Assembly: GCA_965243735.1 (NCBI GenBank)
Contig: CBDEVZ010000008.1
Location: 3,995,180 to 4,059,179 of the forward strand
From: an uncultured Candidatus Binatia bacterium
GTDB lineage: Bacteria; Desulfobacterota; Binatia; Bin18
Length of the DNA: 64,000 nt
Reading direction: 5' to 3'
This document shows positions 1 through 64,000 of this stretch, piece after piece. A program made the translations under genes and the position numbers. How positions within the stretch are numbered: the first letter of the stretch is position 1; each line of letters opens with the position of its first letter. Below the pieces are notes generated by a model. It ran no database searches. It worked only from the letters and a program-made list of their open reading frames with translations, and had not been told where the DNA came from.

Positions 1-1078
1 CCAGACCGGCCACAACAGCGGCGTGATCCACTCCGGCATCTACTACCGGCCCGGCTCGCTCAAAGCCCAGACCTGTGTGCGCGGCTCGCAGGAATTGGTC
101 GCCTTTTGTGAGCGTCACGCCATCCCCTACCAGCGCTGTGGCAAGGTCGTGGTCGCCACCTCGACCGACGAGTTGCCGCGGCTCGAGGAACTCCACCGCC
201 GTGGCACAGCCAACGGGGTACAGGGTTTGGCCATGATCGGGCCGGAACGCCTGCGCGAGCTTGAACCGCACGCCACCGGCATCAGGGCTCTCCACGTGCC
301 GAGCACCGGGATTATCGACTTCTCCCGGGTAGCCCACACCTATGCCCGGCTGGTCGAGGACGGCGGCGGAACGATTCTGCTCAAACACCAGGTCCAGCAG
401 CTGCGCCACAGCCAGGGCGAGCTGGTCCTGGAAACCACCGGCGGCGCCATCCAGACCCGCTATCTGATCAACTGCGGCGGGCTGTTTTGTGACCGCCTGG
501 CGCGCCTGGCCGGGGCGCAGCCCGCGCTGCAAATCGTTCCCTTTCGGGGCGAGTATTATACCCTGACGACCGGGCGTCGCGGGCTGGTGAACACGCTGAT
601 CTACCCGGTCCCCGACCCGGCCCTGCCGTTTCTGGGCGTGCATTTCACCCGGACGATCGACGGCCTGGTCGAAGCCGGTCCGAACGCCGTCCTGGCTCTG
701 GCTCGGGAAGGCTATCGCAAATCCGACTTCAACTGGCACGACGCGCGGGAAACCCTGAGCTTTCCCGGCTTCTGGACCATGGCCCGCAGGTATTGGCAGA
801 CCGGCCTGGGAGAAATGTACCGCTCGTTCAGCAAACGGGCCTTTCTGCGCGCCCTGCAACGCTTGCTGCCGGACCTGACCGAGGCCGACCTGCAGCCGGG
901 CGGGAGCGGGGTGCGGGCTCAGGCGATTGCCGCCGACGGGGGACTGGTGGACGACTTCGTGATTTCCCGGACCGGGAATGCCCTGCATGTGCTCAACGCT
1001 CCATCGCCCGGCGCGACCGCCTCCCTGGCCATCGGCCGGATGGTGGTCGATCAGGCCGTGCAGGCCTTCGAGCTGTAG
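1..1078 (+). CDS. lhgO: L-2-hydroxyglutarate oxidase/dehydrogenase (FAD-dependent), 5' end truncated by window edge
   Basis: The ORF runs from base 1 in frame (TGHNSGVIHSGIYYRPGSLKAQ... motif typical of LhgO/YgaF FAD oxidases). It ends at 1078. Confidence 0.8.
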   Translation, partial: QTGHNSGVIHSGIYYRPGSLKAQTCVRGSQELVAFCERHAIPYQRCGKVVVATSTDELPRLEELHRRGTANGVQGLAMIGPERLRELEPHATGIRALHVPSTGIIDFSRVAHTYARLVEDGGGTILLKHQVQQLRHSQGELVLETTGGAIQTRYLINCGGLFCDRLARLAGAQPALQIVPFRGEYYTLTTGRRGLVNTLIYPVPDPALPFLGVHFTRTIDGLVEAGPNAVLALAREGYRKSDFNWHDARETLSFPGFWTMARRYWQTGLGEMYRSFSKRAFLRALQRLLPDLTEADLQPGGSGVRAQAIAADGGLVDDFVISRTGNALHVLNAPSPGATASLAIGRMVVDQAVQAFEL

Positions 1079-1111
1079 GGAGAAAATCCCTCCTCAATCC
1101 CCCCTGGCAAA

Positions 1112-1281
1112 CGTGTGATGCAAAAAGGCACCCACCCCGGCCTTCGGCCACCCCTCCGAGGAGGGGAACCACCTCCATCCCCTCCTGGGAGGGGTGCCGC
1201 GTGAGCGGCGGGGTGGGTTCTCTCCGGCCCAGCGGCTTCTGCACGGCTGGGAAGAGGAGATGCCGGGTAATGTGCATCACA
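1112..1281. repeat. Intergenic REP/MITE-like element, family 1, bounded by 12-bp terminal inverted repeats ACGTGTGATGCA...TGCATCACACGT
   Basis: About 170 bp of GC-rich sequence sits between lhgO and folK. It contains CACCCCGGCC and CCCTCCGAGGAGGGGAAC / CCCTCCTGGGAGGGG sub-hairpins. Near-copies occur at 15156-15316 and 34286-34439, with fragments at 18793-18850, 30586-30660, 42196-42300 and 55715-55738. Confidence 0.6.
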
Positions 1282-1307
1282 CGTGGCAAAGGGGGGAGGG
1301 CGGAAAC

Positions 1308-1820
1308 ATGGCTGAGACGATGTCACACCGGGTCTTTATCGCCCTCGGCTCCAACCTCGGGGATCGGCAGGCCTACTACCGCCAGGCCCTGGAGCGGATT
1401 ACCGGCCTGCCCGACACCGTCATCGTTCGCCAGTCTTCCCAGTATGAAACCCAGCCGCTGGGCGAGGCCCGCAACTGGTATCTGAACGGGGTGATTGAAA
1501 TCCGAACCGGGCTGGCGGCCGAAGCCCTGCTCGGGCGGCTGCAAGCCATCGAACACGCATTGGGACGTGTGCGCTCGACCGTGCGCTGGGCCTCCCGCAC
1601 CCTGGATCTCGACATTCTGTTCTTTGACGCCGCGCGGATTGACACCCCCCGTTTACGCGTCCCGCACCCCGAGCTGCACAAGCGGCGCTTTGTGCTCGAA
1701 CCCCTGTGTGAGATCGCTCCCGCCCTGTGCCATCCCGGCCTGGGCCGCACGGTCGCCGAGCTGCTGGCCGAGCTGGACGACGAGAAACACGTCATCAAGC
1801 TGGTACCCGAGCGCCGATGA
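1308..1820 (+). CDS. folK: 2-amino-4-hydroxy-6-hydroxymethyldihydropteridine pyrophosphokinase (HPPK)
   Basis: MAETMSHRVFIALGSNLGDR... is the canonical HPPK N-terminus. The ATG at 1308 is preceded by the RBS-like AGGGGGGAGGG. The upstream part of the listed ORF lies inside the repeat element. Confidence 0.85.
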   Translation: MAETMSHRVFIALGSNLGDRQAYYRQALERITGLPDTVIVRQSSQYETQPLGEARNWYLNGVIEIRTGLAAEALLGRLQAIEHALGRVRSTVRWASRTLDLDILFFDAARIDTPRLRVPHPELHKRRFVLEPLCEIAPALCHPGLGRTVAELLAELDDEKHVIKLVPERR

Positions 1821-1838
1821 GCCCCGGCCTCGGGCCGG

Positions 1839-2288
1839 TCAGGCTTCCTCCGCAGCCAGGGCCGCCTCGACCCGCCCAGCCCATTCCTGCACCAGAGCGG
1901 CCCGCTCCCGAAAGCCCGCCAGGTCGCCCTTCAGAACCCGCAGCCGCTCGGTCTCCTCAAGCAGGTCGGCATAGACGGCGAGCAGACGCTCGAACTGCTC
2001 GAGCGAGGTCCGTCCTTCGTAGAAGCGCTTAACGATCCGGACAAAATCCCGGGCACGCTCCAGGGGGTACAGAAATTCGTTCATCATCCGCGGCGTCATG
2101 GCTCGGTCGTCCTCCAGAAAGCTGCCCATTTTATCGGTCATGGCCAGCAGGAGTTCGACATGGGTGCGCATCAGCTTGGTGTATTTGATCCAGTAGCAGC
2201 CACCGAGGCTGACACCCGCGACAACCACACAGGCGACAAGCGCGACCCTGGCCCGCCGCCAAAGGGCAAACGTGCCAACATTTTTCAT
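1839..2288 (-). CDS. hypothetical lipoprotein
   Basis: Internal start MKNVGTFALWRRARVALVACVVVAGVSLGGCYW (signal peptide plus lipobox-like LGGC). The C-terminal part is charged and helical. RBS is weak. Confidence 0.4.
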   Translation of the reverse strand: MKNVGTFALWRRARVALVACVVVAGVSLGGCYWIKYTKLMRTHVELLLAMTDKMGSFLEDDRAMTPRMMNEFLYPLERARDFVRIVKRFYEGRTSLEQFERLLAVYADLLEETERLRVLKGDLAGFRERAALVQEWAGRVEAALAAEEA

Positions 2289-2430
2289 GGGCGGGGAGGA
2301 CACGTTTACCCTCTCCTGGTCTTGACGACCACGGAAAGCCGAGCCTAACATAAGACGCAGTTCAGAAGACTGAGCGCGACCGAGACGGTCGAACAGCCCT
2401 AGAACCGGGCCAAAGAGTGGGTATCCATCC

Positions 2431-3915
2431 ATGTTCCAGCTTCCTCCGGTGTACTTCGAACGTCTTCTTGAGAGCTTTCCCGACATCGTCATCGCAGTTG
2501 ATCGCAAGGGCCAGATCATCTTCTACAACGCCGGTGCGAGCAAGACCCTGGGCTACACCTTCGAGGAGTTGCAAGACGCCTACCAGCGTGGCCAGCGGGT
2601 TATGCTGTACTCCGATTTGGCCGAAGCCCGGCGAGTCCTGGAAGCCCTGCGCGGCGAGGAATTCGGCGAAAAAGGCACGGTTAAAAACTTTGAGACCACG
2701 CTCGTGGCCAAGAACGGCGAACACATCCCGGTGTCGTTCTCCGGCGCGCTGATCTATGACGAGGAGGGCCAAGAGATCGGCTCGATCGGCTTCCACCGTG
2801 ACCTGCGCGAAATCCACCTGCCCCCGGAATATTTCGAGCGGCTGCTCGAAAGCTCGCTCGATATCGTCATCGCGGTGGATCGCAAGGGCCAGATCATCTT
2901 TTACAACGACGGCGCCCAGCAAACCCTGGGCTACACCTCGGCCGAGATTCACGGCAAGCGGGTGTGGCCGACCATCTACCCCAGCCTTGAGGAAGCCCGC
3001 CGCGTCATGGACGCCATGCAGAGCGAAGACAACGGCGGCACGGGCAAGATCAAAAACTTTGAAACCACCCTGGTATGTAAAAACGGCGAGCACATTCCGG
3101 CCTCCATCTCCGGCTCGCTGATCTATGATAGCGAGGGCTATCAGGTCGGCTCGGTCGGCTTTATCAAGGATCTGCGCGACATCCGCCGCCGCGACCAGCT
3201 GGCCACCCTGGGTGAGCTGGCGGTCGGCCTGGCCCACCGGATCAACAATCCGCTGGAGATCGTGTTCAACAACCTCGATGTCCTCGACAAACATATGGCC
3301 CAGGTCTTTTCCGACGAAGAATACGTCGTCCAGGAAGAGCGGGTCGAGTCCATCCAGCGCGAGTTGCTGAAGATTCGGACGATCATCGGCCGGATTGACG
3401 AGATGGCCCACGGCGAGCGCTATGATACCACCGAGTACCTCCACGGCTCGCGCATGGCCGACCTGGGCCGCGACGAGCAAATCATCGCCCCCCACCACAG
3501 CCATCAGAAAGCCGCCAGCCAGGAGCTGACCGGTCTGACGATTCTGGTCGTCGATGACGATCTGGGCGTGTGTTACTCGCTGCGGGATGTCTTGCAGGAG
3601 GAAGGCGCGCAGGTCGAAGTCGCCACCGGCGGCCTGCCGGCGCTGAATATCCTGACCTACAAAACGGTCGATATCGTCCTCAGCGACGTGGTCATGCCCG
3701 ACCTGGACGGCTACGACCTGTATATGGAAGTCCGCGAGCGTTTTCCCGACACCCCGGTCGTCCTGATGACGGCCTATTTCTTTGACAAGGATCACGTCAT
3801 CAAGCGCAGCAAGCTCGAAGGTTTGCAGGAGGTCGTGTTCAAAAAACCGCTCGACCCGGAGAAGCTCAAAGAGATCATCCTGGAGCGCTGCCGCCCCGAA
3901 CGCACGCCCCGATAA
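2431..3915 (+). CDS. Signal-transduction protein with PAS-PAS-DHp(HisKA)-receiver architecture, lacking a HATPase_c catalytic domain
   Basis: Two PAS repeats both begin YFERLLES..DIVIAVDRKGQIIFYN. An H-box-like LAHRINNPLE follows. Only ~70 aa with no N/G1/G2 boxes separate it from a complete REC domain (ILVVDDD...SDVVMPDLDG...VVLMTAY...KKPL). Confidence 0.8.
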   Translation: MFQLPPVYFERLLESFPDIVIAVDRKGQIIFYNAGASKTLGYTFEELQDAYQRGQRVMLYSDLAEARRVLEALRGEEFGEKGTVKNFETTLVAKNGEHIPVSFSGALIYDEEGQEIGSIGFHRDLREIHLPPEYFERLLESSLDIVIAVDRKGQIIFYNDGAQQTLGYTSAEIHGKRVWPTIYPSLEEARRVMDAMQSEDNGGTGKIKNFETTLVCKNGEHIPASISGSLIYDSEGYQVGSVGFIKDLRDIRRRDQLATLGELAVGLAHRINNPLEIVFNNLDVLDKHMAQVFSDEEYVVQEERVESIQRELLKIRTIIGRIDEMAHGERYDTTEYLHGSRMADLGRDEQIIAPHHSHQKAASQELTGLTILVVDDDLGVCYSLRDVLQEEGAQVEVATGGLPALNILTYKTVDIVLSDVVMPDLDGYDLYMEVRERFPDTPVVLMTAYFFDKDHVIKRSKLEGLQEVVFKKPLDPEKLKEIILERCRPERTPR

Positions 3916-4066
3916 GCCGCCCTTCGTTCCTGCTCCAGCTGTCAGGTTTCGCCCCAGTGGCCGTCTCATGGTCTCCTATCTTGACGCCCCCGAACTCGCT
4001 GGATACAAGAACTTTTCCGCACACCTCCCGCATATCGCCAAGCCCTAGCAAGAGAGGACACGCTTC

Positions 4067-5812
4067 ATGCCAACACCCTTAGAACAGTGGGTTGAAGAAA
4101 CCGCCGCCCACACCAAACCCAAACGTATCCACTGGTGCGACGGCTCCGAGCAGGAAAATCAGCGTCTGATCGAAGAGATGATCGAGTCCGGCACCCTGCT
4201 TGAGTTGAACCGTAAAAGGTACCCCGACTGCTACCTGCACCGCAGCGATCCCAACGACGTGGCCCGCACCGAACACCTGACCTTTGTCAACACCGCCAAG
4301 CAGGAAGACGCCGGCCCGAACAACAACTGGATGCCACCGGCTCAGGCCAAAGACACCGCCGGCGCCCTGTTTGCCGGATCAATGAAAGACCGCACGATGT
4401 ATGTGGTGCCCTATATCATGGGCCCGCAGGCCTCGCCCTACAGCCAGCTGGGGGTGGAAATCACCGATAGCCCGTATGTGGCCGCCAGCATGCGGATCAT
4501 GACCCGTATGGGCCAGGCCGCGCTGGACCGCCTCGGCTCATCCGACAACTATGTCAAGGGGCTGCACTCCCTGGGCGACCTGAGTCCCGACCGGCGCTAT
4601 ATCATGCACTTCCCGGAAGAGCGGGCCATCTGGTCGGTCGGTTCCGGCTATGGCGGCAACGCCCTGCTGGGCAAAAAGTGCTTTGCCCTGCGGCTGGGCA
4701 GCTATATGGCGCGGGAAGAGGGCTGGTTGGCCGAGCACATGCTGATCATCGGGATCGAAGAGCCCAGCGGCCGCACGACCTATATCGCGGCCGCCTTTCC
4801 GAGCGCGTGCGGCAAGACCAATCTGGCCATGCTGGTCCCCTCAGCCAGCCAGCACGGCTATAAGGTCTGGACGGTCGGCGACGATATCGCGTGGATGAAC
4901 ATCGGCCCCGACGGGCGCCTGTGGGCGATCAACCCGGAGGCCGGCTTTTTTGGCGTCGCGCCCGGCACCAACTCCCACACCAACCCCAACATGATGGCGA
5001 CGGTCGACTCAAACTCGCTGTTCACCAACGTGGCCTTAACGCCGGACGGCTGCCCCTACTGGGAAGGCATGGACGGCCCGGCTCCGATTGAAGCCCTGGA
5101 CTGGCAGGGCCGGCCCTGGAGCCCGTCGAGCGAGACCAAGGCCGCCCATCCGAACTCGCGCTTCACCACCCCGGCGCGCCAGTGTCCGGTCATGTCGCCG
5201 GAGTGGGAAAGCCCCCAGGGCGTGCCGATTTCGGCCATCCTGTTCGGCGGCCGGCGGGCCGGCCTGATCCCCCTCGTGTTCCAGTCCCTGAACTGGCAGC
5301 ACGGCGTCTTTCTGGGTTCGACCATGGCGTCCGAGACGACCGCCGCCGCCACCGGCAAGGTCGGGGTGATCCGGCGCGATCCCATGGCCATGCTGCCCTT
5401 CTGCGGCTATAACATGGGCGACTATTTCGGACACTGGATGGACATGGGCACCCGGATCGCCAACCCGCCCAAGATTTTCCGCGTCAACTGGTTTCGCATG
5501 TCCGAGAACCTCGAATACCTGTGGCCCGGCTTCGGGGAAAACCTGCGCGCGCTCCGCTGGGTGCTGAGCCGCGTCCACGGCGAGGTCGAGGCGCGTGAAA
5601 CCGAAATCGGCTACCTGCCCTACCCCAAAGACATCGACACCAGCGGGCTGGACCTGAAACCCGAGACCATGGAAGAACTCCTGTCGGTCGACCGTGAGGG
5701 CTGGAAGCACGCCACAGAGGGCCAGCAGGAGTTCTTTACCCAGTTCGGGGATCGCATGCCGCAGGCCATGTGGCAGGAACACGACTCGCTCAAACGGCGT
5801 CTTGGCGTGTAA
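4067..5812 (+). CDS. pckG: Phosphoenolpyruvate carboxykinase (GTP)
   Basis: 581 aa. Contains the PEPCK-GTP kinase motifs GSGYGGNALLGKKC and AAFPSACGKTN. Confidence 0.95.
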   Translation: MPTPLEQWVEETAAHTKPKRIHWCDGSEQENQRLIEEMIESGTLLELNRKRYPDCYLHRSDPNDVARTEHLTFVNTAKQEDAGPNNNWMPPAQAKDTAGALFAGSMKDRTMYVVPYIMGPQASPYSQLGVEITDSPYVAASMRIMTRMGQAALDRLGSSDNYVKGLHSLGDLSPDRRYIMHFPEERAIWSVGSGYGGNALLGKKCFALRLGSYMAREEGWLAEHMLIIGIEEPSGRTTYIAAAFPSACGKTNLAMLVPSASQHGYKVWTVGDDIAWMNIGPDGRLWAINPEAGFFGVAPGTNSHTNPNMMATVDSNSLFTNVALTPDGCPYWEGMDGPAPIEALDWQGRPWSPSSETKAAHPNSRFTTPARQCPVMSPEWESPQGVPISAILFGGRRAGLIPLVFQSLNWQHGVFLGSTMASETTAAATGKVGVIRRDPMAMLPFCGYNMGDYFGHWMDMGTRIANPPKIFRVNWFRMSENLEYLWPGFGENLRALRWVLSRVHGEVEARETEIGYLPYPKDIDTSGLDLKPETMEELLSVDREGWKHATEGQQEFFTQFGDRMPQAMWQEHDSLKRRLGV

Positions 5813-6444
5813 TGGCTATTCGCATCACCAAGGTCTACACCCGCAGCGGCGACGCCGGCTTCACCAAGCTGGTCGGCGGCCAGCAAGTCGCCAAAGACGC
5901 GGCGCGGGTCGAGGCCTACGGCACGGTCGATGAGCTGAACGCCGTCCTGGGACTGGCCCGGGTCTTCAACGACGACCTCAAGGATCGCCTCAAGGCGTCC
6001 AAGGAGCTGGACAAAATCTTTCGCCGGCTGCAAAACCAGCTGTTTGACCTGGGCAGCGAGCTGGCCACGCCGTCCGATTTTTCCTACGAGGGCATGTTCC
6101 GGGTCGGCCCACGCGAGGTCCGGGCTCTGGAGCGGACGATTGATCGGCTGCAGAAAGACCTGCAAGCGCTGAACTCGTTTGTCCTGCCCGGCGGCGGCAA
6201 GGTCGGCGGCTTTCTGCACCAGGCGCGGACCGTGTGTCGGCGGGCCGAGCGCGATATCGTCCGGCTGTCGCGGGAAGAAGACCTGAGCCCCTGGCCGCTC
6301 AAATATGTCAACCGCCTGAGCGACCTGCTGTTCGTGCTGTCGCGCTGGGTGAGCACCCACCTGGACGAGCCGGAGTATTTGTGGGAGCGCGGTCTGCGCG
6401 GCCACGACAGGGCCAAGCGGGTCAAGAAGACCCGGCAGACCTGA
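5812..6444 (+). CDS. ATP:cob(I)alamin adenosyltransferase, PduO-type
   Basis: MAIRITKVYTRSGDAGFT...VEAYGTVDELNA is the PduO/MMAB-type signature. Its ATG overlaps the pckG stop (TAATG). Confidence 0.85.
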   Translation: MAIRITKVYTRSGDAGFTKLVGGQQVAKDAARVEAYGTVDELNAVLGLARVFNDDLKDRLKASKELDKIFRRLQNQLFDLGSELATPSDFSYEGMFRVGPREVRALERTIDRLQKDLQALNSFVLPGGGKVGGFLHQARTVCRRAERDIVRLSREEDLSPWPLKYVNRLSDLLFVLSRWVSTHLDEPEYLWERGLRGHDRAKRVKKTRQT

Positions 6445-6462
6445 CCCCAGAGAGGCCGAGCC

Positions 6463-7149
6463 ATGGCTGACTCACGCATCTATTTCAAGCAGATCGAAAT
6501 CGGGCCGATGCAGAACTTCGCTTATCTCATCGGCGACCCGGAGACCCGCGAGGCGCTGGTGATTGACGCGGCGTGGGATATTCCGGCCCTGGTCAATGTC
6601 GCCCAAGAGGACGGCTACACAATCAGCAAGGCGCTGGTCACCCACTATCACCAGGACCATCTGGGCGGCGAGTTTTCCGGCCACCATATTCAGGGCGCGG
6701 CCGAGCTGTTGGAGCAGGTCAAGGCCAAGGTCTATATTCACAAGGCCGAGGCCGAATTCCTGAACCGCATCGCCGGGCTGTCCGACTCCGACCTGGTCAA
6801 GGTCGAGGGCGGCGACACCACTGCGGTCGGCAACATTGAGGTCACCTTCATCCACACGCCCGGCCACACCCCGGGCTCACAGTGTTTTCTGATCGGCCAC
6901 AACCTGGTGGCCGGAGATACGCTGTTCATCAACTCGTGCGGCCGCATCGACCTGCCCGGCAGCAGCCCGGAAGACATGTACTACAGCTTGCAGACCCTGT
7001 CGAAGCTGGTCGACGAGACCCGGCTGTTTCCCGGCCACAACTACAGCGGTCAGCCGTCGGATACCCTGGGCAACCAGAAAAAGCACAACATGTATCTGCA
7101 CCTGACCACCCGCAGCCTGCAGGAATTCCTGTCCGTGATGGGCCACTGA
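6463..7149 (+). CDS. MBL-fold metallo-hydrolase (glyoxalase II / ETHE1-like)
   Basis: HYHQDHLGG (HxHxDH) metal-binding motif and TPGHTPGS. Confidence 0.85.
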   Translation: MADSRIYFKQIEIGPMQNFAYLIGDPETREALVIDAAWDIPALVNVAQEDGYTISKALVTHYHQDHLGGEFSGHHIQGAAELLEQVKAKVYIHKAEAEFLNRIAGLSDSDLVKVEGGDTTAVGNIEVTFIHTPGHTPGSQCFLIGHNLVAGDTLFINSCGRIDLPGSSPEDMYYSLQTLSKLVDETRLFPGHNYSGQPSDTLGNQKKHNMYLHLTTRSLQEFLSVMGH

Positions 7150-7157
7150 GCACGCCG

Positions 7158-8210
7158 ATGCGCAAGAAACGCGGCAATTTTCTGGAAGACTTTCGCGCCG
7201 GACAACACTTTCGTCACAAGGTCGGCAAGACGCTCACCGAGGGCCTGTTCAACGCCTTCACCGAGTTCGGCATGACGACCAACCCGCTGTCCAAAAACCT
7301 GCGCTACGCCACCCGCTACGGCTATCGCAGCCTGGTCGCCCCGCCGGGCCTGGTCATGAACATCGTCTTCAGCCAGAGCGTCGAGGATATTTCCGAGAAC
7401 GCCCGAGCCAACCTCGAGTATCAGGACATGCGTTTTGGCGTGCCCGTCCATATCGGCGATACGATCGAGGTCGAGACCCGCGTCATCGGTCTCAGCCCCT
7501 CGTCGCGCAACCCCGACCGCGGGGTGGTGCACGTCCAGACCACCGGCCGTAATCAGCACGAGGAGGTTGTGCTGACCCTGCGGCGCAAGGTCCAGATCTG
7601 GAAGGACGATATTGCGGCGCCGGTTGAGGCCGGCGAGCTGGCGAGCCTGCCCGACGTGCCGTGTGAGCTGGGCGTACCGGTCTACGACGCTAGTCGGGAG
7701 TACCGCGGACTGGCGCATCTGAGCAACGCCGATACCTATTTCGAGGATCTGTCGCCCGGCCAGACCATCGAGCACTCACGCGGCCGGACCGTGACCGCCG
7801 CCCACATGGACCTCACCGCCATGCTCGACAACACCTCGCAGGTCCACACCAACCAACACCTGATCGACCAGAACCCGGACAAATATATCGGCGGCCGGCT
7901 GATCGTGTACGGCGGCCTGGCCTTCAACCTGTGTCTGGGGCTGTCCTGCCCGGATGTGGCGGATAACGCGGTCGGCGATATCGTCTACGTCACCGGCCGC
8001 CACACCGGCCCGGTTTTTGTCGGCGACACGATCTTTGCCTCGACCGAACTCCGTGACCGACGCGACTATCCCGGTCGGCCGGACCTGGGCATCGTAGCCA
8101 CGACTCTGCGCGGCCATAAGTTTGTGGAAAAAGACGGCGGCTGGAACAAGACGGACATCTTTTATTTGGAGCGCGAGATGGCCGTCAAGCGCCGCAGCCA
8201 TTACGCCTGA
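7158..8210 (+). CDS. MaoC-like double hot-dog (R)-specific enoyl-CoA hydratase/dehydratase
   Basis: Two MaoC-like segments in ~350 aa, starting MRKKRGNFLEDFRAGQHF. The architecture resembles mesaconyl-CoA or itaconyl-CoA hydratases. Function is not resolved. Confidence 0.7.
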   Translation: MRKKRGNFLEDFRAGQHFRHKVGKTLTEGLFNAFTEFGMTTNPLSKNLRYATRYGYRSLVAPPGLVMNIVFSQSVEDISENARANLEYQDMRFGVPVHIGDTIEVETRVIGLSPSSRNPDRGVVHVQTTGRNQHEEVVLTLRRKVQIWKDDIAAPVEAGELASLPDVPCELGVPVYDASREYRGLAHLSNADTYFEDLSPGQTIEHSRGRTVTAAHMDLTAMLDNTSQVHTNQHLIDQNPDKYIGGRLIVYGGLAFNLCLGLSCPDVADNAVGDIVYVTGRHTGPVFVGDTIFASTELRDRRDYPGRPDLGIVATTLRGHKFVEKDGGWNKTDIFYLEREMAVKRRSHYA

Positions 8211-8225
8211 GCACGGGAGGCCGGC

Positions 8226-9008
8226 ATGTCCGACGACACCCGCATCGACGTCTATCTCATCTGCAATGCCAAGTATCACGACACCAACTTCGCCCGGCTC
8301 GAACTGCTCACGCTGCTGGCCGAACACGAGGACGTGGTGGTGCGGGTGGCCGAAGACTACCGGGATGTTGGGGCGATTGCCGAGTCCCGGCTGCTGCTCA
8401 CCTACACCTGCGACGTATGCCCGACCGTCGAGCAGCAGGACGCGCTAGGGCGCTTCCTCGACCAAGGCGGCCGCTGGTTTGGCCTGCACGGCACGAGCGC
8501 CATGCTGGAGTTTGTGGGCGAGCCCATGGAAACCGACGGCATCGTGATTCCGGGCAAGGTCGATACCCCCCGCAAGGCGCCGGCCCTGTCCGACATGCTG
8601 GGCAACCACTTTGTGTCCCACCCGCCCATCCAGCCCATTCGGGTGACCGTGGCCGACCCGAGCCATCCGCTGGTGCGCGGCATCGATCCCTTTGAGGTAC
8701 AGGACGAACCCTACTACTGTGAGTTCTACGGCCAGATTCACACCCTGCTGGAGTCGCGCTACACCGACCGGTCGGTGGGCTATGTGCGTGAAAGTCTGGA
8801 CAACGACGAGCCGCGGCCGCAACTCTACCTGCACCCCTACGGTCAGGGCCAGGTGCTGTATCTGACGCTCGGCCACTGTCGCGGAAAATACGACATGCAG
8901 CCGCTCATGCCGGTGTGCAGCGTCGAGCGCTGTTCGTGGGACGCGCCGGTGTACTACGAGTTGCTGCGCCGCGGCATCCGCTGGGGTATCGGCCAGCTCG
9001 GCGACTGA
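8226..9008 (+). CDS. ThuA-like (trehalose-utilisation / class-I glutamine amidotransferase-like) family protein
   Basis: 260 aa. The ICNAKYHDT...GGRWFGLHG pattern is typical of ThuA family. Confidence 0.7.
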   Translation: MSDDTRIDVYLICNAKYHDTNFARLELLTLLAEHEDVVVRVAEDYRDVGAIAESRLLLTYTCDVCPTVEQQDALGRFLDQGGRWFGLHGTSAMLEFVGEPMETDGIVIPGKVDTPRKAPALSDMLGNHFVSHPPIQPIRVTVADPSHPLVRGIDPFEVQDEPYYCEFYGQIHTLLESRYTDRSVGYVRESLDNDEPRPQLYLHPYGQGQVLYLTLGHCRGKYDMQPLMPVCSVERCSWDAPVYYELLRRGIRWGIGQLGD

Positions 9009-9214
9009 GCGCCCCGGCGGCCTGCGTCGCATGGGGCAGCCTCGGGACGGGCAGAAGAGTCAGCACGAAGAGACCACGCGCGCCTCAGACACCCAACACG
9101 AAGCCACGATGCGCACCTTGCGGGAACTCATCGCCCGGACCGCTCGATAGCTCCGCTCTTTTGAATTGCTCCCTGCCAGAAGGGTAGGAGCCTCCTATAC
9201 TTTGCTACCCATCC

Positions 9215-9523
9215 TTATTGCTGACGGAAGCGCCGTTCGGATCGGCCCGATTCGCCATCTTTGGTTGAGCGGGACTTCCTGCGGAGCAGTTCCAGTGCCG
9301 TGTACTGAAGGTCCCTCAGGTACGCATTGTCTCTCTTGCCCGTATGCCAATGGGCTATGTCGTTCCGATACTCCTTGAGTTCCTTCGGCGTCCTTTCGCC
9401 TGCGATCACCGTGTCAAGATTATCGAGTTGGAGATATCCGAGGCGTCTCTTCGCATCTTCAAGCGCCTGCCAGAACCGCAGATACCAAAGCCGCAAGTAG
9501 CCGTCGTCCTTGGTCTTGTCCAA
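9215..9523 (-). CDS. hypothetical protein in low-GC island
   Basis: Charged ORF (KELKEYRNDIAHWHTGKRD). It overlaps a less protein-like ORF on the plus strand. No recognisable family. Confidence 0.25.
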   Translation of the reverse strand: MDKTKDDGYLRLWYLRFWQALEDAKRRLGYLQLDNLDTVIAGERTPKELKEYRNDIAHWHTGKRDNAYLRDLQYTALELLRRKSRSTKDGESGRSERRFRQQ

Positions 9524-9576
9524 ATTGTATCAAAGAGGTTGAAAAATGCGGCAGAGAACGTTATTATTCCTAACGC

Positions 9577-9789
9577 ATGAGAAAGTATTTAACAACAGGA
9601 GAGGCTGCTGAATACCTTGGTGTTACACCCTCACGGGTGCGTCAGTATATCGTTGAGGAACGCCTCGAATCTGAGAAATACGGCAGGGACCACATGATTG
9701 AGGAGGATACTCTAGCCGAATTTGCAAGACACGGAAAAAAGAAAAGGGGCCGGCCTAAAAAACAACAGCAAACCTCGCGAATGCGTTGA
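9577..9789 (+). CDS. Excisionase/HTH_17-family helix-turn-helix DNA-binding protein
   Basis: LTTGEAAEYLGVTPSRVRQYI is the classic HTH_17 motif. A basic KKKRGRPKK tail follows. It lies directly upstream of the methyltransferase in the low-GC island. Confidence 0.6.
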   Translation: MRKYLTTGEAAEYLGVTPSRVRQYIVEERLESEKYGRDHMIEEDTLAEFARHGKKKRGRPKKQQQTSRMR

Positions 9790-9810
9790 GAGCATTCCAA
9801 GCTGAAAAAA

Positions 9811-10698
9811 ATGACGACAGTCCTTCAAACAACCGCCGAGACCAATATAGCCCTCCCAACTCGCCAGCATCCGGTCATGACGCTGCATGGGGATGCACGT
9901 GACCTGATTCGACAGTTCCCGGATGACACGTTTCAATGCGTCGTTACGTCGCCGCCGTATTGGGGTGTCAGAGACTATGGCATTGAGGAGCAGATTGGTG
10001 CTGAGCCAGACTTATCCCACTATATTGAGCATCTTGTCGACGTCTTTCGTGAAGTCCGCAGGGTACTGAAGCCTGACGGCACGTTTTGGCTCAATATCGG
10101 TAACACCTACTCATCCGGTGGCAGAAAATGGCGAGATACTGATGATAAGAATAAGGGTCGGGCCATGTCGTACCGCCCGCCAACCCCGCCCGGACTGAAG
10201 AAGAAGGACCTGATTGGGGTCGCCTGGCTACTAGCCCTGGAATGCCAAAAAGACGGCTGGTATCTACGGAATGACATTATCTGGCACAAGCCCAACTGCC
10301 AGCCTGAAAGCGTCAAAGACAGATTTACGGTTTCCCACGAATATCTGTTCATGTTTTCAAAATCCGAGCGATACTATTTTGACCAGGAGGCAATTAAGGA
10401 GAATACGACAAATGGTAACGGACGGAAAAACAGGCGGACGGTCTGGTCGATCAATACGGAGCCCTGTCCGGAAGCGCATTTTGCGGTCTTTCCCAGAGCC
10501 TTGATTCGCCCCTGCATTGTTGCTGGCAGTCGGAAAAACGATATTATCCTTGATCCTTTTTATGGGGCCGGCACGGTTGGGATCGTGACAAAAGAACTCG
10601 GGCGGCGGTGTATCGGCATAGAACTGAATCGTGAGTATCTGGACATCGCAGAGCGAAGGGCGGCAATGGTGCAAACGGTCCTCATTCCTGAGGTATAA
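9811..10698 (+). CDS. DNA methyltransferase, beta-class N4-cytosine/N6-adenine (SPPY motif IV, C-terminal FxGxG motif I)
   Basis: TSPPYWGV (motif IV) comes before DPFYGAGTVG (motif I), which is the beta-class order. SPPY favours an N4-cytosine methyltransferase. Confidence 0.9.
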   Translation: MTTVLQTTAETNIALPTRQHPVMTLHGDARDLIRQFPDDTFQCVVTSPPYWGVRDYGIEEQIGAEPDLSHYIEHLVDVFREVRRVLKPDGTFWLNIGNTYSSGGRKWRDTDDKNKGRAMSYRPPTPPGLKKKDLIGVAWLLALECQKDGWYLRNDIIWHKPNCQPESVKDRFTVSHEYLFMFSKSERYYFDQEAIKENTTNGNGRKNRRTVWSINTEPCPEAHFAVFPRALIRPCIVAGSRKNDIILDPFYGAGTVGIVTKELGRRCIGIELNREYLDIAERRAAMVQTVLIPEV

Positions 10699-11449
10699 AA
10701 AATTCCCACTGTGCATGCACTCGACAAGCATCTTTACTCAAGTTCTTGATCTGTAATTTTCTCTCACCTCCACCGTCAAAGTACAGACTGAAAATGATCT
10801 GGCCGTCCTCATTGCGAACATGACAGTAGCCGGGCTTTGGAAACTGTTTGCTGCCTAGTTTCATTTCCAACTGACCGCTATTGGCGAGCCTGAGGATATC
10901 TATCGGGATTTCAACAAGTTCATATTTCCAGCGCGGGGCCTTTCTGACAGCCCGGAGACTCAGTATCTTCTCATAGCGCTCCAGATGGTTGAGAAACTGG
11001 ATACGCAACCCTTCAAGGTCTCTTGGGTCATCGCCCCAATCTCCTCTCCCCAATTCCATGAATTTGCTGATCCATAAGACGTTTTCCTTAATATTTTTAT
11101 CCGCCTGCGTTTTCAGTGATAATTGGACCCCATCAACGTTAGCGTCATGGCCTGGATTGCCTTTTGGGGCGAGTTCCGCCTCATGGCCACTCATTTTCAG
11201 GACATGGACGAGAACGTATTCAAACTTATCTTTACTGAATGGTTCTGACGAGAAACTATGATGAACCCGCAGCGCATCTCCGAAGTTTTGTAGGATGGTT
11301 TCATCGAACAAATCACTCCCATTTAGGATAAATCTGTGATCGGCCGAGAAAACAGAGACCGCACGCTGAATCCAGTGGAGTTGGCCGGCGGTCAATTCTG
11401 GGATTGAGCGTACCAAGGATTCTATAAGCCGTCGTTTATCGTTATTCAT
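10682..11449 (-). CDS. Putative cognate Type II restriction endonuclease (no recognised family)
   Basis: 255-aa ORF convergent with the methyltransferase and overlapping its 3' end by 17 bp. Low-GC composition. No identifiable family. Assignment rests on context only. Confidence 0.4.
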   Translation of the reverse strand: MNNDKRRLIESLVRSIPELTAGQLHWIQRAVSVFSADHRFILNGSDLFDETILQNFGDALRVHHSFSSEPFSKDKFEYVLVHVLKMSGHEAELAPKGNPGHDANVDGVQLSLKTQADKNIKENVLWISKFMELGRGDWGDDPRDLEGLRIQFLNHLERYEKILSLRAVRKAPRWKYELVEIPIDILRLANSGQLEMKLGSKQFPKPGYCHVRNEDGQIIFSLYFDGGGERKLQIKNLSKDACRVHAQWEFFIPQE

Positions 11450-11489
11450 GCTTTTTCAGAGCTACCCATCAGAGAGAATTGGCTCGTGT

Positions 11490-11858
11490 TCACGCCGGGC
11501 CGTTGCGCAGAATCTGCTTGCGTTCTAACTCTTGTACCTGCTCTGGCGCATAGCCCAGCCATTGGGGCAGGATTTCCCTATTATGCTCGCCCAGTGTCGG
11601 GGTTTGCAGCTCGAAGGTCTGAAAGTCACTGACCAGGATGTAGCGCGGGCGACCGCGCTCGGGCAGGACGTCAAAATAGTCCCCGGCTTTCACGCTCCAG
11701 GCAGTAACTGGAACAACCTGGATCACGGGAACTCGCTCGTTGTATGTGTCGTTGGTGACGATGATACAGGGGCGAATCCTGCCCGTCTCCGAACCTTTCG
11801 TCGGATCAAGATTCACATCAATAACCGTCCCTCGCTTCAACGGGCTCACTTTGGCCAC
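11490..11858 (-). CDS. mazF: Type II toxin, MazF/PemK family endoribonuclease
   Basis: RGTVIDVNLDPTKGSETGRIRPCIIVTNDTYNERVPVIQVVPVT matches the PemK/MazF fold signature. Confidence 0.85.
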   Translation of the reverse strand: MAKVSPLKRGTVIDVNLDPTKGSETGRIRPCIIVTNDTYNERVPVIQVVPVTAWSVKAGDYFDVLPERGRPRYILVSDFQTFELQTPTLGEHNREILPQWLGYAPEQVQELERKQILRNGPA

Positions 11859-12079
11859 TCCGCTAGCGCGGATGTCGTCAGCTCCCGAGTTTCTTCGTCT
11901 TCTGTGTAGACCTCTGAGTAGAGGTCCGCAGACTCCCGTAAACGTTGCCGGGCGAATTCTTCACGCAGACGGTCGAGCGCCATCCGAACAACGGTGCTTT
12001 GATCCTTGAATCCATACGAGCGGCATTCATCGAGAAATTGCAGGTGCGATTCTTCGAGGCTGAATTTTGCTTGGACCAT
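11846..12079 (-). CDS. Antitoxin partner of MazF/PemK toxin
   Basis: 77-aa ORF immediately upstream of the toxin, overlapping it by 13 bp. Acidic C-terminus. Confidence 0.6.
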   Translation of the reverse strand: MVQAKFSLEESHLQFLDECRSYGFKDQSTVVRMALDRLREEFARQRLRESADLYSEVYTEDEETRELTTSALAEWPK

Positions 12080-12202
12080 AGTGACCTCCCTCAGAAGTTG
12101 CCCTTGAGAATGTATGCACCCTACTCCTCATTAGGCAGGTGCTCAATCACGGCTGCGGCTTCTGCTACGGCGCCGTTGGCAATGGGGGGCGTAATCGGCG
12201 TT

Positions 12203-15144
12203 TTAGGAGAAGCCGACGCTGACCCCGACGAACCAGTAGCGGCCCAGGGCGTCGTACAGGCCGGGGAAGGTGTTGCCGTTGCCGGCGATGGACGGCCCGG
12301 CCGCATTGCCGGCCAGCGGCGGCGCCTTGTCGAACAGGTTGTTCACGCCGACCCGGATGCTGGTGTAGTCGTTGTAATGCCAGATCGCGGCCAGATCGAA
12401 GTAGTGCCGCGCTCCGAGATCGACCTGGGTGGAGTTGAGGTCTTCGACGCCACTGATGTAGCGCCACATGACGCTCGGCCGCAGGCCCCACGGCGTCAGC
12501 CAGGTGGCGCGCAAATTGTTTCGAATATCCGGGGTCGGAAAGCCGCAGGTCGCCCCCCAGTTGCCATTGCAGTCAACCTTGCGCGCCCCTTCCAGCTCCT
12601 GCTGGTCCCAGGTGGCGGTGATGGACAGGATATCGCTCAGGCGCAGACTCCCCCAGCGGCCGATATCAAGCTCATAGCTGGCGGTCATGTCGTAGCCCTG
12701 CACCTCCTCGATGGCCAGGTTGTCCAGCAGGGATACGATGTGGCCGCTGTTATCGAGGTCGGAGCCCAGCCACAGGTCACCGCTCCGGCCGCGTCGGACC
12801 TTGGCGCACTGCGAGGCGTTGCCGTCCAGACATTCGTTGAGGATGAACTCCGGGGTCAGGGTGCTGATGCCTTTGCTGATCTCGATGGAATAGTAGTCGA
12901 AGCTGAAGTCGAGGCCGTCGAGAAAGCCGGGCGTCCACACCAGTCCGAAAGAGTAGGTGTCGGATTCCTCGGGCGCCAGGCCCGGGTTGCCGCCCTGCAG
13001 AAAGTTGTACTGGGCGGCCGGTGAATTTTCGATGTTGCCGAACTGCGCGGCGGTCACCCCGCTACGGGCGCATTGCTCAAAGCTGCGGCCCTCGGCCGTC
13101 CTGCCGTCGGTGACCGGCCCGGCGCAGGGGTCGGCGTTCATCTCGAACAGGTTGAAGCCCTGCGGCAGAAAGCGCTCCCGCACCTGCGGGCCGCGAATCG
13201 CCCGCTGGAAACTGGCCCGCAGCCTGAGGTCGGGATGGAGCGCCCAGCCGGCGCGGACGCCAAAGGTATGGGTGTGCTCACCGTAGTCGTAGTCGGAATA
13301 GCGATAGCCGCCGTCCAGCCGCAGTTCCTCCGCAAAGCGGACGCCGTCGATCAGCGGAATGCCGGCTTCGAGGAAAAACTCCGTCACGTCGGACCCCCCG
13401 CTGACGGGGTGGCTGGCGCCACCCTGGCCGGCCCCGTCACCGCTGCGGTAGGCCTGGTTGGGAGTGAACTTGAGGTTGTCGTCACGGTATTCGCCGCCCA
13501 GGACAAGGTCCAGCCCGGTGGCGGCAAGCGGCGATCTGAGGCCGTAGCGACCGAGATTGCCGGCGATATAGCCCGACACCACAGTCTGATCGGTAGCCCC
13601 ACGGGCAGACAGGGGCAGGCTCAGGTAGTTGACCATGTCCTGGGTCACCGCACCCTCACGAAAGATGTTCCAGGGGACGCAACCGGGATCGGAACCGTCC
13701 AGCACCGAGCGACACACGACCTGCCCGCTAGCCGGATCTCTGACCGCGTCCAGCGCCCGCCTGATGCGGGTGATCGACAGGTCGTTCAAATACGAGTTCT
13801 GCATGCGAACCTCAGAGTACTGGTAGTACAGGTCGTAACGCCAATTCTCGCTGAGGTCGCCGCGTAGCCCGAATACCCCCCGGTAAGAGGTGTGGCGCAG
13901 GTCGTTTTGCCGGCTGCCGCCTCGACGTTGCGACGACCGATAAAAACGTGCTGGCTGTCATCCCGCGTCAGACCGTAGGCGCCGCACAGGGCGTCAAACT
14001 GTTGCCGGGACAGGAAGGCGTTGCCGCAGTTCAGGGTGTTGGTCACAAAGAAGGCGCCCGAGGGCGCGATCTGGGCTACCGAGCGATTGTCCATGAACAT
14101 GAACTCGGCGTAGGTCTCAACCCGGTCGTGGAGGTCGTAGTGGGCAAACAGGCCGGCGGTCCAGCGTCGGTCGGGACGCTGAAAATAGTTCGACGGCCCG
14201 TAGTTGAACAGGGTCCCTTCGCGGGGCACGAAGCGGTCGCCCTCGACCTTGTAGTCAAAGCTGTCCAGACCCTGACTTCGCAGCACGCCGAAGTCGGCAA
14301 ACGTGCCCTGGGGCTGGGTCGCCGAGCCAGAGCACTCGGAGAGGTCGTTGCTCAGGGCGCACGAACTGTAATCGCGGTCACCCTGGAGCACCGGATCGAT
14401 ATCGCGGTAGGTGCCGTAGACTGTGACGTTGCCGCGGTCCCGGCCCAGGTTGCGGCCCGCGATCAGCGACACATTCGAGATATCACCATCCCATGTTGAA
14501 CCATCGGCGACCTCATAGCCGGCGTCGCGGACAATCCGCTGCCACCGGTCACTGCCGTTGTCGTGCTGGTACTGGCTGAACTGATAGTCGAGCTTGATGC
14601 CCTCAAAGTCGTCGCGCATCAGGAAGTTGACCACCCCGGCGATGGCGTCCGAGCCATAGGTGGCCGAGGAGCCGCCGGTCAGCACCTCAACGCTCTCGAT
14701 CAGCGCGGCCGGGATCTGGTTGATATCGGCGCCGACTCCGCCTTGCAGCGGCGAGCCGGCCGGCAGACGCCGACCGTTGACCAGCACCAGGGTGCGCTCT
14801 GCGCCCAGGTTGCGCAGATTCAGGGTCGCGGTCCCAGTCGCCCCGTTCGACTGGCTGGCGTTCTGGGTGGAGTACAGCTGGGGCAGGTTACGCAGCATGT
14901 CCTCGACCCGGACGGTGCCCAGCAAGGCCAGGTCTTCAGCCTCAACCTGGATGACCGGGCTGGAGCTGAACAGGTTGGTCTGCTGAATGCGCGAGCCGGT
15001 CACCACGACCGCTTCGAGCTGCTGCGGCTCTTCGCTACCCCGAGCCTCCGGTGGCTCGGCGTCCTGGGCAAGAGCGGTCGCTGCTACAATCAGGAGGAAC
15101 GCCAGCGCAATCCCTGTCCACGTCTTTCTTCTCAGCATGGGCAC
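12203..15144 (-). pseudogene. TonB-dependent outer-membrane receptor, split by an apparent 1-bp deletion near 13911
   Basis: N-terminal ORF 13786-15144 holds the signal peptide and plug domain. C-terminal ORF 12203-13804 holds the barrel and ends ...RYWFVGVSVGFS. Against the intact paralog (GTCGAGAGCGGCAAC), this copy reads GTCGAG-GCGGCAGC. Shifting frame by one base restores GSRQNDLRHTSYRGVFGLRGDL, which matches the paralog's GNRKDYLHHTSYRGVFGLRGEL. Confidence 0.65.
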
Positions 15145-15155
15145 CTCTCAACACG

Positions 15156-15316
15156 TGTGATGCACATTACCCGGACTCGGTTCTTACCAGCCGTGCGGAA
15201 GCCGCTCAGCTGGAGACAACCCACCCCGCCGCTCACGCGCATCCCCTCCTGGGAGGGGAACCGCCCGCATCCCCTCCTGGGAGGGGTGGCCACAGGCCGG
15301 GGTGGGTTTCTTTTCG
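15156..15316. repeat. Intergenic REP/MITE-like element, family 1 (inverted orientation)
   Basis: Bounded by ACGTGTGATGCA and GCATCACACGT. Contains CCCTCCTGGGAGGGG twice. Lies between the two TonB receptor genes. Confidence 0.6.
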
Positions 15317-15344
15317 CATCACACGTTCAACACGGGGCGACGCC

Positions 15345-18300
15345 TCAGGAGAGGGCCACGCTCACCCCGACAAACCAGTAGCGGCCCAGGGCGTCGTACA
15401 GGCCGGGGAAGGTGTTGCCGCCTCGGCCGGACTCGCCAACAATGGGCGGTTCCTTGTCAAACAGGTTGCGGATGCCAACCCGCAGGCTGGCATACTCGGT
15501 GACCTGCCAGACCGCAGAAAAGTCGAAATAGTGGCGGTCATCGACCGGAACCGGGCGGTCCGGGTCGGGGTCAGTGCTGGTGCTGATGTAGCGCCACAGC
15601 AGACTCGGCTGTAAGCCCCAGGGACTCAGCCAGGTGGCGCGCAGGATGTTGCGGATCCTCGGGGTTGGCGTGCCGCACGAGTAGCCCCAGCTGCCGGCGC
15701 AGGCGATCTTGGGAATATCCGCAGTTGCCTTCAGATCGTAGGTCTCAAGATACGACAGCAGATTCCTGAAGTTGAGGCTGCCGTAGCGGCCAAGACTGAG
15801 CACATAGTCGATGGCAAAGTCGTAGCCGCGGACCTCGGCGACGGCCAGGTTCTCCAGCACGGCCTCGACATGGCCGGTCGTCTCGACCCGGTCGGAAGGC
15901 AGCCACAGGTCGCCGCTCGGTCCGCGCCTGACCTTGTCACACTGGGAGAGTTTGCCGTCCAGGCAGCGGTTCAGCACAAGCTCCGGTGACAGGGCGCCGA
16001 CGCCGCCCTTGAGTTCGATGTCGAAGTAATCCACGGACAAGCTCAGGCCGTCGAGAAAACCGGGCGTCCAGGTCAGGCCGACCGAATAGGTGTCCGCGTC
16101 TTCGGGAGCCAAGCCCGGGTTACCTCCGATCAGGAAGTTGTACTGACCGGCCGGCGAGTCGGGAATGTGGCCGAACTGCTCGGCCGTCACCCCGCTGCGG
16201 GCGCACTCCTCAAAGCTGCGGCCGGCTGCGGTTTTGCCGTCAACCACCTCGCCGGCGCACGGGTCGGAGGTCATGTAGATCAGGCCCAGCCGCTGGGGCA
16301 GGAACTGTTCGCGGATACTCGGCGCGCGCACCGCCCGCTGGTAGCTGCCGCGCAGGCTGATGTCGTGGTTGATGGCCCAGCCGACCCGGACGCCGTAGGT
16401 ATCGGTCTGGACGCCGTACCACGAGGAGCGATAACCGCCGTTGACGATCAGCTGGCGGATGAACGGCACGTCCTCGATGAGCGGGATACCGGTCTCAATG
16501 AAAAAGGCCGGCACGTCGAAGCCGCCGCTGAGGGGCTGCGGCGCACCGCCCACGCCGGTGCCGTCCCCGCTCTGGGTGATCCGGTCGGGCCGGTATTTGA
16601 GATTCTCCTCGCGCCACTCGCCGCCCAGGGCGATGTCGATGCCATTGGTGGCAAACGGCGATACCAGGCCGTAGCGGCCGAGATTTCCGGCCAGATAGCC
16701 CGACACCACGGTCTGGTCGGTGGTGCCGCGCGTCCGGCGCGTCTGGGTCAGGTAGTCGGTCATCCGGCTGGTGACCGCGCCGTCTTCAAAGATGTTCCAG
16801 GCCACACAGTCGGGGTCGGTGCCGGTCAGCACCGAGCGGCACACGATGTTGCCGGTCGCCGGGTCGCGAACCGCATCCAGAGCCCGGTTCATCCGGCTGG
16901 TCGACAGGCCGTTGACGAACTTGCTCCAGGCGCGGACCGCCGCGTACTGGTAGTACACATTGTAGCGCCAGCTATCGCCGAGTTCGCCCCGCAGTCCGAA
17001 CACGCCACGGTAGGAGGTGTGATGCAGGTAATCCTTGCGGTTGCCGCTCTCGACGCTGCGCCGGCCGATGTAGACGTTCTGGATATCGTCCTCGGTCAAG
17101 CCGTACTGGCCGCACAGAGCCTGAAACTGCTGCTCGGACAGGAAGGCGTTGCCGCAGCGCAGGTGGCGCTGCCTGAAGAACGAGCCCGAGGGCGCGATCT
17201 GGGCGGTGGTGCGGTCGTCCATGAACATCAGTTCGGTGTAGGCTTCGACGTATTTGTGCAGGTCGTAGTGGGCAAACGCGCCGGCGGTCCAGCGCGTATC
17301 CGGGCGCTGAAAGTGGTTGGGGGGCGCGTAGTTGTAGAAGCGGCCGTCCCAGGGTGCGAACTCACCCCCCTCGACCTGGTAGAAGAACGGCCCGCCCGGG
17401 TCGTGGCCGGGCGCGACCTGACGGGCGCCGAAGTCGGCAAACAGGCCCTTGGGAATCGTGGCCGAACCCACGCACCGATCAAGCTCGGGGGTCAGATCGC
17501 AGCTGCTGTGATCGCGGTCGCCCAGAAACACCTTTCCGCCGTCGCGCCAGGTCGCGTAGGCGGTGATGTTGCCCCGGTCGCCCAGGTTTTTGCCCAGGAT
17601 GACCGACACGTTGGACAGCTCGCCGTCGGCGGTCGCGTCGTCGGCAACCTCATAGCCCTGGTCGGAGATCAGCCGCTTGAGGCGGCGGTTGTCGTTGTCG
17701 TGCTGGTGCTGGCTGAACTGGTAATCGACCTTGATGCCCTCGAAATCGTCGATCAGGATGAAGTTGATCACGCCGGCGACCGCGTCCGAGCCATAGGTCA
17801 CCGAGGAGCCGCCGGTCAGCACGTCGACGCGCTTGAGCAGGGCGCCGGGTATCTGGTTGATGTCCTCGTTGCCGGTCCCGCCCCAGGGTGAGCCGGCCGG
17901 CATGCGACGGCCGTTAATCAGCACCAGGGTGCGCGACGAGCCCAGGTGGCGCAGGTTGAGGGTGGCGATGCCGGTGGCGCCGTTGGCGCTGGAGGCGTCC
18001 TGACCGCCGGTAAACACCGAGGGCAGGGAGCGGACCAGCTCTTCGACCCGAACCGTACCCTGGTGCAGGATTTCGTCGGCGTCAATGCTGACGATCGGGC
18101 CGGTCTCGACCTGATCGACCGTCTGCCGCAGGCGCGTGCCGGTCACGACCAAGGCTTCCAGGGCTTCCAACTGCTGCGGCTCTTGTTCGGCCTCGGCGGC
18201 CTGTTGGTCGGCCTCGGCCTGTTGCGCCTCTTGTTCGGTCTGTTGGCCGGCCTCGGCCGGCGGCGGTTCCGTCTCCGCCTGCTGCGCGCCGGCCGGCACG

Positions 18301-18380
18301 ACACCGGCCAGGGCCAGCGCCACTGCCACAGCCACCAGCCTGGCTCCAGGTATGAGAGCAGCGTTTCTCAACATGGCCAT
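15345..18380 (-). CDS. TonB-dependent outer-membrane receptor (intact), with Q/E/A-rich low-complexity N-terminal extension
   Basis: 1011 aa. Signal peptide, plug motifs (VVTGTRL...) and a C-terminal barrel ending YWFVGVSVALS. An EAQQAEADQQAAEAEQEPQQLEALEA region is encoded by CTCGGCCTGTTG-type repeats at 18180-18260. Confidence 0.9.
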   Translation of the reverse strand: MAMLRNAALIPGARLVAVAVALALAGVVPAGAQQAETEPPPAEAGQQTEQEAQQAEADQQAAEAEQEPQQLEALEALVVTGTRLRQTVDQVETGPIVSIDADEILHQGTVRVEELVRSLPSVFTGGQDASSANGATGIATLNLRHLGSSRTLVLINGRRMPAGSPWGGTGNEDINQIPGALLKRVDVLTGGSSVTYGSDAVAGVINFILIDDFEGIKVDYQFSQHQHDNDNRRLKRLISDQGYEVADDATADGELSNVSVILGKNLGDRGNITAYATWRDGGKVFLGDRDHSSCDLTPELDRCVGSATIPKGLFADFGARQVAPGHDPGGPFFYQVEGGEFAPWDGRFYNYAPPNHFQRPDTRWTAGAFAHYDLHKYVEAYTELMFMDDRTTAQIAPSGSFFRQRHLRCGNAFLSEQQFQALCGQYGLTEDDIQNVYIGRRSVESGNRKDYLHHTSYRGVFGLRGELGDSWRYNVYYQYAAVRAWSKFVNGLSTSRMNRALDAVRDPATGNIVCRSVLTGTDPDCVAWNIFEDGAVTSRMTDYLTQTRRTRGTTDQTVVSGYLAGNLGRYGLVSPFATNGIDIALGGEWREENLKYRPDRITQSGDGTGVGGAPQPLSGGFDVPAFFIETGIPLIEDVPFIRQLIVNGGYRSSWYGVQTDTYGVRVGWAINHDISLRGSYQRAVRAPSIREQFLPQRLGLIYMTSDPCAGEVVDGKTAAGRSFEECARSGVTAEQFGHIPDSPAGQYNFLIGGNPGLAPEDADTYSVGLTWTPGFLDGLSLSVDYFDIELKGGVGALSPELVLNRCLDGKLSQCDKVRRGPSGDLWLPSDRVETTGHVEAVLENLAVAEVRGYDFAIDYVLSLGRYGSLNFRNLLSYLETYDLKATADIPKIACAGSWGYSCGTPTPRIRNILRATWLSPWGLQPSLLWRYISTSTDPDPDRPVPVDDRHYFDFSAVWQVTEYASLRVGIRNLFDKEPPIVGESGRGGNTFPGLYDALGRYWFVGVSVALS

Positions 18381-18507
18381 TTTTTAACCGATTCCAGGCA
18401 GCAGCGGTAGGAGGGGGGTTCAAACCCGCCCTTACAAAGAATTATCATAACATGTGATTAAAGTTCAAGCGTCCGTCGGCAGGCAGGCCGGAGAGCCCTC
18501 ACCCCAA

Positions 18508-18540
18508 CCCCTCTCCCTCACGGGGAGAGGGGCTTTTTTA
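18508..18540 (+). terminator. Rho-independent terminator-like hairpin (CCCCTCTCCC-TCAC-GGGGAGAGGGG followed by TTTTTT), plus strand
   Basis: Perfect 10-bp stem with a T6 tract. No plus-strand CDS lies upstream. This region is the 5' flank of the minus-strand TonB receptor gene. Confidence 0.4.
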
Positions 18541-18850
18541 CCCTCTCCCCGTGAGGGCTGGGGACACGACAGTTTGGCAGAGACAGGGAATCAGGGGGCC
18601 GGGAACCGCCTCTCCCCGCCTGGGAGGGCGGCCATCCTGGCCTGGCTCGTAGGGGCACGGCATGCCGTGCCCCTACACGGATCACCCCGCCCGGCCTTCC
18701 TCCAAACTGTCGTGCCGTGAGGGAGAGGGTGGCCCGCAAGGCCGGGTGAGGGCGCGCACGGACGGCCTGAAGAGAACAATCGGCCCAATATGCATCACAC
18801 GTCCTCGGGGGGGTGACCCGCAGGGCCGGGGTGGGTACGAGCCCGCTGCC

Positions 18851-19036
18851 TCAGTCTGCCTGCGAACGCCGAAGGAGTTCGTTCTGGCTTTGTAGGAGGG
18901 ATTCCAAGGCACGCCCCTGTTGGTCTAACTGTTTGTTACGTAAGTCGGACGCACGGTGCATCTGCCACAAGCCGGCGCCAATCACGAGGAGTTGAGTGTA
19001 ATACGCAATGATGGACAGCCATTCAAAGGTGGTCAT
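18851..19036 (-). CDS. Small hypothetical membrane/coiled-coil protein
   Basis: MTTFEWLSIIAYYTQLLVIGAGLWQ has a TM helix, followed by a Q/L-rich coiled-coil. AGGAG RBS lies 8 nt upstream. Located downstream of the luxR-like gene on the same strand. Confidence 0.35.
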   Translation of the reverse strand: MTTFEWLSIIAYYTQLLVIGAGLWQMHRASDLRNKQLDQQGRALESLLQSQNELLRRSQAD

Positions 19037-19099
19037 TGTTCGTGCTCCTGCGGTGGAGAAAAGTCTAGGCGTCTCTCCTGTCTTTGTCAAAGGAACGGG

Positions 19100-20239
19100 T
19101 CACCGGAACTCGGCGACCGACAGCACCAGCCGCACCAGGTCCGCCTGCCGGGAGAGGGACAGCTTGTGGTAGATCCGCTTCAGGTGCCAATAGACGGTGC
19201 CCTCCGTGCGCCCCGTCGTCACGGCCATGTCGCGCACGGTCCGACCCTCGGCCAGCCAAACCGCGATGTGGCTCTCTGACGGGGTGAGGTCCAGGGTGCG
19301 GGCCACAAGGTCAGGATCCAGGCGGGGCTGATAGTTCGGTTCAACCAGCAGCACGAGCGCGGCGACCCACCGTGCCCCAAAGTCCAGTTGGAGCCCGCCC
19401 ACGGGGGTGACGTGGACCACGAAGGCCGGCAACAGGGACGCGCGGCGCAGCAGCATCGAGCCGCTGGCGGGGGTGCCGGCAGTCGGCAGGGCGCGCGCCA
19501 CCAGCCGCGCCAACTGGTCCTGCTCGGTCGGCACGGTGGCCCGCAACAGCCCCTCCGGGTCTGACACTCCATCGCCGCGCCGCAGGAGGTCCCGGGCGCG
19601 GTCATTGGCCTCGATGACCCGCCCCTGACGGTCCAACTGGATGACGCCCACCCGGGTGTTGTTGAGCAGGGCGGTCGCGGAGGCGTCGAAGGCGTCGGCG
19701 CGGACCAGCGCCTGGCGGACACGAACAAACTGGCGCAGATGGGGCAGCAGTCCTCTGATCAGCGCCACCTGCGGAGACCGCCAACCGTCCGGGGCGAGAG
19801 GCTCATAGAGGCCCCAGACCGTGCTGGAGCCGTCTGGCTCGATCAGGCGCACGTTCAGGCAATTCTGGCTGTTGTAGCGGGGCAGGATCTCGTTGTACAT
19901 CGGCGAGGTCTTCAGCTCCTCCTCGGTGTACAGGGCCGTGTTATGCACGAGCTGGCTGTCCGCCAGATGCCGGTAGCGCGGGACGCGTTCGTCCAGGGAA
20001 AAGTAGTGTTCGAAGTACTCGCGCTCCCAGTCGGTGAGGCGCTGCCCCCGGTGGTACACTCCCACGAAGCTACAGCCCCCCAGGGCCTCGTCCTGCAGGC
20101 CTCCGCCGACCGCCAGGACATGGCCCCACAGGCCGCAGGCCTCATCAATCAGGGCCGAGGCCACCGGCCACCGGCCGTCGTAGAGCATGGCGTCGTACAG
20201 CGCGGTAACGATCCGGTCAAAAGCATCTTGGTCACTCAT
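19100..20239 (-). CDS. LuxR-family transcriptional regulator with ~300-aa N-terminal domain of unknown function (paralog 1)
   Basis: C-terminal LuxR HTH (LTPSESHIAVWLAEGRTVRDMAVTTGRTEGTVYWHLKRIYHKL). Start MSDQDAFDRIV is preceded by GGAGG-N7. Roughly 75% identical to the paralog at 53333-54478. Confidence 0.8.
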   Translation of the reverse strand: MSDQDAFDRIVTALYDAMLYDGRWPVASALIDEACGLWGHVLAVGGGLQDEALGGCSFVGVYHRGQRLTDWEREYFEHYFSLDERVPRYRHLADSQLVHNTALYTEEELKTSPMYNEILPRYNSQNCLNVRLIEPDGSSTVWGLYEPLAPDGWRSPQVALIRGLLPHLRQFVRVRQALVRADAFDASATALLNNTRVGVIQLDRQGRVIEANDRARDLLRRGDGVSDPEGLLRATVPTEQDQLARLVARALPTAGTPASGSMLLRRASLLPAFVVHVTPVGGLQLDFGARWVAALVLLVEPNYQPRLDPDLVARTLDLTPSESHIAVWLAEGRTVRDMAVTTGRTEGTVYWHLKRIYHKLSLSRQADLVRLVLSVAEFR

Positions 20240-20385
20240 CACACAACCTCCTCTCTCTCCATCTCTCTCCATTGGCCTTGCCACGCTGCCCACGCGGCCG
20301 CGCCCGCCGGACCACAGGGTCCGTCACTCGGAACGGCGCGGGGAGCAGACATGAACAACATTAGCGCCCCCCTATACCTCATCTC

Positions 20386-20605
20386 TGCACATTTTGTTCC
20401 CCCAAAATTGGTGGATAAATAATAAATTTTAGGGGACTCAGCAAAAAAATTGGGGGGAATTTCAGACGTGTGGCCGGGAATCGTCAGCCCTCCAAAATTG
20501 GAGGGTTTGCAGTTCTATATAGATCATAAAAAGTTATATAAATCGAGATTTTCAGAGACCTACCAAAATTGGAGGCTTGACGGTTCTGTCCATCTTTCAC
20601 AGATT
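20386..20605. promoter_or_regulatory. AT-rich divergent control region. It has the conserved module CACATTTTGTTCCCCCAAAATTGGTGGA...GGGGGGAATTT, four AAAATTGG boxes, and a TTGACGG-N17-CAGATT promoter
   Basis: The 560-bp intergenic region is ~40% GC in a ~65% GC background. The module recurs at 53141-53197 (reverse complement), 55331-55400 and 61612-61680. The TTGACGGTTC...TCTTTCACA promoter recurs at 26601-26647. Confidence 0.5.
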
Positions 20606-20852
20606 GCTACCTAAGTGCAGTTGCAATCAATTATCAATTGAATCACTGAGGCTAAAAATTTTTGCACCCAGCGCCCCGCAGGACACGCGTCGTGTCGGGC
20701 TGGGACTCGAACGAACTCGAAGTGACCTGGAGCAATTCATAGAGGAGGGAGGAAGGAGTGAGGAATGAAGACTTAATCAACGGCACCTAGAGGAACGAAG
20801 ACAAGTGGAAATGACCAAAAACCATTCCAAGAACGCAAAAGGAGAGCACGGA

Positions 20853-22487
20853 ATGCATCGACCGACCCGACTCCGACCCCTGACCCTGACCTTGGCACTG
20901 GGAGCGCTGGTAGCCCTGTTCGGCGCTGGCGCAGCACACGCAACCGACCCCGAAGCCTGTTCCGCTGAGCCCGCGGATGAGGTCCCCTCGAACCGCGTCG
21001 CCCTCTTCGATGTCTACTGGAACAATAGTGACGATAGAAATGACCCGAATTCCAAAACCCTGGTCAACAATCCCTGCCCGCCGACAGTCAGCCATACAGC
21101 AGGTGGTACTGACCCGATTACCGGGCTACCGACACCACCAACCACCACCCGCACCGCCTCCGACATCCACATCGACCACACCATCATCCATATTCCCGAG
21201 TCGGCCAAGCGGACGGTAACCAATAGTAACAGCGAAGATTACGGCGGAGGCTTCTACAATTTCTTGCGCCGTGGGCCGGATGAAGAAAACGGAGATGCCT
21301 CATACGCACCTTCAGCCGAGGTGTATATTGTCCCCGCCTGCGAGAAGACGGCCACGAACCCGTCCCTCTGCCTGGGTGCTTCCGCCGGCCTGCTGACCCC
21401 CGGAGACTGGGCCCCGGACCCCGCGAACCGGAATGAGGGGACCAAGATCCAGTATGAGTTCGAGGCCATTCGGGAACCGGGACACGCCACGCAAGGCTGG
21501 GGCAATGTCTTTGTCTTCAAGATAGAAGAGGACCCAGAAATCCAAGCCCAGAGACCGAGGATAATCTGGCGCACCGACGATGCCGACGACAACGAGTGGA
21601 AGGTCGCCCCCGGTGCCTACGACTATGCCTACTGGGCCTTTACCGAACCGGGTACCTACGTGTTTCACGTCCACGCCAAAGGCCACCCCAATAAGCAGCG
21701 TACCGGCGGTCCCCTCACCACTGCCGACACCGTGACCAGCGAGGTACGGCGGTACACCTTCCAAGTGGGCAATTTGCCCGTGAACCATGAACCGCTCTTT
21801 AATGTTACGCGGAAGGTGACGGAAAACGCCCCCGCCGGGACCAACGTGGGAGAACCCATATTGGTGAAAGACCTGGACGCCGACACCCTGTGTTTCGCCC
21901 TGGACGGACTCGGCGCCCATGAGAACTTTACCATTAACGGCGCTGCGAACGCCGAGAAATGCGGCACGCTGACTGCCGTGAACAGATCCGGGAACGGCCA
22001 GATGAGGGCCCAGATTCAGGTCAAGGCGGGCGCGGATCTGGACTATGAGAGCATCGACTTTTACGACATCAAGTTGTTGGTGAGCGATGGCCAGGACCAT
22101 GAGGGCAATGTCGACCTGTCCACCATCGACGACAGCGTCATAGTGTCCATCAGCCTGAGAGATGACACGTCAGATAATCCGGAAGGACCCAGCAGGAATC
22201 CCTTCTCGGTGACGGCTGAGTACCCATCACCATCAGCAGGAGAGGCAGGGTTTGACTTGGTCGCGACGTGGAATGGCCCCGCAGCAGGTGCGACATTCAG
22301 GTGGTACCGCCTTCCCCATGGCGACGAGGGGTTTCAGGCTGGTACGGACAAAAGGATCACCGTGCGACCCGGCCATACGGGAGCGTGGGAATACTGGGCA
22401 CGGGTGACCTATCGGAATGGCGGTGTCACAAGGACGCGGGAATCCAATCGAGTGAGAGTCGTCTGGCCCTGGCCGTCATCTGAGTAA
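20853..22487 (+). CDS. Secreted cadherin-domain protein
   Basis: Signal peptide MHRPTRLRPLTLTLALGALVALFGAGAAHA. GGAGAG RBS. Cadherin-like repeat (NHEPLFNVTRKVTENAPAGTNVGEPILVKDLDADTL...DYESIDFYDIKLLVSDG). Confidence 0.8.
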   Translation: MHRPTRLRPLTLTLALGALVALFGAGAAHATDPEACSAEPADEVPSNRVALFDVYWNNSDDRNDPNSKTLVNNPCPPTVSHTAGGTDPITGLPTPPTTTRTASDIHIDHTIIHIPESAKRTVTNSNSEDYGGGFYNFLRRGPDEENGDASYAPSAEVYIVPACEKTATNPSLCLGASAGLLTPGDWAPDPANRNEGTKIQYEFEAIREPGHATQGWGNVFVFKIEEDPEIQAQRPRIIWRTDDADDNEWKVAPGAYDYAYWAFTEPGTYVFHVHAKGHPNKQRTGGPLTTADTVTSEVRRYTFQVGNLPVNHEPLFNVTRKVTENAPAGTNVGEPILVKDLDADTLCFALDGLGAHENFTINGAANAEKCGTLTAVNRSGNGQMRAQIQVKAGADLDYESIDFYDIKLLVSDGQDHEGNVDLSTIDDSVIVSISLRDDTSDNPEGPSRNPFSVTAEYPSPSAGEAGFDLVATWNGPAAGATFRWYRLPHGDEGFQAGTDKRITVRPGHTGAWEYWARVTYRNGGVTRTRESNRVRVVWPWPSSE

Positions 22488-22663
22488 TGACGGGTGGCTC
22501 TCCGGTTCCACGCCTTCTGCGACTTCCCGCTTGAGGCGTGGACCTGCCCGGCCCTCCGTTCGTCCTGAGCGTAGCGTAGTAAAGTCGAAGGGCGAACGGA
22601 GGGTCAGAGGTGCAGCAGGGCTACACCTCCCACACACGTAGAGCAAATACCAATGCTGTTCTC

Positions 22664-22747
22664 GTCATTCCTGCTTCCGCAGGAATCCAGCCCCCGACTT
22701 CCAGACCCCGGATCAAAGCCGGACCCCGGACATGATCCGGGGTCCGG
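22664..22747. repeat. Intergenic repeat family 2 (hairpins GTCATTCCTGC..GCAGGAATCCAG and CCCCGGACATGATCCGGGGTCCG)
   Basis: A second copy lies at 52626-52716. Both have the same two palindromic hairpins in the same order. Confidence 0.5.
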
Positions 22748-22757
22748 CAAGACGAGA

Positions 22758-25700
22758 GTGGTTATATTGCGTCGCTTGTTCATCTCTCTGCTGACCCTTG
22801 TCGGTGTTGCCCTGAGCGGGGCGGTTGTCGGCCCTGGCACGGCTCATGCGCAAGGGAGTGACATTGACTTGGCTGTCAGCATAGTCCTTCAGGACAACGT
22901 ACAAAATCCAACCATTACCGTTGCGAATTATGGGTCTGACAACGCGTACCATGTACGGGTTGTGATGAAGGTTGACGGCATTACGCTCGGTACTACGCTC
23001 GGCCGCCCATCGCCAGGCACCGTTGCGCTCCACCCAACTGATTCCACCACTACACTGATTTGGAGCATTCCCCGGATGCCGGGGAATAGAACCTCATACA
23101 AGTATCTATTACGCACGACAGCTTCGACTTCGATAACAGTGGTTCAATATACAGCTACAGTCCATAGTGGCGTTTTCCTTGAGCCCGAGGCATTGCGGCA
23201 CAACAACCACGCCGAAGTCTGGCAGCTGAGAATCTCTGGGACTCGGACCGAGACGCCGGACCCTACATACGCTATCGAGGCGACAGTTGACAATCGTTTT
23301 CCGCAGGCCCAAGGGAGCGTGACCTTTACGCTGGTTGCCAGAAACTTGGCAACGGGAGGCACTGTGGGTCATCTTTCAGATGCTCGGGTAGACGTTCTTC
23401 TGCCTGCGGGGGGCTTGACCTATACATCGCATACCGCTCCAACAGGCACCAGCTATGATTCCAACACCGGGATATGGACCATTGGCGATTGGCGACAGAC
23501 TACCGCCACCCACTCGCTAACGCTGACGGCGACGCTGGCCGCCGACGCCGTGCTGAATGAGCAATGTGTGACCGCGGAAATATCGGCCAAGCCACCGGAA
23601 CCAATTGACGAGACGGTGAACAACCGGAGTACGGTTTGTTTGGGGGTGCTCAACGAGCCCGTGCTGTTCCAGAGCGAGCAGGTTAACCTGTTCACCCCCT
23701 ACCCATGCGTTGGTAATACTACCTCCCCATGCAATAGCCAAGACACAGTGGAAATGCTCGCACTCAAAGCAGAAGGAGAGCAATATATTCTGCCTCAGGC
23801 CACTACCGTTCAAGTATTGGACCCCGAGGGGCGCATCGTTGACGGCGCGAATATCGCGTGGAGGATTCCCTCTAGTGACACTCTCACTTTGAAACCCTCT
23901 ATAGATAATAGCTTGCTCTCTTCTTCTGATTGGACCAAGTGGCTGTGGAAAATAGCAGCAGTGCAACTGCCGACTGGGGGGCACCTCTCCATCGGCCCAG
24001 CAACAAGTACCGCCTTCGCCTATGTACACACTGGGACCAAGGCCCAGCATCCGCCTGGCGGCCTCACAGCCCTGCCCGCGGCCCTGAAGACAGCAGTACC
24101 GGTATGGATCAAATTCGAGGCCCTGGGAACTTACATCGTAAACTTCACTCAGGCAACCGCCCACGCCACCGCTAGTGGCGACTGCGACACCGACGGTGAC
24201 AACACCAACGACGCCCTCTGCGCCACCGAGGCCTACACCTTCCATGTCGGCCCGGTGGCTGAGTTGGCCGTGCGCGACGACGGTCCCAGCCCGGACGCCA
24301 CCTCCAGCCAGCGTGCCTTCACCATCATGGCCCTCAATACCGGCCCGGACTCCGCCCCCGCGGCCAAGGTGACCGTGGACCTGCAAGGCGCCAGTGTCAG
24401 TCCGCCCATTGCCAGCCAGGGCACCTACCGCAGCGGCGAGTGGTTCCTAGGCGAGTTGCAGACCACAGACTACTACCAGACCCTTGGCCAAACCGCCGGC
24501 CCGACCCTGACCTTCATCACCACCGACCCCGTGGATGCCCCCATCACCGCCACCATCACCAACACCCAGGACTACCAGGTGTGCATCGACAGCAGCGGCA
24601 ACGACCTCAGCCACACCACCCAAGCCACCTGCGAAGCCGACACCACCAACGGCGGCAGTTGGCACACCGCCAAGTACTACGACTACATTTCCACCAACAA
24701 CACCGCCACCGTGACCGCGCAGACGGGAACAGCCCCCCCACAGGCGGACATCACCGTCGAGTGGACCGCGCCGGCGGATGTCACCGTGTCCCGCTACCAG
24801 GTCTGGCGCCAGGGCAGCCCCTGGAAGCTGATCGCGGAGGTGCCGACGGGCCAGACCAGTTACACAGACTCCACTGCCGAACCCGGCCGGGCGTATCTTT
24901 ACATGGTCCGGGCCATGGACGCCCAGGGCATCCCTGTGTCGTCAGAGACACTGGTGGCCGCACCACCCCAGACCGGCGGCCAGGGCGGCCAAGACGGTTC
25001 GGGCGGTTCGACCCGTCCTCCCCCGACCGACCACCACGGCAACAGTCCGGCCACCGCCACTCCCCTCGCCCCCACCGCCCGCGTCGGTGGCCTGCTGCAC
25101 TACGGCGACCAGGATTACTTTCGCCTCGTCCTGCCCCACACCGGCCTGCTGTACGTCGAGACCACCGGCTGGAGCAACACCGTCGGCACCGTCTGGCAAG
25201 GCGGCGTCGAACTGGGCAGCGCCGAACTGGGCGGGCGACTGTACAACTTCAAGCTCGGCGTGCCCGTCCAGCCCGGCCCGGTCGTCATCCGGGTGACTGA
25301 GCGGTCGCCGACCGCCTTCGGGACCTACCGCTTGTACACGCGCTTCATCGCCGGGGCGGTCGAGCAACCGCGCCCCATCACCGTGCAGAACGGCCTGGGT
25401 ATGGTAGCCGGCTGGCTGTGTAGTGAAGACCCCGTCGTCCTGGAAATCGACGGCCTGCCCTATCACCCGGCCCCGCAGCCCGCCCCGGTTCCTCCCCCAC
25501 TCCCCCACGTGGTCGGAACCGGCGGCTCCGGGCTGCCGCCCCGGGCGGTTGATCCCCACGAGCTGTGCGACGACACGGCCACCGGCTTTGGCCTGCCCGT
25601 CAACTGGAACCTGCTGGGCGACGGCCAGCACACCCTCATCGCCTACCTGGACGGCATCGAATTCGCCCGCACCCTCGTAGACGTGACGACCCTGGGCGAG

Positions 25701-26291
25701 GAGTTCGTCCACGACGCCCACGGCACCTGTAGCGTGGCCGACTTTCCGCTGCCCGACCACAGCGTCAGCCTGGTGTGGCAGGAAGCCGGCCAGCACTTCG
25801 CCCTGAGCGACGGCCAGCCCCCGCCGTCCGTCGGCGCCACCAGCGCCAGCGATGTGCTCGGCCGGCTGGAAACCCCCGCGCCCAGCTCCTTTCAGAGCGG
25901 CCGGGGCAGCATCAGCGGCTGGGTGTGCGACGCCGAGGCCGTCAGTGTCGAGATCAACGGCACGCCGTATCCGGTCGCCTACGGCACGGCGCGGTTGGAC
26001 GTGGCGGCGGTGTGTGAGACCCCGGCGCCCGGCTTTGGGCTGAGCCTCGACTGGAATCGGCTCGGGCCGGGCGACCACGAGGTCGTGGCCCTGGCCGACG
26101 GGGCGGAGTTCGGGCGGGCCACAGTGCGGGTGACGACCCTGGGCGCGGCGTTCGCGCGCGACGCCGAATCGGCGTTTATACGGGGGCTGGCCGGGGAATG
26201 CGTGGTGGAGGACTTTCCAGCGCCCGGCGAGGCCGTCCATCTGGAGTGGCAGGAGACCACCCAGAACTTCGTCATTACCGGCGTCGAGTAA
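22758..26291 (+). CDS. Giant secreted modular protein: DUF11 repeats - FN3 - PPC-like domain - tandem ~115-aa Cys-containing C-terminal domains
   Basis: Signal peptide (RRLFISLLTLVGVALSGAVVGPGTAHA). Start is uncertain, either GTG 22758 or TTG 22767. DUF11-like (G.W.IGDW...TLT). FN3. PPC motif HYGDQDYFRLVL. Two C-terminal repeats (SGWLC/SGWVC...GFGL..NWN/DWN.LG.G.H..VAL.DG.EF.R..V.VTTLG..F...G.C.V.DFP..G..V.L.WQE..QNF). Confidence 0.8.
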   Translation: MVILRRLFISLLTLVGVALSGAVVGPGTAHAQGSDIDLAVSIVLQDNVQNPTITVANYGSDNAYHVRVVMKVDGITLGTTLGRPSPGTVALHPTDSTTTLIWSIPRMPGNRTSYKYLLRTTASTSITVVQYTATVHSGVFLEPEALRHNNHAEVWQLRISGTRTETPDPTYAIEATVDNRFPQAQGSVTFTLVARNLATGGTVGHLSDARVDVLLPAGGLTYTSHTAPTGTSYDSNTGIWTIGDWRQTTATHSLTLTATLAADAVLNEQCVTAEISAKPPEPIDETVNNRSTVCLGVLNEPVLFQSEQVNLFTPYPCVGNTTSPCNSQDTVEMLALKAEGEQYILPQATTVQVLDPEGRIVDGANIAWRIPSSDTLTLKPSIDNSLLSSSDWTKWLWKIAAVQLPTGGHLSIGPATSTAFAYVHTGTKAQHPPGGLTALPAALKTAVPVWIKFEALGTYIVNFTQATAHATASGDCDTDGDNTNDALCATEAYTFHVGPVAELAVRDDGPSPDATSSQRAFTIMALNTGPDSAPAAKVTVDLQGASVSPPIASQGTYRSGEWFLGELQTTDYYQTLGQTAGPTLTFITTDPVDAPITATITNTQDYQVCIDSSGNDLSHTTQATCEADTTNGGSWHTAKYYDYISTNNTATVTAQTGTAPPQADITVEWTAPADVTVSRYQVWRQGSPWKLIAEVPTGQTSYTDSTAEPGRAYLYMVRAMDAQGIPVSSETLVAAPPQTGGQGGQDGSGGSTRPPPTDHHGNSPATATPLAPTARVGGLLHYGDQDYFRLVLPHTGLLYVETTGWSNTVGTVWQGGVELGSAELGGRLYNFKLGVPVQPGPVVIRVTERSPTAFGTYRLYTRFIAGAVEQPRPITVQNGLGMVAGWLCSEDPVVLEIDGLPYHPAPQPAPVPPPLPHVVGTGGSGLPPRAVDPHELCDDTATGFGLPVNWNLLGDGQHTLIAYLDGIEFARTLVDVTTLGEEFVHDAHGTCSVADFPLPDHSVSLVWQEAGQHFALSDGQPPPSVGATSASDVLGRLETPAPSSFQSGRGSISGWVCDAEAVSVEINGTPYPVAYGTARLDVAAVCETPAPGFGLSLDWNRLGPGDHEVVALADGAEFGRATVRVTTLGAAFARDAESAFIRGLAGECVVEDFPAPGEAVHLEWQETTQNFVITGVE

Positions 26292-26600
26292 GACGCCAAC
26301 GTATCCCCTCCACGGAGGGGGGGCCGACCCGGGGACCCCATCCTCCCCCCCGGCCCGCTGCCCTTTCCCCTCCGGGCAGCGGGAGCCCGGCCCATTCTCC
26401 CCCGGGCGGGGCGGGTGCCACAGCAGCCCGCTCCGAGAGGGGCTGCTGTGGCGGGAAAATCCCCCTCACTCCCCCTTTGTCAACTGCACATGGCGTCATA
26501 CAACGCCGCGAGGCTGCGCTCAAAGGCGTCTCGGTCACTCACCACATAGCCTCTTCGCTCCACCGCCCCGCCAAACGGCCCGTGTCCGCAGGATCGACTG

Positions 26601-26647
26601 CCCCCTAAAATTGGAGGCTTGACGGTTCCATCGGTCTTTCACAAATT
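26601..26647 (+). promoter_or_regulatory. Conserved promoter CCCCCTAAAATTGGAGGCTTGACGG-N17-CAAATT upstream of the NHL-repeat gene
   Basis: Same AAAATTGGAGGCTTGACGGTTC...TCTTTCACA architecture as 20561-20605. Followed by a ~160-nt conserved leader. Confidence 0.45.
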
Positions 26648-26804
26648 AAATGAGATAAAGTTGCAATTACATATTAATGTCAATTAAGTCCTTACCTGTC
26701 CAGTGGAGGCCCTGACTGCGTACTGAGGCCCGCGGTCCCCGAACCGAGCGCTCGGTAAGACCAACGTCATACTGGGTGAAGGTGGAGGACCGGAGGAGCA
26801 AGAG

Positions 26805-29800
26805 GTGTGCAGTAGCGTCCGACCCATTCCCCCGCATCCGAGGCGTCATCCGTTCCGCTTCCCTATTGCGCTGAGTCTGATCCTGGCCGCACTGCTGGGC
26901 GGTACGGCAGGAGCGCAGCAACCTTCTTCATTGATACGCTGGCGGGCCCAAGCTGGCCCTATCCTGACTATCCCAATAGCGTGGCGGTCGCCAGCGACGG
27001 CACCATCTACCTGGCCGACCGCGACAGCCATACCGTCTTACGGGTAGAAACGGACGGGAGCCTCAGTGTCCTGGCGGGAACGGGATTCGCCGGCTACAGC
27101 GGCGACGGCGGAGCAGCAGCGGCAGCCCAACTCAACACGCCCACCGGCGTGGCGGTGACCGCCGATGACGCCACCGTGTACATTGCCGACCGAGCCAACA
27201 ACCGCATCCGCAAGGTCGATGTGGCCACCCGGATCATCACCACGTTCGCCGGGACGGGAAGCGCCGGCTTCAACGGCGACGGCGGGGCAGCAACGGCAGC
27301 CGTCTTGAACCTGCCCATTGGCGTGGCGGTGGACGGCGACGGCAACGTGTACATTGCCGACCTGAACAACCACCGCATCCGGAAAGTGACGGTAGCTACC
27401 GGAGTTATCGACACGATTGCGGGCTCGGGGGCTTACGGCTCCGGGCAGGGCGGCTACGGAGGGGATAACGGGCCGGCAACGGCGGCGCGGCTCAACAACC
27501 CCGTCGGTGTGGCGGTGGACGGCGACGGCAATGTGTACATCGGGGACTGGAGCAACAACCGCGTGCGCAAGGTAGATGTCAGTATGGACCCTCCGACCAT
27601 CACCACGATTGCGGGAAACGGGACCTCCGGTTTCAGCGGTGACGATGGCCAGGCGACTGCGGCTCAGCTTGCGAACCCCTATGGTGTAGCGGTGGCCAGC
27701 GATGGGACGGTGTACATCACCGATTCGACCAACCAGCGTGTGCGCAAGGTGGCCACCGACGGGGTCATTACCACGGTTGCGGGCTCGGGAGCGAGCAGCG
27801 GCGACATCTACGAGGACGGCATCCAGGCAACCGCAGCGCGGCTTGTGAATCCCCGCGACGTGGCGCTGGACAGCAGTGGCAATTTCTATATTGCTATGCA
27901 GGGTCAAAACGACCAAGGCGCCATCCGCAAGGTTGATACCAGCGGGATCATCACCACGGTCGCGGGGGGCTGGACCCGCGGCTTCAGCGGTGACGGCGGG
28001 CCGGCGAAGGCAGCCCGGCTTAATGGAGCCACTGACGTGGCGGTCGACAGCAGCGGCAACGTGTACATTGCCGATTACACCAACAACCGCATCCGCAAGG
28101 TCGATACCAGCGGGATTATCACCACATTTGCGTCTACGGGGATCACGAGCCCCCGTGGCCTGGCGGTCGACAGCAGCGACAACGTGTACGTTGCTCAGAA
28201 CCACCGTATCCTGAAGATTGATGGCAGCACGGCTCCCCCGACCATCACCACAGTCGCCGGAACGGGGAGCAGCGGCTTCAGCGGCGACGGCGGAGCGGCA
28301 ACCTCGGCCCAGCTCGACTCTCCCTATGGCGTGGCAATCGACAGCGCCGGCAACATCTACATCGCCGATGGGGGGAATCATCGTGTGCGGAAGGTCGACG
28401 TCAGTGCGGACCCGCCGACCATCGCTACGTTCGCGGGCTCGGGGAGCCATAGTTCCGGAGGGTTCAGCGGCGACGGCGGAGCGGCAACCTCGGCCCGGCT
28501 CGACTCTCCCTATGGCGTGGCAATCGACAGTGACGGCAACGTGTACATTGCCTGTTATTTCAATCACCGGGTCCGCAAGGTCGACGTCAGTGCGGACCCG
28601 CCGACCATCGCTACATTCGCGGGCTCGGGGAGCCATAATTCCGGTGGCTTCGGCGGCGACGGCGGGGCGGCGACCGCAGCCCGGCTTAACAGCCCCTACG
28701 GCGTAGCGGTGGCCAGCGATGGGACGGTGTACATCGCCGATGCGAACAACCGCCGCATCCGGGCCGTGGCGACCGACGGGACGATTAACACAGTGGCGGG
28801 AACGGGGACGGGGATCACCTTACCAGGCGTACCCGACGGCAGCCTGGCGACCGCTGCCACTGTCTATTTTCCCAGAAAAGTCGCAGTCTCCAGCACCGGC
28901 GCTGTGTACATCGCCTGGAGTAACCTGGTGAGCGTGTTGACGACAAACGGACCGCCACAGGCGCGTGACGCCAGCCCAATGACGCCAACAGGGACGCAGG
29001 CTATCATCGCTCTACCGGTATCCGACCCGAACGGTGATCCGATGACCGTAACGGTGAGCACGCCGCCAACAAACGGCACGACGACGGTCTCCGGCACTAC
29101 CATCTACTATACGCCGAACGCGGGCTTTACCGGCGTTGACACCTTCGCGTACACGGTCTCCGACGGCCAGGGCGGCAGCGCCACGGCAACGATCAGAGTC
29201 AGGGTGGGAGCCGAAGCCGGGGCCCCGCCCCCGCCCCCCGCGGACGGCGCAGGCGGCGCAGGCGGGGCGGGCCGGCGCCAGCCAACCGACCACCACGGCA
29301 ATAGCCCGGCCACCGCCACTCCGCTGGCTCCCACCGCCCGCGCCGGCGGCCTGCTGCACTACGGCGACCAGGATTACTTTCGCCTCGTCCTGCCCCACGC
29401 CGGCCTGCTGTACGTCGAGACCACCGGCTGGAGCAACACCGTCGGCACCGTCTGGCAAGGCGGCGTCGAACTCGGCAGCGCCGAACTGGGCGGACGGCTG
29501 TACAACTTCAAGCTCGGCGTGCCCGTCCAGCCCGGCCCGGTCGTCATCCGAGTGACCGAGCGGTCGCGAACCGCCTTCGGGACCTACCGCTTGTACACGC
29601 GCTATCTCCCTGGGTCGATTGACCACCCGCGCCCCCTCACCGTCCAGAACGGCCTGGGCATGGTAGCCGGCTGGCTGTGCAGCGCCGACCCCGTCGTGCT
29701 GGAGATCGACGGCCAGCCCTACTACCCGGCCCCGCTGCCCGCGCCGGTCTCCCCGCCGTCCGACCTCGTGATCAGCCTCGGCGGCTCCGGGCTGCCGCCC

Positions 29801-30550
29801 CGGGCGGTTGATCCCGATGAGCTGTGCGACGACACCGCTACCGGCTTTGGCCTGCCCGTCAACTGGAACCTGCTGGGTGACGGCCAGCACACCCTCATCG
29901 CCTACCTGGACGGCATTGAATTCGCCCGCACCGTCGTAGACGTGACGACCCTGGGCGAAGAGTTCGTCCACGACGCCCACGGCACCTGTAGCGTGCCCGA
30001 CTTTCCGCTGCCCGACCACAGCGTCAGCCTGGTCTGGCAGGAAGCCGGCCAGCACTTCGCCCTGAGCGACGGCCAGCCCCCGCCGTCCGTCAGCGCCACC
30101 AGCGCCAGTGAGGTGCTTGGCCGGCTGGAGACCCCCGCGCCCGGCTCCTTCCAGAGCGGCCGGGGCGTCATCAGCGGCTGGGTGTGCGACGCCGAGGCCG
30201 TCAGTATCGAGATTGACGGTACACCGTATCCGGTCGCCTACGGCACGGCGCGGTTGGACGTGGCGGCGGTGTGTGAGACCCCGGCGCCCGGCTTTGGGCT
30301 GAGCCTCGACTGGAATCGGCTCGGGCCGGGCAACCACGAGGTCGTGGCCCTGGCCGACGGGGCGGAGTTCGGGCGGGCCATGGTGCGGGTGACGACCCTG
30401 GGCGCGGCGTTCGCGCGCGATGCCGGATCGGCCTTCGTGCGGGGGCTGGCCGGGGAATGCGTCGTCGAGGACTTTCCAGCGCCCGGCGAGGCCGTCCATC
30501 TGGAGTGGCAGGAGGCCACGCAGAACTTCGTTATCACCGGCGTCGAGTAG
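26805..30550 (+). CDS. Giant secreted NHL-repeat beta-propeller protein with cadherin-like Ig domain, PPC-like domain and tandem C-terminal domains. The signal-peptide exon is out of frame with the body
   Basis: GTG 26805 with GGAGGAG RBS encodes signal peptide MCSSVRPIPPHPRRHPFRFPIALSLILAALLG in frame 0. The body from about 26930 is in frame 2 (..YPNSVAVASDGTIYLADRD). It has more than 11 NHL units (YIAD..NNRIRKVD). The C-terminus is ~95% identical at DNA level to the preceding gene. Confidence 0.7.
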
Positions 30551-30827
30551 GGGTGCCGCGGGCGTCTTCCCTCCCGGGCCGGCTACTGCAAAAAGGCACC
30601 CACCCCGGCCCTCCAGGCCACCCCTCCGAGGAGGGGAACTGCCCTCATCCCCGCCTTGGAGGGGCGATACAAATGAGATACAGTTGCAATTACATATTAA
30701 TGTCAACTAAGTCCTCGCCTGTCCGGTGGAGGTCCTGATTGCGTACTGAGGCCCGCGGTCCCCGAACCGAGCGCTCGGTAAGACCAACGTCATACTGGGT
30801 GGAGGTAGAGGACCGGAGGAGCAAGAG

Positions 30828-33800
30828 GTGTGCAGTAGCGTCCGACCCATTCCCCCGCATCCGAGGCGTCATCCGTTCCGCTTCCCTATTGCGCTGAGTC
30901 TGGTCCTGGCCGCACTGCTGGGCGTGGGCGCACCTCCGGTCCAGGCCGCGCCCAGCTTCACCGTTGACAGCATTGACCCGGTGGTCTTCACCACGTCGCC
31001 TGGGACCGGGTCGGGTTGTACGCAGCCCACCAACTCCGTCACCCTGCCCGACGCCACCGGCACGGGGACCATATCCTACACCATCACCCCCACCCTGCCC
31101 GCCGGCATCACGCTCTCTGGCAGGGATCTCACCGCCGCACCAGCGACGGTGCAGGCCCAGGCCGCTACGGCCTACACCTACACTGCCACCGACGACGCCG
31201 ACGCCCAGACGGCCTCCCTCACCTTGACCATTGAGGTCGTGGACGAGAGAGCCGTGTTGCAGACCCTCTACAATGCGACTGACGGCCCCAACTGGAAGAC
31301 CACAACCGGCGGCTGGGCCAATCCCATCACGGCCACCTGCCTGGCGGACTTGCAAGGCGTCACGCTCACGAGTGGGCGGGTAGCCAGAATCTCTCTCATA
31401 GAAAACAAGCTGACCGGCTCGATTCCCCCTGAACTGGGCAAGCTAACCGGCCTGACCCGTCTCTTCCTCAACAGCGTCGAACCGGCCGACCCGAATGACA
31501 ACCAACTGACCGGAGAGATTCCCCCTGAGCTGGGCAAGCTGACCAGATTGACCCAACTCCAACTCCACAACAACCAACTGACCGGAGAGATTCCCCCTGA
31601 GCTGGGCACCCTGACCGAGCTGACCTGGCTCTGGCTCTACAACAACCAACTGACCGGAGAGATTCCCGACCTGAGCAAGCTGGCCAAGCTGAGACTGCTC
31701 CACCTCCACAACAACCAACTGAGTGGGGCGATCCCCGCCGGGACGGATAATGCTAACAATCCGACCGGGTTGGCCAAACTCACCAACCTGGAGGTGCTTA
31801 GCCTCTCCGACAACCAACTGACCGGAGAGATTCCCCCTGAACTGGGCACCCTGGCCAACCTGCTAAATCTCTATCTCGACAATAACCAACTGAGTGGGGC
31901 GCTTCCCACAGAGTTGGGCAGCCTCGCCAACCTGAGCGGCCTCTTTCTCAACAACAATCGACTGGAGGGCGCGCTTCCCACGGAGTTGGGCAACCTGACC
32001 TACCTGACCTATCTCTGGCTCCACAACAACCAACTGAGCGGGACCATCCCGACCCAATTGGACAGCCTCACCAGCCTGATCTGGCTCTATCTCCACAACA
32101 ACCAACTGAGCGGGACCATCCCGACCCAATTGGGCAGCCTCACCAGCCTGCAACGGCTCTATCTCCACGACAACCAACTAACCGGGGCGCTTCCGACCCA
32201 ATTGGGCAGCCTCGCCAGCCTGCAAGGGCTCTATCTCTACAACAACCGACTGAGCGGGGCGCTTCCCACGGAGTTGGGCAGCCTCGCCAACCTGCAACAG
32301 CTCTATCTCTACAACAACCCCCTGAGCGGCCCGGTGCCGTCAGGATGGGGCGGCAGCACGTATCCTCTCACGAGCCTGACTGATCTTGACCTCAGCTACA
32401 CCAACCTGACCGGCACGCTGCCAACCGCCTTGGCCACCCGGCGGGATGCCGATCCCCCCACCCTCACCGTGACGTGGGACACCATCGTTGACCGGACCTC
32501 CCTGCCCACCGAAGTGGCGAGTGTCCGCATTGAGTGGGCTTCCCCCCCCGATCCGACCGTCACGGATCCCACCGCCTTCAGCGTGGGGCCGCCGGCCGGC
32601 ACCACCTTCCCCGAGCCCCGGCAAATCTATACCCTGACGGCCCTCGATAGTGGCGGGGACGCCGTAACGGACCGCCTGAGCGCCTCCATAGAGGTGTGTC
32701 TGCCCCGACCGGCGGGCCTGACGGCCCCACTCTATGTGTACCGCTACCAGCCGGCGGCGGACACGACCCAGCCGGGACGCTGGGAGCGTTTGACCGCGGG
32801 GTGGCGCGTCAGCGATAGGGAGGTGTGCGCCACAGTCTCGCAGTTCTCCGACTTCCAGGTCGGCACGTACACGCCTCCGCCGCCTCCGCCACCGTCACGA
32901 CAAGGCGGCGGGGGTGGTCGTCCCCGCGACGACCATGGCAACTCCGCCAGCCGGGCTACTCGGATTCCGCTGACCGCCCGCATGGTCGGACAGATCGGCA
33001 CCCGCAGCGATGTCGATTATTTCACGCTCACCGTGCCCCACGCCGGAATCCTGGTCGTCGAGACCACCGGCTCGACCGATACCCGCGGTACGGTGTGGCA
33101 GGACGGCGCACGGCTGGCCACCGCCGATAGCGGGGGGACGGGGCAGAACTTCCGGCTCAGCGTGCAGGCCGAAGCCGGACCGGTGGTGATTGCCGTACGG
33201 GGCAACGGGCGACAGACCGGCCGCTACGTCTTACAGACGACCCTGGTCGTCGGCTTTCTGGAGAACCCTAGCCCGGACTCCTTCCAGAGCGGTATCGGCA
33301 CCCTGTCGGGCTGGGTATGTGAGGCCGACGAGGTCGTGCTGGAAATCAACGGCACACCCTTTTCTGCCGCCTACGGCACGGCCCGCAGCGACACCCAAGA
33401 CACGTGCGGAGACACGGACAACGGCTTCGGCCTGCTGTTCAACTGGAACGAGCTGGGCGACGGCCGGCACGAGGTCGTGGCCCTGGTCGATGGGGTCGAG
33501 CTGAGCCGCACCAGCGTGACCGTCACCACCCTGGGCACGCCGTTTCTGCGGGAGGCAAGCGGGACGTGTGAAGCCACCGACTTTCCGAGCACGGGTGAGC
33601 ATGTGACCCTGGTATGGCAGGAAGCCAAGCAGAACTTCGTCATCACCGACGGCGGTAGCCCGCCCACGGGCAGCTCTGCCGTTGAAAGCGAAGTCACCGG
33701 CTTTCTGGAGAACCCCGCCCCCAACTCCTTCCAGAGCGGGGTCGGGCTGCTGTCGGGCTGGGTGTGTGAGGCGGATGGCGTCACCCTGGAGATCGACGGT

Positions 33801-34106
33801 CAGACGGTGACAGCTGCCTACGGCACTGACCGAGCCGACACGGCCGACGCGTGTGGCGATACGGACAACGGCTTTGGGCTGCTGTTCAACTGGAACGAGT
33901 TGGGCGACGGGGACTACGAGGTCATCGCCCGGGCTGACGGGGTAGCGTTTGACCGGGCCACAGTACGGGTGGTGACGCTGGGCGAGCCGTTTCTGCGCGA
34001 GGCGCGCGGGACGTGTGAGGTGGTGGACTTTCCAGAGGTCGGCGACACGGTGACGCTGACCTGGCAGACAGCCCAGCAGAACTTCGTCATCACCGCTGTC
34101 CGGTAG
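30828..34106 (+). CDS. Giant secreted plant-type LRR protein: putative Ig domain - LRRNT-like cap - ~20 LRRs - PPC-like domain - tandem C-terminal domains
   Basis: Intact 1092-aa ORF with the same signal peptide as the NHL gene. LRRs such as LTGEIPPELGKLTRLTQLQLHNNQLTGEIP are plant LRR-RLK-like. PPC motif SDVDYFTLTVPHAG. Two SGWVCEAD... repeats ending QNFVITAVR. Confidence 0.85.
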   Translation: MCSSVRPIPPHPRRHPFRFPIALSLVLAALLGVGAPPVQAAPSFTVDSIDPVVFTTSPGTGSGCTQPTNSVTLPDATGTGTISYTITPTLPAGITLSGRDLTAAPATVQAQAATAYTYTATDDADAQTASLTLTIEVVDERAVLQTLYNATDGPNWKTTTGGWANPITATCLADLQGVTLTSGRVARISLIENKLTGSIPPELGKLTGLTRLFLNSVEPADPNDNQLTGEIPPELGKLTRLTQLQLHNNQLTGEIPPELGTLTELTWLWLYNNQLTGEIPDLSKLAKLRLLHLHNNQLSGAIPAGTDNANNPTGLAKLTNLEVLSLSDNQLTGEIPPELGTLANLLNLYLDNNQLSGALPTELGSLANLSGLFLNNNRLEGALPTELGNLTYLTYLWLHNNQLSGTIPTQLDSLTSLIWLYLHNNQLSGTIPTQLGSLTSLQRLYLHDNQLTGALPTQLGSLASLQGLYLYNNRLSGALPTELGSLANLQQLYLYNNPLSGPVPSGWGGSTYPLTSLTDLDLSYTNLTGTLPTALATRRDADPPTLTVTWDTIVDRTSLPTEVASVRIEWASPPDPTVTDPTAFSVGPPAGTTFPEPRQIYTLTALDSGGDAVTDRLSASIEVCLPRPAGLTAPLYVYRYQPAADTTQPGRWERLTAGWRVSDREVCATVSQFSDFQVGTYTPPPPPPPSRQGGGGGRPRDDHGNSASRATRIPLTARMVGQIGTRSDVDYFTLTVPHAGILVVETTGSTDTRGTVWQDGARLATADSGGTGQNFRLSVQAEAGPVVIAVRGNGRQTGRYVLQTTLVVGFLENPSPDSFQSGIGTLSGWVCEADEVVLEINGTPFSAAYGTARSDTQDTCGDTDNGFGLLFNWNELGDGRHEVVALVDGVELSRTSVTVTTLGTPFLREASGTCEATDFPSTGEHVTLVWQEAKQNFVITDGGSPPTGSSAVESEVTGFLENPAPNSFQSGVGLLSGWVCEADGVTLEIDGQTVTAAYGTDRADTADACGDTDNGFGLLFNWNELGDGDYEVIARADGVAFDRATVRVVTLGEPFLREARGTCEVVDFPEVGDTVTLTWQTAQQNFVITAVR

Positions 34107-34285
34107 AGGCGGGCGCCCCGACCGGCACTTTGCACTTCCCCCTTTGCTAGAGCAGTTTCATCCTGTTGTGAGTCATGGGCGGAGGGGCGAAGTCGGCAGG
34201 GTATGGGGCGGGCGGGGAAGCCGGGAGCGCGGGCGTCCCGCCCGCCTCTTCTGACGCATCGGAAATCACCGAAACTGCTCTAACG

Positions 34286-34439
34286 TCTGATGCATATTGC
34301 GTTATCCAGCGCCTAGAAAGCACCCACCCCGGCCCTCTGGGCCACCCCTCCGAGGAGGGGAACCGCGCGAGCGGCGGGGTGGGTGATCTCCGGCTCAGCG
34401 GCACCCGGGCGCAAGTTCCTGGGAACGTGCATTACACGT
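34286..34439. repeat. Intergenic REP/MITE-like element, family 1 (degenerate terminal repeats)
   Basis: CACCCACCCCGGCC...CACCCCTCCGAGGAGGGGAAC...GCGGCGGGGTGGGT...GTGCATTACACGT. Closely matches the 1112-1281 copy. Confidence 0.5.
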
Positions 34440-34590
34440 TGCCAAAAGGGGATCGGGGAGGATTTGCCGGCACCGGCGCCGTTGGGAGCCGGTCCGGTCA
34501 AACCTGAGCCGCCGGCTCTTTCTTTTGCTCCCCTGAGAATGCTAGACGAAGGACAGTCCATATTCGTCCGCGACAAAGGAGGAAAGAGCC

Positions 34591-35076
34591 ATGGCACAAG
34601 ATCTCGAAGCCCGTATCCAGGCGCTGGAAGCCCAGGTGCAGGCTTTGCAGGACCGCGAGGCGGTCCGGGCGCTGCGCTACCGCTATCACGAGTGCGTCAA
34701 CGAAGGGCAACTGGACGCAATCCCGGACCTGTTTACCGAAGACGGCGACCTGGATTTCGGCTATCTGGGCAAGGCTCGGGGCCGGGAGGAGCTGACCAAG
34801 TTTTTCGGTGGTGTGTCCCAGCTGCTGTCGTTTGTCAAGCAGTTCGTCCATAACCACGCGGTTGAACTTGAGGGCGACGGCGGCACCGGCTACAGCTACC
34901 TCGAAGCCAAGACCATCTCCAAAGGCGAGGCATACGTGGTGGCCGCCCGCTACGACGACGAGTACGCCAAGGAGAACGGCCAGTGGAAGTTCAAGAAAAT
35001 GCACCTCACCCCGTACTTCACCGTACCGCTGAAAGAGGGCTGGGCCCAGGAAGACCGGCTCAAGATGGGCCGCTAA
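34591..35076 (+). CDS. SnoaL-like / NTF2-fold family protein
   Basis: 161 aa with an N-terminal coiled segment and an NTF2-like core (RYRYHECVNEGQLDAIPDLFTEDG). Confidence 0.7.
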   Translation: MAQDLEARIQALEAQVQALQDREAVRALRYRYHECVNEGQLDAIPDLFTEDGDLDFGYLGKARGREELTKFFGGVSQLLSFVKQFVHNHAVELEGDGGTGYSYLEAKTISKGEAYVVAARYDDEYAKENGQWKFKKMHLTPYFTVPLKEGWAQEDRLKMGR

Positions 35077-35092
35077 ACACGCGCTGAAAAAA

Positions 35093-35184
35093 GTGTAGTA
35101 GGTCGGATTAGCGGAGCGTAATCCGACACGCACGGGATGTCAGGTTACGCCTCCGGCTAACCTGACCTACACGGCTGCACCTAA
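35093..35184. repeat. Intergenic repeat family 3 (nested palindromes CGGATTAGCGGAGCGTAATCCG and CAGGTTACGCCTCCGGCTAACCTG)
   Basis: A reverse-complement copy lies at 48201-48299. A partial copy lies at 61955-61995. Confidence 0.5.
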
Positions 35185-35227
35185 TAGTCAATTGCTCTAG
35201 GCAAGCGCTGAAAAAAGGAGGACGAGC

Positions 35228-36115
35228 ATGGCCTACCAACAACTCAGTCTGGATCAGGTCACCACCGCAGCCACCGGCTTTAACGGCCCGGAAGGCGTGA
35301 GCGTCGACCGCGACGGCAACGTCTACGGCGGCGGGGCGGACGGCATCATTCGCAAGCTGGCCCCGGACGGCACGGTGACCGAGCTGGCCAACACCGGCGG
35401 CCGGCCGGCCGGCATGGCCCTGGACCGCGACGGCAACCTGTTTGTGTGCGACCCCGGCAAGGCTGCGGTCCTCAAGGTCAGCCCGGACGGCACGGTCAGC
35501 CTGTTTGCCGATCAGGTCGGCAGCATAAAACTGACCCTGCCGAACTTCCCGGTCTTTGACGCCGAGGGGAATCTGTACGTCTCAAACTCCAGCGACATCG
35601 GGGTCGGCGACTTTGACAAGCTGATGGCCGAGCTGGAAAATCCGTCGCCCAAGGGCAGCCTGGTCCGCTTGCGCCCGGACGGCAGCGGCGAGGTGGCCGC
35701 CACCGGCATTTATTTTGCCAACGGCACGGCCATCGATCCTAACGAAGAGGCGGTGTATGTGTTGCAGTCCAGCCACCACAACTGCGTCCGGGTGGCCATG
35801 CACAAAGACGGCAGCCACGGCCAGCCCGAGGTGTATGGCGACAACCTGGGCGGGCTGCCCGACGGCATGGCCTTTGACACCGAGGGCTATATGATCACCA
35901 CCCTGCCGATGATCAACCGGCTGGTGGTCGTCGCTCCCGACGGCAGGGTCTCGACCCTGATCGACGACCCGGACGGCACCAAGACCAAGGGGCCGACCAA
36001 CTGCGCCTTTGGCGGCCCGAACTTTGACGACCTGTATATCGCCCACCTCGAAGCCGACCATGTGGCCAAGGTCCACCTCGGCCGCAAAGGCCACCCGCTG
36101 TACGACCGGCGCTAG
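35228..36115 (+). CDS. SMP-30/gluconolactonase/LRE-like beta-propeller protein (paralog A)
   Basis: GPEGVSVDRDGNVYGG...GRPAGMALDRDGNLFVCD is the SGL-family repeat pattern. Confidence 0.8.
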   Translation: MAYQQLSLDQVTTAATGFNGPEGVSVDRDGNVYGGGADGIIRKLAPDGTVTELANTGGRPAGMALDRDGNLFVCDPGKAAVLKVSPDGTVSLFADQVGSIKLTLPNFPVFDAEGNLYVSNSSDIGVGDFDKLMAELENPSPKGSLVRLRPDGSGEVAATGIYFANGTAIDPNEEAVYVLQSSHHNCVRVAMHKDGSHGQPEVYGDNLGGLPDGMAFDTEGYMITTLPMINRLVVVAPDGRVSTLIDDPDGTKTKGPTNCAFGGPNFDDLYIAHLEADHVAKVHLGRKGHPLYDRR

Positions 36116-36268
36116 GGCGTTTGGGGCGGGTTTGAAACCCGCCCCGACTCAGATGCGACAGATAGCGCAGGGCCTGACGAATAAGCCATTGCGCTACTCG
36201 GACCTGATTGCGGAGTAGAGAAGAAAAAGCCCGACCGTTTTGTCGGGCTCTGTTTTGATCAGGTACGG

Positions 36269-36529
36269 CTATTTGATCAGCTTTAGCCGTCTCAAATGGT
36301 CTTCATCCCACCCTGCATCCTCAAGCAATTTCGTTAAGAGTTTTATGCCGTAGGTTTTCTTTGGGTGATAATGAATGACGATAGGTGGCAAGTCGCTTTC
36401 GGGCTTGACAAAGGCCCTTGTTGCTCCAGACGTTTTTTGCTCTTCCCACCCGTCACTCTTCAACGCACGGACTAAACGTGCAGCTGTGCATTTTTTTAGC
36501 TGGCGGCTAATTCGGTTTGGGTAGGCCAT
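36269..36529 (-). CDS. hicA: Type II toxin HicA (YcfA-like mRNA interferase)
   Basis: ALKSDGWEEQKTSGATRAFVKPE...IVIHYHPKKTYGIKLLTKLLEDAGW. Confidence 0.8.
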   Translation of the reverse strand: MAYPNRISRQLKKCTAARLVRALKSDGWEEQKTSGATRAFVKPESDLPPIVIHYHPKKTYGIKLLTKLLEDAGWDEDHLRRLKLIK

Positions 36530-36858
36530 TGCACGGTAATCTGCTGCTGCTGTGGAGGCTGAGAATTCGGTGCGCCACTATCTGATAGACCGACACCAAA
36601 CTCAGAAAATCCTCCATATGGACCTGCTATCGAACGAACCATGAGATCAGGTCCTACTGGCAAAGGCTTACCATTGTTTTGCAGCGTCTCCAGGTAGACG
36701 ACGATGCCCTCCCGAATCCGTTCAAGCGCTTCGTCCTTCGTTGCCCCGTCAATGTGGAGCCCAGGAAGGGCCGGAGCATGGGCATAAAATCCATCCTCGT
36801 CTGGCTCAACTATGACCTTAACGAGAATTTCGTACAGTGCTTCGGTTTCGTTCAACAT
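36496..36858 (-). CDS. hicB: Type II antitoxin HicB (UPF0150 family)
   Basis: YEILVKVIVEPDEDGFYAHAPALPGLHIDGATKDEALERIREGIVVYLE. Overlaps hicA by 34 bp. Confidence 0.8.
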   Translation of the reverse strand: MLNETEALYEILVKVIVEPDEDGFYAHAPALPGLHIDGATKDEALERIREGIVVYLETLQNNGKPLPVGPDLMVRSIAGPYGGFSEFGVGLSDSGAPNSQPPQQQQITVQWPTQTELAAS

Positions 36859-37320
36859 GACAAGTTCCTCCTGGCCATGTCGTTACGCCCCATTGTTCTC
36901 CTCATACCTCCACTGCTTCTTCGGCGGCTCTTGCATACAGGCGCGGGCAATGTGCTCCGGGATGTCCGGGATCAGGTCGGGCGTCGGTCGAGTCAGTCGG
37001 CCAAATAGGCTCTTTGGTCTAGAGCGTCGGGGTGGTGATTTGGCCTTAGTGGTCATACGCATCTCCTCCTTCTCGTCTTGTACCACTTTCAGCGTAACAT
37101 GGGCTAGCACGCCGTGCTACTGCGGGCCGCGTAATCCAACCGACCCTAGCCTGTCAAGAGGTCTGGCCCGCAGATCGTGCCTGACAGATCAGACCTCACT
37201 CAGTGTGTCATGGGGCTGCCCTACCTGGACAACACCGCATATCATTCCCGTCGCAAAAAGGAGGAAGCGCGCCAGTGCCGGGGGATTTCGGCGGGAGGTC
37301 GAGCGGTGGAGGGCGTTGGG

Positions 37321-37941
37321 CTAGAGGTCTTTGACCGACTGCTCAATCATAGTGTCGAGCTGCTCGGCCTCCTCCTTGGCCATCTGGGTACGCTGGGCCA
37401 GGATCTTGCCCCACGACTCGCCCTGGTATCTGTGGAAGCGCTCGGTGTTCCACAGCTCGGCGCGCTTAAAGGACTTCGGGCAGTGGAAGTAACACTCCTC
37501 AATCTCGACCTTGATCGCCATCTGGGCCGGACGGCCGCGCGCGCTGAGCTTTTCCAGCAGCGGCGGATCGTCCACAATGCTGGCCCGGCCGTTGACGCGC
37601 ATGGTCCACTCTTCGCCCGGAATGAGGAACAGCAGACCGACGTGCGGGTTAGCCAGGATGTTGCCGATGCTCTGAAACATCCTGTTACCGGCCCGGTCGG
37701 GCAAATACAGGGTGTGCTTGTCGCCGACATGGATGAAACCCGGCGGGTCACCCTTGGGCGAGGCGTCGCAACGGCCCTCGGCGTCAGCGGTCGAGACGAT
37801 GACAAACGGGCACTGGGCCAAAAAGCGCTCCGCGGCCTCGTCGATATACGGCAGCTTGTGCTCGACCGCCAGTTCATGGGGCGCGCCAAAACGGACGGCG
37901 AGGTCTTCGGTCGTGCTGGGAACGGTGGGCTGTGTTGACAT
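37321..37941 (-). CDS. Pyridoxamine 5'-phosphate oxidase-like FMN-binding family protein
   Basis: PNPOx-like split-barrel pattern (FVIVSTADAEGRCDASPKGDPPGFIHV...LLFLIPGEEWTMRVNGRA). Confidence 0.75.
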   Translation of the reverse strand: MSTQPTVPSTTEDLAVRFGAPHELAVEHKLPYIDEAAERFLAQCPFVIVSTADAEGRCDASPKGDPPGFIHVGDKHTLYLPDRAGNRMFQSIGNILANPHVGLLFLIPGEEWTMRVNGRASIVDDPPLLEKLSARGRPAQMAIKVEIEECYFHCPKSFKRAELWNTERFHRYQGESWGKILAQRTQMAKEEAEQLDTMIEQSVKDL

Positions 37942-38097
37942 CGTTCTCTCCTTCCGTGGGACACATGACTGTTTGATTCTGTCCTACTCCATCCCTTCAT
38001 CGCCCGTCAAGAGAAAATCCCCCGGCGGACCGGCGTCTTGACACGGGTCGGTCGGGTGTTCCATGCTACCGGCCAGAATCTAACAAGGAGGGACAGT

Positions 38098-38562
38098 ATG
38101 GCAACACAAGACATGCACACCACAGTGGCGCGTTTTGCGGATCTGGAACCGATCGACTACTCCAGCTTCATCAAGAACTACAGGCCGGACGGCACCCAGG
38201 GCTATGCCCTGATCGGCAAGGCCGGCAAGACCAAACCGCCCATCGCCGGCGACCACGGGTTCTATATGGGCATCAACAAAGTCAGCCCGGGCAAGGGAGC
38301 GCCGCTGCACAGCCATCCCAAGCCCGAGGTGTTCGTCGTCCTGGACGGCCAGTGGACGTTTTTCTGGGGAGAAAACGGCGAGAATGAGGTCAACCTGGGT
38401 CCGTGGGACACGATCTCCTTTCCGGCCCAGACCAACGAGGGCTTCCGCAACATCGGCGACGAAGAGGGCCATCTGCTGGTGGTGTTGAGCGGTTCCGAGA
38501 TCGGCAAGGTGACCTTCACCAAGAACACGGCCGAGGCCCAGACCGTCGGCGCCTCAGCCTAA
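38098..38562 (+). CDS. Cupin-domain protein
   Basis: GAPLHSHPKPEVFVVLDGQWTFFWGENGE cupin motifs. GGAGGG RBS before the ATG at 38098. Confidence 0.7.
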   Translation: MATQDMHTTVARFADLEPIDYSSFIKNYRPDGTQGYALIGKAGKTKPPIAGDHGFYMGINKVSPGKGAPLHSHPKPEVFVVLDGQWTFFWGENGENEVNLGPWDTISFPAQTNEGFRNIGDEEGHLLVVLSGSEIGKVTFTKNTAEAQTVGASA

Positions 38563-38580
38563 ACACAAGGAGCGACAGCC

Positions 38581-39486
38581 GTGGCGACATTTTCGGTTGA
38601 TCAGGTCGAAATTTTTGGCAAGGGCGTGCTGCAGGCCGAGGGCGTGGTGATCGACAAGGACGGCAACGTTTACGGCGGCGGGCGCAACGGCATCATGTAC
38701 AAGGTCAGCCCGGACGGCGCGGTCAGCGAGTGCGCGACCCTGCCCGAGGGCTCGATTCCGAACGGCATCACCCTGGACCGCGAGGGCAACATCGTGTACT
38801 GCGACCTGGGCAAACAGGCGGTGATGAAGGTCTCGCCCGACGGCCAGGTGTCGCTGGTGGCCGACCAGGTCGGCGACGTCAAGCTGACCCTGCCCAATTT
38901 TGCCAGCTACGACGGCGAGGGCAATCTGTATATCTCGAATTCGAGTACGGCCACGATTGATACCGCCCTGGCCGAAATGAAAACCCCGGGGCCCAACGGC
39001 GCCCTGGTCCGCGTCCGGCCCAACGGGCAAGGCGATGTCGTTGCCACCGGCATCTATCTGGCCAACGGCACGGCCATCGACCCCAACGAAGACGCCGTGT
39101 ACGTGCTGGAGAGCACCCGCAACGACTGTCTGCGCATCCAGATCAACAAGGACGGCAGCTTCGGCAAACCCGAGGTCTACTCCAAGGACTTCCCGGCCCT
39201 GCCGGACGGCATGGCCTTTGACACCGACCGCAACCTGTACATCACCCTGCCGGCCCGGATTGAAGACGGCGGCATGAGCCCGGCCCACCAGATCATCAAG
39301 GTCGATACCGACGGCAACTGGACCATGCTGGTCGACGATCCCCAGGGCCAGAAGCTCAACTTTCCGACCAACTGCGCCTTTGGCGGGCCAGGCCTCCAGA
39401 CCCTGTACTTTGCCAACCTGGAGGGCGACCACTTCAGCTGCGTGCAGACTGCGGTCACCGGCCATCCGCTGTACCACCAGCGCTAG
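38581..39486 (+). CDS. SMP-30/gluconolactonase/LRE-like beta-propeller protein (paralog B)
   Basis: About 50% identical to the 35228-36115 protein. Same repeat pattern. Confidence 0.8.
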   Translation: MATFSVDQVEIFGKGVLQAEGVVIDKDGNVYGGGRNGIMYKVSPDGAVSECATLPEGSIPNGITLDREGNIVYCDLGKQAVMKVSPDGQVSLVADQVGDVKLTLPNFASYDGEGNLYISNSSTATIDTALAEMKTPGPNGALVRVRPNGQGDVVATGIYLANGTAIDPNEDAVYVLESTRNDCLRIQINKDGSFGKPEVYSKDFPALPDGMAFDTDRNLYITLPARIEDGGMSPAHQIIKVDTDGNWTMLVDDPQGQKLNFPTNCAFGGPGLQTLYFANLEGDHFSCVQTAVTGHPLYHQR

Positions 39487-39500
39487 GACAGGAGGGCGCC

Positions 39501-40466
39501 ATGAAAGCCATGCGGGCTCACCAGGCCGGTGGGCCGGAACAGCTCCGCTATGAAGACGCCCCAGAGCCGTCGCCCGGCGCCGGCCAGGTTCTGGTGCGGG
39601 TCCGGGCGGCCGGCATCAACCCGGCCGACCTGGTCCGGCTGTCGGGCACGCTGGCTCCGCTGAAATTTCCGTATATCACCGGGACCGACGTGTGTGGTGA
39701 GGTCGAAGCGCTGGGTTCGGGCGTGACCGGCGTCACGCCCGGTGACCGCGTTTTTGGTCGCTCGCTCGGCGCCGGTTATGCGGAAAAGACCTGTCTGCTG
39801 GCCCGCGAGGCCATCCCGCTGCCCGACGGGCTGTCGTTCGAGGAGGGGGCGGCCATCCCGATTCCGTTTTACACCGCCTACTATGCCCTGCACCACAAGG
39901 CCGGCCTCAAGGCCGGCGAGACCGTGCTGGTCACAGCTGGCGGCGGCGGGGTCGGAGTGGCCGCGATTCAGCTGGCCAAGGTGGCCGGGGCGCGGGTCAT
40001 CACCACGGTCGGCTCTCAGGACAAAGCCGAGCGCACCCGTGGGCTGGGGGCGGATGTGGCCATCAATTACAAACAGCAGGACTTCGCCGCCGAGGTGCTC
40101 ACACATACTGACGGCAAAGGGGCGGACGTCATTGTTGAGAACGTGGCCTCGGACAATCTGGCCGCCGACTGCACGGCCGTGGCCCGCAGCGGCCGCATTG
40201 TGCTGATCGGCACCGGAACCGGCAAGGCGCCCGACGCCAGCTTCGGCGTGCTGCCGGCTCTGATCAAGGACATTACCTTTTACGGCATGAGTCTGATCAA
40301 CGCCGACGACGCGATTCCCGACATGGCGGCCGCCATCAGCCGGTTGTTTGAGGCGGGCAAACTCACCGCCCCGGTCAGCAAGACCTATCCTCTGTCCGAG
40401 GCGACCCAGGCCCTGAACGATCTGCTGGACGCCAAGGTGTTTGGCAAGCTCGTCCTCAGGCCCTGA
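39501..40466 (+). CDS. NADPH:quinone oxidoreductase / zinc-type alcohol dehydrogenase (MDR family)
   Basis: MKAMRAHQAGGPEQLRYED...GETVLVTAGGGGVGVAAIQLAK Rossmann motif. Confidence 0.85.
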   Translation: MKAMRAHQAGGPEQLRYEDAPEPSPGAGQVLVRVRAAGINPADLVRLSGTLAPLKFPYITGTDVCGEVEALGSGVTGVTPGDRVFGRSLGAGYAEKTCLLAREAIPLPDGLSFEEGAAIPIPFYTAYYALHHKAGLKAGETVLVTAGGGGVGVAAIQLAKVAGARVITTVGSQDKAERTRGLGADVAINYKQQDFAAEVLTHTDGKGADVIVENVASDNLAADCTAVARSGRIVLIGTGTGKAPDASFGVLPALIKDITFYGMSLINADDAIPDMAAAISRLFEAGKLTAPVSKTYPLSEATQALNDLLDAKVFGKLVLRP

Positions 40467-40490
40467 CTGACCAGACACGAAAGGAACGCT

Positions 40491-40901
40491 ATGGCACTGA
40501 CATTAGCCCTGGCCGAACAGTTTATCGCCGCCTGCAAGCAAAAAGCCCAGGACCAGGGCTGGCAGATGAGCTTTGTAGTGGTCGACGTGGCCGGCAACCC
40601 AGTCGCCTCGGCGCGCATGGACGGGGCGCGCTGGATGACCGCCGGCATTGCCCAGAGCAAGGCGTTTACCGCAGCCACGTTCAAGCGCAGCTCAAAAGAA
40701 GTCGGCGAATTGGCCCAGGCCAGACCGCAGCTTATCGACAATGTGATCAACATTGTCGGCCGGCCCCTGTTGCTGGCCGGCGGCGGCCTGCCGCTCATCG
40801 TGGGCGACGAACTGATCGGCGGCGTTGGCGCCAGCGGCGGGACGGAAGATGAAGACGTCGAGTGCGCCCAGGCCGGCCTAAGTGCGATCGGAGCGGAGTA
40901 G
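40491..40901 (+). CDS. GlcG/HbpS-like heme-binding (DUF336) protein
   Basis: 136 aa. MSFVVVDVAGNPVASARMDGA...LLLAGGGLPLIVGDELIGGVGASGG. Confidence 0.7.
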   Translation: MALTLALAEQFIAACKQKAQDQGWQMSFVVVDVAGNPVASARMDGARWMTAGIAQSKAFTAATFKRSSKEVGELAQARPQLIDNVINIVGRPLLLAGGGLPLIVGDELIGGVGASGGTEDEDVECAQAGLSAIGAE

Positions 40902-40907
40902 CCAGGC

Positions 40908-41972
40908 TTGCCGCCCCTCAATATCCTGCTGCTCGGCACCTTCGGCGAGGGAGCCGCCACGCGCGTCCAGGCCGTCGTTCCCGGGGCTCAGATCGTTGAC
41001 GCGCGCGGCAGGTTCGAGGTCGAGTACGCCGAGACCTGGCCGGCGGAGAGCGTCCAGCGCTATGTCTCGCAGCGCGCCATCGCCGACAACCCCTCGACCC
41101 GAGCCGAACGCGACGCGCTGTTGGCTGCGGCCGACATCATCTGCCTGCGCTTCCCCTTCCCGCTCGACCTGCGCTCCCGCGCCTCCCGCCTGAAGTGGCT
41201 GCACCAGACACCGGCCGGCGCCTCCAACCTGCGCCGGGGAGACCTCTGGGGCAGCGACGTGCTGGTCACTACCTCGCGCGGCCTGAACAACTGCCTGCCG
41301 ATTGCCGAGTACACGCTGGCCACGATTTTCAGCTTTGCCAAAGCCCTGCCCCAGGCTTTTCATGACCAGGCGCGGCGCCGCTTCGACCGGCGCCAGTACC
41401 ATTCGGTCCTGATTCAGGACAAGACCCTGGGCATCATCGGCCTGGGCGGCATCGGTAGCGAGGTCGCGCGGCTGGCCAAGGCCGTCGGCATGCGTGTGCT
41501 GGCCACCCGTCGGTCGGCGACCACAGCCCAGCCCAACGTACAGGGGGTGGACGAGCTCCTGCCGCCTGCGGACCTGCCGCGCCTGCTTGAACACAGCGAC
41601 TTTGTCGTGCTGAGCACCCAGTGGACGCCCCAGACCGAGAAGCTCATCGGCGCGGCCGAGCTGCGGCTGATGAAGCCGAGCGCCTGTCTGGTCAATATCG
41701 CCCGGGGAGAGCTGGTCGATCAGCCGGCCCTGGTCCGGGCCCTGGAGGACGGGGAGATCGCGGCGGCTGCGCTCGACGTGTATGTGGACGAGTTCAGCGG
41801 TCCGCCGCCCGAAGAGCTGTGGCGGCTGCCCAACGTCCTCATCACGCCCCACACCTCGGTCAGCACCGATGTCCAGTACGCGCGGGGGATTGAGCTGTTC
41901 TGCGACAATCTGCGGCGCTATGTGCAGGGCCAGCCCCTGCTCAATGTCCTCGACTGGGAGCGCGGCTACTAG
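40908..41972 (+). CDS. D-isomer-specific 2-hydroxyacid dehydrogenase family protein
   Basis: GIIGLGGIGSEVARLAKAVGMRV NAD-binding motif plus a catalytic His/Glu region. TTG start. Confidence 0.85.
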   Translation: MPPLNILLLGTFGEGAATRVQAVVPGAQIVDARGRFEVEYAETWPAESVQRYVSQRAIADNPSTRAERDALLAAADIICLRFPFPLDLRSRASRLKWLHQTPAGASNLRRGDLWGSDVLVTTSRGLNNCLPIAEYTLATIFSFAKALPQAFHDQARRRFDRRQYHSVLIQDKTLGIIGLGGIGSEVARLAKAVGMRVLATRRSATTAQPNVQGVDELLPPADLPRLLEHSDFVVLSTQWTPQTEKLIGAAELRLMKPSACLVNIARGELVDQPALVRALEDGEIAAAALDVYVDEFSGPPPEELWRLPNVLITPHTSVSTDVQYARGIELFCDNLRRYVQGQPLLNVLDWERGY

Positions 41973-42142
41973 GACTCCTTGGGGCCGATGTCTCGGTCCC
42001 ACAGGAACTTGGCAACCGGCATGACGGCGACACCCAGGGCAATCTGCAAGATGCCGTGCGACCCCTCCTGGCTCATGGTCTGGTAGCCGTTCATGATCCA
42101 GTAGCATCCAACAACAACCAGCGCCAGCGCCGTGGCTTTCAT
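41969..42142 (-). CDS. Small hypothetical membrane protein (57 aa)
   Basis: MKATALALVVVGCYWIMNGY... AAGGAG RBS sits 6 nt upstream of the internal ATG. Confidence 0.45.
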   Translation of the reverse strand: MKATALALVVVGCYWIMNGYQTMSQEGSHGILQIALGVAVMPVAKFLWDRDIGPKES

Positions 42143-42309
42143 GGGCGTCTCCTTGTGTCTCGTCCAGCTGCTGCACGTCCTATGGCACGAGGCCACGGGT
42201 CAGGTCAAGCGGTGTGTCACGACGGCACTCACCCCGGCCCGGCGGTCAGTACCCAACAGGAGAGCGCAGGTTCCTGGGAATGTGCACCGCACGCTGAGAC
42301 GGGACGATT

Positions 42310-43209
42310 TCAGTGCCGCGTCAGGCTGCGATGGATAATCGCAATCCAGCGCTCGGCGCTGATCATACCCGCCTGCCAGTCTTTCCACTCGTCCGGGAAA
42401 CCGGCCTGGGTGATCTGCTCCAGGCTCTGCTCGGCCGCAATCCGCTGGCGGACGATGTCGGTCGTCTCGACCAGCATACGGTGATAGGCCCGCAACTCGT
42501 CCTTGTTCGACAGGGGTCCGTGGCCGGGAATGACCTGTACGTCATCGGCCAGCTGATCGAGCACCGTGGCAATATTGGCGGTGAACTGCTCGACATCGCC
42601 CCCGCTGTCGAGATCGACAAACGGGAAGCCGCCGGCAAAAAAATGGTCGCCCATATGGACGACGTTTGAGCCGGTGAAGAACACCACGCTATCCCCGTCG
42701 GTATGGCCGCGCGGGAAATGCACAACCCGGATCTCCTCGCCGTTAAAATGAATCGACACCGACTCGTCAAAGGTGACGACCGGCCAGGCGGCCGGGGGAG
42801 CGGCCGGAATCGCGCGGCCGCCTATGTTCTGCTCGGTCATGAGCCGCTTGCGGACGTTGGTATGGGCGATGATCGGCGCCCGCTGGCCAAACGTCGCATT
42901 GCCGCCGGTATGATCGCCGTGCCAGTGGGTGTTCAGGATGAATCTGAGCGGCCCGTCGGCCAGCCCGGTCAGGGCGGCCTGGATCTTGTCGGCCAGGGGC
43001 GCAAACTGGTCGTCAACAATCAGCAGCCCGTCGGTCCCGACCGACACGCCGATATTGCCGGCCGCAGGGTTGGCCCTCAGCATGTGGACCGCCCCGTTGA
43101 CCGGGGTGGCGCTGACCTCCACCCCGCTGAAATCCTGCTGGGCGAGGCCGAGGCTGGCGCTCAGAACAAAGACGCCGAGCCAGACGCCGCAGTACATTAA
43201 CCGTTTCAT
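42310..43209 (-). CDS. Secreted MBL-fold metallo-hydrolase
   Basis: Signal peptide plus THWHGDHTGG metal-binding motif. Confidence 0.8.
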   Translation of the reverse strand: MKRLMYCGVWLGVFVLSASLGLAQQDFSGVEVSATPVNGAVHMLRANPAAGNIGVSVGTDGLLIVDDQFAPLADKIQAALTGLADGPLRFILNTHWHGDHTGGNATFGQRAPIIAHTNVRKRLMTEQNIGGRAIPAAPPAAWPVVTFDESVSIHFNGEEIRVVHFPRGHTDGDSVVFFTGSNVVHMGDHFFAGGFPFVDLDSGGDVEQFTANIATVLDQLADDVQVIPGHGPLSNKDELRAYHRMLVETTDIVRQRIAAEQSLEQITQAGFPDEWKDWQAGMISAERWIAIIHRSLTRH

Positions 43210-43236
43210 AGCCTGCTTCCCTCCCGCCCAGAGGCG

Positions 43237-44835
43237 TCAGCGGTTGACCAGCTCCCAGGCCAGTTTTTTGGCGGTCTCCAGGTCGGACACAAAATGTTCC
43301 TGCGGCAGGTGCTCACGGATACCGAACACCTCCAGGGCTTCCTCGGCCGGGCCGGACAGGCCGACCACAACGCACCCGCGGGTCTCCGTCTGGGCGGCCG
43401 CGGCCAGATCCTCGACGACGAGGGCTGCGCTATCGTCCAGGGAGGTCGTTTCTGAAAAATCGAAGATGACCGCCTCGTGCTCCCGAATATCCGCCGCGAT
43501 CAGCTGGGCCATTTCCCGCGAGGACGCCACGGAAAAGCGCCCGCGCAGGGCGACGAGGCCGACCCGGGCCTCGTACGACTCCGATGCCTCAGGAGACAGC
43601 AGCGTATCCATCAGCGGGACCGACACCACGTCCCGCAACTCCTCGGGTTCCGACCGCCGGGCCGAGACAAAGCCGGCCGCTATCAGCCCCACGCCGACTG
43701 CCATCACCAGGTCAACAAACACGGTCAACACCAGCGTCAGCAGCATGATGACGACATTTTCAACCGCCGCCCGAGGCAGCTGCCTCAGAAACCGCCAGTC
43801 GATGATATCCCAGCCAACCTTCAGCAGGATGCTCGCCAGACAGGCCTGCGGGATCCGCTCGACCAGCGGACCGAGGCCCAGACCGAAGGCCAGCAGGATC
43901 AGCGCGTGCAGCGCGCCGGACAGCGGCGTTCGTCCCCCGACCCGCACATTGAGCACCGTCCGCATGGTCGCCCCGCCGCCGGGCAGGACGCCGAGCAGCC
44001 CGGCGGCCACATTGCCGACCCCCTGGCCAAACAGCTCCCGGTTCGAGTTGTGCCGTGTTCGGGTCATGGAATCGGCAATGAGCGCGGTCAGCAGACTGTC
44101 GATGGAGTTGACCAGAGCCAGAATCAGGGCCGATTGCAGGATGTCGGCCAGCGCTCCCAAGGGCAACACCGGCCAGTGCAGGTCGGGAAGACCCATAGGC
44201 ACTGCGCCGAGCACCGGCGCCCCATGCTCCCACAGCCCGGCGACTGCCGTGCCCACAATCAGGGCCGCCAGCGGCGAGGGTAAGAGGTCGCGCAGCCGTC
44301 GGGGCCAGAAGACGGAGACGGCTAGTGAAACGCCGGCGATCATCACGGCGCCCGGATTGAGGTGGGCCAGCGCCTCCGGCCAGGCATAGACGGCGTCGCG
44401 CGGCTCGGCCTCAATCGGCGCGCCCAGACACGGCAGGATCTGGAGCAGAATGATGATGACGCCGATGCCCGACATGAAGCCCGAGACCACGGAGTAGGGG
44501 GTGTAGATGACAAAGCGTCCTACTCCGAGCAGACCGAAGGCAATCTGCAACAGGCCGCTCAGCACGACAATCGCCGCGACCTCGGCCGGATTGTGGGCGT
44601 GGTGAGCGACAATGACCGCCACGGCAATTGTTGCCGGCCCGGTGGGTCCGGAGATCTGCGACGGCGTGCCGCCCAATATCGCGGCCAGGAAGCCGACGAC
44701 TATCGCGCCGTACAGTCCGGCAACCGGCCCCAGACCGGAGGCCACCCCAAAGGCCAGGGCCAGCGGCAGCGACACCACCGCTGCGGCGATCCCGCCAAAA
44801 ATATCTCCGCGCAGGGTTTTCAGATCGAACCGCAT
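43237..44835 (-). CDS. SulP-family anion transporter with C-terminal STAS domain
   Basis: 532 aa. Multiple TM segments. Sulfate-transporter signature region and a STAS-like C-terminus. Confidence 0.9.
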   Translation of the reverse strand: MRFDLKTLRGDIFGGIAAAVVSLPLALAFGVASGLGPVAGLYGAIVVGFLAAILGGTPSQISGPTGPATIAVAVIVAHHAHNPAEVAAIVVLSGLLQIAFGLLGVGRFVIYTPYSVVSGFMSGIGVIIILLQILPCLGAPIEAEPRDAVYAWPEALAHLNPGAVMIAGVSLAVSVFWPRRLRDLLPSPLAALIVGTAVAGLWEHGAPVLGAVPMGLPDLHWPVLPLGALADILQSALILALVNSIDSLLTALIADSMTRTRHNSNRELFGQGVGNVAAGLLGVLPGGGATMRTVLNVRVGGRTPLSGALHALILLAFGLGLGPLVERIPQACLASILLKVGWDIIDWRFLRQLPRAAVENVVIMLLTLVLTVFVDLVMAVGVGLIAAGFVSARRSEPEELRDVVSVPLMDTLLSPEASESYEARVGLVALRGRFSVASSREMAQLIAADIREHEAVIFDFSETTSLDDSAALVVEDLAAAAQTETRGCVVVGLSGPAEEALEVFGIREHLPQEHFVSDLETAKKLAWELVNR

Positions 44836-44959
44836 TGTTCCTGTGTCTTGCTGGCGATTGTGGCCTCAGTTAGGATCGGCGGCGCGTCCCCGGATGCCGC
44901 CGTGGGGCGGTATCCTAGCTGAGGCAAACAGCCCGAACAATGGGCTACAAGGAGTCGCA

Positions 44960-45835
44960 GTGAACCTGTCCGCCCGGTCTTGGGCTCTGCTGTCAAGCGT
45001 GTTCCTATGCCTGGCCGTTCCAGGCTGCGGGTCGAACGACCCGCCCCAGGCGCAGCCCTTTGTGGTGTTTGCCGCAGCCAGCCTCCAGGACGTGGTGGCC
45101 GAGCTGGGGACGCGCTTTGCCCGAGACCAGGGTGTCGAGCTGGTCTACAATTTCGCCGCCTCAAACACCCTGGCCCAGCAGATTAAGGCCGCTCCGGTCG
45201 CGGATGTGTTTTTGTCCGCCAACGTCCGCTGGATCGAGTTTCTGGAACAGGCCGACCGGCTGGTTGCGGGCAGCCGGCGGAATTTCGCCTCCAACCGTTT
45301 GGTCGTCATCAGCCGCCACGATGCGCCCCTGGCCCTCAGCCGCCCCCGGCAGCTGGCCACGGCCCAGTTTGCGTTTCTGGCCCTGGCCGACCCGGACGCG
45401 GTGCCGGCCGGCCGCTACGCCAGGGCGTTTCTGCAATCGGTCCGGGTCGGCGAGCGTGAGCTGTGGCAGCTGCTCAGAGACCGGCTGGCGCCAACCTCGG
45501 ACGTGCGGGCCGCCCTGGGTCTGGTCGAGTCCGACCCGGCCATCGTCGGCATCGTCTACCGCACCGACGCGGCGCGCTCGTCCCGGGTCAAGGTGTGGTA
45601 TGAGGTGCCGGCCCAGCCCCGGAATCCGATTGTGTACTGTGCGGTCGCAGTTAAGGACCGACCCAAGGCCGTCCTGGCCGAGCGGTTTCTCGACCTGCTG
45701 GGCAGTGCGCAGGCCCGGGCGGTGTTGGCCGAGCACGGTTTCGTCACCACTCCGTCTCTTGCTTTCGACCCGGCCAGCGGGCACATAGAGGGGCGAGCAT
45801 GCTGCGTCAAGACATTGTCTCCATCCTGCTGCTGA
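44960..45835 (+). CDS. modA: Molybdate ABC transporter substrate-binding protein
   Basis: GTG start after an AAGGAG RBS. Lipoprotein-like signal (LCLAVPGCGS). VFAAASLQDVV...ADVFLSAN ModA motifs. The upstream part of the listed ORF is rejected. Confidence 0.8.
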   Translation: MNLSARSWALLSSVFLCLAVPGCGSNDPPQAQPFVVFAAASLQDVVAELGTRFARDQGVELVYNFAASNTLAQQIKAAPVADVFLSANVRWIEFLEQADRLVAGSRRNFASNRLVVISRHDAPLALSRPRQLATAQFAFLALADPDAVPAGRYARAFLQSVRVGERELWQLLRDRLAPTSDVRAALGLVESDPAIVGIVYRTDAARSSRVKVWYEVPAQPRNPIVYCAVAVKDRPKAVLAERFLDLLGSAQARAVLAEHGFVTTPSLAFDPASGHIEGRACCVKTLSPSCC

Positions 45836-46473
45836 CCCTCCAGACCGCCTCGGTTGCCACGGTGTGTATGATGGCGCCGGCCACCCTGCTGGGCTATGCC
45901 CTGGCCCGGCGCGATTTCCGGGGCAAAGACTTTGTGTCGGCCGTAGTCGGCCTGCCGCTGGTCTTGCCGCCGACTGCGGTCGGCTTTCTGCTGCTGCGTC
46001 TGTTCGCTGTCGATGGTCCCCTGGGACGCCACAGCCTGGGGCTCGACCTGGGCGTGCTGCTGAGCTGGAGAGCCGCCGCGCTGGCCGCTGCGGTGATGTC
46101 GTTTCCGCTCGTCGTGCGGACCGCCAAAGTGACGTTTGAGGGCATCGACCCACGGCTGGAGATGATGGCCAAGACCCTCGGCCACAGTACGCTGGCGACC
46201 TTTTTTCGCTACACCCTGCCGCTGGCCAAACGCGGTCTGCTGGCCGGCCTCATCCTGGGTTTCACCCGGGCGCTGGGCGAGTTCGGCGCCACCGTGACCA
46301 TTGCCGGCAATATCCCGGGCCGGACCCAAACCCTGTCCGCAGCCATCTTCAGCGCCCAGCAGCTGGGCGACACGGACCGCGCCTATGCCCTGATGCTACT
46401 GGCCCTGGGCCTGGGTTTTGTCGCCATCCTGAGCGCGGAACTCCTGTCCCGCACGCCAAGAGCAAGCCCATGA
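45799..46473 (+). CDS. modB: Molybdate ABC transporter permease
   Basis: ABC transmembrane type-1 domain with the EAA-like motif (LGEFGATVTIAGNIPG). Confidence 0.9.
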   Translation: MLRQDIVSILLLTLQTASVATVCMMAPATLLGYALARRDFRGKDFVSAVVGLPLVLPPTAVGFLLLRLFAVDGPLGRHSLGLDLGVLLSWRAAALAAAVMSFPLVVRTAKVTFEGIDPRLEMMAKTLGHSTLATFFRYTLPLAKRGLLAGLILGFTRALGEFGATVTIAGNIPGRTQTLSAAIFSAQQLGDTDRAYALMLLALGLGFVAILSAELLSRTPRASP

Positions 46474-47651
46474 CCAGCCCCATGACCGGCCTCCCGTCCC
46501 CGTCTCACACCCTGGTCGCGCGCGTACGCCTGGCGCTGGACCGCTTTGACCTGAACGTCGATATCACCACCCGTCACCAGGTAACCGCCATCTTTGGTGT
46601 GTCGGGCTCGGGCAAGACCAGCCTGCTCGAAACCATCTGTGGGCTGCGGCGCGAGGCTCAGGGCTACATCCGTCTCGACGACGAGGTGTGGCTGGACACG
46701 GCCAGGCGAACCTGTGTCAAACCCGAGCGGCGCAACATCGGCTATGTCCCCCAGGATGGCCTGCTCTTTTCGCATAAAAACGTCCGCCAGAATCTGCTGG
46801 CCGGCGCCAGACGGGCAATCCGCAACGGTCATCCGCTCCGGGTCACACTGGGGCTGGTAACCGAGATTCTGGAGCTCGGCCCCCTGCTTGAGCGCAGTGT
46901 GACCACGCTGTCGGGCGGAGAGCGCCAGCGCGTGGCGCTGGGCCGGGCGATCTGTTCCGGGCCGCGGCTGCTGCTGCTTGACGAACCGTTCGCCTCGCTC
47001 GATCTGGCCCTGCGGCGCAAACTGCTGCCCTTTCTGCGCCGTATTCGGTCCGAGTTCCGGATTCCCATGTTGTTTGTGTCGCACGACCCGCTTGAAGTCC
47101 AAGCCTTGTGCGACGATCTGATCGTGCTCAGAGATGGCGCGACCATCGCCCACGGTGAGCCGCGTCAGGTCTTGACCGACCCGGACATCTTTTCCGTGGC
47201 CGAACAGCAGGGCTTTGAAAACATCCTGGCGTGCCGTCTGATCGACACCCAGGCCAGCACCTGTCGGGTTCGTCTGGGACAGCGGCCGCTTGGGACAGAC
47301 GCGCAAGCCGGCTCTCGGCCGGTCGAACTGACGACCATGCGGACTGATGCCCAGCCGGGCGACCTGATGCTGGCCAGCCTGCCGGCCACCGACATCATGA
47401 TTGCGACCCATAAGCCCCAGGGGCTGTCGGCCCGCAATGTCCTGCCGGCGCGTATTACTCAGCTGCGGCTGGTCGGTTCGGTCGGGCTGGTCACGGCCGA
47501 GCTGTCCGCCGACCTGCCGCCCCTGACCATCGAGGTTACGGAGACGAGTTTTGTCGAGCTGGGCCTGCGGCCTGAGCGTCAGATTTTCCTGGTCATCAAG
47601 GCGACCTCGTGCCGCCTGTACGAGGGCGAGCGCCGCCTGGCGCCGGACTGA
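46470..47651 (+). CDS. modC: Molybdate ABC transporter ATP-binding protein with C-terminal TOBE/Mop domain
   Basis: Walker A GVSGSGKTS, LSGGERQRVAL signature, and a C-terminal Mop-like region. Confidence 0.9.
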   Translation: MTSPMTGLPSPSHTLVARVRLALDRFDLNVDITTRHQVTAIFGVSGSGKTSLLETICGLRREAQGYIRLDDEVWLDTARRTCVKPERRNIGYVPQDGLLFSHKNVRQNLLAGARRAIRNGHPLRVTLGLVTEILELGPLLERSVTTLSGGERQRVALGRAICSGPRLLLLDEPFASLDLALRRKLLPFLRRIRSEFRIPMLFVSHDPLEVQALCDDLIVLRDGATIAHGEPRQVLTDPDIFSVAEQQGFENILACRLIDTQASTCRVRLGQRPLGTDAQAGSRPVELTTMRTDAQPGDLMLASLPATDIMIATHKPQGLSARNVLPARITQLRLVGSVGLVTAELSADLPPLTIEVTETSFVELGLRPERQIFLVIKATSCRLYEGERRLAPD

Positions 47652-47670
47652 GCCGAGTCGCAGTGTGTCC

Positions 47671-47898
47671 TCATTCCGCCGCCCCCTTCCAGGTCCGGTA
47701 ACTGTCCGGGGTCATGACCTCCCAGTAGTAGCTGCACGCCCGGTTCTGACAAAAGGCCATGATCTGAGAGGTCAGGTGTCGCTTGCGGTAGTAGCGCAGT
47801 TCAAAGGGGTAGCGCTTGATTTTTTTGGTAAAACGACCGCACTCTGGGCAGCGTACGCTGACCAGCTTGTCTTTGTTCCAGACCTCTTGAATTGCCAT
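47671..47898 (-). CDS. Small zinc-ribbon protein (CPEC...CxxRAC)
   Basis: 75 aa with four Cys in a C-x2-C ... C-x4-C arrangement. ~50% GC. Confidence 0.4.
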   Translation of the reverse strand: MAIQEVWNKDKLVSVRCPECGRFTKKIKRYPFELRYYRKRHLTSQIMAFCQNRACSYYWEVMTPDSYRTWKGAAE

Positions 47899-47953
47899 CG
47901 GTCACAGGTGCAGCGCGCAGGTCAAACGGGCAAGACGCGATAAGGGAGCCAGC

Positions 47954-48193
47954 ATGGATCACGTCGTCGGGGTCTACCAGGGCATAGTACGGGATAACCG
48001 CGACCCGCAAAAGAGGCTGCGGCTCAAGGTCGAGGTGTTTGAGGTGCCGGGCGTGGCCGAGTGGGCGCTGCCGTGCCTGCCGCCGGGCGTGGAGAGCCTG
48101 CCCGGCGTCGGCGAAACGGTCTGGCTGGTGTTTCAGGGCGGCGACCGCCGCAAGCCGGTCTGGCTCGGCGTGCTGCCGGGTAGTCTGGCCTAG
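47954..48193 (+). CDS. Orphan phage baseplate protein V / gp5 N-terminal OB-fold-like mini-protein
   Basis: GVYQGIVRDNRDPQKRLRLKVEVF...LPGVGETVWLVFQGGDRRKPVWLGV matches the Phage_base_V pattern. Only 79 aa. No other phage genes are nearby. Confidence 0.45.
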   Translation: MDHVVGVYQGIVRDNRDPQKRLRLKVEVFEVPGVAEWALPCLPPGVESLPGVGETVWLVFQGGDRRKPVWLGVLPGSLA

Positions 48194-48200
48194 CGCGTTT

Positions 48201-48299
48201 CACCCTTAGGTGTAGCCGTGTAGGTCAGGTTAGCCGGAGGCGTAACCTGACATCCCGTACGTGTCGGATTACGCTCCGCTAATCCGACCTACCACACCC
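48201..48299. repeat. Intergenic repeat family 3 (reverse-complement copy)
   Basis: Reverse complement of 35093-35184 with the same nested palindromes. Confidence 0.5.
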
Positions 48300-48313
48300 T
48301 ATCGGGAAACGCG

Positions 48314-48775
48314 CTAAGCCGGCTGAAACGGCCCGGCATACGAGGCGCCATACTCCAGGGCCAGGCTCCACAGCTGATAGCCGAGCAGCAGCCCGCCGAG
48401 CAGCAGGCCGACCGCCAGCGCCAAGCTGGTGCCGGCGATGAGGCTGGCGCTGGCGCCGGTTCGGAGCCGGGTTGTCCACACCACCCGCATGCCCGGCGGC
48501 GGAACGCGGCCGGACCGCAAGACACGCACGGCAAAGCTGGCCAGCAGGGCGGCCAGGCCGCTGAGCAACAGCCCGCTACCCACCGCCCAGACCTGGTACA
48601 GCTGTTTCAGGCCGGCTGCGGCCATGCGGGGATAGATCGCCCGCAGTTCCAGCATCGAGTCGAAATACGCCTGGGTGTAGACCAGGGCGCCAAAGCCGAG
48701 GGCCAGCGTCAGCGCTGCGGTCAGTATCGCGCGGGTTCTGACCAGCGGGTCGGCGGGGATGAGTTGGGGTGTCAT
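48314..48775 (-). CDS. Hypothetical polytopic membrane protein
   Basis: 153 aa with 3-4 predicted TM helices. No family recognised. Confidence 0.45.
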   Translation of the reverse strand: MTPQLIPADPLVRTRAILTAALTLALGFGALVYTQAYFDSMLELRAIYPRMAAAGLKQLYQVWAVGSGLLLSGLAALLASFAVRVLRSGRVPPPGMRVVWTTRLRTGASASLIAGTSLALAVGLLLGGLLLGYQLWSLALEYGASYAGPFQPA

Positions 48776-48836
48776 AGTCCCGGTCCGGCGTCCGTTCTGT
48801 TACCTCACCATCACGATTATGCTAGCCTGTCGCCCC

Positions 48837-49130
48837 ATGGCAAACGACCCCCTGTCCGACACCCGCCGCCAGAGCTACTGGCGTAAGAATCTGGCGATTG
48901 TCGCCGCCCTGCTGAGCGTCTGGTTCAGCGTGTCTTTCGGCCTGTCAATCCTCTTTATCGACGCCCTGAATACCGTCCGGGTGGGTGGCTTCCGGCTGGG
49001 CTTCTGGATGGCCCAGCAGGGCTCGCTGTACATCTTCGTCATCCTGATCTTTGTCTACGTGTGGCTCATGAATCGTCTGGACCGGGCCTACGGCGTCCAC
49101 GAGCACGACCCAGCGGGCGGGGGAGCATGA
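48837..49130 (+). CDS. DUF4212 small subunit associated with solute:sodium symporter
   Basis: YWRKNLAIVAALLSVWFSVSFGLSILF. Its stop overlaps the start of the symporter gene. Confidence 0.75.
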   Translation: MANDPLSDTRRQSYWRKNLAIVAALLSVWFSVSFGLSILFIDALNTVRVGGFRLGFWMAQQGSLYIFVILIFVYVWLMNRLDRAYGVHEHDPAGGGA

Positions 49131-50872
49131 TGGACATCGATCCGGTCAGAACCTGGACCTTCATCATCGTCGGTCTGTCGTTTGCACTATACATCGGGAT
49201 CGCCTGGTGGGCCAAGGCCGAGTCAACCAGCGATTTTTATGTGGCCGGCTCGCGGGTCGGGGCGGTGGCCAACGGCATGGCGACGGCGGCCGGCTGGATG
49301 AGCGCGGCCTCGTTCATCTCCATGGCCGGCATGATGTCCTTTCTGGGCCGGGACGGCGCCATGTATCTGATGGGTTGGACCGGCGGCTATGTGCTGTTGG
49401 CCCTGTTGCTGGCCCCGTATCTGCGTAAGTTCGGCAAATATACGGTGCCGGATTTTGTCGGCGAACGCTATTACTCGCAGACCGCCCGGATCGTCGCCCT
49501 GGTGTGCGCCATCTTTGTCTCGTTCACCTATGTGGCCGGCCAGATGCGTGGCGTGGGAGTGGTGTTTGCCCGTTTTCTGGAGGTGCCGGTTGAGCTGGGC
49601 GTGGTCATCGGCATGGCGCTGGTTCTGGTCTATGCCGTGGCCGGTGGCCAAAAAGGCATTACCTATACCCAGGTCGCCCAGTACTGTGTGCTGATCTTCG
49701 CCTATATGCTGCCCAGCTTTTTCATTTCCCTGCTGATGACCGATACCCTGCTGCCCCAAATCGGCTTTGGCGCCGAACTGAAGACCGAGCCGGGCGTGTC
49801 GCTGCTCGACAAGCTCGACGGGCTGAGTCAGGAACTCGGTTTTGCCGCGTACACGGGCCGGGGGGCGAAGACCGTTATTGACGTGTTTTTCATCACCCTG
49901 TCGCTGATGGTCGGCACGGCCGGTCTGCCGCACGTCATCACCCGCTTTTTTACGGTGCCGCGGGTCAAGGACGCCCGCATCTCGGCCGGCTGGGCGCTGT
50001 TGTTCATCGTCATCCTGTACGCAACCGCGCCGGCCGTGGCAGCCTTTGCCCGCACCAACCTGTTGACCAGCGTCCACAACGCCGAATACGCCCAGGTGCC
50101 CGACTGGTTCTCCAAGTGGGAAGAGACCGGCCTGATCCGCTTTGCCGACAAGAATCAGGACGGCCGCATCCAGTACTACAACGATCAGAACCCGGCCTTT
50201 GCCGACCGCGCCGCAGCCCAGGGCTGGAACGGCAACGAACTGCACATCGACCGCGATATCATCGTGCTGGCCAACCCGGAAATCGCCCGACTGCCGGCCT
50301 GGGTCGTAGCCCTGGTGGCGGCCGGCGGCCTGGCCGCAGCCCTGTCTACGGCCGCCGGTCTGCTGCTCGTGCTGTCCACCTCAATCTCCCACGACCTGAT
50401 GAAAAACGTGCTTAGCCCCCACATTACCGAGCGCCAGGAGCTGCGTTACGCCCGGCTTGCGGCGGTCGTGGCGACTGTTATTGCCGGCTATTTCGGCATT
50501 CATCCACCGGGCTTTGTGGCCCAGGTCGTGGCCTTTGCCTTTGGGCTGGCCGCGTCGAGCTTCTTTCCGGTTATTGTCCTGGGCATCTTCTCCAAACGCA
50601 TGAACCATCTCGGCGCTATTGCCGGGATGATCTGTGGCATGAGTTTTACCAGCGCCTATATTATCTATTTCAAGTTCATCAGCCCCGAGACCAACACCGC
50701 CGCCCACTGGCTGTGGGGCATCTCTCCCGAGGGCATCGGCGGGGTCGGCATGCTGCTCAACTTCGGGGTGGCGATTATCGTCTCGTCCCTCAGCCGGCCC
50801 CCGGCCCAAGCCGTCCAGAACCTGGTTGAAGAGATCCGCGTCCCGCGCAAAGAAGAGCCGCTTTCCCCTTGA
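49127..50872 (+). CDS. actP: Cation/acetate symporter (sodium:solute symporter family)
   Basis: TWTFIIVGLSFALYIGIAWWAK...SDFYVAGSRVGAVANGMATAAGWMSAASFISMAGM is the ActP signature. Confidence 0.9.
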   Translation: MMDIDPVRTWTFIIVGLSFALYIGIAWWAKAESTSDFYVAGSRVGAVANGMATAAGWMSAASFISMAGMMSFLGRDGAMYLMGWTGGYVLLALLLAPYLRKFGKYTVPDFVGERYYSQTARIVALVCAIFVSFTYVAGQMRGVGVVFARFLEVPVELGVVIGMALVLVYAVAGGQKGITYTQVAQYCVLIFAYMLPSFFISLLMTDTLLPQIGFGAELKTEPGVSLLDKLDGLSQELGFAAYTGRGAKTVIDVFFITLSLMVGTAGLPHVITRFFTVPRVKDARISAGWALLFIVILYATAPAVAAFARTNLLTSVHNAEYAQVPDWFSKWEETGLIRFADKNQDGRIQYYNDQNPAFADRAAAQGWNGNELHIDRDIIVLANPEIARLPAWVVALVAAGGLAAALSTAAGLLLVLSTSISHDLMKNVLSPHITERQELRYARLAAVVATVIAGYFGIHPPGFVAQVVAFAFGLAASSFFPVIVLGIFSKRMNHLGAIAGMICGMSFTSAYIIYFKFISPETNTAAHWLWGISPEGIGGVGMLLNFGVAIIVSSLSRPPAQAVQNLVEEIRVPRKEEPLSP

Positions 50873-51023
50873 GACAGATGCCCCTGACGCGGATTCGCTC
50901 ACGGCTATCGGCCGGCTTCTGCTCCCCCGCTGACGACCTGAAAAGGCTTGGACACTGCTTGAGCGGCAATGAGTCGAGTAGTACTCTTACCGGTAATACT
51001 CAATGGCCGACAGAGGAGATGCC

Positions 51024-51248
51024 ATGAAAGTCACCGTGAAAGGTCAGGTCACCATACCGCTGCCGATTCGGGAAAAACTCGGTATCACGCCCAACAGCGA
51101 GGTGGATTTTGTTGAAGAGGGCGAGCGGGTGTACATCAGAAAAATTCTGTCCAGCCCATCAACCGGGCGCTTTCACCGATTCCGCGGAGCGGCGACCGTC
51201 AAAATGACAACACAGGAAATCCTGTCCTTGACCAGAGGCGAGGCATGA
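51024..51248 (+). CDS. AbrB/MazE/SpoVT-type antitoxin (VapB-like)
   Basis: MKVTVKGQVTIPLPIREKLGI swapped-hairpin motif. GAGGAG RBS. Confidence 0.7.
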   Translation: MKVTVKGQVTIPLPIREKLGITPNSEVDFVEEGERVYIRKILSSPSTGRFHRFRGAATVKMTTQEILSLTRGEA

Positions 51249-51379
51249 CCCCCTTTCTCGTGGACTCCAATATCCTGCTGGATATTTTTGAGGACGATGC
51301 ACAATGGGCGGACTGGTCGGAAACCACCTTGCAGCAGTATGCCGCGTCACACACCCCAACAATCAATCCGGTTATCTGA
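51245..51379 (+). pseudogene. Truncated PIN-domain (VapC) toxin remnant, 44 codons
   Basis: MTPFLVDSNILLDIF is a PIN N-terminus with the first catalytic Asp. ATGA start/stop overlap with the antitoxin. An in-frame stop at 51377-51379 comes long before a full PIN length of ~130 aa. Confidence 0.5.
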
Positions 51380-51509
51380 TTACCCCCACAGTCCGTTTGA
51401 ACTGACAGCCTGCCTTGGGTACACTGCGTCAGGATGGATACCGCGCGTGGCGGACCGGCTGCCCCCCGCCAGGTGCGGCGAGCCTATTGCTCAGAAAGGG
51501 GAAAGTGAG

Positions 51510-52520
51510 ATGCCTCACATCAGAGCGGAATACATCTGGATAGACGGCAACCAACCCACGGCCACACTGCGCTCAAAAACGAAAATACTTGACGGACCGG
51601 TCAGTAGTCTCGAAGAGATTCCTCTGTGGGGATTCGATGGTTCGAGCACCATGCAGGCCCAAGGCCATGACAGCGACCGCCTGCTCCGCCCTATCTACTA
51701 TGTGCCTGACCCCATTCGCCGCGGCGACAATATCCTGGTGATGAACGAGGTGCGGCTCCCGGATGGGTCCGTGCACGAGTCCAACACGCGGGTTCGCCTC
51801 GTCGAGTTGCAAGGCCAGTATCAAGACCACGAATCCTGGTTCGGCATTGAGCAGGAATATACGTTTTTCCGGGGGCGGTCGCCTCTGGGTTGGCCGGAGG
51901 GTGGCTATCCCGCGCCCCAGGGCCCGTTCTATTGCGGTGTTGGGGCCGATGAGGTCTTTGGCCGGGAAATTGTCGAGGCGCATATGAATGCCTGTCTGGA
52001 AGCCGGGCTGGCCCTCTCCGGCATCAATGCCGAGGTCATGCCCGGTCAGTGGGAATTCCAGATCGGCCCAATAGGGGCGCCCGATATAGCGGATCAACTG
52101 TGGGTCGCTCGCTGGTTGCTGTATCGCATCGCCGAAGATTTCGGCGTCAATGCCACCCTGCATCCCAAGCCGGTCAAAGGCGACTGGAACGGGGCCGGCG
52201 CCCACACCAATTTCAGTACGAAAGCCATGCGCGAGGAGGACGGCTTGCGGGTGGTGAAAGCCGCCTGCGAGGCGCTGGAAAAACGGCACGAGGAGCACAT
52301 TGCGGTGTACGGCGCCCACAACGAAGAGCGCCTGACCGGCCTGCATGAGACGTGCAGCATCCACGAATTCCGCTACGGTATCAGCGACCGGGGCGCCTCG
52401 GTGCGTATTCCGATGGCCACAGCCAACGAGGGACGCGGCTATTTGGAGGATCGGCGGCCGGCCGCCAATATGGACCCCTATCAGGTCTGCGCCGCGCTGC
52501 TTGAAACCACGTGCGGCTGA
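51510..52520 (+). CDS. glnII: Glutamine synthetase type II (eukaryote-like)
   Basis: 336 aa. MPHIRAEYIWIDG...DPYQV GSII signature. The upstream part of the listed ORF is rejected. Confidence 0.85.
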   Translation: MPHIRAEYIWIDGNQPTATLRSKTKILDGPVSSLEEIPLWGFDGSSTMQAQGHDSDRLLRPIYYVPDPIRRGDNILVMNEVRLPDGSVHESNTRVRLVELQGQYQDHESWFGIEQEYTFFRGRSPLGWPEGGYPAPQGPFYCGVGADEVFGREIVEAHMNACLEAGLALSGINAEVMPGQWEFQIGPIGAPDIADQLWVARWLLYRIAEDFGVNATLHPKPVKGDWNGAGAHTNFSTKAMREEDGLRVVKAACEALEKRHEEHIAVYGAHNEERLTGLHETCSIHEFRYGISDRGASVRIPMATANEGRGYLEDRRPAANMDPYQVCAALLETTCG

Positions 52521-52625
52521 ACCCGGTCCGCCCGCAATGGGCGGACTAGGTGAACGAGCCGGTGCCCGGTTATTCCAAGCGCCCGGTTCCCTGTTAGAGC
52601 AAATAACGATGCTCTGTAGCCGCCT

Positions 52626-52716
52626 GTCATTCCTGCGCAAGCAGGAATCCAGGCTCCCAGCCCCCCGGCCTCTGGATGCTGGCTCGTAGCCTGCCCCGGA
52701 CATGATCCGGGGTCCG
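52626..52716. repeat. Intergenic repeat family 2 (second copy)
   Basis: GTCATTCCTGCGCAAGCAGGAATCCAG...CCCCGGACATGATCCGGGGTCCG. Confidence 0.5.
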
Positions 52717-53140
52717 ACATGACGAAAGCGTACTGGCAAGGCTACAACTTATCGTAAACCGTTCCAGGACCTGCGCCCGGCGCGCCCGCTTGCGCCATAC
52801 CTGCCACCCTCGGCTATTCTTGCCCACCGCAAAGAACAGCGGCTCTGCCATATCCAGCCCGATTGTTGTCGCCTGCATCGTGCTCCCTGCTGTGACTCCC
52901 GATGGATGTCGTTGGTCTCCATCCTGGCTCACTCGAAGCCATAATGGAAACGGGAGGGTCCATCCCATCGCCCGACACGGCTACACTGTCGCGCTTCCCC
53001 CTTTGGCAAAGCCTGCCCTGAGCTATGTGTCGAAGGGGGGAGTGCGGGGAATGTACCCGACACAGCAGCCACCCTCGGAGCGGGAGGGACAGGAAGACCG
53101 GCCATTTTTCCGGCTGTCTGACTCGGTCCACTAAATTTTG

Positions 53141-53197
53141 TAGTGAATCCCCCTAATTTAATGGCTTTATCTACCAATTTTGGGGGAACAAAGTGCG
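53141..53197 (-). promoter_or_regulatory. Conserved AT-rich promoter module upstream of LuxR paralog 2 (reverse orientation)
   Basis: Reverse complement reads CACTTTGTTCCCCCAAAATTGGTAGATAAAGCCATTAAATTAGGGGGATTCAC. Confidence 0.45.
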
Positions 53198-53332
53198 AAT
53201 GGATGGAGTATGGACATGTGCTAGCATTATTGATGTCTGCCTCTCACGCCGTCCCGAGGAGCGGCCTCCGTGGTCCGGCGGGCGCGGCCGCGCGGGCAGC
53301 GTGTCAATGCGATGGAAGGAGGAAGATGTGTG

Positions 53333-54478
53333 ATGAGTGACCAAGACGCCTTTGACCGGATCCTCGCCACCTTGTACGACGCCATGCTCAACGATGCCTC
53401 CTGGCCGACCGCCTCGGCCCTGATTGATGAGGCCTGCGGCGGCCTGCAAGGCCATGTCCTGGCGGTCGGCGGGAGCCCGCAGGACGAGGCCGTGGGCCGC
53501 TGCAGCTTCGTGGGAGTGTACCACCGGGGGCAGCGCCTCACCGACTGGGAGCGCGAGTACTTCGAGCACTACTTTTCCCTGGACGAACGCGTCCCGCGCT
53601 TCAAGAGCCTGCCGGACAACCAGCTTGTGCATAACACGGCTCTGTACACCGCCGAGGAGCTGAAAACCTCGCCGATGTACAACGAGGTCCTGCCCCGCTA
53701 CAACAGCCAGAATTGCCTCAACGCGCGCCTGGCCGAGCCGGATGGATCTCACATCATCTGGGGCCTCTATGACCCGATCGCCCCGGACGGTTGGCGGTCT
53801 CCCCAGTTGGCGCTACTCAGTGGGTTGCTGCCCCATCTGCGCCAATTTGTCCGCGTCCGAAAAGCCCTGGCCAGCGCTGGGGTGCTGGAGGCGGCCGGGA
53901 CCGACCTGTACGACACCCCGCGGCTGGGCGTCATCTCTCTGGACCAGCACGGGCGGATCGTGGAGGCGAATGACCGCGGCCGGAACCTCCTGCGGCGCGG
54001 CGATGGAGTGTCAGACCGGGCCGGGCTGTTGGAGGCCGCCGTGCCGACCGAGCGGGACCGGCTGGCGCGGCTGGTGGCGCGCGCCCTGCCGCCGACCGCC
54101 GGCACCCCCGTCAGCGGCTCAATGCTGCTGCGCCGCGCGTCCCTGTTGCCGCGCTTTGTGGTCCACGTCACCCCCGTGGGCACGCCCCGGCTGGACTTTG
54201 GGGCGCGACGGGTCGCCGTGCTTGTGCTGCTGGTCGAGCCGGGCTATGAGCCCCGCATTGATCCCGCCTTCGTGGCCCAGACCCTGGACCTCACCCCGGC
54301 GGAGAGCCACATCGCGGTCGGGCTGGCCGAGGGCCGGACTGTGCGCGACATGGCCGTGATGACGGGGCGCAAGAAGGAGACCGTCTATTGGCACCTGAAG
54401 CGGATCTACCACAAGCTGGACATCTCCCGGCAGACGGACTTGGCGCGGCTGGTGCTGTCGGTCGCCGAGTTTCGGTGA
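53333..54478 (+). CDS. LuxR-family transcriptional regulator with N-terminal domain of unknown function (paralog 2)
   Basis: GGAAGGAGG RBS, then ATG. MSDQDAFDRILATLYDAM... C-terminal LuxR HTH. Confidence 0.8.
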   Translation: MSDQDAFDRILATLYDAMLNDASWPTASALIDEACGGLQGHVLAVGGSPQDEAVGRCSFVGVYHRGQRLTDWEREYFEHYFSLDERVPRFKSLPDNQLVHNTALYTAEELKTSPMYNEVLPRYNSQNCLNARLAEPDGSHIIWGLYDPIAPDGWRSPQLALLSGLLPHLRQFVRVRKALASAGVLEAAGTDLYDTPRLGVISLDQHGRIVEANDRGRNLLRRGDGVSDRAGLLEAAVPTERDRLARLVARALPPTAGTPVSGSMLLRRASLLPRFVVHVTPVGTPRLDFGARRVAVLVLLVEPGYEPRIDPAFVAQTLDLTPAESHIAVGLAEGRTVRDMAVMTGRKKETVYWHLKRIYHKLDISRQTDLARLVLSVAEFR

Positions 54479-54651
54479 ACGGGCGGAACACCTGCCGTCC
54501 ACGACACTGAACAGCGGCGTCCCGGTCGGGTGGTGGTTGTGAGTCACCCGGCCGGGACGCCATGCCGCCTGCGCGGGTCAGAGGTGCGCACAGACGGCAT
54601 CCGTCGGGGGCAGACGGTCACGCCGCTGCCCGCTTGAGGTGTCCCTGAGGC

Positions 54652-55257
54652 TCACTGCTCCGCCGGGCGCAGCCCCTCGAAGACCCGGATCAGTACAGTC
54701 GTCATCTCGGCCTGGGCCTGCGCTCGGTTCTCCGCCGCCGCGATGTACGTCCCCGCCGTAGAGAAGACCGCCCACAACAGTGCGACGAGGGGCTCGAGGG
54801 GCTGCGGCTTCATCAACCCGGCCTCCATCAGCCGCGCACACAGCCGCCGCAGGAGGTCCAGCCCGGGGTCCTGCTCCCGGCGCGCGGGCCGCGCCAGGAC
54901 GGCCGGGCCGTCCACATACACGATGCGGTGAACCGTCGGCTCGGACAGCGTTGCCACAAACGCCCGGCAGCCCGTCACCACGAGGCGCTGCCACAGGTCG
55001 CCGTCGGCCGCCTCGATCACACGCTCAAGATGGGCCACGCGGTCGGCGCGCACGTCGACAAAGACGGCGGCGAAGAAATCCGTCTTGTCCCGAAAGTGGT
55101 AGGAGAGCGCGGCGTGCGTCAGGCCCGTCCGCTGGAGAATCTCTGTTGTCGTGGCGTGGGCATAGCCCTTTTCGGCAAAGAGAGCCCGGCCGGCATCCAG
55201 GAGCAGGCGGTGGGTGCGGCGGGAGCGTTGCGCATAGGAGAGGGGTGTGTCACTCAT
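54652..55257 (-). CDS. TetR/AcrR-family transcriptional regulator
   Basis: N-terminal TetR HTH (GYAHATTTEILQRTGLTHAALSYHF). Confidence 0.85.
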   Translation of the reverse strand: MSDTPLSYAQRSRRTHRLLLDAGRALFAEKGYAHATTTEILQRTGLTHAALSYHFRDKTDFFAAVFVDVRADRVAHLERVIEAADGDLWQRLVVTGCRAFVATLSEPTVHRIVYVDGPAVLARPARREQDPGLDLLRRLCARLMEAGLMKPQPLEPLVALLWAVFSTAGTYIAAAENRAQAQAEMTTVLIRVFEGLRPAEQ

Positions 55258-55330
55258 CGGGGCAGTCCTTTCACATCAGGGGCTACAGCCCACCGTGGGG
55301 CATGCCAGCGCACCCCTATACCCCATCCGC

Positions 55331-55400
55331 TTACATTTTGTTCCCCCAAAATTGGTTGACTCAGCAAGAAAAAGGGGGGAATTTTCTCGGAAAAGGGGGG
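55331..55400 (+). promoter_or_regulatory. Conserved AT-rich promoter module (copy 3) upstream of the tetR-like gene
   Basis: TTACATTTTGTTCCCCCAAAATTGGTTGACTCAGCAAGAAAAAGGGGGGAATTTTC. Nearly identical to 20386-20462, including the ACTCAGCAA and GGGGGGAATTT sub-motifs. Confidence 0.45.
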
Positions 55401-55754
55401 GGCGACCGCCCTGCCTCGGCCGCCCTTGTGGAGCGAGGCGGGGCGCTGATGACGACCTGCCGGGCGCGAGCAGCAGACCTTGCGCAGGCGCGTCGTCGCG
55501 CTGCCCACCTCTTGCACGCCGTTCTCAAAGAGGCGTGTCATCCGACCGCATGAAACGGACCGGCCCTTCCTTCGACTTGAGTAGGGGCGACCGGCCGGTC
55601 GCCCCTACATCGGTGAATCTGATGACGGCCGCCCAGCTGAACCCCTCGCTCAGCAAATACAAAGGCACCCTGCGTCGTTGTCGGTCGAAAGGGATCATGC
55701 GGGGTGGCGGGGTGGATTGCTTTTTGCATCACACGTCTGGAGAAGGGCGCGCCC

Positions 55755-58700
55755 TCAGTCCAGCCCGGTGATGACGAAGTTCTGCTGACGCTCCTGCCAC
55801 TCCAGCGTCACCGTCTCGTCGGGCGTCGGAAAGCCCGCCAGCTCCACCCGCTTCGTCAGCCCCCGCACGAACGGCGCCGTCGCGTCCACCAGCGTCACCG
55901 TGACCGTCGCTCGGCTCAACTCCAGCCCATCGACCAGGGCGACCACCTCGTGCGCGCCCGCCCCGAACTCGGCCCAGTTCACCAACAGGCCAAAGCCGGT
56001 GTCCACGTCGCCACACACGTCCAGCGTGTCTGCCCGCTCCGTGCCCGCAGCTGCGGCAATGGCCTGCCCGTCAATCTCAATGACGACTTCGTCGGCTTCA
56101 CACACCCAACCCGAAATGACGCCGATGCCACTCTGAAAGGAGGCCGGGCCGGGGTTCTCCAACACGCCTTCGATTCCACCGGAGCTTGGCGCAGGCGCGC
56201 CTGTTGCTCCCCCCTCCACCGGGGCCAGCACGAAGTTCTGCTGGGACTCCTGCCACACCACCCGCACCTGCTCGCCCGCGCGGGGAAAGTCTGCGACGAG
56301 AAAGCTGCGTTGGAGCCCTTCGACAAACTCCGCCTCCAGCGTCGTCACCGTCACCGAGGCGCGGCTCAGCTCAATTCCATCGACCAGGACGACGACGGCA
56401 TGTGTGCCGTCGCCCAGCAGGTTCCAGTTGAACAACACGCCAAAGCCGTTGTCCGGGTCCCCGCAAATCGCGGCCGTGTCCGCCCGCGCCGTGCCATACG
56501 CCGTCGCCAGTTCCACGACGGTTCCGTCCGCTCGCTCAATCTCGACCGCCACCCCTTCGGCTTCGCATACCCAACCCGAGATGACTCCAATGCCGCTCTG
56601 AAAGGAGTGGGCCGCAGGATTCTCCAGATAGCCCACGATGAGCCGTGCGCTCAGCCTGTAGGCGCCCGTCCGGCCCTGCTCTCCAGCCACGGCGATGACG
56701 ACCTCCCCAGCCTCGACCGGCACGCTGAGGCGGAAGTTCTGCCGCTCCCCGCCGCGGGTGGCCGTGGCCAATTCTGCGCCAGCCTGCCACACGCTGCCCT
56801 GCGTATCGGACGAACCGCTGGTCTCGACCACGAACACCCCGGCCCAGGGCAGGCTGAGCCGAAAATAGTCCCGATCACTCCGGGTGTTGATCCGCCCCGC
56901 AGTGGTGACGGTCCGGGGTGTGACGCGACTGAACGACACGCGGGTCGCCCGCTCGGCGGTGTTGCCGTGGTCGTCGCGGGGGCGGCTGACCTGCCCGCCG
57001 CCACCGCCCGTGGACGGCCGGACGACCTGCTCGGTCTGCTCACTCGTCGCCTCTTTGGCCGTTCCGTCGGCGTCAGTATAGGACGCGGTTGCCCGCAGAG
57101 AGTGGCCAAGATCGTTCGCACTCGGCGTGTAGGTCGCTGTCGTGGCCTCATCAAGCAGCTCCCAGGTCGTGCCATCCTCCGACCGCTCCCAGCGCCACGT
57201 CGCAATCGAGACGGGCGCGTCGGGGTCGACCACGGTCGCGGTGAGGGCCCGCCCCACGAGCGGGCGCGTCGAGGAGACGGTCACCGTGCCTGGCGCATCG
57301 GTGACGGTCACGGTCACGGCGATGGAGGCGGAGTCCGGGGTGGGATCATGCGCCGTGGCAGGGTCAGTGGCCGTGACGGTGACGGCGTAGCTGGTCCTGG
57401 TCTCGTAGTCAAACGTCGTCCCCGAGGCCACCGACAGTTGCCCGCTGCTGTCGTCGATATCAAACGCACCGGCATCCGTGCCCGAGAGCGTATAGGTCAG
57501 CGTCGTGTCATTGGGGTCGGTGGCGGCGACCGGAGCACCCACAGGCGTCCCTGCTGTGGCCGTCTCAGTAACGCTGCGGGTGGTGGTGGCGCCCTCCGCA
57601 AAGGAGGGCGCCTCGCTGAGGGGCGTCTCCGTGAGGGTGGATGACCAGACGCCGTCGCCCTGGGCGTTGACCGCCCGCACCTGGACATCGTACCCCACGG
57701 GCTCCAAGCCGCTGAGGGTGTAGGACAGCGCGCCGCCGGCAGTCCAGCCGGTATCCACCTCGGTCCAGTTGGCATCGACCGTCTCATCTGCGGTGGTCTT
57801 GATGTAGCGCACCTCGTAGCCGGTGACCGCGGAGGCGCCGGGGTTGGTCGGGGCCGTCCAGACAACGGCGAGTGAGCTGTATCCTGGGGTCAGCGAGTCG
57901 AGGCTCGGAGCCCCGGGGGTGGACCGATGCCCGTAGACGGTCAGGCTCCACGAATTCAGCGTGCCGGTGTCCTCATTCCAGACATCGAGGAGGCGCAGCG
58001 TCCACGTCCCGGCGGGGTTCTCACCCAGGTGCTTGGCCGAGCCGAGCCGCACGCTTCCCGTGAGTGGACTGAAAGATCCACCGGCTGGAACGGACAAGAC
58101 GGACACCTTCTCCGACGGGGAGACCAGTTCTACCTGCAAGTCCCGGAATCTCATGTGGCTGAGGTTGACATTGATATCGACGAACTCGATGAACTCGACC
58201 TCAGCGCCCATCGGGAGGCTGCTGCTGACCGGGTCGCTGGTGAAGCAACCGGAGGGGTCGGGGCAGTCGGGGATACTCAGGTTGAGAGTGGCGGCCGAGT
58301 CGACCTTCTGCTCCACGAACGTTGGCAGCGTGGTCCAATCGGCGGCCACATCCACGGCGGCCCTGGCATCCACCACCCCAAAGCCGTACTTGTGGTTGAA
58401 GTGGTAGCGGTCCGTGTTCGCGCCGTACTTGAGCGCCCCGTCCTCCCAGCCGGTGTCGTCCGCGTCATTCTTGCGGGCCGACGCCGCCAGGATGAGCTTC
58501 ACGTCCCGCCAGGTCAGGGCGGTGTTGGCGCTGCGCACCAGCGCGGCCACGCCGGAGACGATGGGCGTGGCCGCGCTGGTGCCGGTGAAGCCATCGCTAT
58601 AGATATATCCGTCGTCGTTGTCGGTGGTGATGATTCCGTGGCGATCATCGTCAGTCTTCTGGAGTCCGGCCTGCGAACCCGACGGTGCGCAGACCCACAG

Positions 58701-60884
58701 GTTGGAGCCCTGTTCCGAATACGGGGCGTGCTCCCCTTGGTCAGTCACCGCACAGACTGTGGTCACGCCGTAGTGATTGGTGACCCCCTCCAAGCTGGCA
58801 TATTTCCGTGGGCCTGCGTTCCCGGCGGCAAAGACATAGACGGTGCCCTTATCCCCGGCACCCTGCGCCAGTCCTGTCTCTATCGCCGTCTCCCAGATGG
58901 CGGGGATGAGCTCCACTCCGGCGCCGCTGCGAGCGGTGCCCCAACTGTTGTTGGAGACATGCGTCTCCACCAAGTTGCGTTGCATGGCGTTCGCCATGTT
59001 TTCATCGGTCGGAGCCTGGATGAAGTTGTAGCCGTAGATCGTCGCCCTGGGCGCGACGCCGCGCACGCCCAGACCGTTATCCCGCGCGGCGATGATCCCT
59101 GCGACTGCGGTGCCGTGGTTATTGTCGGGATTATAGATATCGGTCGGGTCTTCGCCCTCTTTGGCGGTGTAATCGTGGTTCCGCGTCGCCTCGACGTTGG
59201 CGCTCAAGTCTTCGTGGTCAGCATCCATGCCGGTGTCGACCACGGCCACATTGATTCCGGCTCCCAGGATGCCGGCGGCCCAGACCGCTTCGACGTTAAT
59301 GTCCTCGTCTGACACGCCGCCTTTGCGTTGCCCCGCGTTATTCAGATGCCACTGACAGCCGTACAGCGGGTCGGTGATCGAGGCCGGGGTGGCGACGCCC
59401 TCACACAGCGCCGCAAATCTGTGGTAGCTCGGATCGGCAAGGGCGAGAATGGTGTAGTTTCCGGTACTGGAGGCCGTGACCTTGATGTAGTAGGTGCCCA
59501 CGGTTAGGCGGGTGGCGGAGAATACGGCGTCGGAGGCCGTAGACACCGTGACCGCGTTGCCGTCCGCATCAAGCAACGCTCCGCTGATACTCACCCCTAC
59601 GGCTACGACGGCCCTCACGACGATGTCCGTGGTTTCGGTGACCTCGAAGCGAAAGTGATCCACATCCGACGTGGAGGCGATGTCCCCTCCGCGCGCTTCA
59701 CCAAGGCGCAGGAGAGTGGCGGTCGCGGTGGTGTCGCCTGGATCCGTCACGGTGTTAACGTGCACGTTGTAGAACCCGTCCTCACCATCATACTGACGGC
59801 TATTGATCTTAATGTAGTAGGTCCCGGCGTTGAGTGAGTGGCGGACCAGAGCCGGATTCTCTTTAGGACGGCCCGGCCACAGCGAGCTGCCGCGGTTGGA
59901 AGTGATCTCCGTTGTTCCGTTGCTTTGCAGGAGTGTCACGACCGGACTTTCAATACTGCCGGTAGTATGAATGATGACCTTGGTCGTTGCCGAGAGCGTG
60001 AGCTTGAAGTAATCCTCGTCATCGTTAAAGCCACCGCCGGGAACGAGGATCCCCTGCTCTACGGCGATTCCGTCACTATCGAAGGTGATCTCGTGCGCGT
60101 CGGCAGTACCGCTGCTATCGACTATCGCCCTGGTATGCAGGACGTAGGCCCCCGTCGTCCCTCCATAACTGGCAACCTTGATGTAGTAGGTGCCTGCGGC
60201 GAGGGTTTTCCACACGAAGAAGTTCAACGGGGCGCTGGACAGCGGGTCGTCATCGGAAAACGGGGTGTCATCGTTACTGGCAAGCACCGTGCCGCTGCTG
60301 TCCTGGAGTTCTCCTACGGTATCGAGATCACCAGCCGTCCAGATAAACAGGCCGGTCTGTTGCGTCAGCGTGAACGTGAAGTAGTCCACATCGGTCCCAG
60401 GGGTGATCCCGCCTGCCATATCGGTGTCCAGGGTCAGGGCCGTCGCGGTTGAGGTACTGTCCCCATGATCCAAAGTGGTCCCCGTGACCGTGCCGGACCA
60501 GTCTCCGTCGCCGGTGGCGTTGACCGCTCGCACCTGCACGTCGTACTGGGTGCTTTCAGTCAGCCCGGAGATGGTGTAGGTCAGGCTGCCGGTAGTCCAG
60601 GCGTCGTCTTCCTCGGTCCAGTTGGCGTCGTTCGTCTCGTCGTCGGCGGTCTTGATAGAGCGCACGTCGTAGGCGGTGATGGCCGAGCCGCCGGTGTTGG
60701 TGGGCGCGGTCCAGGTCACGGCCAGGGTGAGCCCGGAAGTGTTCCTGCCGGCCGTCACGGTGGCGATGGTGGGAGCGCCGGGCACGGTGGGGGTCTGGGC
60801 CTCGACTGCGCCGGTAATCAGCAGCAGCCCACACACGCCCGCCACTGCCGTCCGCAGCAGGGTTTTCACGACGCTCAGGCGCAT
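55755..60884 (-). CDS. Giant secreted kexin-like subtilase (S8 with P-domain). It carries FN3, three N-terminal PPC domains, cadherin-like domains, a PPC-like domain and tandem C-terminal domains
   Basis: 1709 aa. Signal peptide. S8 catalytic triad context VAVVDTGMDADHEDL / HGTAVAGIIAA / GTSAATPIVSGVAAL. P-domain (GTWTLRLLDVWNEDTGTLNSWSLTVYGH). PPC motifs DVDYFTF, DEDYFKL, DVDHFRF. C-terminal cassette ends QNFVITGLD. Confidence 0.9.
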   Translation of the reverse strand: MRLSVVKTLLRTAVAGVCGLLLITGAVEAQTPTVPGAPTIATVTAGRNTSGLTLAVTWTAPTNTGGSAITAYDVRSIKTADDETNDANWTEEDDAWTTGSLTYTISGLTESTQYDVQVRAVNATGDGDWSGTVTGTTLDHGDSTSTATALTLDTDMAGGITPGTDVDYFTFTLTQQTGLFIWTAGDLDTVGELQDSSGTVLASNDDTPFSDDDPLSSAPLNFFVWKTLAAGTYYIKVASYGGTTGAYVLHTRAIVDSSGTADAHEITFDSDGIAVEQGILVPGGGFNDDEDYFKLTLSATTKVIIHTTGSIESPVVTLLQSNGTTEITSNRGSSLWPGRPKENPALVRHSLNAGTYYIKINSRQYDGEDGFYNVHVNTVTDPGDTTATATLLRLGEARGGDIASTSDVDHFRFEVTETTDIVVRAVVAVGVSISGALLDADGNAVTVSTASDAVFSATRLTVGTYYIKVTASSTGNYTILALADPSYHRFAALCEGVATPASITDPLYGCQWHLNNAGQRKGGVSDEDINVEAVWAAGILGAGINVAVVDTGMDADHEDLSANVEATRNHDYTAKEGEDPTDIYNPDNNHGTAVAGIIAARDNGLGVRGVAPRATIYGYNFIQAPTDENMANAMQRNLVETHVSNNSWGTARSGAGVELIPAIWETAIETGLAQGAGDKGTVYVFAAGNAGPRKYASLEGVTNHYGVTTVCAVTDQGEHAPYSEQGSNLWVCAPSGSQAGLQKTDDDRHGIITTDNDDGYIYSDGFTGTSAATPIVSGVAALVRSANTALTWRDVKLILAASARKNDADDTGWEDGALKYGANTDRYHFNHKYGFGVVDARAAVDVAADWTTLPTFVEQKVDSAATLNLSIPDCPDPSGCFTSDPVSSSLPMGAEVEFIEFVDINVNLSHMRFRDLQVELVSPSEKVSVLSVPAGGSFSPLTGSVRLGSAKHLGENPAGTWTLRLLDVWNEDTGTLNSWSLTVYGHRSTPGAPSLDSLTPGYSSLAVVWTAPTNPGASAVTGYEVRYIKTTADETVDANWTEVDTGWTAGGALSYTLSGLEPVGYDVQVRAVNAQGDGVWSSTLTETPLSEAPSFAEGATTTRSVTETATAGTPVGAPVAATDPNDTTLTYTLSGTDAGAFDIDDSSGQLSVASGTTFDYETRTSYAVTVTATDPATAHDPTPDSASIAVTVTVTDAPGTVTVSSTRPLVGRALTATVVDPDAPVSIATWRWERSEDGTTWELLDEATTATYTPSANDLGHSLRATASYTDADGTAKEATSEQTEQVVRPSTGGGGGQVSRPRDDHGNTAERATRVSFSRVTPRTVTTAGRINTRSDRDYFRLSLPWAGVFVVETSGSSDTQGSVWQAGAELATATRGGERQNFRLSVPVEAGEVVIAVAGEQGRTGAYRLSARLIVGYLENPAAHSFQSGIGVISGWVCEAEGVAVEIERADGTVVELATAYGTARADTAAICGDPDNGFGVLFNWNLLGDGTHAVVVLVDGIELSRASVTVTTLEAEFVEGLQRSFLVADFPRAGEQVRVVWQESQQNFVLAPVEGGATGAPAPSSGGIEGVLENPGPASFQSGIGVISGWVCEADEVVIEIDGQAIAAAAGTERADTLDVCGDVDTGFGLLVNWAEFGAGAHEVVALVDGLELSRATVTVTLVDATAPFVRGLTKRVELAGFPTPDETVTLEWQERQQNFVITGLD

Positions 60885-60901
60885 GGTCTGGAGTCAGCCG
60901 C

Positions 60902-61486
60902 TCACCGTGTTGTGAGTTCTCTCCACCAGTTGGGGCTGGCGATGCGCACCCCGTCCTGGGCGGCCAGGGTGTTGGCCAAGTCCAGGGATGGAAAGCCCGG
61001 CGCGGTCTCGACGAAGAAACTGTTGGTGGTGACTTCCATGACCGACACCCGGTCCAGCGTGATCCGGTTGCGGGCGAAAAAGGCATGCGTCTCCGCCGTG
61101 CTCCACTCCGCCTCCAGCACCAGCAGCACGCCGCCGGGCAGGGTCATCAGGGTGCCTGAGGATTCAGACCGGAAGACCGGTTGTCCGGTGCTTCTCCCGG
61201 CACTGTCCTTGGCGACGATGTGCTCCCCCGTGCTTCTGGTGCTGCTCCCGCTCACCTCCAGGTCGGACTGGAGCACCACCCGCACGGTCCGGTCGCCGTC
61301 CTGGTAGGTGTAGACCTGTCCCTGGACGCCTTGGCCGGCGTCGCCGGGCGTCTGAGGGCTGCGCTGTTGCAGGGCGGGGGCACCTGCGGAAGGCCGGTCG
61401 GTTGATTCAAACTCAAGCGGCTGCGCCCACGCGACCGGCGAGGCAATCACTGCCACCACAGCCACAGCGATACCGACCGTGCTCAT
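60902..61486 (-). CDS. Secreted ~195-aa protein encoded just upstream of the subtilase. It is a candidate stand-alone I9-like propeptide, inhibitor or chaperone
   Basis: Start MSTVGIAVAVVAVIASPVAWA has a signal peptide. The C-terminal ...NSFFVETAPGFPSLDLANTLAAQDGVRIASPNWWRE loosely follows the I9 propeptide pattern. Family not recognised. Only 18 bp separates it from the protease start. Confidence 0.45.
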   Translation of the reverse strand: MSTVGIAVAVVAVIASPVAWAQPLEFESTDRPSAGAPALQQRSPQTPGDAGQGVQGQVYTYQDGDRTVRVVLQSDLEVSGSSTRSTGEHIVAKDSAGRSTGQPVFRSESSGTLMTLPGGVLLVLEAEWSTAETHAFFARNRITLDRVSVMEVTTNSFFVETAPGFPSLDLANTLAAQDGVRIASPNWWRELTTR

Positions 61487-61611
61487 CTCACCTCGCGGTC
61501 GGGCACCCCGGTCCCGGTTTGCCTCAAGACTGGAACCGCGCATCCAATGACGACCAGTCTGCTTTGCAAAGGTTCCGTGAGTGTGCATCTCTTCCCCATA
61601 CTCCATACACT

Positions 61612-61680
61612 CACATGTTGTTCCCCTAAAATTGGTGGATTCGGTAAGGAAAATGAGAGAATTTTTCCCGGAAAAGGGGG
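61612..61680 (+). promoter_or_regulatory. Conserved AT-rich promoter module (copy 4) upstream of the propeptide-like/subtilase operon
   Basis: CACATGTTGTTCCCCTAAAATTGGTGGATTCGGTAAGGAAAATGAGAGAATTTTTCCCGGAAAAGGGGG. Confidence 0.45.
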
Positions 61681-62036
61681 AAGCCGGCCCGAGACCGGCG
61701 GGGCGTGTCTCACAGTGTGGCGCGTTCCCCCCCGCGTGCGGCACGCCCGTGACGAGATGTCGGACGGGGGCGTGTCTACGGAGCGAACCGGCTAAAGACC
61801 CGACTGGGGGGAGTGGCAGGTCGGATGAGCCGCAGGCGTAAGCCGACAAGACGATCCGCTCGGACTGTATATCCGTTCAGGAGGGAAGATGCTCGCAGAA
61901 CACGACCGTTACGCCCGGTCGCTCGCACAGACATCACCCATACAAGACAGATCAGCTCGGGGTAGGTCGGGGTAGGTCGGATTAGCGAAGCGTAAGCCGA
62001 CACTCTCGATAGAGAGACGCGCAGCGGAGTTCGGCG

Positions 62037-62072
62037 CGATGTCTTGGTCGATGTCTTGGTCGATGTCTTGGT
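62037..62072. repeat. Three tandem copies of the 12-bp unit CGATGTCTTGGT beside the tRNA 3' end
   Basis: CGATGTCTTGGT x3. A GGTAGGTCGG x2 duplication lies at 61960-61980. Confidence 0.5.
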
Positions 62073-62078
62073 GAAGAG

Positions 62079-62151
<73 letters not shown>

Positions 62152-62415
62152 ACGGCTGAGGCCGCAGACTCTACCAGCCGGCCCCGGCTTTTGCAAGCCA
62201 CGCCGGCCCGGGCTACTGCGTCAGTTTGAAAATGCTTGCCTATCTCATCCCCAGCGGCCCGCGCCGAGGGACGCTCCGTACGCCGGAAAAATCCCCCTCA
62301 GTCCCCCTTTGGCAAAGGGGGAAGCGCGAAGCGCAGGGGGATTTCTGCGTCAGGAGTGTTCTCCTCGAAGAGGGAAGTTCAAAATGACGCACTACCCGAC
62401 CCGGATGTGGGCCGC

Positions 62416-63609
62416 TCAGGTGAGGCCGACTTGCAGAAAAGTCACAATCGCTCTGAGGCCCAGGTTGTCGTACTGGGCGTCGATATCGGAGCGGAAGATA
62501 AAGTGAATCAAACCGTCTTCGGCCCGGGCTTCCGGCGGGGGATTCTGATCCCAGGCACCCTGCTCACAGGCGTGCAGCAAGGATTCGTCGATTGAATAGC
62601 TGCCGGACCGGCCGCGCAAGACCAGCCCGACCAGATCACCGTCCAGCGAGAGCTTGGCTTCGATGGTCACCCAGTCGCGGGCCGCAATCACATCGTCAAG
62701 CTTGAGGTTTCTGCGCTGGTCGATCACCAGGTGCTGAAACACGCGCTCGGCTACCCGACGGACAAACGGGGCAAACCGGGACGCCTTGGTGTTCAAGAAG
62801 GTCATGTTGCCGCGACGCACGTCGGGCAGGTGGTCCGGCGTTCCGGTCGGTCCGGGCAGGGATAGCATGCTATTCCGGGCCGGCGGAGCCATGCTCAGCA
62901 GCTCGTTGCCGGTCGGGGTACGCCGTTCGTCTTGTTGCTCCTGCTCCCTGCCTCGGTCTTTGATAAAGCCCTGGGCTAACAAATCGGCGGGGCTGGCAAA
63001 CAGTTGGGGCGTCGGTTTGGGGGCGTCGGGCGCACCGGGTTGGAGGGCCTGCGGGCTTTCCTTTGGCGGGGTGTTCTCGGGCTCGCTGTCGAGCGGACGG
63101 TCAAACGGCGGCGTGAGGGCGGCCAGCTGGGTGGGCTCTTTGGGCGGCTCGGCCGGTTTCTGGGCTTCGCTGTTGGGTTGTTCCTGTTGTTCGGGGTTCG
63201 TGCTCGGCAGCGGGGTGCCGACCGCAACCGTTTCTTCCTCGGCGGTGGTATTGCGGTCGCTCAGAAAACGCGTCTGGTCCGGGATCTGCTCGTTGACGAC
63301 ATCGGGCGGATTCACAATCTGCTCGGGCAGGGGCGCGGGTGGCGGTTCGGCGGTTTTCTCCTCGACCGGCTCTTCTTTCGGCACTGCCTCGGGCTCAGCC
63401 TGGGCGGGCAGCTCAGCCTGGGCCAGCTGCTGGGGCTCCTCCGCCGGCAACAGCTCCACCTCGGTCAACTGTTCCGTCTCGGGCGGGAAGATCGGGTTTG
63501 GCACGGGGAACAGCAGAAGCAGGAGCAGGTGAAAGAGGAGCGAGAAGAGCAAAAAAACGACCAGCGGGTCGCGCTGCTGGGGACGGATGGAGAGACTGGC
63601 CGTTGACAT
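62416..63609 (-). CDS. TonB-family energy transducer-like protein (N-terminal TM anchor, long Pro/Glu-rich linker, TonB-C-like domain)
   Basis: [34 protein letters not shown] is the TM anchor. Then ~200 aa of P/E/Q-rich linker. C-terminal [35 protein letters not shown] is TonB_C-like. Confidence 0.6.
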
Positions 63610-63702
63610 CGGCCGTATTCTAGCCTTCTTGACCGATGCCCGCAAGAAAAGCGTGTGTCCGCCTTGCCCGTGGGCAGAGACCTCGCGTATAGTGGGAAAA
63701 CT

Positions 63703-63897
63703 ATGTTTGGTCTTGGTGTGGGAGAACTGCTGATCATTCTGGTCATTGTCCTGGTCATCTTTGGCGCAGGGAAATTACCGGCGATTGGCGAGGGACTTGG
63801 CAAGGGGATTCAAAACTTCCGGAAATCGGTCAAGTCGCCGGAGATTGATGTCACGCCGGACGGCGAAACCGACAAGCGGTCCGACAACTCCTCCTGA
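63703..63897 (+). CDS. tatA: Twin-arginine translocase subunit TatA/E
   Basis: [41 protein letters not shown] is the canonical TatA N-terminus. Confidence 0.85.
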
Positions 63898-64000
63898 CGG
63901 TCTGGCCTCGACGCTGTCAGGCTCGATAGACCCGCACCACCCCTAGGCGCCTTCAAACTGGACAGACACCACCCGTCCTACAATCTCCGCAACCGAGCCG

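Follow-up and report, generated by a model that had tools for sequence, protein, structure and literature searches.

Paralogous LuxR-type proteins with a predicted AHL-receptor-like sensor domain and a PAS domain as candidate local activators of adjacent exoprotein genes in an uncultured Binatia bacterium

The window, that is, the whole stretch of 64,000 nt analysed here, contains the genes of a recently duplicated pair of LuxR-type proteins, LuxR-1 and LuxR-2, which are members of a large uncharacterised family. These proteins appear to be cytoplasmic one-component regulators, built in the structure models from an AHL-receptor-like alpha/beta sensor domain, a long helix, a PAS domain and a LuxR/GerE helix-turn-helix (HTH). 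From upstream motifs and models together we consider it somewhat probable that both act as ligand-responsive, autoregulating, local activators of the adjacent exoprotein genes. LuxR-1/2 would dimerise and the HTH pair would bind a predicted 16-bp palindrome, CCNCCAA-TT-TTGGNGG (predicted binding sequence CCNCCAATTTTGGNGG). A small molecule other than a canonical AHL would be sensed by the N-terminal domain, the PAS domain or both, and the ligand-bound protein would activate its own promoter together with the promoters of adjacent genes. In the window the candidate targets comprise a TetR gene and three operons that encode large secreted repeat proteins (DUF11/fn3, NHL and S8 protease-cadherin-fn3).

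LuxR-1 (19100..20239, minus strand) has 379 codons plus stop and LuxR-2 (53333..54478, plus strand) 381 codons plus stop. The longest open reading frames begin at upstream GTG codons (20293 for LuxR-1, 53270 for LuxR-2); the family alignment, however, begins at the ATG of the common start MSDQDAFDRI (20239 and 53333, respectively), as the original prediction had described, and a purine-rich ribosome binding site is found just 5' of this ATG in both genes. The identity of about 75% given there is slightly surpassed in BLASTP, with 299 of 381 positions identical (78%, E = 0), and the N-terminal motifs that it quoted are among the columns of the family alignment that vary little or not at all. 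At the DNA level the two genes are 86% identical in a single unbroken block of about 1.3 kb, which includes the upstream region and begins approximately 180 nt upstream of both start codons. The LuxR-1 arrangement is syntenic in locus L081, which carries a 93% ortholog.

The AlphaFold2 models are confident (pLDDT 86.9 for the full length, 90.2 for the N-terminal domain). In LuxR-1 they place the alpha/beta sensor domain, with a fold like the AHL-receptor ligand-binding domain (LBD), at residues 1-152 (19784..20239), a connecting segment with the long helix 155-180 at residues 153-186 (19682..19783), the PAS domain at residues 187-305 (19325..19681) and the four-helix LuxR/GerE HTH with its putative recognition helix TVYWHLKRIYHKL at residues 306-379 (19103..19324), all on the minus strand; LuxR-2 has the same three-domain layout. 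The Pfam GerE/LuxR HTH (PF00196, residues 318-371) scores 25.7 bits in LuxR-1, above the gathering cutoff of 23.5 bits, and 21.5 bits in LuxR-2, just below it. The domain is shared by 44 of the 47 family members; profile matches of this region to the HTH structures of VraR, NarL and GerE reach E values down to 1e-6. Neither paralog matched a REC (Response_reg) or an Autoind_bind domain in Pfam or NCBIfam. Thus, a C-terminal LuxR HTH lacking a REC domain, as originally claimed, is what Pfam reports. The PAS domain is seen by several approaches: PAS_8, PAS and PAS_4 match residues 190-253 below threshold (E = 4e-4 to 2e-3), PAS_8 was detected in 27 of 47 family members, the region in LuxR-1 has a profile match to the PAS sensor 3ewk, and in a structure search the full-length model finds VqmA, EL222 and phytochrome PAS. 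The proposed single N-terminal domain of about 300 residues therefore gives way to two predicted domains (1-150 and PAS 188-300) joined by the helix; the idea of a ligand sensor holds in so far as the region looks sensor-like by predicted fold. A GAF/PAS or other ligand-binding fold had been suggested as something to look for; the PAS fold was found, and residues 1-150 resemble AHL-receptor LBDs in their predicted fold.

The original prediction had also placed a copy of a promoter module beside each LuxR gene, and the module is indeed found upstream of both. Its core is the 16-bp palindrome, with seven sites in the window where 0.63 would be expected. Every site is intergenic, in an orientation that matches the downstream gene. 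The sites lie upstream of LuxR-1, LuxR-2 and a LuxR remnant, and likewise of the TetR gene and of three operons for exoproteins; four of the modules can be aligned over approximately 100 nt. In the LuxR-1 module the palindrome CCACCAATTTTGGGGG (20399..20414, minus strand) is accompanied by a -35-like GGAACA (20395-20400) and a -10-like TATAGG (20371-20376), and in the LuxR-2 module CTACCAATTTTGGGGG (53171..53186, plus strand) by a -10-like TATGGA (53209-53214). A perfect palindrome, CCTCCAATTTTGGAGG, lies in the middle of the intergenic region between LuxR-1 and the exoprotein gene (20489..20504, no strand assigned). Two further sites on the plus strand face exoprotein genes: one at 20560..20575 in front of gene 20805, with TTGACG (20577-20582) and, after a spacer of 17 nt, CAGATT (20600-20605) behind it, the other at 26602..26617 in front of the NHL gene, with TTGACG (26619-26624) and, again after 17 nt, CAAATT (26642-26647) behind it. 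On the minus strand, CAACCAATTTTGGGGG (55343..55358) belongs to the module of the TetR gene (54652-55257, minus strand) and CCACCAATTTTAGGGG (61623..61638) to that of an operon for a small secreted protein and an S8 subtilase. A strict sigma-70 scan of both LuxR upstream regions found no promoter; therefore the assignment of -35 and -10 elements and the position of the site near -43 are based on positional conservation only. The idea of a riboswitch or a structured 5' leader was rejected, since an Rfam scan of the window returned just one tRNA and shuffled sequences fold as well as the predicted leaders (z = -0.44, 0.03, -1.04 and -0.61). Tyrosine recombinases adjoin some of the homologs and suggested an invertible promoter; this was rejected for the window, as each of the three palindromes at 20399-20575 is self-symmetric and lacks a flanking inverted-repeat pair, and a recombinase is absent.

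Comparable sites exist at homologous loci. The exact motif CCAATTTTGG is confined to the closest relatives, therefore the search was generalised to dyads; an enrichment analysis of 8-mers upstream of the homologs was uninformative. Among 84 homologous loci, 25 palindromes lie at -320 to -60 in front of the LuxR gene, where 0.68 are expected, and 15 lie just past its stop codon, ahead of the next gene, where 0.43 are expected. At the threshold used, only about 30% of the loci show a palindrome. These palindromes are equivalent but lineage-specific variants. A TAT or TAG follows exactly 22 nt 3' of the site in 21 of 40 palindromes and at 24 nt in seven more, hence the dyad centre would be near -43 to -43.5, counted from an inferred transcription start. 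Class II activators of the LuxR/TraR type, acting at lux boxes, use dyads whose centre lies between about -42 and -45 and which overlap a weak -35 element. With its ends at roughly -51 and -36 in promoters of weak consensus, the palindrome would take a position of this kind. The recognition helices of LuxR-1 and LuxR-2 are identical, therefore the two probably share their sites, while paralogs elsewhere, with other helices and other palindromes, suggest parallel local circuits. By half-site, paralog types A (CCNCCAA), B (CCCGTAA), C (CTACCAA) and D (CTATCAA) are distinguished.

The palindrome might instead serve the adjacent TetR-family repressor (54652-55257), or some other factor, as operator, with the LuxR genes as mere members of its regulon. 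A palindrome of about 16 bp is typical of TetR operators, the TetR promoter in the window has the same site as the LuxR genes, TetR genes at L008 and L011 are preceded by the palindrome of their own locus, and in 12 Binatia loci a gene with TetR_N and TetR_C_41 domains is located directly downstream of the LuxR homolog with the palindrome of that locus in front of it. However, most palindrome loci (the LuxR-1 locus, L012, L028, L048 and L060 among them) have no TetR gene within 6 kb, and the LuxR gene is the sole constant neighbour. The fixed distance to the -10-like TAT puts the site upstream of the -35 element and overlapping it, a position that suits an activator rather than a typical repressor. 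Moreover, the half-site type follows the sequence of the LuxR recognition helix in six groups, a co-variation confounded with phylogeny because the groups are lineages. On balance a TetR operator appears unlikely.

The exoprotein genes that carry the palindrome-bearing module start at 20805, 26805 and 61486. The first candidate target is an operon (20805..26291, plus strand) for a secreted protein of 560 aa and a DUF11/fn3 exoprotein of 1212 aa, and is syntenic in L081. The second is the NHL-repeat exoprotein gene (26805..30550, plus strand), in which the signal peptide starts at 26805, in another frame than the open reading frame 26981-30550; divergent from it lies the remnant of a third LuxR paralog, 20 codons encoding VSDRDAFERSLAALYDAMCS before a stop (26480..26542, minus strand). 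The third operon, on the minus strand, consists of the small secreted protein as first gene (60902-61486) and the S8 subtilase exoprotein (55755-60884). An LRR exoprotein gene (30828) has no palindrome. Beyond the window, members of the exoprotein family that has the C-terminal domain of the window exoproteins (F1) lie no more than 6 kb away in 26 of 82 loci, which belong to two phyla. Other large neighbours of the homologs carry Calx-beta, cadherin, fn3 or BACON domains, and large secreted proteins of the Calx-beta/cadherin/fn3/LRR type bear the same locus-specific palindrome as the LuxR gene beside them; in L060, L048 and L034 it precedes the flanking exoprotein genes. In uncultured bacteria that live in association with animals, large secreted repeat proteins of this kind (LRR, NHL, cadherin, fn3, Calx-beta), often called eukaryotic-like, are the chief hallmark of the genome. 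We found no description of their regulation in the searchable literature.

It may be asked whether LuxR-1/2 are ordinary regulators that act locally on nutrient uptake or other metabolism and adjoin exoprotein genes incidentally in exoprotein-rich genomes. Downstream of LuxR-1, here as well as in L081, lie two genes for TonB-dependent receptors on the same strand; in L042 a TonB receptor gene has a palindrome in front of it; and many homologous loci have metabolic neighbours (P450, chalcone synthase, BCCT). Against this, the palindromes in the window face exoprotein operons and not the TonB genes, and the F1 family recurs over two phyla as described, which makes this reading rather improbable. 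The same data do not support the claim that the two proteins are master regulators: genomes hold many paralogs, each with its own palindrome variant and its own neighbour gene, which suggests local, probably orthogonal regulators; a site also stands before the TetR gene and, at another locus, before a gene for a TonB receptor; and 56 of 82 loci have no recognisable F1 gene within 6 kb.

By sequence, the N-terminal domain found no match in Pfam, NCBIfam or PDB (phmmer/hmmsearch), and only one of 26 N-terminal domains of the family matched Autoind_bind (PF03472), at E = 0.13. By contrast, nearly all of the top 50 Foldseek matches of its model are LBDs of LasR, VqsR, CepR2, CviR, TraR, RhlR and SdiA (E = 1e-5 to 5e-4, TM 0.5-0.69). 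The stated absence of an autoinducer-binding signature is therefore right at the sequence level only, because by predicted fold residues 1-185 are nearest to AHL-receptor LBDs. An hhalign comparison with LasR is collinear over 109 columns and weak (E = 0.018, probability 2.5%). This weak alignment pairs Y75 with Y64 and D83 with D73, the Y and D both being conserved in the family; W71 with W60, where the W is confined to the clade of the window and mostly L elsewhere; E84 with P74; and H99 with W88. G113 is without a counterpart (non-G). Y64 and D73 of LasR touch the AHL head group. The six ligand-pocket residues of AHL receptors form the WYDPWG signature (TraR W57, Y61, D70, P71, W85 and G113; PMC4235431), of which the family keeps the equivalents of Y and D, four of the six positions being not conserved.

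Could LuxR-1/2 then be genuine quorum-sensing receptors, i.e. LuxR solos for AHLs from the same or neighbouring bacteria? The fold matches and the pairing of Y75 and D83 with head-group residues in the weak alignment speak for it. Conversely, Autoind_bind goes undetected in both paralogs, only two signature positions are conserved, and the proteins have an additional PAS domain and about 380 aa instead of about 240 aa. A cognate luxI is often located near genes for AHL-type receptors; no LuxI-like domain was found among the subset of window ORFs scanned. We hold this reading to be quite doubtful and retain sensing of a non-canonical ligand by a local activator. Finally, that the module is only left over from a segmental duplication, or is a small repeat element, and has no regulatory role is very improbable: the LuxR-1/LuxR-2 similarity does form one continuous block including the upstream region, and other dispersed repeats exist in the genome, but the module also stands before unrelated genes (TetR, S8 operon) in correct orientation, and palindrome plus fixed-distance TAT are kept across phyla despite unrelated flanks and half-sites.

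The core of the family occurs in metagenome-assembled genomes (MAGs) of Binatia and Acidobacteriota, which carry several paralogs each; across the phyla identity is about 63%. These MAGs are probably sponge-associated; for their habitat the searchable literature gave nothing directly relevant, nor did it for a characterised family member or a LuxR protein in sponge symbionts. In a library of representatives at 50% identity, the still unnamed family amounts to approximately 1,000 clusters (E <= 1e-30). Xanthobacteraceae and soil metagenomes have a sister branch, which shares only about 22% identity with a peripheral family member over its full length and is likewise annotated in generic terms only. 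An origin from phages or mobile elements was rejected, as IMG/VR holds no relatives. A bolder and tentative reading is that of an unrecognised family of signal receptors, in which a deeply diverged relative of the AHL-binding domain became fused to PAS. Common to co-resident symbiont phyla, it might form orthogonal regulator/operator pairs, each switching on its own eukaryotic-like surface or secreted proteins upon a host or community signal. If true, this would be, for uncultured sponge-type symbionts, the first regulatory code of host-interaction factors. The analysis as a whole offers as handles a defined family of regulators, a predicted operator that varies by lineage and predicted target promoters; all of them can be tested in heterologous hosts, so the organisms need not be cultured. 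The sensor repertoire of LuxR proteins would be widened by an AHL-receptor-like fold, invisible to sequence profiles and combined with PAS, outside Proteobacteria.

Among known systems, NarL/FixJ response regulators and the large MalT/LAL regulators have the GerE HTH in common with the window family, and the best NCBIfam matches of the paralogs are sub-threshold ones to the HTH of response regulators. Yet the family lacks both REC and the AAA/NACHT ATPase domain, and its N-terminal fold is not that of REC. AHL-type receptors and LuxR solos (LasR, TraR, CviR, SdiA, CepR2, VqsR; Autoind_bind plus GerE) resemble it in the C-terminal HTH, in the modelled alpha/beta/alpha sensor fold, in the Tyr and Asp head-group equivalents and in a palindromic site at about -43 as in lux and tra boxes, this position being inferred for the window family. 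They differ in having two domains, whereas the window family (379-381 aa) holds PAS and the long helix between sensor and HTH, and in their Autoind_bind match; a lux box measures 18-20 bp, the site described here 16 bp with C/G flanks and an A/T core; and they occur in Proteobacteria, not in Binatia and Acidobacteriota. PAS-LuxR regulators (VqmA of Vibrio and phage VP882, the LOV-HTH protein EL222, Photorhabdus PAS4-LuxR solos, the PimM type) likewise have PAS immediately N-terminal to the GerE HTH. The Photorhabdus solos, for which host sensing was proposed (PMC4235431), are furthermore alike in having several paralogs per genome in apparently host-associated bacteria. However, in these two-domain proteins of 190-260 aa PAS is the sole sensor, whereas the window family adds to it a better-conserved N-terminal LBD-like domain of 150 aa and the linker helix.

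Both paralogous LuxR-type genes of the original prediction are present in the window, LuxR-1 at 19100-20239 on the minus strand and LuxR-2 at 53333-54478 on the plus strand, and their description was correct. Automatic ORF calls start both genes further upstream, at GTG codons. According to a family alignment of 40 sequences the start is the ATG giving MSDQDAFDRI, at 20239 (-) and 53333 (+), and in both genes this codon is preceded by a purine-rich ribosome-binding stretch. The products of 379 and 381 aa share 299 of 381 residues (78%); at the DNA level the similarity is 86% and reaches some 180 nt beyond both start codons in the upstream direction. The sole Pfam detection in these proteins is the GerE/LuxR helix-turn-helix (HTH) at residues 318-371, with 25.7 bits in LuxR-1 and 21.5 bits in LuxR-2 (cutoff 23.5), which bears out the predicted C-terminal LuxR HTH. 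Also as predicted, neither Pfam nor NCBIfam finds a REC or Autoind_bind domain in either paralog.

The full-length AlphaFold2 model, built on a 47-sequence alignment, is confident (pLDDT 86.9, pTM 0.79) and consists of an alpha/beta domain (residues 1-150), a long helix (155-180), a second alpha/beta domain (188-300) and a four-helix HTH (309-378). Hence the N-terminal region of about 300 aa is real, but it comprises two alpha/beta domains and a helix and not the one domain that had been assumed. Residues 188-300 are a PAS domain. Pfam places PAS_8, PAS and PAS_4 at residues 190-253, all sub-threshold; PAS_8 is matched in 27 of 47 family members, the family profile matches PAS sensor structures, and D203 and N212 are invariant down to the most distant members. 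Nothing matches the first domain by sequence. Modelled by itself (pLDDT 90.2), this domain retrieves with Foldseek from the PDB little other than ligand-binding domains of AHL-type LuxR receptors (LasR, VqsR, CepR2, CviR, TraR, RhlR, SdiA), at TM-scores of 0.5-0.69, identities of 12-15% and E-values of 1e-5 to 5e-4. Further matches of the full-length model are the PAS-HTH proteins VqmA and EL222, and phytochromes with tandem PAS-GAF domains. Structure prediction, which had been proposed as a check, thus yields an AHL-receptor-like domain plus a PAS domain.

LasR, whose sequence was confirmed against PDB 6mwh before alignment, is matched only weakly by the family profile (hhalign, E = 0.018, probability 2.5%), collinear over 109 columns. 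This weak alignment pairs Y75 and D83, both conserved in the family, with LasR Y64 and D73, and W71, which is confined to the clade of the window, with W60; E84 falls on P74 and H99 on W88, and G113 has no glycine counterpart. Because of these pairings, the family lacks WYDPWG, which is known as the signature of AHL receptors (PMC4235431); a putative ligand would more likely be a non-AHL compound. Across the family Y75, Y79, D83, E84, E108, S112, Y115, E117 and R131 are near-invariant, a polar and aromatic set that would suit a ligand pocket.

The block shared upstream of both genes holds a 16-bp dyad, CCNCCAA-TT-TTGGNGG. Its core CCAATTTTGG occurs five times in the window versus 0.10 expected, and with up to two mismatches there are seven sites versus 0.63 expected, all intergenic. 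Dyads lie upstream of LuxR-1 (20399-20414) and LuxR-2 (53171-53186), in keeping with the conserved promoter module predicted beside each gene. A perfect palindrome (20489-20504) lies midway between LuxR-1 and the exoprotein gene, in their intergenic region, and two sites point towards genes for large secreted repeat proteins (exoproteins), namely the operon starting at 20805 (site 20560-20575) and the NHL gene (26602-26617, beside a LuxR remnant). The remaining two precede the TetR gene (55343-55358) and an operon for a small secreted protein and a 1,709-aa S8 subtilase/fn3/cadherin exoprotein (61623-61638). The modules of LuxR-1, LuxR-2, TetR and the S8 operon are alignable over about 100 nt, and in all four the dyad is followed by AACAA, with a TAT starting exactly 22 nt past the dyad. 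At the two plus-strand dyads towards exoprotein genes the sequence continues with cTTGACG and, after a 17-nt spacer, CA(G/A)ATT.

The LuxR remnant, 20 codons of a third paralog (26480-26542, minus strand, VSDRDAFERSLAALYDAMCS*), is divergent from the NHL gene and its palindrome 26602-26617 is kept; apparently each exoprotein locus once had its own regulator. At the LRR gene (30828) palindrome and promoter are absent and a GC-rich hairpin element (30598-30664) precedes instead, which is also found at 15243-15291, 18802-18836 and 34322-34356. In both the NHL and the LRR gene, leader and signal peptide lie within a 254-nt direct repeat (96%; 26648-26901 and 30671-30924).

We searched the two window genes and 82 loci fetched around LuxR homologs in other genomes (L numbers) for dyads of 16 bp that are framed by C...G, are A/T-rich in the centre and have arms complementary at no fewer than 6 of 7 positions. 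Between -320 and -60 of the LuxR homolog 25 dyads were found versus 0.68 expected from dinucleotide shuffles (maximum 4), and within 170 nt past the stop codon 15 versus 0.43, counts which are non-independent as many loci are orthologous. The upstream density is 26-fold that of the remaining locus sequence. At least six distinct half-site types occur: CCNCCAA (type A, with recognition helix EGTVYWHLKR), CCCGTAA (B, ERSIHWHLRQ), CTACCAA (C, EGAIYWHLKQ), CTATCAA (D, ERAIYWHLRQ), CMTCCAA (E, EGTIYWHLKQ) and CCTATCA (F, ERSVRWYLHQ). Each type pairs with its own helix variant, which is suggestive only, because types coincide with lineages. Paralogs of one genome bear different types, for instance L012, L013, L046 and L077 (record OZ219745). 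A TAT or TAG follows exactly 22 nt past the dyad in 21 of 40 cases and at 24 nt in seven more. If this is the -10 element, the dyad would lie at about -51 to -36, centred near -43.5. Class II LuxR-type activators have their lux and tra boxes at such a position near -43. A strict sigma-70 scan detected no promoter in either LuxR upstream region, which is compatible with weak activator-dependent promoters but leaves the promoter assignment putative.

Neighbouring genes of the 82 loci were compared by crude ORF calls and all-against-all BLASTP. At 26 of 82 loci, from both Binatia and Acidobacteriota, the LuxR homolog has no more than 6 kb away a member of the exoprotein family that shares the C-terminal tandem domain of the window's exoproteins. 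Most other large neighbours scanned have Calx-beta, cadherin, fn3 or BACON/peptidase domains, while the one in L061 is a P-type metal ATPase. In L060 (on both flanks), L048 and L034 the locus-specific dyad precedes such exoprotein genes by 60-300 nt, and it is also found upstream of TetR_C_41 genes (L008, L011) and a TonB receptor gene (L042). In L081, a 93% ortholog, the divergent LuxR/exoprotein layout is kept, followed by TonB receptors. Therefore, the LuxR-exoprotein association is real but not exclusive, and the proposed role of master regulators looks local instead.

All four large exoproteins of the window have one common C-terminus, a tandem of two domains of about 150 aa each (25329-26288, 29588-30547 and 33144-34103, plus; 55758-56717, minus), with the motif LENPxPxSFQSGxGxISGWVCEA ... 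GFGLxxNWNxLGDGxHEV ... WQExxQNFVIT. The tandem has no Pfam or NCBIfam match; its domain family occurs in 35 ORFs at 26 LuxR-homolog loci of Binatia and Acidobacteriota, and it may serve as a module for secretion, sorting or anchoring. In the exoprotein operon divergent from LuxR-1, the first gene (20805-22487, plus) gives weak, sub-threshold NCBIfam matches to the surface-protein domains 'choice-of-anchor M' and TIGR03769. In the NHL gene, the long ORF 26981-30550 is read in another frame than the GTG start with its signal peptide (26805); either the gene is a frameshift pseudogene or the assembly has an error.

A recurrent partner of LuxR homologs is a TetR_N+TetR_C_41 regulator, present in the window (54652-55257, minus) and as an ORF family in 11 related loci (L006, L008, L010, L011, L019, L026, L029, L039, L062, L072, L075); its domains were checked by Pfam in the window gene and L008. 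The locus palindrome precedes it in the window, L008 and L011, those checked. The best NCBIfam match of the window TetR, sub-threshold and to the HTH part only, is to ScbR-type autoregulator receptors. Six Acidobacteriota loci (L035, L047, L049, L053, L054, L067) carry a tyrosine recombinase (Phage_integrase) directly 3' of the LuxR homolog, about +1960 to +2950 from its start; at least in L047 the recombinase gene has the post-gene palindrome on one side and a large Calx-beta/cadherin gene on the other. A second TonB-dependent receptor of the window (12203-15144, minus) is broken into two ORFs, one for the Plug (13786-15144) and one for the barrel (12203-13804); its syntenic ortholog in L081 is intact, with about 980 aa. 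Two SMP-30/gluconolactonase/LRE-like (SGL) beta-propeller paralogs (35228-36115 and 38581-39486, plus) have one counterpart in L081; their superfamily includes some lactone-hydrolysing members. Long inverted repeats link distant intergenic regions, 35093-35205 with 48185-48297 (113 nt, 91%) and 1178-1285 with 15152-15259 (108 nt, 85%). The only Rfam match in the window is a tRNA gene (62079-62151, minus) just past the S8 operon promoter module.

The LuxR pair is a recent duplication of promoter and gene. By the Nei-Gojobori method dS is 0.245 and dN/dS 0.53 for the whole gene, with 0.38 in the N-terminal domain, 0.99 in the PAS domain and 0.65 in the HTH; it is mainly the PAS domain in which constraint is relaxed or diversifying. 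Both paralogs have the same recognition helix, by which DNA specificity should be unchanged.

A search of 5.8 billion proteins gave more than 2,100 matches, and when a profile was run against representatives at 50% identity, 994 clusters reached E <= 1e-30 and 14,668 reached E <= 1e-10; among the matches listed, members have only generic names, for instance 'helix-turn-helix' or 'CsgD family/PAS'. IMG/VR contains no member of the family. Among GTDB species representatives, relatives are encoded in 290 stretches, of which the best 80 are all in MAGs of Candidatus Binatia and Acidobacteriota (Vicinamibacterales, Terriglobia, Bryobacterales, Ca. Versatilivorator); the labels Thermodesulfobacteriota and Dehalococcoidia occur on single records. 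Some of these genomes hold three to four copies. The homologous protein P0001 is identical to LuxR-1 and a second paralog is 84% identical, and the clusters of both have a longest contig of 5.22 Mb, which, counting LuxR-2, suggests at least three paralogs per genome. Clusters at 70% identity are phylum-pure. The mean identity of 63% between Binatia and Acidobacteriota versus 68% among Binatia paralogs would, for a transcription factor, point to past exchange between lineages followed by local expansion. The peripheral member P0406, with many same-length relatives in Xanthobacteraceae and soil metagenomes, is about 22% identical to the distant member P0308 over full length. The taxon mix, the metaMDBG-style contig names and the eukaryotic-like neighbours suggest that the bacteria with this family may be sponge-associated symbionts (for assemblies of such symbionts and their phylum signature see PMC13087572).

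With moderate confidence we infer a ligand-responsive, dimeric LuxR-type protein which would bind its paralog-specific palindrome at about -43, acting as an activator rather than a repressor, and would thereby autoregulate its own gene and turn on the adjacent exoprotein and TetR genes. Of the original interpretation, the LuxR-type regulator and a sensor-like fold are supported; the rank of master is not. LuxR-1 and LuxR-2 are LuxR-type one-component regulators. They share the autoinducer-binding-domain fold with the AHL receptors, but lie outside that family by its defining sequence features, and from plain PAS-LuxR proteins they differ by the three-domain architecture, which is what is new.

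Follow-up and report, generated by a model that had tools for sequence, protein, structure and literature searches.

A palindromic promoter module that probably ties two luxR genes to tetR, protease and exoprotein genes in an uncultured Candidatus Binatia bacterium

A ~90-bp AT-rich cassette, present four times in the window (the whole 64,000-nucleotide stretch of DNA analysed here), probably joins two luxR genes, a tetR gene, a protease operon and nearby exoprotein genes of a sponge-associated, Binatota-like bacterium in a single regulatory circuit. We lean, though only slightly, towards the explanation that this module is an activator-type promoter/operator, which LuxR-family paralogs would bind so as to drive luxR1, luxR2, tetR and the protease operon, with the exoprotein genes co-controlled. 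The preliminary description of this DNA had proposed a shared operator/promoter, probably LuxR-bound, that joins both loci in one regulon; the form of the dyad, its orientation and spacing, the dyads at exoprotein promoters and the co-variation of the LuxR recognition helix support this proposal, as far as comparison of sequences can. As a palindromic activator site at a promoter, the module is an ordinary kind of feature in a newly described, lineage-specific instance, and a literature search found nothing on the motif, on the regulation of these exoproteins or on any regulon of this phylum.

Four module copies and the genes that they serve

The 19-nt core of the module, TTGTTCCCCYAAAATTGGT, occurs four times in the window against 0.02 occurrences expected from 100 dinucleotide shuffles. 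All four copies, placed by motif search, are intergenic, and a search of the window with up to three mismatches returned nothing beyond them.

20394-20412, plus strand: core copy 1
53173-53191, minus strand: core copy 2
55338-55356, plus strand: core copy 3
61618-61636, plus strand: core copy 4

The count of four given in the preliminary description is thus confirmed, as is its placement of the copies in AT-rich islands, with a GC content of 0.35, 0.40, 0.44 and 0.43 in the four spans that it delimited (35-44%) against 0.635 (63.5%) for the window. Its second element, some way beyond the core, stands for copies 1 (GGGGGGAATTT at 20452-20462) and 3 (GGGGGGAATTTT at 55374-55385) and, in the degenerate form GAGAGAATTTTT, for copy 4 (61655-61666), but is weaker in the reverse-complement copy 2, where it is reduced to GAATCCCCC at 53145-53153. 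That three copies share one orientation and the fourth is reversed, as had been noted, holds for window coordinates; seen from the nearest gene start, however, the four copies are all alike. The gene served is found 5' of the core as originally written and is transcribed away from it, with core-to-ATG distances of 154, 143, 81 and 133 nt for copies 1 to 4. Pfam agrees with the neighbouring genes named earlier (luxR1, luxR2, tetR and a propeptide-subtilase operon), which are as follows.

19100-20239, minus strand: luxR1, 379 aa, with a C-terminal GerE-type HTH (recognition helix TVYWHLKRIYHKL)
53333-54478, plus strand: luxR2, 381 aa, 79% identical to luxR1 and with the same recognition helix
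54652-55257, minus strand: tetR, with TetR_N and TetR_C_41 domains, served by module 3
60902-61486, minus strand: 194-aa signal-peptide ORF, first gene of the module 4 operon (operon span 55755-61486)
55755-60884, minus strand: 1709-aa S8 subtilase with P-domain, FN3, cadherin and PPC domains, second gene of the module 4 operon

The N-terminal ~300 aa of luxR1 are uncharacterised, with a sub-threshold PAS_8 match alone in Pfam, NCBIfam and PDB searches. Since these searches match only the C-terminal HTH of the LuxR proteins and find no autoinducer-binding domain (PF03472), with similarity to RhlR or SdiA confined to the last ~70 residues, these are not quorum-sensing LuxR proteins; no luxI-type gene was found among the ~40 window ORFs scanned against Pfam. 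The window also holds a luxR stub, recognized from repeat I9 and from reading of the sequence.

luxR1 and luxR2, together with their upstream regions, form an inverted paralogous duplication (repeats I1, I2, I5 and I6), and modules 1 and 2 therefore represent one evolutionary event rather than two independent ones. The same inverted duplication accounts for the reversed module copy 2, which counts against an invertible promoter, a reading that we rejected; the GGGGGAA/TTCCCCC half-sites lie just 30-55 bp apart, and the scanned ORFs include no recombinase gene.

Anatomy of the module

An 18-bp 7-2-7 inverted repeat, TCCACCAA-TT-TTGGGGGA, is found in all four window modules, and the core forms its gene-proximal half. 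The gene-proximal arm continues into an invariant GGGGAACAA(AATG), and all four window modules, read towards the gene, follow TC(C/T/A)ACCAATTTT(G/A)GGGGAACAA...ATGG(A/G)GTAT(A/G)G, then 50-125 nt, then the start codon. The distal part is AT-rich and holds an inverted copy of the GGGGGAA half-site. Comparison of the copies gives 78-84% identity over the 45-nt unit that spans dyad and putative -10, and 57-72% over the complete 90-nt module. The parts of each module, with the hexamers given as putative -10 elements, are listed here.

20398-20415, minus strand: module 1 dyad, TCCACCAA-TT-TTGGGGGA towards luxR1, centred between 20406 and 20407
20371-20376, minus strand: module 1 -10-like hexamer TATAGG, 30 nt from the dyad centre
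20416-20462, minus strand: module 1 distal part, a 24-bp class-specific insertion plus the AAATTCCCCCC element (the GGGGGGAATTT of the preliminary description)
53170-53187, plus strand: module 2 dyad, TCTACCAA-TT-TTGGGGGA, upstream of luxR2
53209-53214, plus strand: module 2 -10-like hexamer TATGGA, 30 nt from the dyad centre (luxR2 ATG at 53333)
53127-53146, plus strand: module 2 second box TCCACTAAATTTTGTAGTGA, upstream, ~42 nt from the main dyad
55342-55359, minus strand: module 3 dyad, TCAACCAA-TT-TTGGGGGA towards tetR
55315-55320, minus strand: module 3 -10-like hexamer TATAGG, 30 nt from the dyad centre
55360-55397, minus strand: module 3 distal part, holding GAAAATTCCCCCC and the TTTTCCGAGAAAA dyad
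61622-61639, minus strand: module 4 dyad, TCCACCAA-TT-TTAGGGGA towards the protease operon
61595-61600, minus strand: module 4 -10-like hexamer TATGGG, 30 nt from the dyad centre (194-aa ORF ATG at 61486)
61640-61680, minus strand: module 4 distal part, holding AAAAATTCTCTC and the TTTTCCGGGAAAA dyad

The second box of module 2 is a clean 7-2-7 dyad, CCACCAA-AA-TTTGTGG, in relatives.

The modules have no -35 hexamer, and a sigma-70 promoter scan of the four module regions returned no canonical site. The tRNA-Ala promoter in the window, read from the sequence, has the canonical form TTGCAA-N17-TAGAGT; housekeeping promoters thus seem to be of the usual kind, and those of the modules to depend on an activator. 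Taking TATAGG as the -10 element, as we infer, would put the dyad centre of module 1 at -42.5, with a predicted start near 20364 and a leader of ~125 nt to the luxR1 ATG at 20239, and module 3 would have a leader of ~51 nt to the tetR ATG at 55257. Against this assignment, and against the explanation that we favour, the proposed -10 (TATAGG/TATGGG) differs from the housekeeping promoter in having no T at -7. A sigma-54 promoter (GG-N10-GC) was also considered on inspection and rejected; it fits module 1 alone, the GC not being kept in modules 3 and 4 or in the relatives L006 and L037.

Under the activator reading, the dyad TCCACCAATTTTGGGGGA would be the operator for a dimer of the neighbouring LuxR-family (GerE HTH) paralogs and the cassette would drive the gene on the GGGGAACAA side of the core. 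With TATAGG as the -10, a LuxR dimer at -42.5 would take the place of the absent -35 contact in recruiting RNA polymerase, and regulation would be positive in sign; occupancy of the modules would then result in positive autoregulation of luxR1 and luxR2 and would make the expression of tetR and the secreted-protein/subtilase operon dependent on LuxR.

The distal part allows a further reading, that the module is a bidirectional promoter whose main output leaves on the far side via TTGACT-N17-GAATTT, the divergent product being, for example, a small RNA or the mRNA of an exoprotein. Modules 3 and 4, as well as L009, L036 and L037, were judged by eye to conserve a -35/-10-like pair at 28 nt from the centre of the dyad (rightward, module 3 reads TTGACT-N17-GAATTT, and module 1 resembles GGGACT-N17/18-GAATTT), and GAATTT resembles the -10 of the exoprotein promoters described below (CAGATT/CAAATT). 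The far side of module 1 faces the cadherin-like gene and that of the L037 module a divergent tetR. We nevertheless regard this as hardly likely, because modules 2, 3 and 4 have no gene on the far side, their far-side regions share no similarity past the module, the spacer in L006 carries a 3-nt deletion and the scan found no sigma-70-like site; far-side output does not exclude the activator explanation and would be compatible with it. A small RNA or ORF shared by the far sides was rejected on the same absence of similarity past the module.

Orientation and spacing are conserved in related genomes

An exact 19-mer scan of one genome for each of 185,579 species returned related matches at four sites, all in the Candidatus Binatota MAG CO36406bin_19 (WTHE01) and all at positions orthologous to the four copies of the window, on syntenic contigs of 80-96% identity; the five other loci returned were all unrelated. 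Module 1 and its WTHE01 counterpart are 93.6% identical against 80.2% for the luxR1 coding sequence, and WTHE01 carries a fifth, variant module copy before an extra tetR gene. A wider set was drawn from the LuxR1 homologues, which number more than 2000, many of them on closed contigs of ~5 Mb. DNA was fetched around ten of these (loci L034-L043), and the association of modules with luxR in relatives is therefore partly by construction.

Altogether, 19 full modules were compared, the four of the window and 15 from six related genomes, falling into six classes: luxR1-type, luxR2-type, B' (a luxR2/luxR3-type variant), tetR1-type, protease/tetR2-type and the luxR copy of L037. Every one of the 19 is intergenic and oriented towards the adjacent luxR, tetR or protease-operon start. 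For 16 of them, the dyad centre and the first T of a TA(T/A)(A/G)nn hexamer are exactly 30 nt apart; the class B' copies (L009-119, L035 and L039) carry a 5-nt deletion that brings the hexamer to 25 nt from the centre, a shift of half a helical turn. This deletion counts against the activator reading, since an activator with strict class II geometry should not tolerate it. A second dyad, 41-42 nt upstream, is found in several of the modules.

These patterns leave little room for readings of the module as a MITE- or REP-like dispersed repeat with no function, as a structured RNA or as a small ORF, although a ~90-bp block does precede unrelated genes and one frame reads HFVPPKLVD in all four window copies. 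A generic repeat would be scattered at random, including inside genes, whereas all 19 copies are intergenic and in one fixed orientation to their genes; terminal repeats and target-site duplications were not seen at the modules; and the confinement of the exact core, among related matches, to the syntenic WTHE01 sites argues against dispersal. A scan of JGI metagenome contigs with the 19-mer gave 24 loci, all of low GC with unrelated flanks, which are chance matches. As to RNA, the RNAalifold consensus of -2.5 kcal/mol includes no compensatory pairs and there is no Rfam match; as to a small ORF, both core substitutions of module 4 are non-synonymous in the HFVPPKLVD frame and the stop positions differ. 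We consider this group of readings largely refuted and extremely improbable.

The two arms of the dyad are not equally conserved. Because the gene-proximal arm and its GGGGAACAA extension do not vary (GGGGAACAA is the same in 19 of 19 copies), whereas the distal arm does, a symmetric dimer alone is insufficient as an account of the site, and the stronger conservation points to a second, overlapping contact, which may be a partial -35 'ACA' or an ECF-like -35. A separate reading takes the conserved block as an ECF-type sigma promoter, with GGGGAAC as -35 and (G)GTAT as -10, the palindrome being incidental. ECF promoters typically have an 'AAC' -35 and a short -10 rich in G and T, those of CnrH reading GGGGAAG / CGTATA, and beside the invariant GGGGAACAA there is a GTA, 18 nt further on, that is invariant in the 16 copies with 30-nt spacing. 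We consider an ECF promoter improbable, however, because the bare dyad recurs without GGAAC before canonical -35 hexamers, the dyad of L039 is a perfect 13-2-13 palindrome, a distant lineage has no GGAAC yet keeps the spacing from dyad to TATAnn, the 5-nt deletion variants break a rigid spacer and the window ORFs scanned include no gene for a sigma or anti-sigma factor.

Bare dyads at putative exoprotein promoters

The dyad also occurs outside the modules. CYAAWWTTGG dyads number seven in the window against 0.21 expected, and all seven are intergenic when true start codons are used. They include a stand-alone perfect dyad between luxR1 and the cadherin-like gene, and two promoters in which a bare dyad without the GGGGAACAA extension directly abuts TTGACG-N17-CA(G/A)ATT.

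20488-20505, plus strand: stand-alone dyad CCCTCCAA-AA-TTGGAGGG (CCCTCCAAAATTGGAGGG)
20559-20605, plus strand: exoprotein promoter 1, with dyad CCTACCAAAATTGGAGGC (20559-20576), TTGACG (20577-20582), a 17-nt spacer and CAGATT (20600-20605), upstream of the 560-aa cadherin-like gene (20805-22487)
26601-26647, plus strand: exoprotein promoter 2, with dyad CCCCCTAAAATTGGAGGC (26601-26618), TTGACG (26619-26624), a 17-nt spacer and CAAATT (26642-26647), upstream of the NHL-repeat gene (26981-30550)

The stand-alone dyad is kept in L002, L034, L040 and L041, and the dyad abutting TTGACG-N17-CA(G/A)ATT recurs in L034, L040 and L041. The 13-2-13 palindrome of L039, TATAGTCCACCAA-TT-TTGGTGGACTATA at 11817-11844, lies upstream of an 11,739-aa ORF that is found downstream of a luxR gene and is preceded by three tandem dyad-bearing units. 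A 7-2-7 repeat, extended up to 13-2-13 in L039, is the form expected of the site of a dimeric regulator.

Since a bare dyad abuts the -35 upstream of both the cadherin-like and the NHL genes, the exoprotein locus shares the site of the modules, and the luxR1/exoprotein and luxR2/tetR/protease loci would thereby form one regulon. With CAGATT and CAAATT as the inferred -10 elements, the dyad centre would be at -44.5, where a LuxR dimer would abut the -35 hexamer.

Box and recognition helix change together in a divergent lineage

A divergent lineage (L038, L042 and L043; LuxR proteins 61-64% identical) has no CCACCAA module around luxR. Its luxR genes and the adjacent TetR_C_41 gene carry instead an AT-rich module with the dyad CCCGTAA-WW-TTACGGG, placed 30 nt from TATAGG, TATATA or TATACT in five of five promoter-proximal dyads; the hexamer of L043, TATACT, is a good -10. 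The spacer is otherwise unalignable with that of the CCACCAA modules, and dyad pairs lie 41 nt apart. The 30-nt spacing is constant in 21 copies over the two lineages. Along with the box, the LuxR recognition helix changes, from T(V/I)YWHxKRIYHKL in all of the CCACCAA lineage to SIHWHL(R/Q)QIY(T/H)K(Q/L) in the CGTAA lineage, although phylogeny confounds this co-variation of helix and operator, the lineages available numbering just two or three.

An alternative interpretation is that the dyad is the operator of the TetR_C_41 protein, which would repress its own gene, the luxR genes and the protease operon until release by a ligand, the LuxR proteins being targets rather than binders. Autoregulation by way of palindromic operators overlapping promoters is common among TetR-family proteins, and a site overlapping the -35 would suit a repressor as well; a TetR repressor over the -35 region fits the data nearly as well as a LuxR activator, and the 5-nt spacing variant is easier for a repressor than for an activator. 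luxR adjoins tetR in the window, L036, L037 and L043, and the tetR genes carry the module in both lineages, with a dyad that changes with the lineage (L043, 7264-7282). Because TetR_C_41 genes carry the luxR-type dyad in both lineages, TetR is still a candidate, and the binder could be the TetR protein or a third factor. We nonetheless consider the TetR reading unlikely, if the strongest of the alternatives, on several grounds. The alpha-3 helices of TetR1 (THAALSYHF) and TetR2 (TRGALYYHF) differ although the same dyad stands upstream of both genes, whereas the L043 TetR helix (SRGTLYHHF) is close to that of TetR2, yet the L043 dyad differs. Some luxR loci that carry modules or dyads (L034, L035, L039, L040 and L041) have no tetR gene closer than 10 kb, the absent -35 hexamer points to a need for activation, and a 7-2-7 geometry abutting the -35 is documented for GerE-type activators. 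The co-variation of the LuxR helix, together with the mismatch of the TetR helices, favours a LuxR-type protein as the probable binder.

Comparison with known regulatory systems

The activator explanation has its closest parallel in NarL, a GerE-type HTH protein that binds as a dimer to 7-2-7 inverted repeats and activates from a -44.5 site abutting the -35; at the NarL/NarP-type Escherichia coli promoters ogt and yeaR-yoaG, the -44.5 site suffices for activation, with a second site located farther upstream (PMC7419079). The exoprotein promoters likewise have the dyad abutting TTGACG with its centre at a predicted -44.5, several modules have the second dyad 41-42 nt upstream, and GerE-type HTH regulators, the predicted binders, are encoded beside the 7-2-7 site. 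The arm, however, is CCACCAA here and TACYYMT for NarL; the LuxR proteins here have no receiver domain and are not response regulators, having N-terminal ~300 aa with a weak PAS-like match; and the regulators' own promoters would be centred at -42.5 (if TATAGG is the -10) and have no -35 hexamer.

The lux and tra boxes of quorum-sensing LuxR/TraR proteins are palindromes of 18-20 bp near -42.5 that overlap the -35 and depend on a LuxR-family activator, and those systems often autoregulate and often control secreted factors. The regulators described here differ in having no autoinducer-binding domain and no luxI-type gene seen in the window, and the box sequence is unrelated. In Vibrio, the TetR-type HapR/LuxR(Vh) binds palindromes at its own gene and at protease genes; the site here is a 7-2-7 GC-flanked dyad rather than a 22-bp AT-rich site, and the evidence favours, as the likely binder, a GerE-type protein.

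A more far-reaching interpretation, which we regard as tentative and rather doubtful as a whole, is that an expanded LuxR-HTH 'solo' family, with its uncharacterised N-terminal ~300 aa as a sensor domain, and its paired TetR regulators form a self-amplifying circuit, in which a lineage-specific 7-2-7 box would switch on exoproteins on a host or population cue, the box and helix having been re-coded (CCACCAA to CCCGTAA) at least once. As part of the same joint claim, the exoproteins would be of eukaryotic-like or adhesin type (cadherin-like, NHL, LRR, FN3/subtilase and a giant 11.7-k-aa protein) and the host of the circuit would be uncultured sponge-associated Binatota. Secreted proteins with eukaryotic-like repeats are thought to mediate symbiont-sponge interaction, and the module links such proteins with specific candidate regulators, providing a concrete cis-regulatory code for an uncultured, host-associated phylum. 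The paired change of half-site and recognition helix between lineages would be a small natural experiment in the evolution of GerE-type HTH specificity; if true, the joint re-coding of box and helix would give natural material from which the DNA-recognition code of this family could be read.

The cassette may have been copied in front of three unrelated gene families, and its re-use there is in the manner of putative mobile promoters, with which it shares the presence, in one genome, of a homologous promoter-sized block before non-homologous genes (luxR, tetR and the secreted-protein/protease operon). Putative mobile promoters were required to be at least 80% identical over 50-100 nt (Matus-Garcia et al. 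2012; PMC3488235), whereas the 45-nt unit here is 78-84% identical and whole modules 57-72%. The modules are kept in position across species and are therefore not recent mobilisations.

Leaders and C-terminal domains of the exoprotein genes

A 254-bp repeat, present in two copies of 96% identity (26648-26901 and 30671-30924), spans the leader and signal peptide of the NHL gene in one copy and of the LRR-repeat gene in the other. The LRR-gene copy carries neither the dyad (the 7-2-7 inverted repeat at the core of the promoter modules) nor a -35 hexamer; the LRR-repeat gene may therefore be transcribed by read-through from the NHL gene. Directly 3' of the putative exoprotein transcription starts lies a conserved element, AGTTGCAAT(C/T)A..TAT(C/T)AAT, which is also found in the related locus L041 and could be a second operator, in that case perhaps for the TetR protein:

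20620-20646, conserved element
26661-26690, conserved element
30684-30712, conserved element

The dyad and putative promoter of the NHL gene adjoin a third luxR gene, present only as a 5' stub (26489-26545, minus strand) that reads VSDRDAFERSLAALYDA; this region looks like a decayed divergent luxR/exoprotein cassette (compare 20240-20805).

As many repeat families of the window show, the exoproteins and the subtilase have in common a tandem domain at the C terminus whose final residues read ...WQExxQNFVITG; it is probably a shared sorting or anchoring domain:

25300-26290, C-terminal domain
29600-30550, C-terminal domain
33250-34100, C-terminal domain
55760-56630, C-terminal domain

Protease-operon leader and module variants in related loci

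The leader of the protease operon (a signal-peptide ORF and an S8 subtilase) contains a perfect palindrome, CTTTGCAAAG, at 61562-61571, and recurs in relatives upstream of a second tetR gene, which has its own variant module and is flanked by tetR1, the class of the window tetR, on one side and by the subtilase gene's 3' end on the other:

L009, about 2000-2640, second tetR gene with variant module
L036, 12073-12675, second tetR gene with variant module

At this position the window has unrelated non-coding DNA (55400-55750). In three luxR modules of related loci (L009 at 119, L035 at 9847 and L039 at 9847), 5 nt are deleted from the stretch that separates the dyad from the -10-like hexamer TATGGG; this leaves a spacing of 25 rather than 30, which is unaccounted for by the promoter model. 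Downstream of a luxR gene, L039 has an 11,739-aa ORF preceded by three tandem 52-bp units (11340-11480), each with a dyad and a TTGTATAAT motif; beyond these units lies a perfect 13-2-13 palindrome (11817-11844).

Non-coding block, intergenic repeats and other genes

Between the protease-operon module and a tRNA-Ala gene (62078-62151, minus strand), the non-coding block 61680-61810 is strongly conserved relative to the related metagenome-assembled genome WTHE01; it had no match in Rfam, and none of the other far-side regions of modules resembled it. Palindromic repeats of a REP-like kind (GTCGGATTAGCG...CGTAATCCGAC) are found in intergenic DNA at several window sites, with similar copies in related loci:

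48261-48301 and 61963-62003, REP-like repeat
35093-35205 and 48185-48297, REP-like repeat

Elsewhere, an island of about 50% GC holds a restriction-modification pair (9811-11449) of an N4/N6 DNA methylase and a SmaI-type endonuclease. A TonB-dependent receptor (12203-15144, minus strand) is split into two ORFs, Plug (13786-15144) and barrel (12203-13804), probably by a frameshift in what would be a paralog of the intact receptor (15345-18380).

Follow-up and report, generated by a model that had tools for sequence, protein, structure and literature searches.

In the lux-box and tra-box systems of LuxR, TraR, LasR and RhlR, a dimeric regulator recognises, through a C-terminal GerE/LuxR helix-turn-helix (HTH), a dyad of 16-20 bp that overlaps or abuts the -35 element, and the regulator, encoded beside its target, often controls its own expression. 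The operators of LuxR and TraR are centred at about -42 to -45. CRP at -41.5 (class II) offers a comparable arrangement, i.e., a dimer site abutting the -35 of an imperfect core promoter. In VqmA, a PAS domain senses the ligand and dimerises, while the HTH selects the promoter and binds DNA (PMC8284805). We describe here a repeated box in a 64-kb stretch of DNA (the whole stretch that was analysed, hereafter the window), whose nearest public loci belong to assemblies of Candidatus Binatia/Binatota, a group for which a literature search found no regulatory studies. In layout the locus resembles the lux-box and tra-box systems, with a dyad of similar length beside or across the -35 and a LuxR-type HTH gene next to the putative target. 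It differs from them in that the box sequence is unrelated to the lux box, several sites stand in tandem, and the adjacent regulator LuxR1, of about 380 aa, has two PAS-like domains and no Pfam match to an autoinducer-binding domain; nor did an acyl-homoserine-lactone synthase gene come to notice.

The box is a real, non-random, specific and dyad-symmetric motif. It forms a near-palindrome of 16 bases, CCnCCAA-AA-TTGGnGG, with arms CCnCCAA and TTGGnGG of 7-8 bp around a 2-bp centre, and its symmetry is of the extent seen in operators (about 16-20 bp). The motif AAAATTGG has nine matches in the window against 0.61 expected from dinucleotide shuffles and 0.54 from shuffles preserving local composition in 50-nt blocks, which bears out the repeated boxes noted in a preliminary description of this DNA. 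Seven distinct sites carry at most one mismatch to CCNCCAAAATTGGNGG, at 20399, 20489, 20560, 26602, 53171, 55343 and 61623, and all seven are intergenic. The last three were absent from the preliminary description; the sequences that it quoted do all occur, but the consensus that it gave, (C/T)C(A/T)AAAATTGG, contains a surplus A and the sites fit CCNCCAAAATTGGNGG. It had named a similar frequency of boxes in unrelated A+T-rich intergenic DNA of this genome as evidence that would speak against its reading. Only five of the 30 segments of the window with less than 45% G+C carry boxes, therefore the box is no general property of A+T-rich DNA here. A further copy of AAAATTGG, at 38894, lies within a coding region, lacks the flanking arms and is probably due to chance. 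As a separate observation, the window contains a low-G+C island at 9400-12100 (50-54% against about 64%), with many A+T-rich segments and zero boxes, which may be foreign DNA.

The intergenic region upstream of luxR1 (19103-20239, minus strand) contains three of these sites. Box 1 (CCCCCAAAATTGGTGG, 20399-20414) has no mismatch, is invariant in the related loci L013, L063 and L001, and is assigned to the minus-strand luxR1 promoter, with its centre about -42.5 from the predicted start. The core of that promoter (20371-20402, minus strand), of the type that we call class B, comprises GGGGAACAAAATGTG (20388-20402) and then a -10-like TATAGG (20371-20376). Box 3 (CCCTCCAAAATTGGAGGG, 20488-20505) is an 18-bp dyad with 8+8 perfectly complementary arms, whose 16-base form at 20489-20504 matches CCNCCAAAATTGGNGG without mismatch; no core promoter was recognised next to it. 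Box 4 (CTACCAAAATTGGAGG, 20560-20575), with one mismatch, abuts the -35 of a class A core promoter on the plus strand (20577-20605), made up of TTGACG (20577-20582), a 17-nt spacer and CAGATT (20600-20605). This promoter points to the gene of a 560-aa secreted protein (20805/20853-22487), then the DUF11/fn3 gene (22653-26291). The preliminary description had called the ORF at 20805-22487 a cadherin, but the domain searches gave it no cadherin match.

Four boxes had been proposed near luxR1. Three of them are those at 20399, 20489 and 20560, which fit CCNCCAAAATTGGNGG, but the copy given at 20448 does not: box 2 (GCAAAAAAATTGGGGG, 20441-20456), 42 bp from box 1, is degenerate, with three mismatches and a right half only, and it is further decayed in the orthologue in L063. 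Midway between boxes 1 and 2 lies a half-site not described before, ATAAATTTTAGGGGAC (reverse complement CCCCTAAAAT..., 20422-20437), in which TTTAGGG is invariant in the orthologues, and full dyads occupy the same position in the paralogues of L061 and L014. Box 1, the half-site and box 2 thus fall within 42 bp, in steps of about 21-23 bp that keep them in helical phase. The same triple arrangement, with steps of about 21.5 bp and full dyads, precedes luxR2 and the paralogues in L014 and L061. Helical phasing, which the preliminary description had suggested checking, holds for this group and not for all four boxes: of the spacings of 42, 48 and 71 bp only the first spans integral turns, and boxes 3 and 4 each fall out of phase with the box before them.

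Two classes of core promoter accompany the box. In class A, the box is followed after 1 bp by TTGACG, N17 and CAGATT (20577-20605) or CAAATT (26619-26647), and the targets are the 560-aa secreted-protein gene with the DUF11/fn3 gene, and the NHL gene. Two details of the preliminary description need amending here. The spacing that it gave as TTGACGG-N17-CAGATT is in fact TTGACG-N17-CAGATT, equivalent to TTGACGG-N16, and the box does not overlap the -35 hexamer at the two promoters that it discussed but abuts it across a 1-bp gap. Class B, which it did not report, consists of CCACCAATTTTGGGGGAACAAAATGTG, about 10 nt and then G(T/G)ATRGG, and its targets are luxR1, luxR2, the tetR gene and a secreted-protein/subtilase operon. 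Besides the luxR1 copy, class B cores with a box are found at 53179(+), 55350(-) and 61630(-), and none occurs without a box in the window. As computed from the predicted -10 hexamers, the centre of the box falls near -44.5 at class A promoters and near -42.5 at class B promoters.

Class A matches the sigma-70 consensus at 5/6 positions of the -35 and 3/6 of the -10, short of a canonical sigma-70 promoter. A consensus scan (>=9/12 to TTGACA-N16-18-TATAAT) returned zero sites in 20200-20850 and 26300-26850, calling neither class A promoter because the -10 matches only three of six positions; a terminator consensus scan run alongside found nothing. The position of the box, relative to a start predicted from the hexamers, recalls that of CRP in class II promoters, with the difference that class A has a good -35 (TTGACG) and its weak element is the -10. 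Boxes of one type stand before two unrelated core promoters, and before genes without homology to each other, which makes the box independent of any one promoter. A dyad-symmetric box directly upstream of, or overlapping, the -35 has the look of a site for a dimeric helix-turn-helix regulator.

The boxes at 53171, 55343 and 61623 all belong to class B promoters. The box CTACCAATTTTGGGGG and the core promoter of luxR2 (CDS 53330-54478) lie at 53171-53197 on the plus strand. On the minus strand, box and core of the tetR gene (54652-55257) lie at 55332-55358, with the box at 55343, and those before a secreted-protein gene (60902 to ~61480) at 61612-61638, with the box at 61623. The same 61612-61638 promoter lies upstream of the gene of a 1709-aa subtilase/fn3/cadherin protein (55755-60884, minus strand). 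A leaderless start at 61590 was considered and rejected, as the ATG is not conserved in L011 and the signal peptide begins further downstream. We also observed TetR genes beside luxR2 orthologues, one copy in the window and two in tandem in L011 and L065; every one of these TetR genes has a box and a class B promoter to itself. The window promoter that is homologous to the promoter of the second TetR gene in those two loci instead precedes the secreted protein and the subtilase.

The near-identical promoter that had been noted before the NHL gene is indeed present, the 22-mer AAAATTGGAGGCTTGACGGTTC occurring exactly at 20565 and 26607. The NHL-gene box (CCCCTAAAATTGGAGG, 26602-26617) has one mismatch to CCNCCAAAATTGGNGG and is followed by the class A core TTGACG-N17-CAAATT (26619-26647, plus strand). 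From the box to the -10 hexamer, 35/40 positions are identical between the box 4 promoter and the NHL promoter. The promoter described earlier as conserved between the supposed cadherin and NHL genes stands as an observation, but the likeness comes largely from descent. At 55 bp before the NHL box there is a relic of a luxR paralogue (26423-26559, minus strand), comprising the first ~36 codons and the beginning of the 5' UTR (tblastn 26545-26423, E=1e-4; 54/71 nt identity over 26489-26559). The relic marks the DNA upstream of the NHL gene as a decayed duplicate of the entire luxR1 intergenic region, minus about 300 bp, and shows that regulator and target promoter duplicate together. The NHL box has a left flank resembling that of box 3 (10/13 positions) and a right side resembling that of box 4, which weakly suggests that it arose by deletion between the two. 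The box-to-(-10) segment is better kept than the luxR relic, which is consistent with selection, although the margin is not large. A dispersed intergenic inverted repeat was also seen, in which GGAAAATCCCCCTCACTCCCCC is followed by TTTGnCAAAGGGGGAAGC, often after a GGCTGCTGT hairpin. It occurs at 26454-26490, 62286-62307 and about 53010-53075 (minus strand), as well as in L061, L063 and L064, and the luxR relic cuts short the copy at 26454.

Downstream of both class A promoters lies a leader motif, GTTGCAATnAnnTATnAAT, with three copies against 0.01 expected. The first (GTTGCAATCAATTATCAAT, 20620-20638, plus strand) is invariant in orthologues and has a TTGCAAC variant in L002. The second is GTTGCAATTACATATTAAT (26660-26678, plus strand), and the third (30683-30701) belongs to the LRR gene's duplicate leader, which lacks a promoter. 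A downstream motif, TGCA(A/G)TTGCAATCAATTATCAAT, is likewise invariant in the orthologous luxR1 intergenic regions, and in orthologues the palindrome TGCAATTGCA is found inside the leader motif. The leader motif, some 13-15 nt past the -10 hexamer, may be a second operator, though it stands at differing distances from the -35 in different loci (36-44 nt). The NHL leader and first 97 coding bases (26648-26901) are 96% identical to those of the LRR gene (30671-30924), and the duplicate begins exactly after the -10 hexamer, without box or promoter, which suggests a recent gene conversion and an LRR gene that is co-transcribed or otherwise promoted. An RNA element in these leaders was rejected: an Rfam scan of 20200-31000 gave three sub-threshold chance matches only, none of them in the leaders, and the leader folds are not unusually stable (z-scores -0.9 and -1.4).

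Several other features of these transcribed regions were recorded. The leader of the 560-aa gene contains an indel of ~95 nt at 20641-20735 with a GACACG/CGTGTC hairpin (fold z = -0.9), present in the window and L001 and missing from L013 and L063, and the purine-rich 3' part of the leader at 20735-20852 (GAGGAGGGAGGAAGGAGTGAGG...ATAGAGGAACGAAGAC) is kept even in L002 and L003, where LuxR is 62% identical. In the NHL gene, the signal-peptide ORF (26805-27047) and the NHL-repeat ORF (26981-30550) lie in different, overlapping frames, with the change of frame at about 26900-26915; its paralogue, the LRR gene (30828-34106), shares this 5' end and is open in one continuous frame. The NHL gene may be a pseudogene with a frameshift or use an internal start, or the assembly may be wrong here. 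The three large secreted proteins DUF11/fn3, NHL and LRR have in common repeated C-terminal modules of ~450 nt (25347-26280, 29606-30539 and 33246-34095), some pairs of which are 91-97% identical in DNA.

LuxR1 has tandem PAS-like domains and a LuxR/GerE HTH and is the candidate box-binding protein. Pfam places a GerE HTH at its C-terminus (E=8.7e-6) and scores PAS_8 at 20.6, below the cut-off of 21.8, and the NCBIfam matches are confined to the HTH and far below their cut-offs. Neither Pfam nor NCBIfam detects an autoinducer-binding domain in LuxR1, the feature by which quorum-sensing LuxR receptors are recognised. Its AlphaFold model (pLDDT 82) contains two alpha/beta sensor-like domains and the HTH. 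The best Foldseek matches are the PAS/LOV-LuxR-HTH one-component regulators VqmA (Vibrio) and EL222 (Erythrobacter) and the quorum-sensing receptors RhlR and SdiA, with probability 1.0 but low TM-scores, and the fold matches to RhlR and SdiA stay below a TM-score of 0.3 for the LuxR1 query. VqmA and EL222 are the closest structural counterparts of the model, weak overall (TM-scores of 0.2-0.35, sequence identities of 15-20%). LuxR1 has two sensor-like domains and is not their orthologue. The recognition helix TVYWHLKRIYHKL is identical in LuxR1 and LuxR2, so that both probably read the same box. The PAS-LuxR family to which they belong has more than 2,000 homologues at E <1e-10, with several paralogues per genome.

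Comparison across related loci links the box to this family. Three orthologous loci (LuxR 93, 80 and 72% identical) show no change in boxes 1, 3 and 4 or in either core promoter, and box 2 and the stretch between boxes 3 and 4 diverge, in a footprint that is only moderately informative as it covers close relatives with 76% mean column identity. The gene of every close LuxR paralogue has a box-bearing promoter. The gene of an 11,739-aa protein in L014 is preceded by three to four boxes, one of them a perfect GTCCACCAATTTTGGTGGAC, L004 has a perfect CCACCAATATTGGTGG 146 bp upstream of a LuxR gene whose product is 62% identical, and across the 21-kb loci L013 and L014 boxes are confined to these regulatory regions. 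In more detail, L014 (11340-11480 and 11815-11840) has tandem units of 52 bp with a box in each and, some 180 bp before the 11,739-aa gene, a perfect palindrome of 20 bp; this gene follows a LuxR paralogue.

Beyond the close relatives, a distant set of 34 non-redundant loci with LuxR homologues of <=65% identity (190 kb) contains seven occurrences of CCAA-W(1-2)-TTGG against 1.08 expected. Five of them lie <=400 bp from luxR gene ends against 0.16 expected, a number reached in 0/300 shuffles, and no TetR homologue is present in the flanks of the distant loci with these dyads. The box is thus found near a LuxR-family gene and co-occurs with such genes across genomes. Other homologues have different A/T-centred dyads, CCTCCCATTTGGGAGG, CCTTCAATTTTGAAGG and CCCCGTCAAAATTGCGGGGG, alongside changes in the recognition helix, an association that is anecdotal. 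Pfam gave no informative matches for the genes downstream of the boxes in L022, L024 and L033. The arrangement is not universal: before the target gene of L002 and L003 the left half of the box is all that remains (CTACCAGTAATTATC-TTGACA), and luxR is preceded there by an ordinary, boxless TTGATA-N18-TATAAT promoter. The A/T core of L064 points the other way with respect to a class B core, which fits a symmetric dimer site and speaks against an oriented contact with polymerase. A fixed orientation of AAAATT relative to transcription was rejected on account of the same inverted core. The link to the LuxR paralogues suggested in the preliminary description, whose idea is broadly sound though borne out only in part, thus has comparative data in its favour, and binding of the box by LuxR is a prediction.

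Taken together, we consider it fairly probable, on sequence evidence, that the boxes are operators of the adjacent tandem-PAS/LuxR-HTH regulators, i.e., LuxR1, LuxR2 and paralogues with the same helix. A regulator dimer would bind the 16-18-bp dyad CCnCCAA-AA-TTGGnGG, centred about 42-45 bp upstream of the predicted transcription start and abutting or overlapping the -35. At the regulators' own class B promoters, the box and one or two further dyads ~21 bp apart would provide autoregulation. At the class A promoters, with their strong -35 and weak -10, and at the other class B promoters, it would control operons of large secreted or surface proteins (DUF11/fn3, NHL, LRR and subtilase) and the TetR regulator. 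The position of the box favours activation of the class II type, with repression by occlusion as the alternative. The identity of the binder, the sign of regulation, any cooperativity and the start sites are all predicted from the DNA. Several findings count against this reading: the hexamers that give the predicted starts are not accepted by the consensus scan, most close relatives are too alike for a sharp footprint, L002 and L003 depart from the arrangement, a tetR gene within the regulon carries the box, and part of the likeness between promoters stems from duplication.

TetR proteins bind palindromes similar to the box, and TetR dimers occupy palindromes of 15-17 bp and autoregulate. The box could accordingly be the operator of another regulator, such as the TetR-family protein encoded at 54652-55257 or an unlinked factor, with the luxR genes merely members of its regulon. 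The box in the tetR promoter is what such a regulator would have, and LuxR homologues have TetR homologues as neighbours in L011 (two copies), L065, L017, L002 and L015. We nevertheless regard this as unlikely, because boxes accompany luxR with no TetR in the flanks in nine loci (L001, L013, L014, L063, L004, L021, L022, L024 and L033), and because the variant dyads appear, if anecdotally, to track variation in the LuxR recognition helix.

The two other explanations assign the box no dedicated regulator, and both seem to us very improbable. It might be part of the promoter architecture, with AAAATT as a proximal UP-element-like contact for the alpha subunit of RNA polymerase, or as part of an extended -35 read by an alternative (ECF-like) sigma factor. 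The A/T tract does lie at about -47 to -42, and the class B core, GGAACA-N16-GGTATA, contains AAC in its -35 and GTAT in its -10; this core, we presume, loosely resembles ECF promoters. Neither contact would account for the conserved and dyad-symmetric G+C-rich arms, for box 3, box 2 and the tandem boxes of L014 that have no adjacent core promoter, for one type of box preceding two different types of core, or for an A/T core that can be inverted relative to the core promoter (L064). The boxes could also be functionless, neutral leftovers of recent segmental duplication or gene conversion among paralogous luxR-target modules. Such events have left traces here: the DNA upstream of the NHL gene derives, with decay, from the luxR1 region, the class B modules have homologous flanks, and the leader at 26648-26901 is 96% identical to 30671-30924. 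Against this, the box-promoter segment was kept (35/40) better than the relic (54/71) while about 300 bp between them were lost, and boxes stand before non-homologous genes and are perfectly symmetric in distant lineages. Each of the rival explanations is thus disfavoured by the evidence, and LuxR-family binding is the reading that we retain.

A further extension of LuxR-family binding is speculative, and we think it quite unlikely to hold. The LuxR paralogues, alike in helix and box but each set beside a giant surface or secreted protein of its own, could make up a cross-regulated network selecting the adhesin-like proteins to be displayed, and the boxes might also serve as recombination points at which new promoter fusions arise. 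The latter idea comes from the likeness of the NHL promoter to a fusion of box 3 and box 4 beside a luxR relic, and from the 52-bp tandem units in which the boxes of L014 are set.

The design itself is conventional, with a dimer site next to the -35, autoregulation and divergent target genes, and we report it as the prediction of an operator, and of its regulon, from a lineage not studied before. Its value lies in providing a testable regulon, consisting of a motif, a candidate regulator family and target promoters, for an uncultured phylum in which, to our knowledge, no transcription factor has been studied experimentally. It would also tie the control of very large proteins, secreted or at the cell surface, to the PAS-LuxR regulators, a large and uncharacterised family.

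Follow-up and report, generated by a model that had tools for sequence, protein, structure and literature searches.

Shared gene ends as probable substrates for recombination in a tandem array of exoprotein genes of a Candidatus Binatia bacterium

In Helicobacter pylori, the adhesin paralogues babA, babB and babC are nearly identical at their 5' and 3' ends but diverge in the middle, which RecA-dependent conversion and chimera formation move between loci and between strains. Sponge symbionts harbor large sets of eukaryotic-like proteins, and the ways in which these sets are assembled and turned over are poorly understood. In the literature, we found no description of the C-terminal cassette presented below, nor of gene conversion in the eukaryotic-like proteins of sponge symbionts. 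Within a 64,000-nt stretch of the genome of an uncultured, sponge-associated Candidatus Binatia bacterium (hereafter, the window), three adjacent exoprotein genes, A, B and C, resemble the bab genes in that they are paralogous surface-protein genes with conserved ends and probable conversion between loci and strains.

Two shared modules in the exoprotein array

Gene A (22653–26291, plus strand) encodes a DUF11/CLIPPER and fn3 exoprotein (Pfam DUF11, E = 1e-15; fn3, E = 1.3e-4) whose translation begins with a hydrophobic signal-like segment and ends in a cassette (25023–26291) made up of a PPC-like domain (25026–25346), Ig-like repeat 1 (25347–25850) and Ig-like repeat 2 (25851–26288), closed by a TAA stop codon. 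Gene B (26805–30550, plus strand) combines an NHL beta-propeller and Big_9 passenger, assigned by Pfam, with an A-type cassette that was delimited by blastn and alignments (29282–30550) and ends in TAG, and gene C (30828–34106, plus strand) combines a passenger of Pfam LRR families with a C-type cassette (32904–34106; 48–51% amino acid identity to that of A). Gene D (55755–60884, minus strand), with S8 subtilase, fn3, P-domain and cadherin matches in Pfam, carries a diverged cassette (55755–57008; 43% identical to that of A and 58% to that of C). As read, gene B contains a 1-nt deletion at 26920–26921 (AA, relatives having AAA), which splits the signal-peptide frame, starting at GTG 26805, from the NHL frame (ORF 26981–30550). 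Five related loci, L093 among them via P0277, have CAGCAAACC at this site, and the insertion of one A yields a stop-free ORF of 1248 aa.

When the window was compared with itself by blastn, the cassettes of A and B matched far beyond chance (25023–26290 vs. 29282–30549; 92.76% identity over 1270 columns, E = 0). The sequence-only reading had described the two segments as alignable almost base for base through the PPC domain and both repeats, with unrelated coding parts upstream, and both statements were borne out: 25026–26291 and 29285–30550 align in frame over 1266 nt with zero gaps and 94 mismatches (92.6%; 385 of 421 residues identical), and 5' of 25023 and 29282 the DUF11/fn3 and NHL/Big_9 passengers are unrelated. 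The similarity thus extends from the first domain of the cassette as far as the stop codons. The nucleotide identity of about 95% that had been proposed is reached only outside a 200-nt patch of repeat 1 (25341–25540), where 39 of the 94 mismatches are concentrated; the other 1066 nt are 94.8% identical, and the overall value is 92.6–92.8%. Likewise, the LRR and subtilase genes do carry the same cassette, at protein identities slightly below the 50–60% first given when measured against A (43–51%), and at 58–60% when C and D are compared with each other.

A second repeat, absent from the earlier reading and additional to the 3' cassette, was observed at the 5' ends of B and C. The two copies of this 5' module (26645–26901 and 30668–30924, both on the plus strand) differ at 13 of 257 nt, and blastn aligned 254 nt of them (to 30671–30924) at 96.1%. 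Each consists of upstream DNA (in copy 1, approximately 160 nt with an AT-rich patch) and the first 32 codons, encoding the n- and h-regions of the signal peptide, of the NHL gene in copy 1 and of the LRR gene in copy 2. The identity between B and C in this module (95–96%) is higher than that between B and its passenger orthologue in L004 (87%). The module may include a promoter, but it is not called one here because scans of both intergenic regions yielded neither a match to the sigma-70 consensus nor an intrinsic terminator. A LuxR/PAS regulator is encoded in the neighborhood. The conservation of the 5' leader across species led us to suspect an RNA element, and an Rfam scan of 26250–27050 returned nothing credible.

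The intergenic regions that separate the three genes are different from each other. The region after A, IG_A (26292–26644), contains a strong hairpin at approximately 26417–26452 (fold z-score −3.4) and is conserved 3' of A in the related loci L001, L004 and L093, whose match past the stop codon of A extends up to 26483 in L001 and L093 and up to 26377 in L004. The region after B, IG_B (30551–30667), contains a GC-rich REP-type hairpin element (fold z-score −3.2), further copies of which were found at 1119–1194 and 34317–34366 when the window was searched against itself. A simple tandem duplication with a period of 4.26 kb was considered and rejected as the origin of the array, as the offsets of the two repeat pairs differ (4259 vs. 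4023 nt), the passengers of B and C (NHL and LRR) show no relationship to each other, and the two intergenic regions are dissimilar.

Mosaic divergence of the cassettes

As noted in the sequence-only reading, near-identity could also reflect strong purifying selection, with synonymous sites equally diverged. These sites proved to be unequally diverged: across the cassette, dS is 0.168 between A and B, compared with 0.70 between A and C and 0.90 between C and D. The dN/dS ratio is 0.27 for A and B and generally 0.2–0.4 for cassette pairs, indicating constraint. In repeat 2, dS is 0.139 between A and B, while the values against the orthologous cassette L001_A are 0.285 for A and 0.248 for B; the divergence between the paralogues in the window is therefore about half that from the orthologues.

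Using L001 and L004 as references, the variable sites were divided into those at which A equals the orthologues and B differs (O, 58 sites), those at which A equals B and the orthologues differ (P, 54 sites) and those at which B equals the orthologues and A differs (X, 37 sites). The three patterns are strongly clustered (permutation p < 1e-4), with extremes of 15 O vs. 1 P at 25490–25589 and 11 P vs. 1 O at 25990–26089, and clustering recurs against L093, the closest strain (permutation p = 0.006). The cassettes are thus mosaics, in some tracts of which A and B resemble each other more than they resemble orthologues from three other strains, while in another A falls among its orthologues. In the divergence hot spot at 25341–25540, A is 87–90% identical to its orthologues and 80% identical to B; this stretch contains a proline-rich loop with a model pLDDT below 50 at cassette residues 159–173, and the loop may simply be fast-evolving.

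The clearest tract of the opposite kind lies in repeat 2. Nine P sites are present at 25926–26025; at 25923–26022, A and B are 95–100% identical and A and its counterpart L093_A are 88–90% identical, and the longest perfect run between A and B covers 108 nt (25965–26072, corresponding to 30224–30331 in B; p = 0.016 if mismatches were placed uniformly). Within this run, a derived block at 25995–26009 comprises nine substitutions in 15 nt. Among the nine cassettes compared, it is found in those of A and B of the window (wA and wB) and is absent from the other seven of A type; the A cassette of the strain with 98.7% identical flanks lacks it. Judged from these site patterns, 25965–26072 is the strongest candidate for a recently converted stretch. 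Taken together, tracts in which paralogues are the closer pair, clustered incompatible sites and derived variants confined to the paralogues of one genome, by which concerted evolution is recognized, were all found in this pair.

The cassettes also cluster by genome and not by passenger, as wA and wB are equally distant from cassettes linked to NHL passengers (L002_B, dS 0.42 and 0.40, respectively; P0272, 88% and 87% amino acid identity) and from the DUF11-linked cassette L003_A (dS 0.48 and 0.53). The overall A–B dS (0.17) is comparable to that of the flanks between strains (0.08–0.17), and most of the similarity may consequently go back to one event at about the time the strains separated, only short tracts being clearly younger. 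Thus, the recent homogenizing recombination that had been proposed is supported by the low dS, the mosaic and the derived block, with "recent" applying to the short tracts only and the bulk being of about the age of the strain split.

Gene layouts in related strains and their likely origin

Syntenic loci were compared in strains with 95–98.7% identical flanks, and different combinations of passenger and cassette, which the sequence-only reading had expected, were found at the same locus. In L001, the layout is A-C, with the 5' module joined to the LRR gene. In L004 it is A-NHL, the NHL gene having its own PPC domain and a 3' half 97–100% identical to the cassette of the LRR gene of L001. In L093, whose flanks are 98.1–98.7% identical, it is A-IS-NHL with a C-type cassette end. 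The adjacency of A and NHL is thus independently present in L004 and L093, and in L006 an A-type cassette is fused to the downstream DNA of C. Orthologues of the NHL gene bear three different tails: an A-type cassette in the window, L002, L005 and P0272; their own PPC domain with C-like repeats in L004, L019, L093, P0263, P0266, P0270 and P0273; and fn3 with repeats in P0264 and P0265. One passenger family therefore occurs with different C-terminal cassettes, in agreement with the earlier suggestion of a modular surface-protein family. As the related loci are metagenome assemblies from mixed-strain communities, several with frameshifts, some of these layouts could be assembly chimeras.

The NHL passenger itself is uneven: the gene in the window is 96–100% identical to that of L093 over approximately the first 1 kb and 69–92% identical thereafter, and the dS of the B passenger against L004 (0.38) is far above that of the flanks. 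A simple deletion from a window-like A-B-C array was rejected as the whole origin of the L004 and L093 layouts, as their NHL genes have a distinct PPC domain that is shared with L019, and the divergent 3' half of their NHL passengers also contradicts it. The junction of B and C was not found in any other assembly searched, a scan of JGI metagenomes with protein B produced no new close relative, and P0003, P0272 and P0231 could not be traced to any contig by exact look-up.

We consider it probable that gene conversion and cassette exchange, operating through the 3' cassette shared by A and B and the 5' module shared by B and C, have shaped this tandem array of A (DUF11/fn3), B (NHL) and C (LRR), in which the two near-identical DNA stretches would serve as substrates for homologous recombination. 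Non-reciprocal gene conversion would copy patches between the cassettes of one genome and lead to their concerted evolution, most clearly at about 25.93–26.07 kb. Whole genes would be added or removed, and passengers re-paired with tails, by unequal crossover, deletion or allelic replacement between strains, the breakpoints of which would fall within the modules or at their edges; such events would explain the A-C layout as well as the A-NHL and A-IS-NHL layouts with C-type tails. Our analyses support the use of the 5' module besides the 3' cassette, and recombination between strains in addition to within-genome conversion. The direction assigned to each event is presumed, and the agent would presumably be RecA-type recombination.

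An alternative, which appears rather unlikely to us, is that the NHL allele arrived already with its A-type tail from another Binatia lineage through between-strain recombination, and that conversion within the genome added small patches only. NHL genes with A-type cassettes are indeed known in other species (L002, L005 and P0272), and the drop in identity to L093 within the NHL gene and the high passenger dS against L004 speak for such an import; however, wB is no nearer to the NHL-linked cassettes than wA is, and the derived block restricted to wA and wB needs a transfer within the genome. An imported allele also overlaps with conversion and exchange through the shared ends rather than replacing them.

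It is improbable that the cassette, or the whole gene with later passenger replacement, was duplicated once as a segment and that the copies then diverged independently under purifying selection, with no ongoing conversion. The repeat boundaries at a domain start and a stop codon, the A–B dS of 0.17, which is not tiny, and the dN/dS of 0.27 are consistent with such a history, but the site patterns are clustered and not uniform, repeat 2 has diverged about half as far between the paralogues as from the orthologues, and the derived block is missing from the A cassette of a strain with 98.7% identical flanks. It would be more surprising still if the pair were an assembly artefact, with repeated cassettes having been collapsed or chimerically joined when a mixed-strain metagenome was assembled. 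Several strains do coexist in the samples, L001 and L004 coming from the same one, and the B-to-C junction is known from the window alone; against this, 94 sites distinguish the copies, whose flanks and stop codons also differ, an identical 1189-aa B protein is recorded on a 5.22-Mb NCBI contig, and the A-to-NHL adjacency of L004 and L093 and the 5'-module-to-LRR join of L001 occur independently. The least credible explanation is an old duplication whose similarity was held by purifying selection alone: the cassette is constrained (dN/dS 0.2–0.4), yet the A–B synonymous divergence, four to five times below that of other cassette pairs of the same genome, already refutes it.

The cassette family and its relation to known systems

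Homologues of the cassette form 1571 clusters (50% identity clusters, E ≤ 1e-30), almost all from sponge-associated Candidatus Binatia. In these bacteria, hundreds of secreted proteins with eukaryotic-like domains terminate in it. At least 491 copies were confirmed in species-representative genomes, nearly all of them Binatia, and one chromosome supplies 24 of the 80 cassette loci kept. The cassette occupies the C-terminus in 105 of 122 homologues and closes with the motif QNFVITxVE. According to an AlphaFold model of cassette A (pLDDT 87, pTM 0.82), it comprises three beta-sandwich domains, namely a PPC-fold domain and two Ig-like repeats. The predicted domain 1 was matched by Foldseek to 1nqd, 1nqj, 2o8o, 3jqw and 5sv5 (target TM-scores 0.72–0.83, rmsd 1.9–2.3 Å), which are collagen-binding domains of ColG and ColH and the pre-peptidase C-terminal domain of a Bacillus anthracis collagenase; the repeats are generic beta-sandwiches with no specific structural relative. 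In sequence searches, cassette A had no Pfam match and no NCBIfam family at E ≤ 1, cassette C gave PPC (PF04151) at E = 0.74 (11.2 bits vs. a cut-off of 25.9) and a weak Ig_like_ice match in NCBIfam (E = 0.065), and a profile search of PDB sequences returned only ColG (E = 0.34). The proposed recombination mechanism is of a known kind, and the cassette is an undescribed module.

From its predicted fold and position only, the cassette may be a common address or attachment module, targeting either the collagen matrix of the sponge or the cell surface, and its uniformity might then arise because all passengers need the same partner. More speculatively, and no more than tentatively, the PPC and two-repeat cassette could be an address tag specific to sponge symbionts and, together with the 5' module, a built-in recombination handle, forming an architecture that generates diversity at the population level. 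If so, the tag would bring NHL, LRR, cadherin, fn3 and DUF11 domains and proteases to one partner, which could be the host's collagen/spongin matrix or a dedicated receptor in the envelope, and the symbiont population would continually re-pair, gain and lose host-interaction domains rather than owing them to a one-off conversion.

The locus offers a concrete mechanism by which conserved gene ends would let recombination homogenize the tail and swap working domains between genes and between strains with 95–99% identical flanks. It also adds a large C-terminal module without a Pfam or NCBIfam model, and the collagen-binding fold predicted for its domain 1 provides a testable idea of how effectors might be attached in a collagen-rich host. 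In addition, the repeats are relevant to genome annotation and binning, as they cause short-read assemblies to break at cassette genes; in L006 and L081, a cassette lies at the start or end.

Among known systems, cargo families of the T9SS, with its C-terminal-domain proteins, and of the autotransporters (T5SS) likewise carry diverse passengers on one module at the extreme C-terminus, with an N-terminal Sec signal peptide and a large expansion within each genome. Unlike T9SS cargo, cassette A matched none of the NCBIfam T9SS C-terminal-domain models at E ≤ 1, and unlike T5SS proteins, it is predicted to consist of beta-sandwiches rather than a beta-barrel translocator and has no autotransporter match in Pfam. 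The two repeats are also present in an actinobacterial sponge symbiont, which, if this copy is functional, speaks against an outer-membrane export signal. Polymorphic toxins (CDI, Rhs and MafB) similarly reshuffle alternative cassettes against a constant part in combinations that vary by strain; here, however, the polarity is reversed, with a constant tail and a variable N-terminal body, neither a toxin domain nor an adjacent immunity gene is present, intergenic hairpins and then the next exoprotein gene lying downstream, and the silent cassette arrays typical of such systems were not found. The predicted domain 1 superposes on ColG s3a and s3b and ColH s3 (PF04151; TM 0.72–0.83) and, like the PPC domains of collagenases, is located towards the C-terminus of secreted enzymes and adhesins; unlike members of PF04151, its sequence similarity falls below the Pfam threshold, and the likeness is one of predicted fold only. 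Compared with the bab genes, which lie at dispersed loci and encode outer-membrane beta-barrel proteins, the genes described here form a tandem array encoding secreted multi-domain proteins, in which the constant part is a soluble PPC domain with two Ig-like domains and the passengers are unrelated folds rather than alleles of one adhesin.

Shared ends of the exoprotein genes

Self-comparison of the window revealed 92.76% identity over 1270 columns between 25023-26290 and 29282-30549, the 3' ends of gene A (22653-26291; DUF11 and fn3 domains, cassette copy A) and gene B (ORF 26981-30550; eight NHL repeats and a Big_9 domain, cassette copy B). In frame, these two copies of the cassette, the shared C-terminal tail, align without gaps over 1266 nt and differ at 94 of these positions; their translations share 385 of 421 residues. 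The likeness starts in the Gly/Pro-rich linker immediately 5' of the first cassette domain and stops at the stop codons (TAA in A, TAG in B); upstream of it the genes are unrelated, as the sequence-only reading had stated. The near-identity reported there is real, although the figure of ~95% applies only outside a 200-nt patch (25341-25540) holding 39 of the 94 mismatches; identity outside the patch is 94.8%. The LRR gene C (30828-34106) and the minus-strand subtilase gene D (55755-60884) end in the same cassette, at 43-51% protein identity to A, slightly less than the roughly 50-60% proposed, and at 58-60% to each other.

A second repeated segment (26645-26901 versus 30668-30924, 95-96% identical) comprises ~160 nt of upstream DNA, including an AT-rich patch, and the first 32 codons of a gene, read from GTG 30828 in the LRR gene and from the equivalent start GTG 26805 ahead of the NHL gene. 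Given this 5' module, the order is A passenger (the variable part before the cassette), cassette, intergenic region IG_A, 5' module, NHL passenger, cassette, intergenic region IG_B, 5' module, LRR passenger and C-type cassette. The two intergenic regions have dissimilar sequences (IG_A, 353 nt; IG_B, 117 nt) and the offsets of the two repeat pairs differ (4259 and 4023 nt); therefore, a plain tandem duplication is rejected. The window is otherwise ordinary chromosome, with PEPCK, transporters and TonB-dependent receptors, among them tandem paralogues (12205-15032 and 15347-18184, minus strand, ~70% DNA identity) directly upstream of the exoprotein array.

Gene B carries a 1-nt deletion right after the signal peptide (26913-26925, AA at 26920-26921), reading CAGCAACC where five other loci (L093, L004, L002, L019 and L005) read CAGCAAACC. 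This puts the signal peptide (from GTG 26805) and the NHL body in different frames, and inserting a single A joins them again in an ORF of 1248 aa. In the NCBI annotation of this genome gene B likewise starts at 26981. The frameshift marks either a gene that has recently become a pseudogene or an error in the consensus.

Short GC-rich intergenic repeat families (30587-30664, 1119-1194, 34317-34402 and 15201-15258; also 35093-35205 versus 48297-48185), which follow cassette genes as well as other genes, form strong hairpins when folded (z-scores -2.1 to -4.6) and look like REP or MITE elements. In addition, two paralogous regulators with a LuxR-type GerE HTH domain (19100-20293, minus strand, and 53270-54478, plus strand; 83% DNA identity), of which only the former has a detected PAS domain, each adjoin a cassette-gene cluster. 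A similar gene lies near a cassette gene in locus L052, and these paralogues may be regulators dedicated to the exoproteins.

Probable homogenization of the cassette

Purifying selection alone, with synonymous sites equally diverged, is excluded, as the A-B cassette pair has a dS of 0.17 (dN 0.047) compared with 0.70 for A-C and 0.90 for C-D. We compared the window with syntenic loci of related strains: L001 and L004, from the same ENA sample, with flanks 94.6-96.3% identical to the window (flank-gene dS 0.08-0.17 against L001), and L093, with flanks 98.1-98.7% identical. Cassette A of the window has not stayed nearer to its orthologues than to B (dS 0.229 to the L001 orthologue versus 0.168 to B), and in repeat 2 of the cassette the values are 0.285 and 0.139, respectively. 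At positions where the A cassettes of L001 and L004 agree, A matched these orthologues and B differed at 58 sites, A matched B and the orthologues differed at 54, and B matched the orthologues and A differed at 37. These patterns are sharply clustered (permutation p<1e-4), with 15 sites of the first kind to one of the second in 25490-25589 and 11 of the second to one of the first in 25990-26089, and the clustering persists with the L093 orthologue (p 0.006).

Within the longest perfect A-B run (108 nt, 25965-26072), nine positions in 15 nt (25995-26009) are common to both window copies and differ in the A cassettes of L093, L001 and L004; they largely differ in L006, L002_B, L005_B and L003_A too, and the window haplotype occurs in none of these seven cassettes. 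This is what gene conversion would predict: a derived block that both paralogues carry, while the A orthologue of a strain with flanks only ~1.3% diverged lacks it. Low dS, clustered site patterns and this shared block support the earlier proposal that recombination homogenizes the cassette. The 5' module shows the same behaviour, being 95-96% identical between B and C and 87% between B and the L004 NHL gene. Beyond close strains, cassettes do not track passengers, both window copies being equidistant from NHL-linked cassettes (L002_B and that of protein P0272) and from the DUF11-linked L003_A.

It should be kept in mind that the copies or their layout could be an assembly artefact, as the window's B-to-C junction was found in no other assembly searched and the loci used for comparison come from metagenome assemblies, of which some contain frameshifts. 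Against this stand the 94 differences between the copies and their differing flanks, and an identical 1189-aa B protein is also recorded for an NCBI contig of 5.22 Mb. Moreover, L004 and L093 both have an NHL gene next to A, and L001 has the 5' module joined to its LRR gene. The observation of the sequence-only reading is confirmed, and its interpretation as gene conversion or cassette exchange is supported.

Alternative layouts at the same site

The syntenic site, bordered by LuxR/TonB-receptor genes on one side and by SnoaL/SGL on the other, holds differing layouts, and the different passenger/cassette combinations anticipated in other strains were found. The window has A-B-C. In L001, A leads straight into IG_A, then the 5' module and LRR gene, and the NHL gene is absent. 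L004 has A, an NHL gene and the SnoaL flank, and L093 has A, an IS and an NHL gene ending in a C-type cassette; both are devoid of the LRR gene. The PPC of the L004 NHL gene is orthologous to that of the L019 NHL gene (85-91%), and the final ~400 nt of the L004 gene match the L001 LRR-gene cassette at 97-100% identity. The L093 NHL gene is 96-100% identical to the window over its first ~1 kb and 69-92% over the remainder. In L006, a short contig of a Binatota MAG, an A-type cassette is joined to DNA found downstream of gene C in the window; one hairpin repeat copy lies at this switch point.

Across species, NHL orthologues have three kinds of tail: the A-type cassette, their own PPC with C-like repeats, or fn3 and repeats without PPC. 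In the NHL orthologues P0264 and P0265, fn3 stands in the place of PPC before the two repeats, and thus parts of the cassette are exchangeable too; the DUF11 orthologue L080 has repeats without PPC. Divergence between strains is much greater in the passengers than in the flanks (53% protein identity of gene A to L004; NHL passenger dS 0.38 versus L004), and the region is thus a variable island that recombination exchanges. The LuxR gene and A are separated by an ORF of 560 aa (20805-22487, plus strand; weak matches only, to choice-of-anchor M, TIGR03769); with 65-75% DNA identity to the corresponding ORFs of L001 and L093, it is part of this hypervariable island too. In L093 (7793-9623) and L002 (1345-2422), transposase genes (DDE_Tnp_1; IS630-like DDE_3 with HTH) have inserted immediately 5' of the NHL gene and separate cassette genes there; therefore, the array is also a target of IS insertion.

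The sequence patterns and layouts observed are best accounted for by homologous recombination acting on two conserved handles, the cassette and the 5' module: short non-reciprocal tracts would keep the cassettes of one genome alike, and crossovers or replacements ending in or at the handles would bring in genes, remove others and combine them anew. In which direction and order such events took place is inferred.

Nature of the tail and comparison with known systems

The cassette has no match to any Pfam or NCBIfam family. In an AlphaFold model built on 122 sequences (pLDDT 87, pTM 0.82), domain 1 superposes on the collagen-binding domains of the clostridial collagenases ColG/ColH and on the PPC domain of Bacillus anthracis collagenase (target TM-scores 0.72-0.83, rmsd 1.9-2.3 A). 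The two repeats, ~145 residues each, are predicted beta-sandwiches with a conserved cysteine pair and generic Ig-like structural neighbours only; the mismatch hot spot (25341-25540) includes a proline-rich, low-confidence loop. The cassette is at the extreme C-terminus in 105 of the 122 homologues, with the terminal motif QNFVITxVE. A profile search of 1.84 billion representative proteins gave 1571 clusters at E<=1e-30, in which matches nearly always reach the last residue of proteins of 355-3320 aa. Passengers of the cassette include cadherin, LRR, fn3, Calx-beta, NHL and Big domains. At least 491 copies were confirmed in species-representative genomes.

Among the matches listed (80 loci), nearly all are Candidatus Binatia MAGs, 24 lying on one chromosome, and two actinobacterial sponge symbionts have one locus each; the Poriferisodalis copy has both repeats and no PPC. 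In Ca. Poriferisodalis (L059, 9707-10906, 2.65-Mb contig) the two repeats adjoin hydantoinase A/B genes, and a Binatia A-like gene (L003, 7296-11017) is likewise flanked by hydantoinase genes, a common context that may reflect transfer between phyla inside the sponge.

We favour an attachment or address role for the tail over one as a signal for outer-membrane export, in view of its PPC fold, its constant location at the C-terminus, the signal peptides with which A, C and D begin, and the fact that an actinobacterial symbiont has the repeats as well as the diderm Binatia. Its target would be the host matrix, which is rich in collagen, or the cell surface. A shared partner of the tail may explain the uniformity of the cassette.

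Families defined by a common C-terminal module are known, such as T9SS cargo and autotransporters. The cassette lacks what defines T9SS C-terminal domains (NCBIfam scan) and autotransporters (predicted structure), the cassette system lacks what defines polymorphic toxins, and no prior description of it was found in the literature searched. The tail, a PPC fold with two Ig-like repeats, is an undescribed module that has expanded among sponge-associated Binatia; it is paired with a matching 5' handle, and the cross-strain evidence shows both handles in use. Concerted evolution and chimera formation in surface-protein paralogues with conserved ends are well known, the bab genes of H. pylori being probably the closest analogue. 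The mechanism is familiar; what is new is the module, together with its shuffling at population level in an uncultured symbiont.
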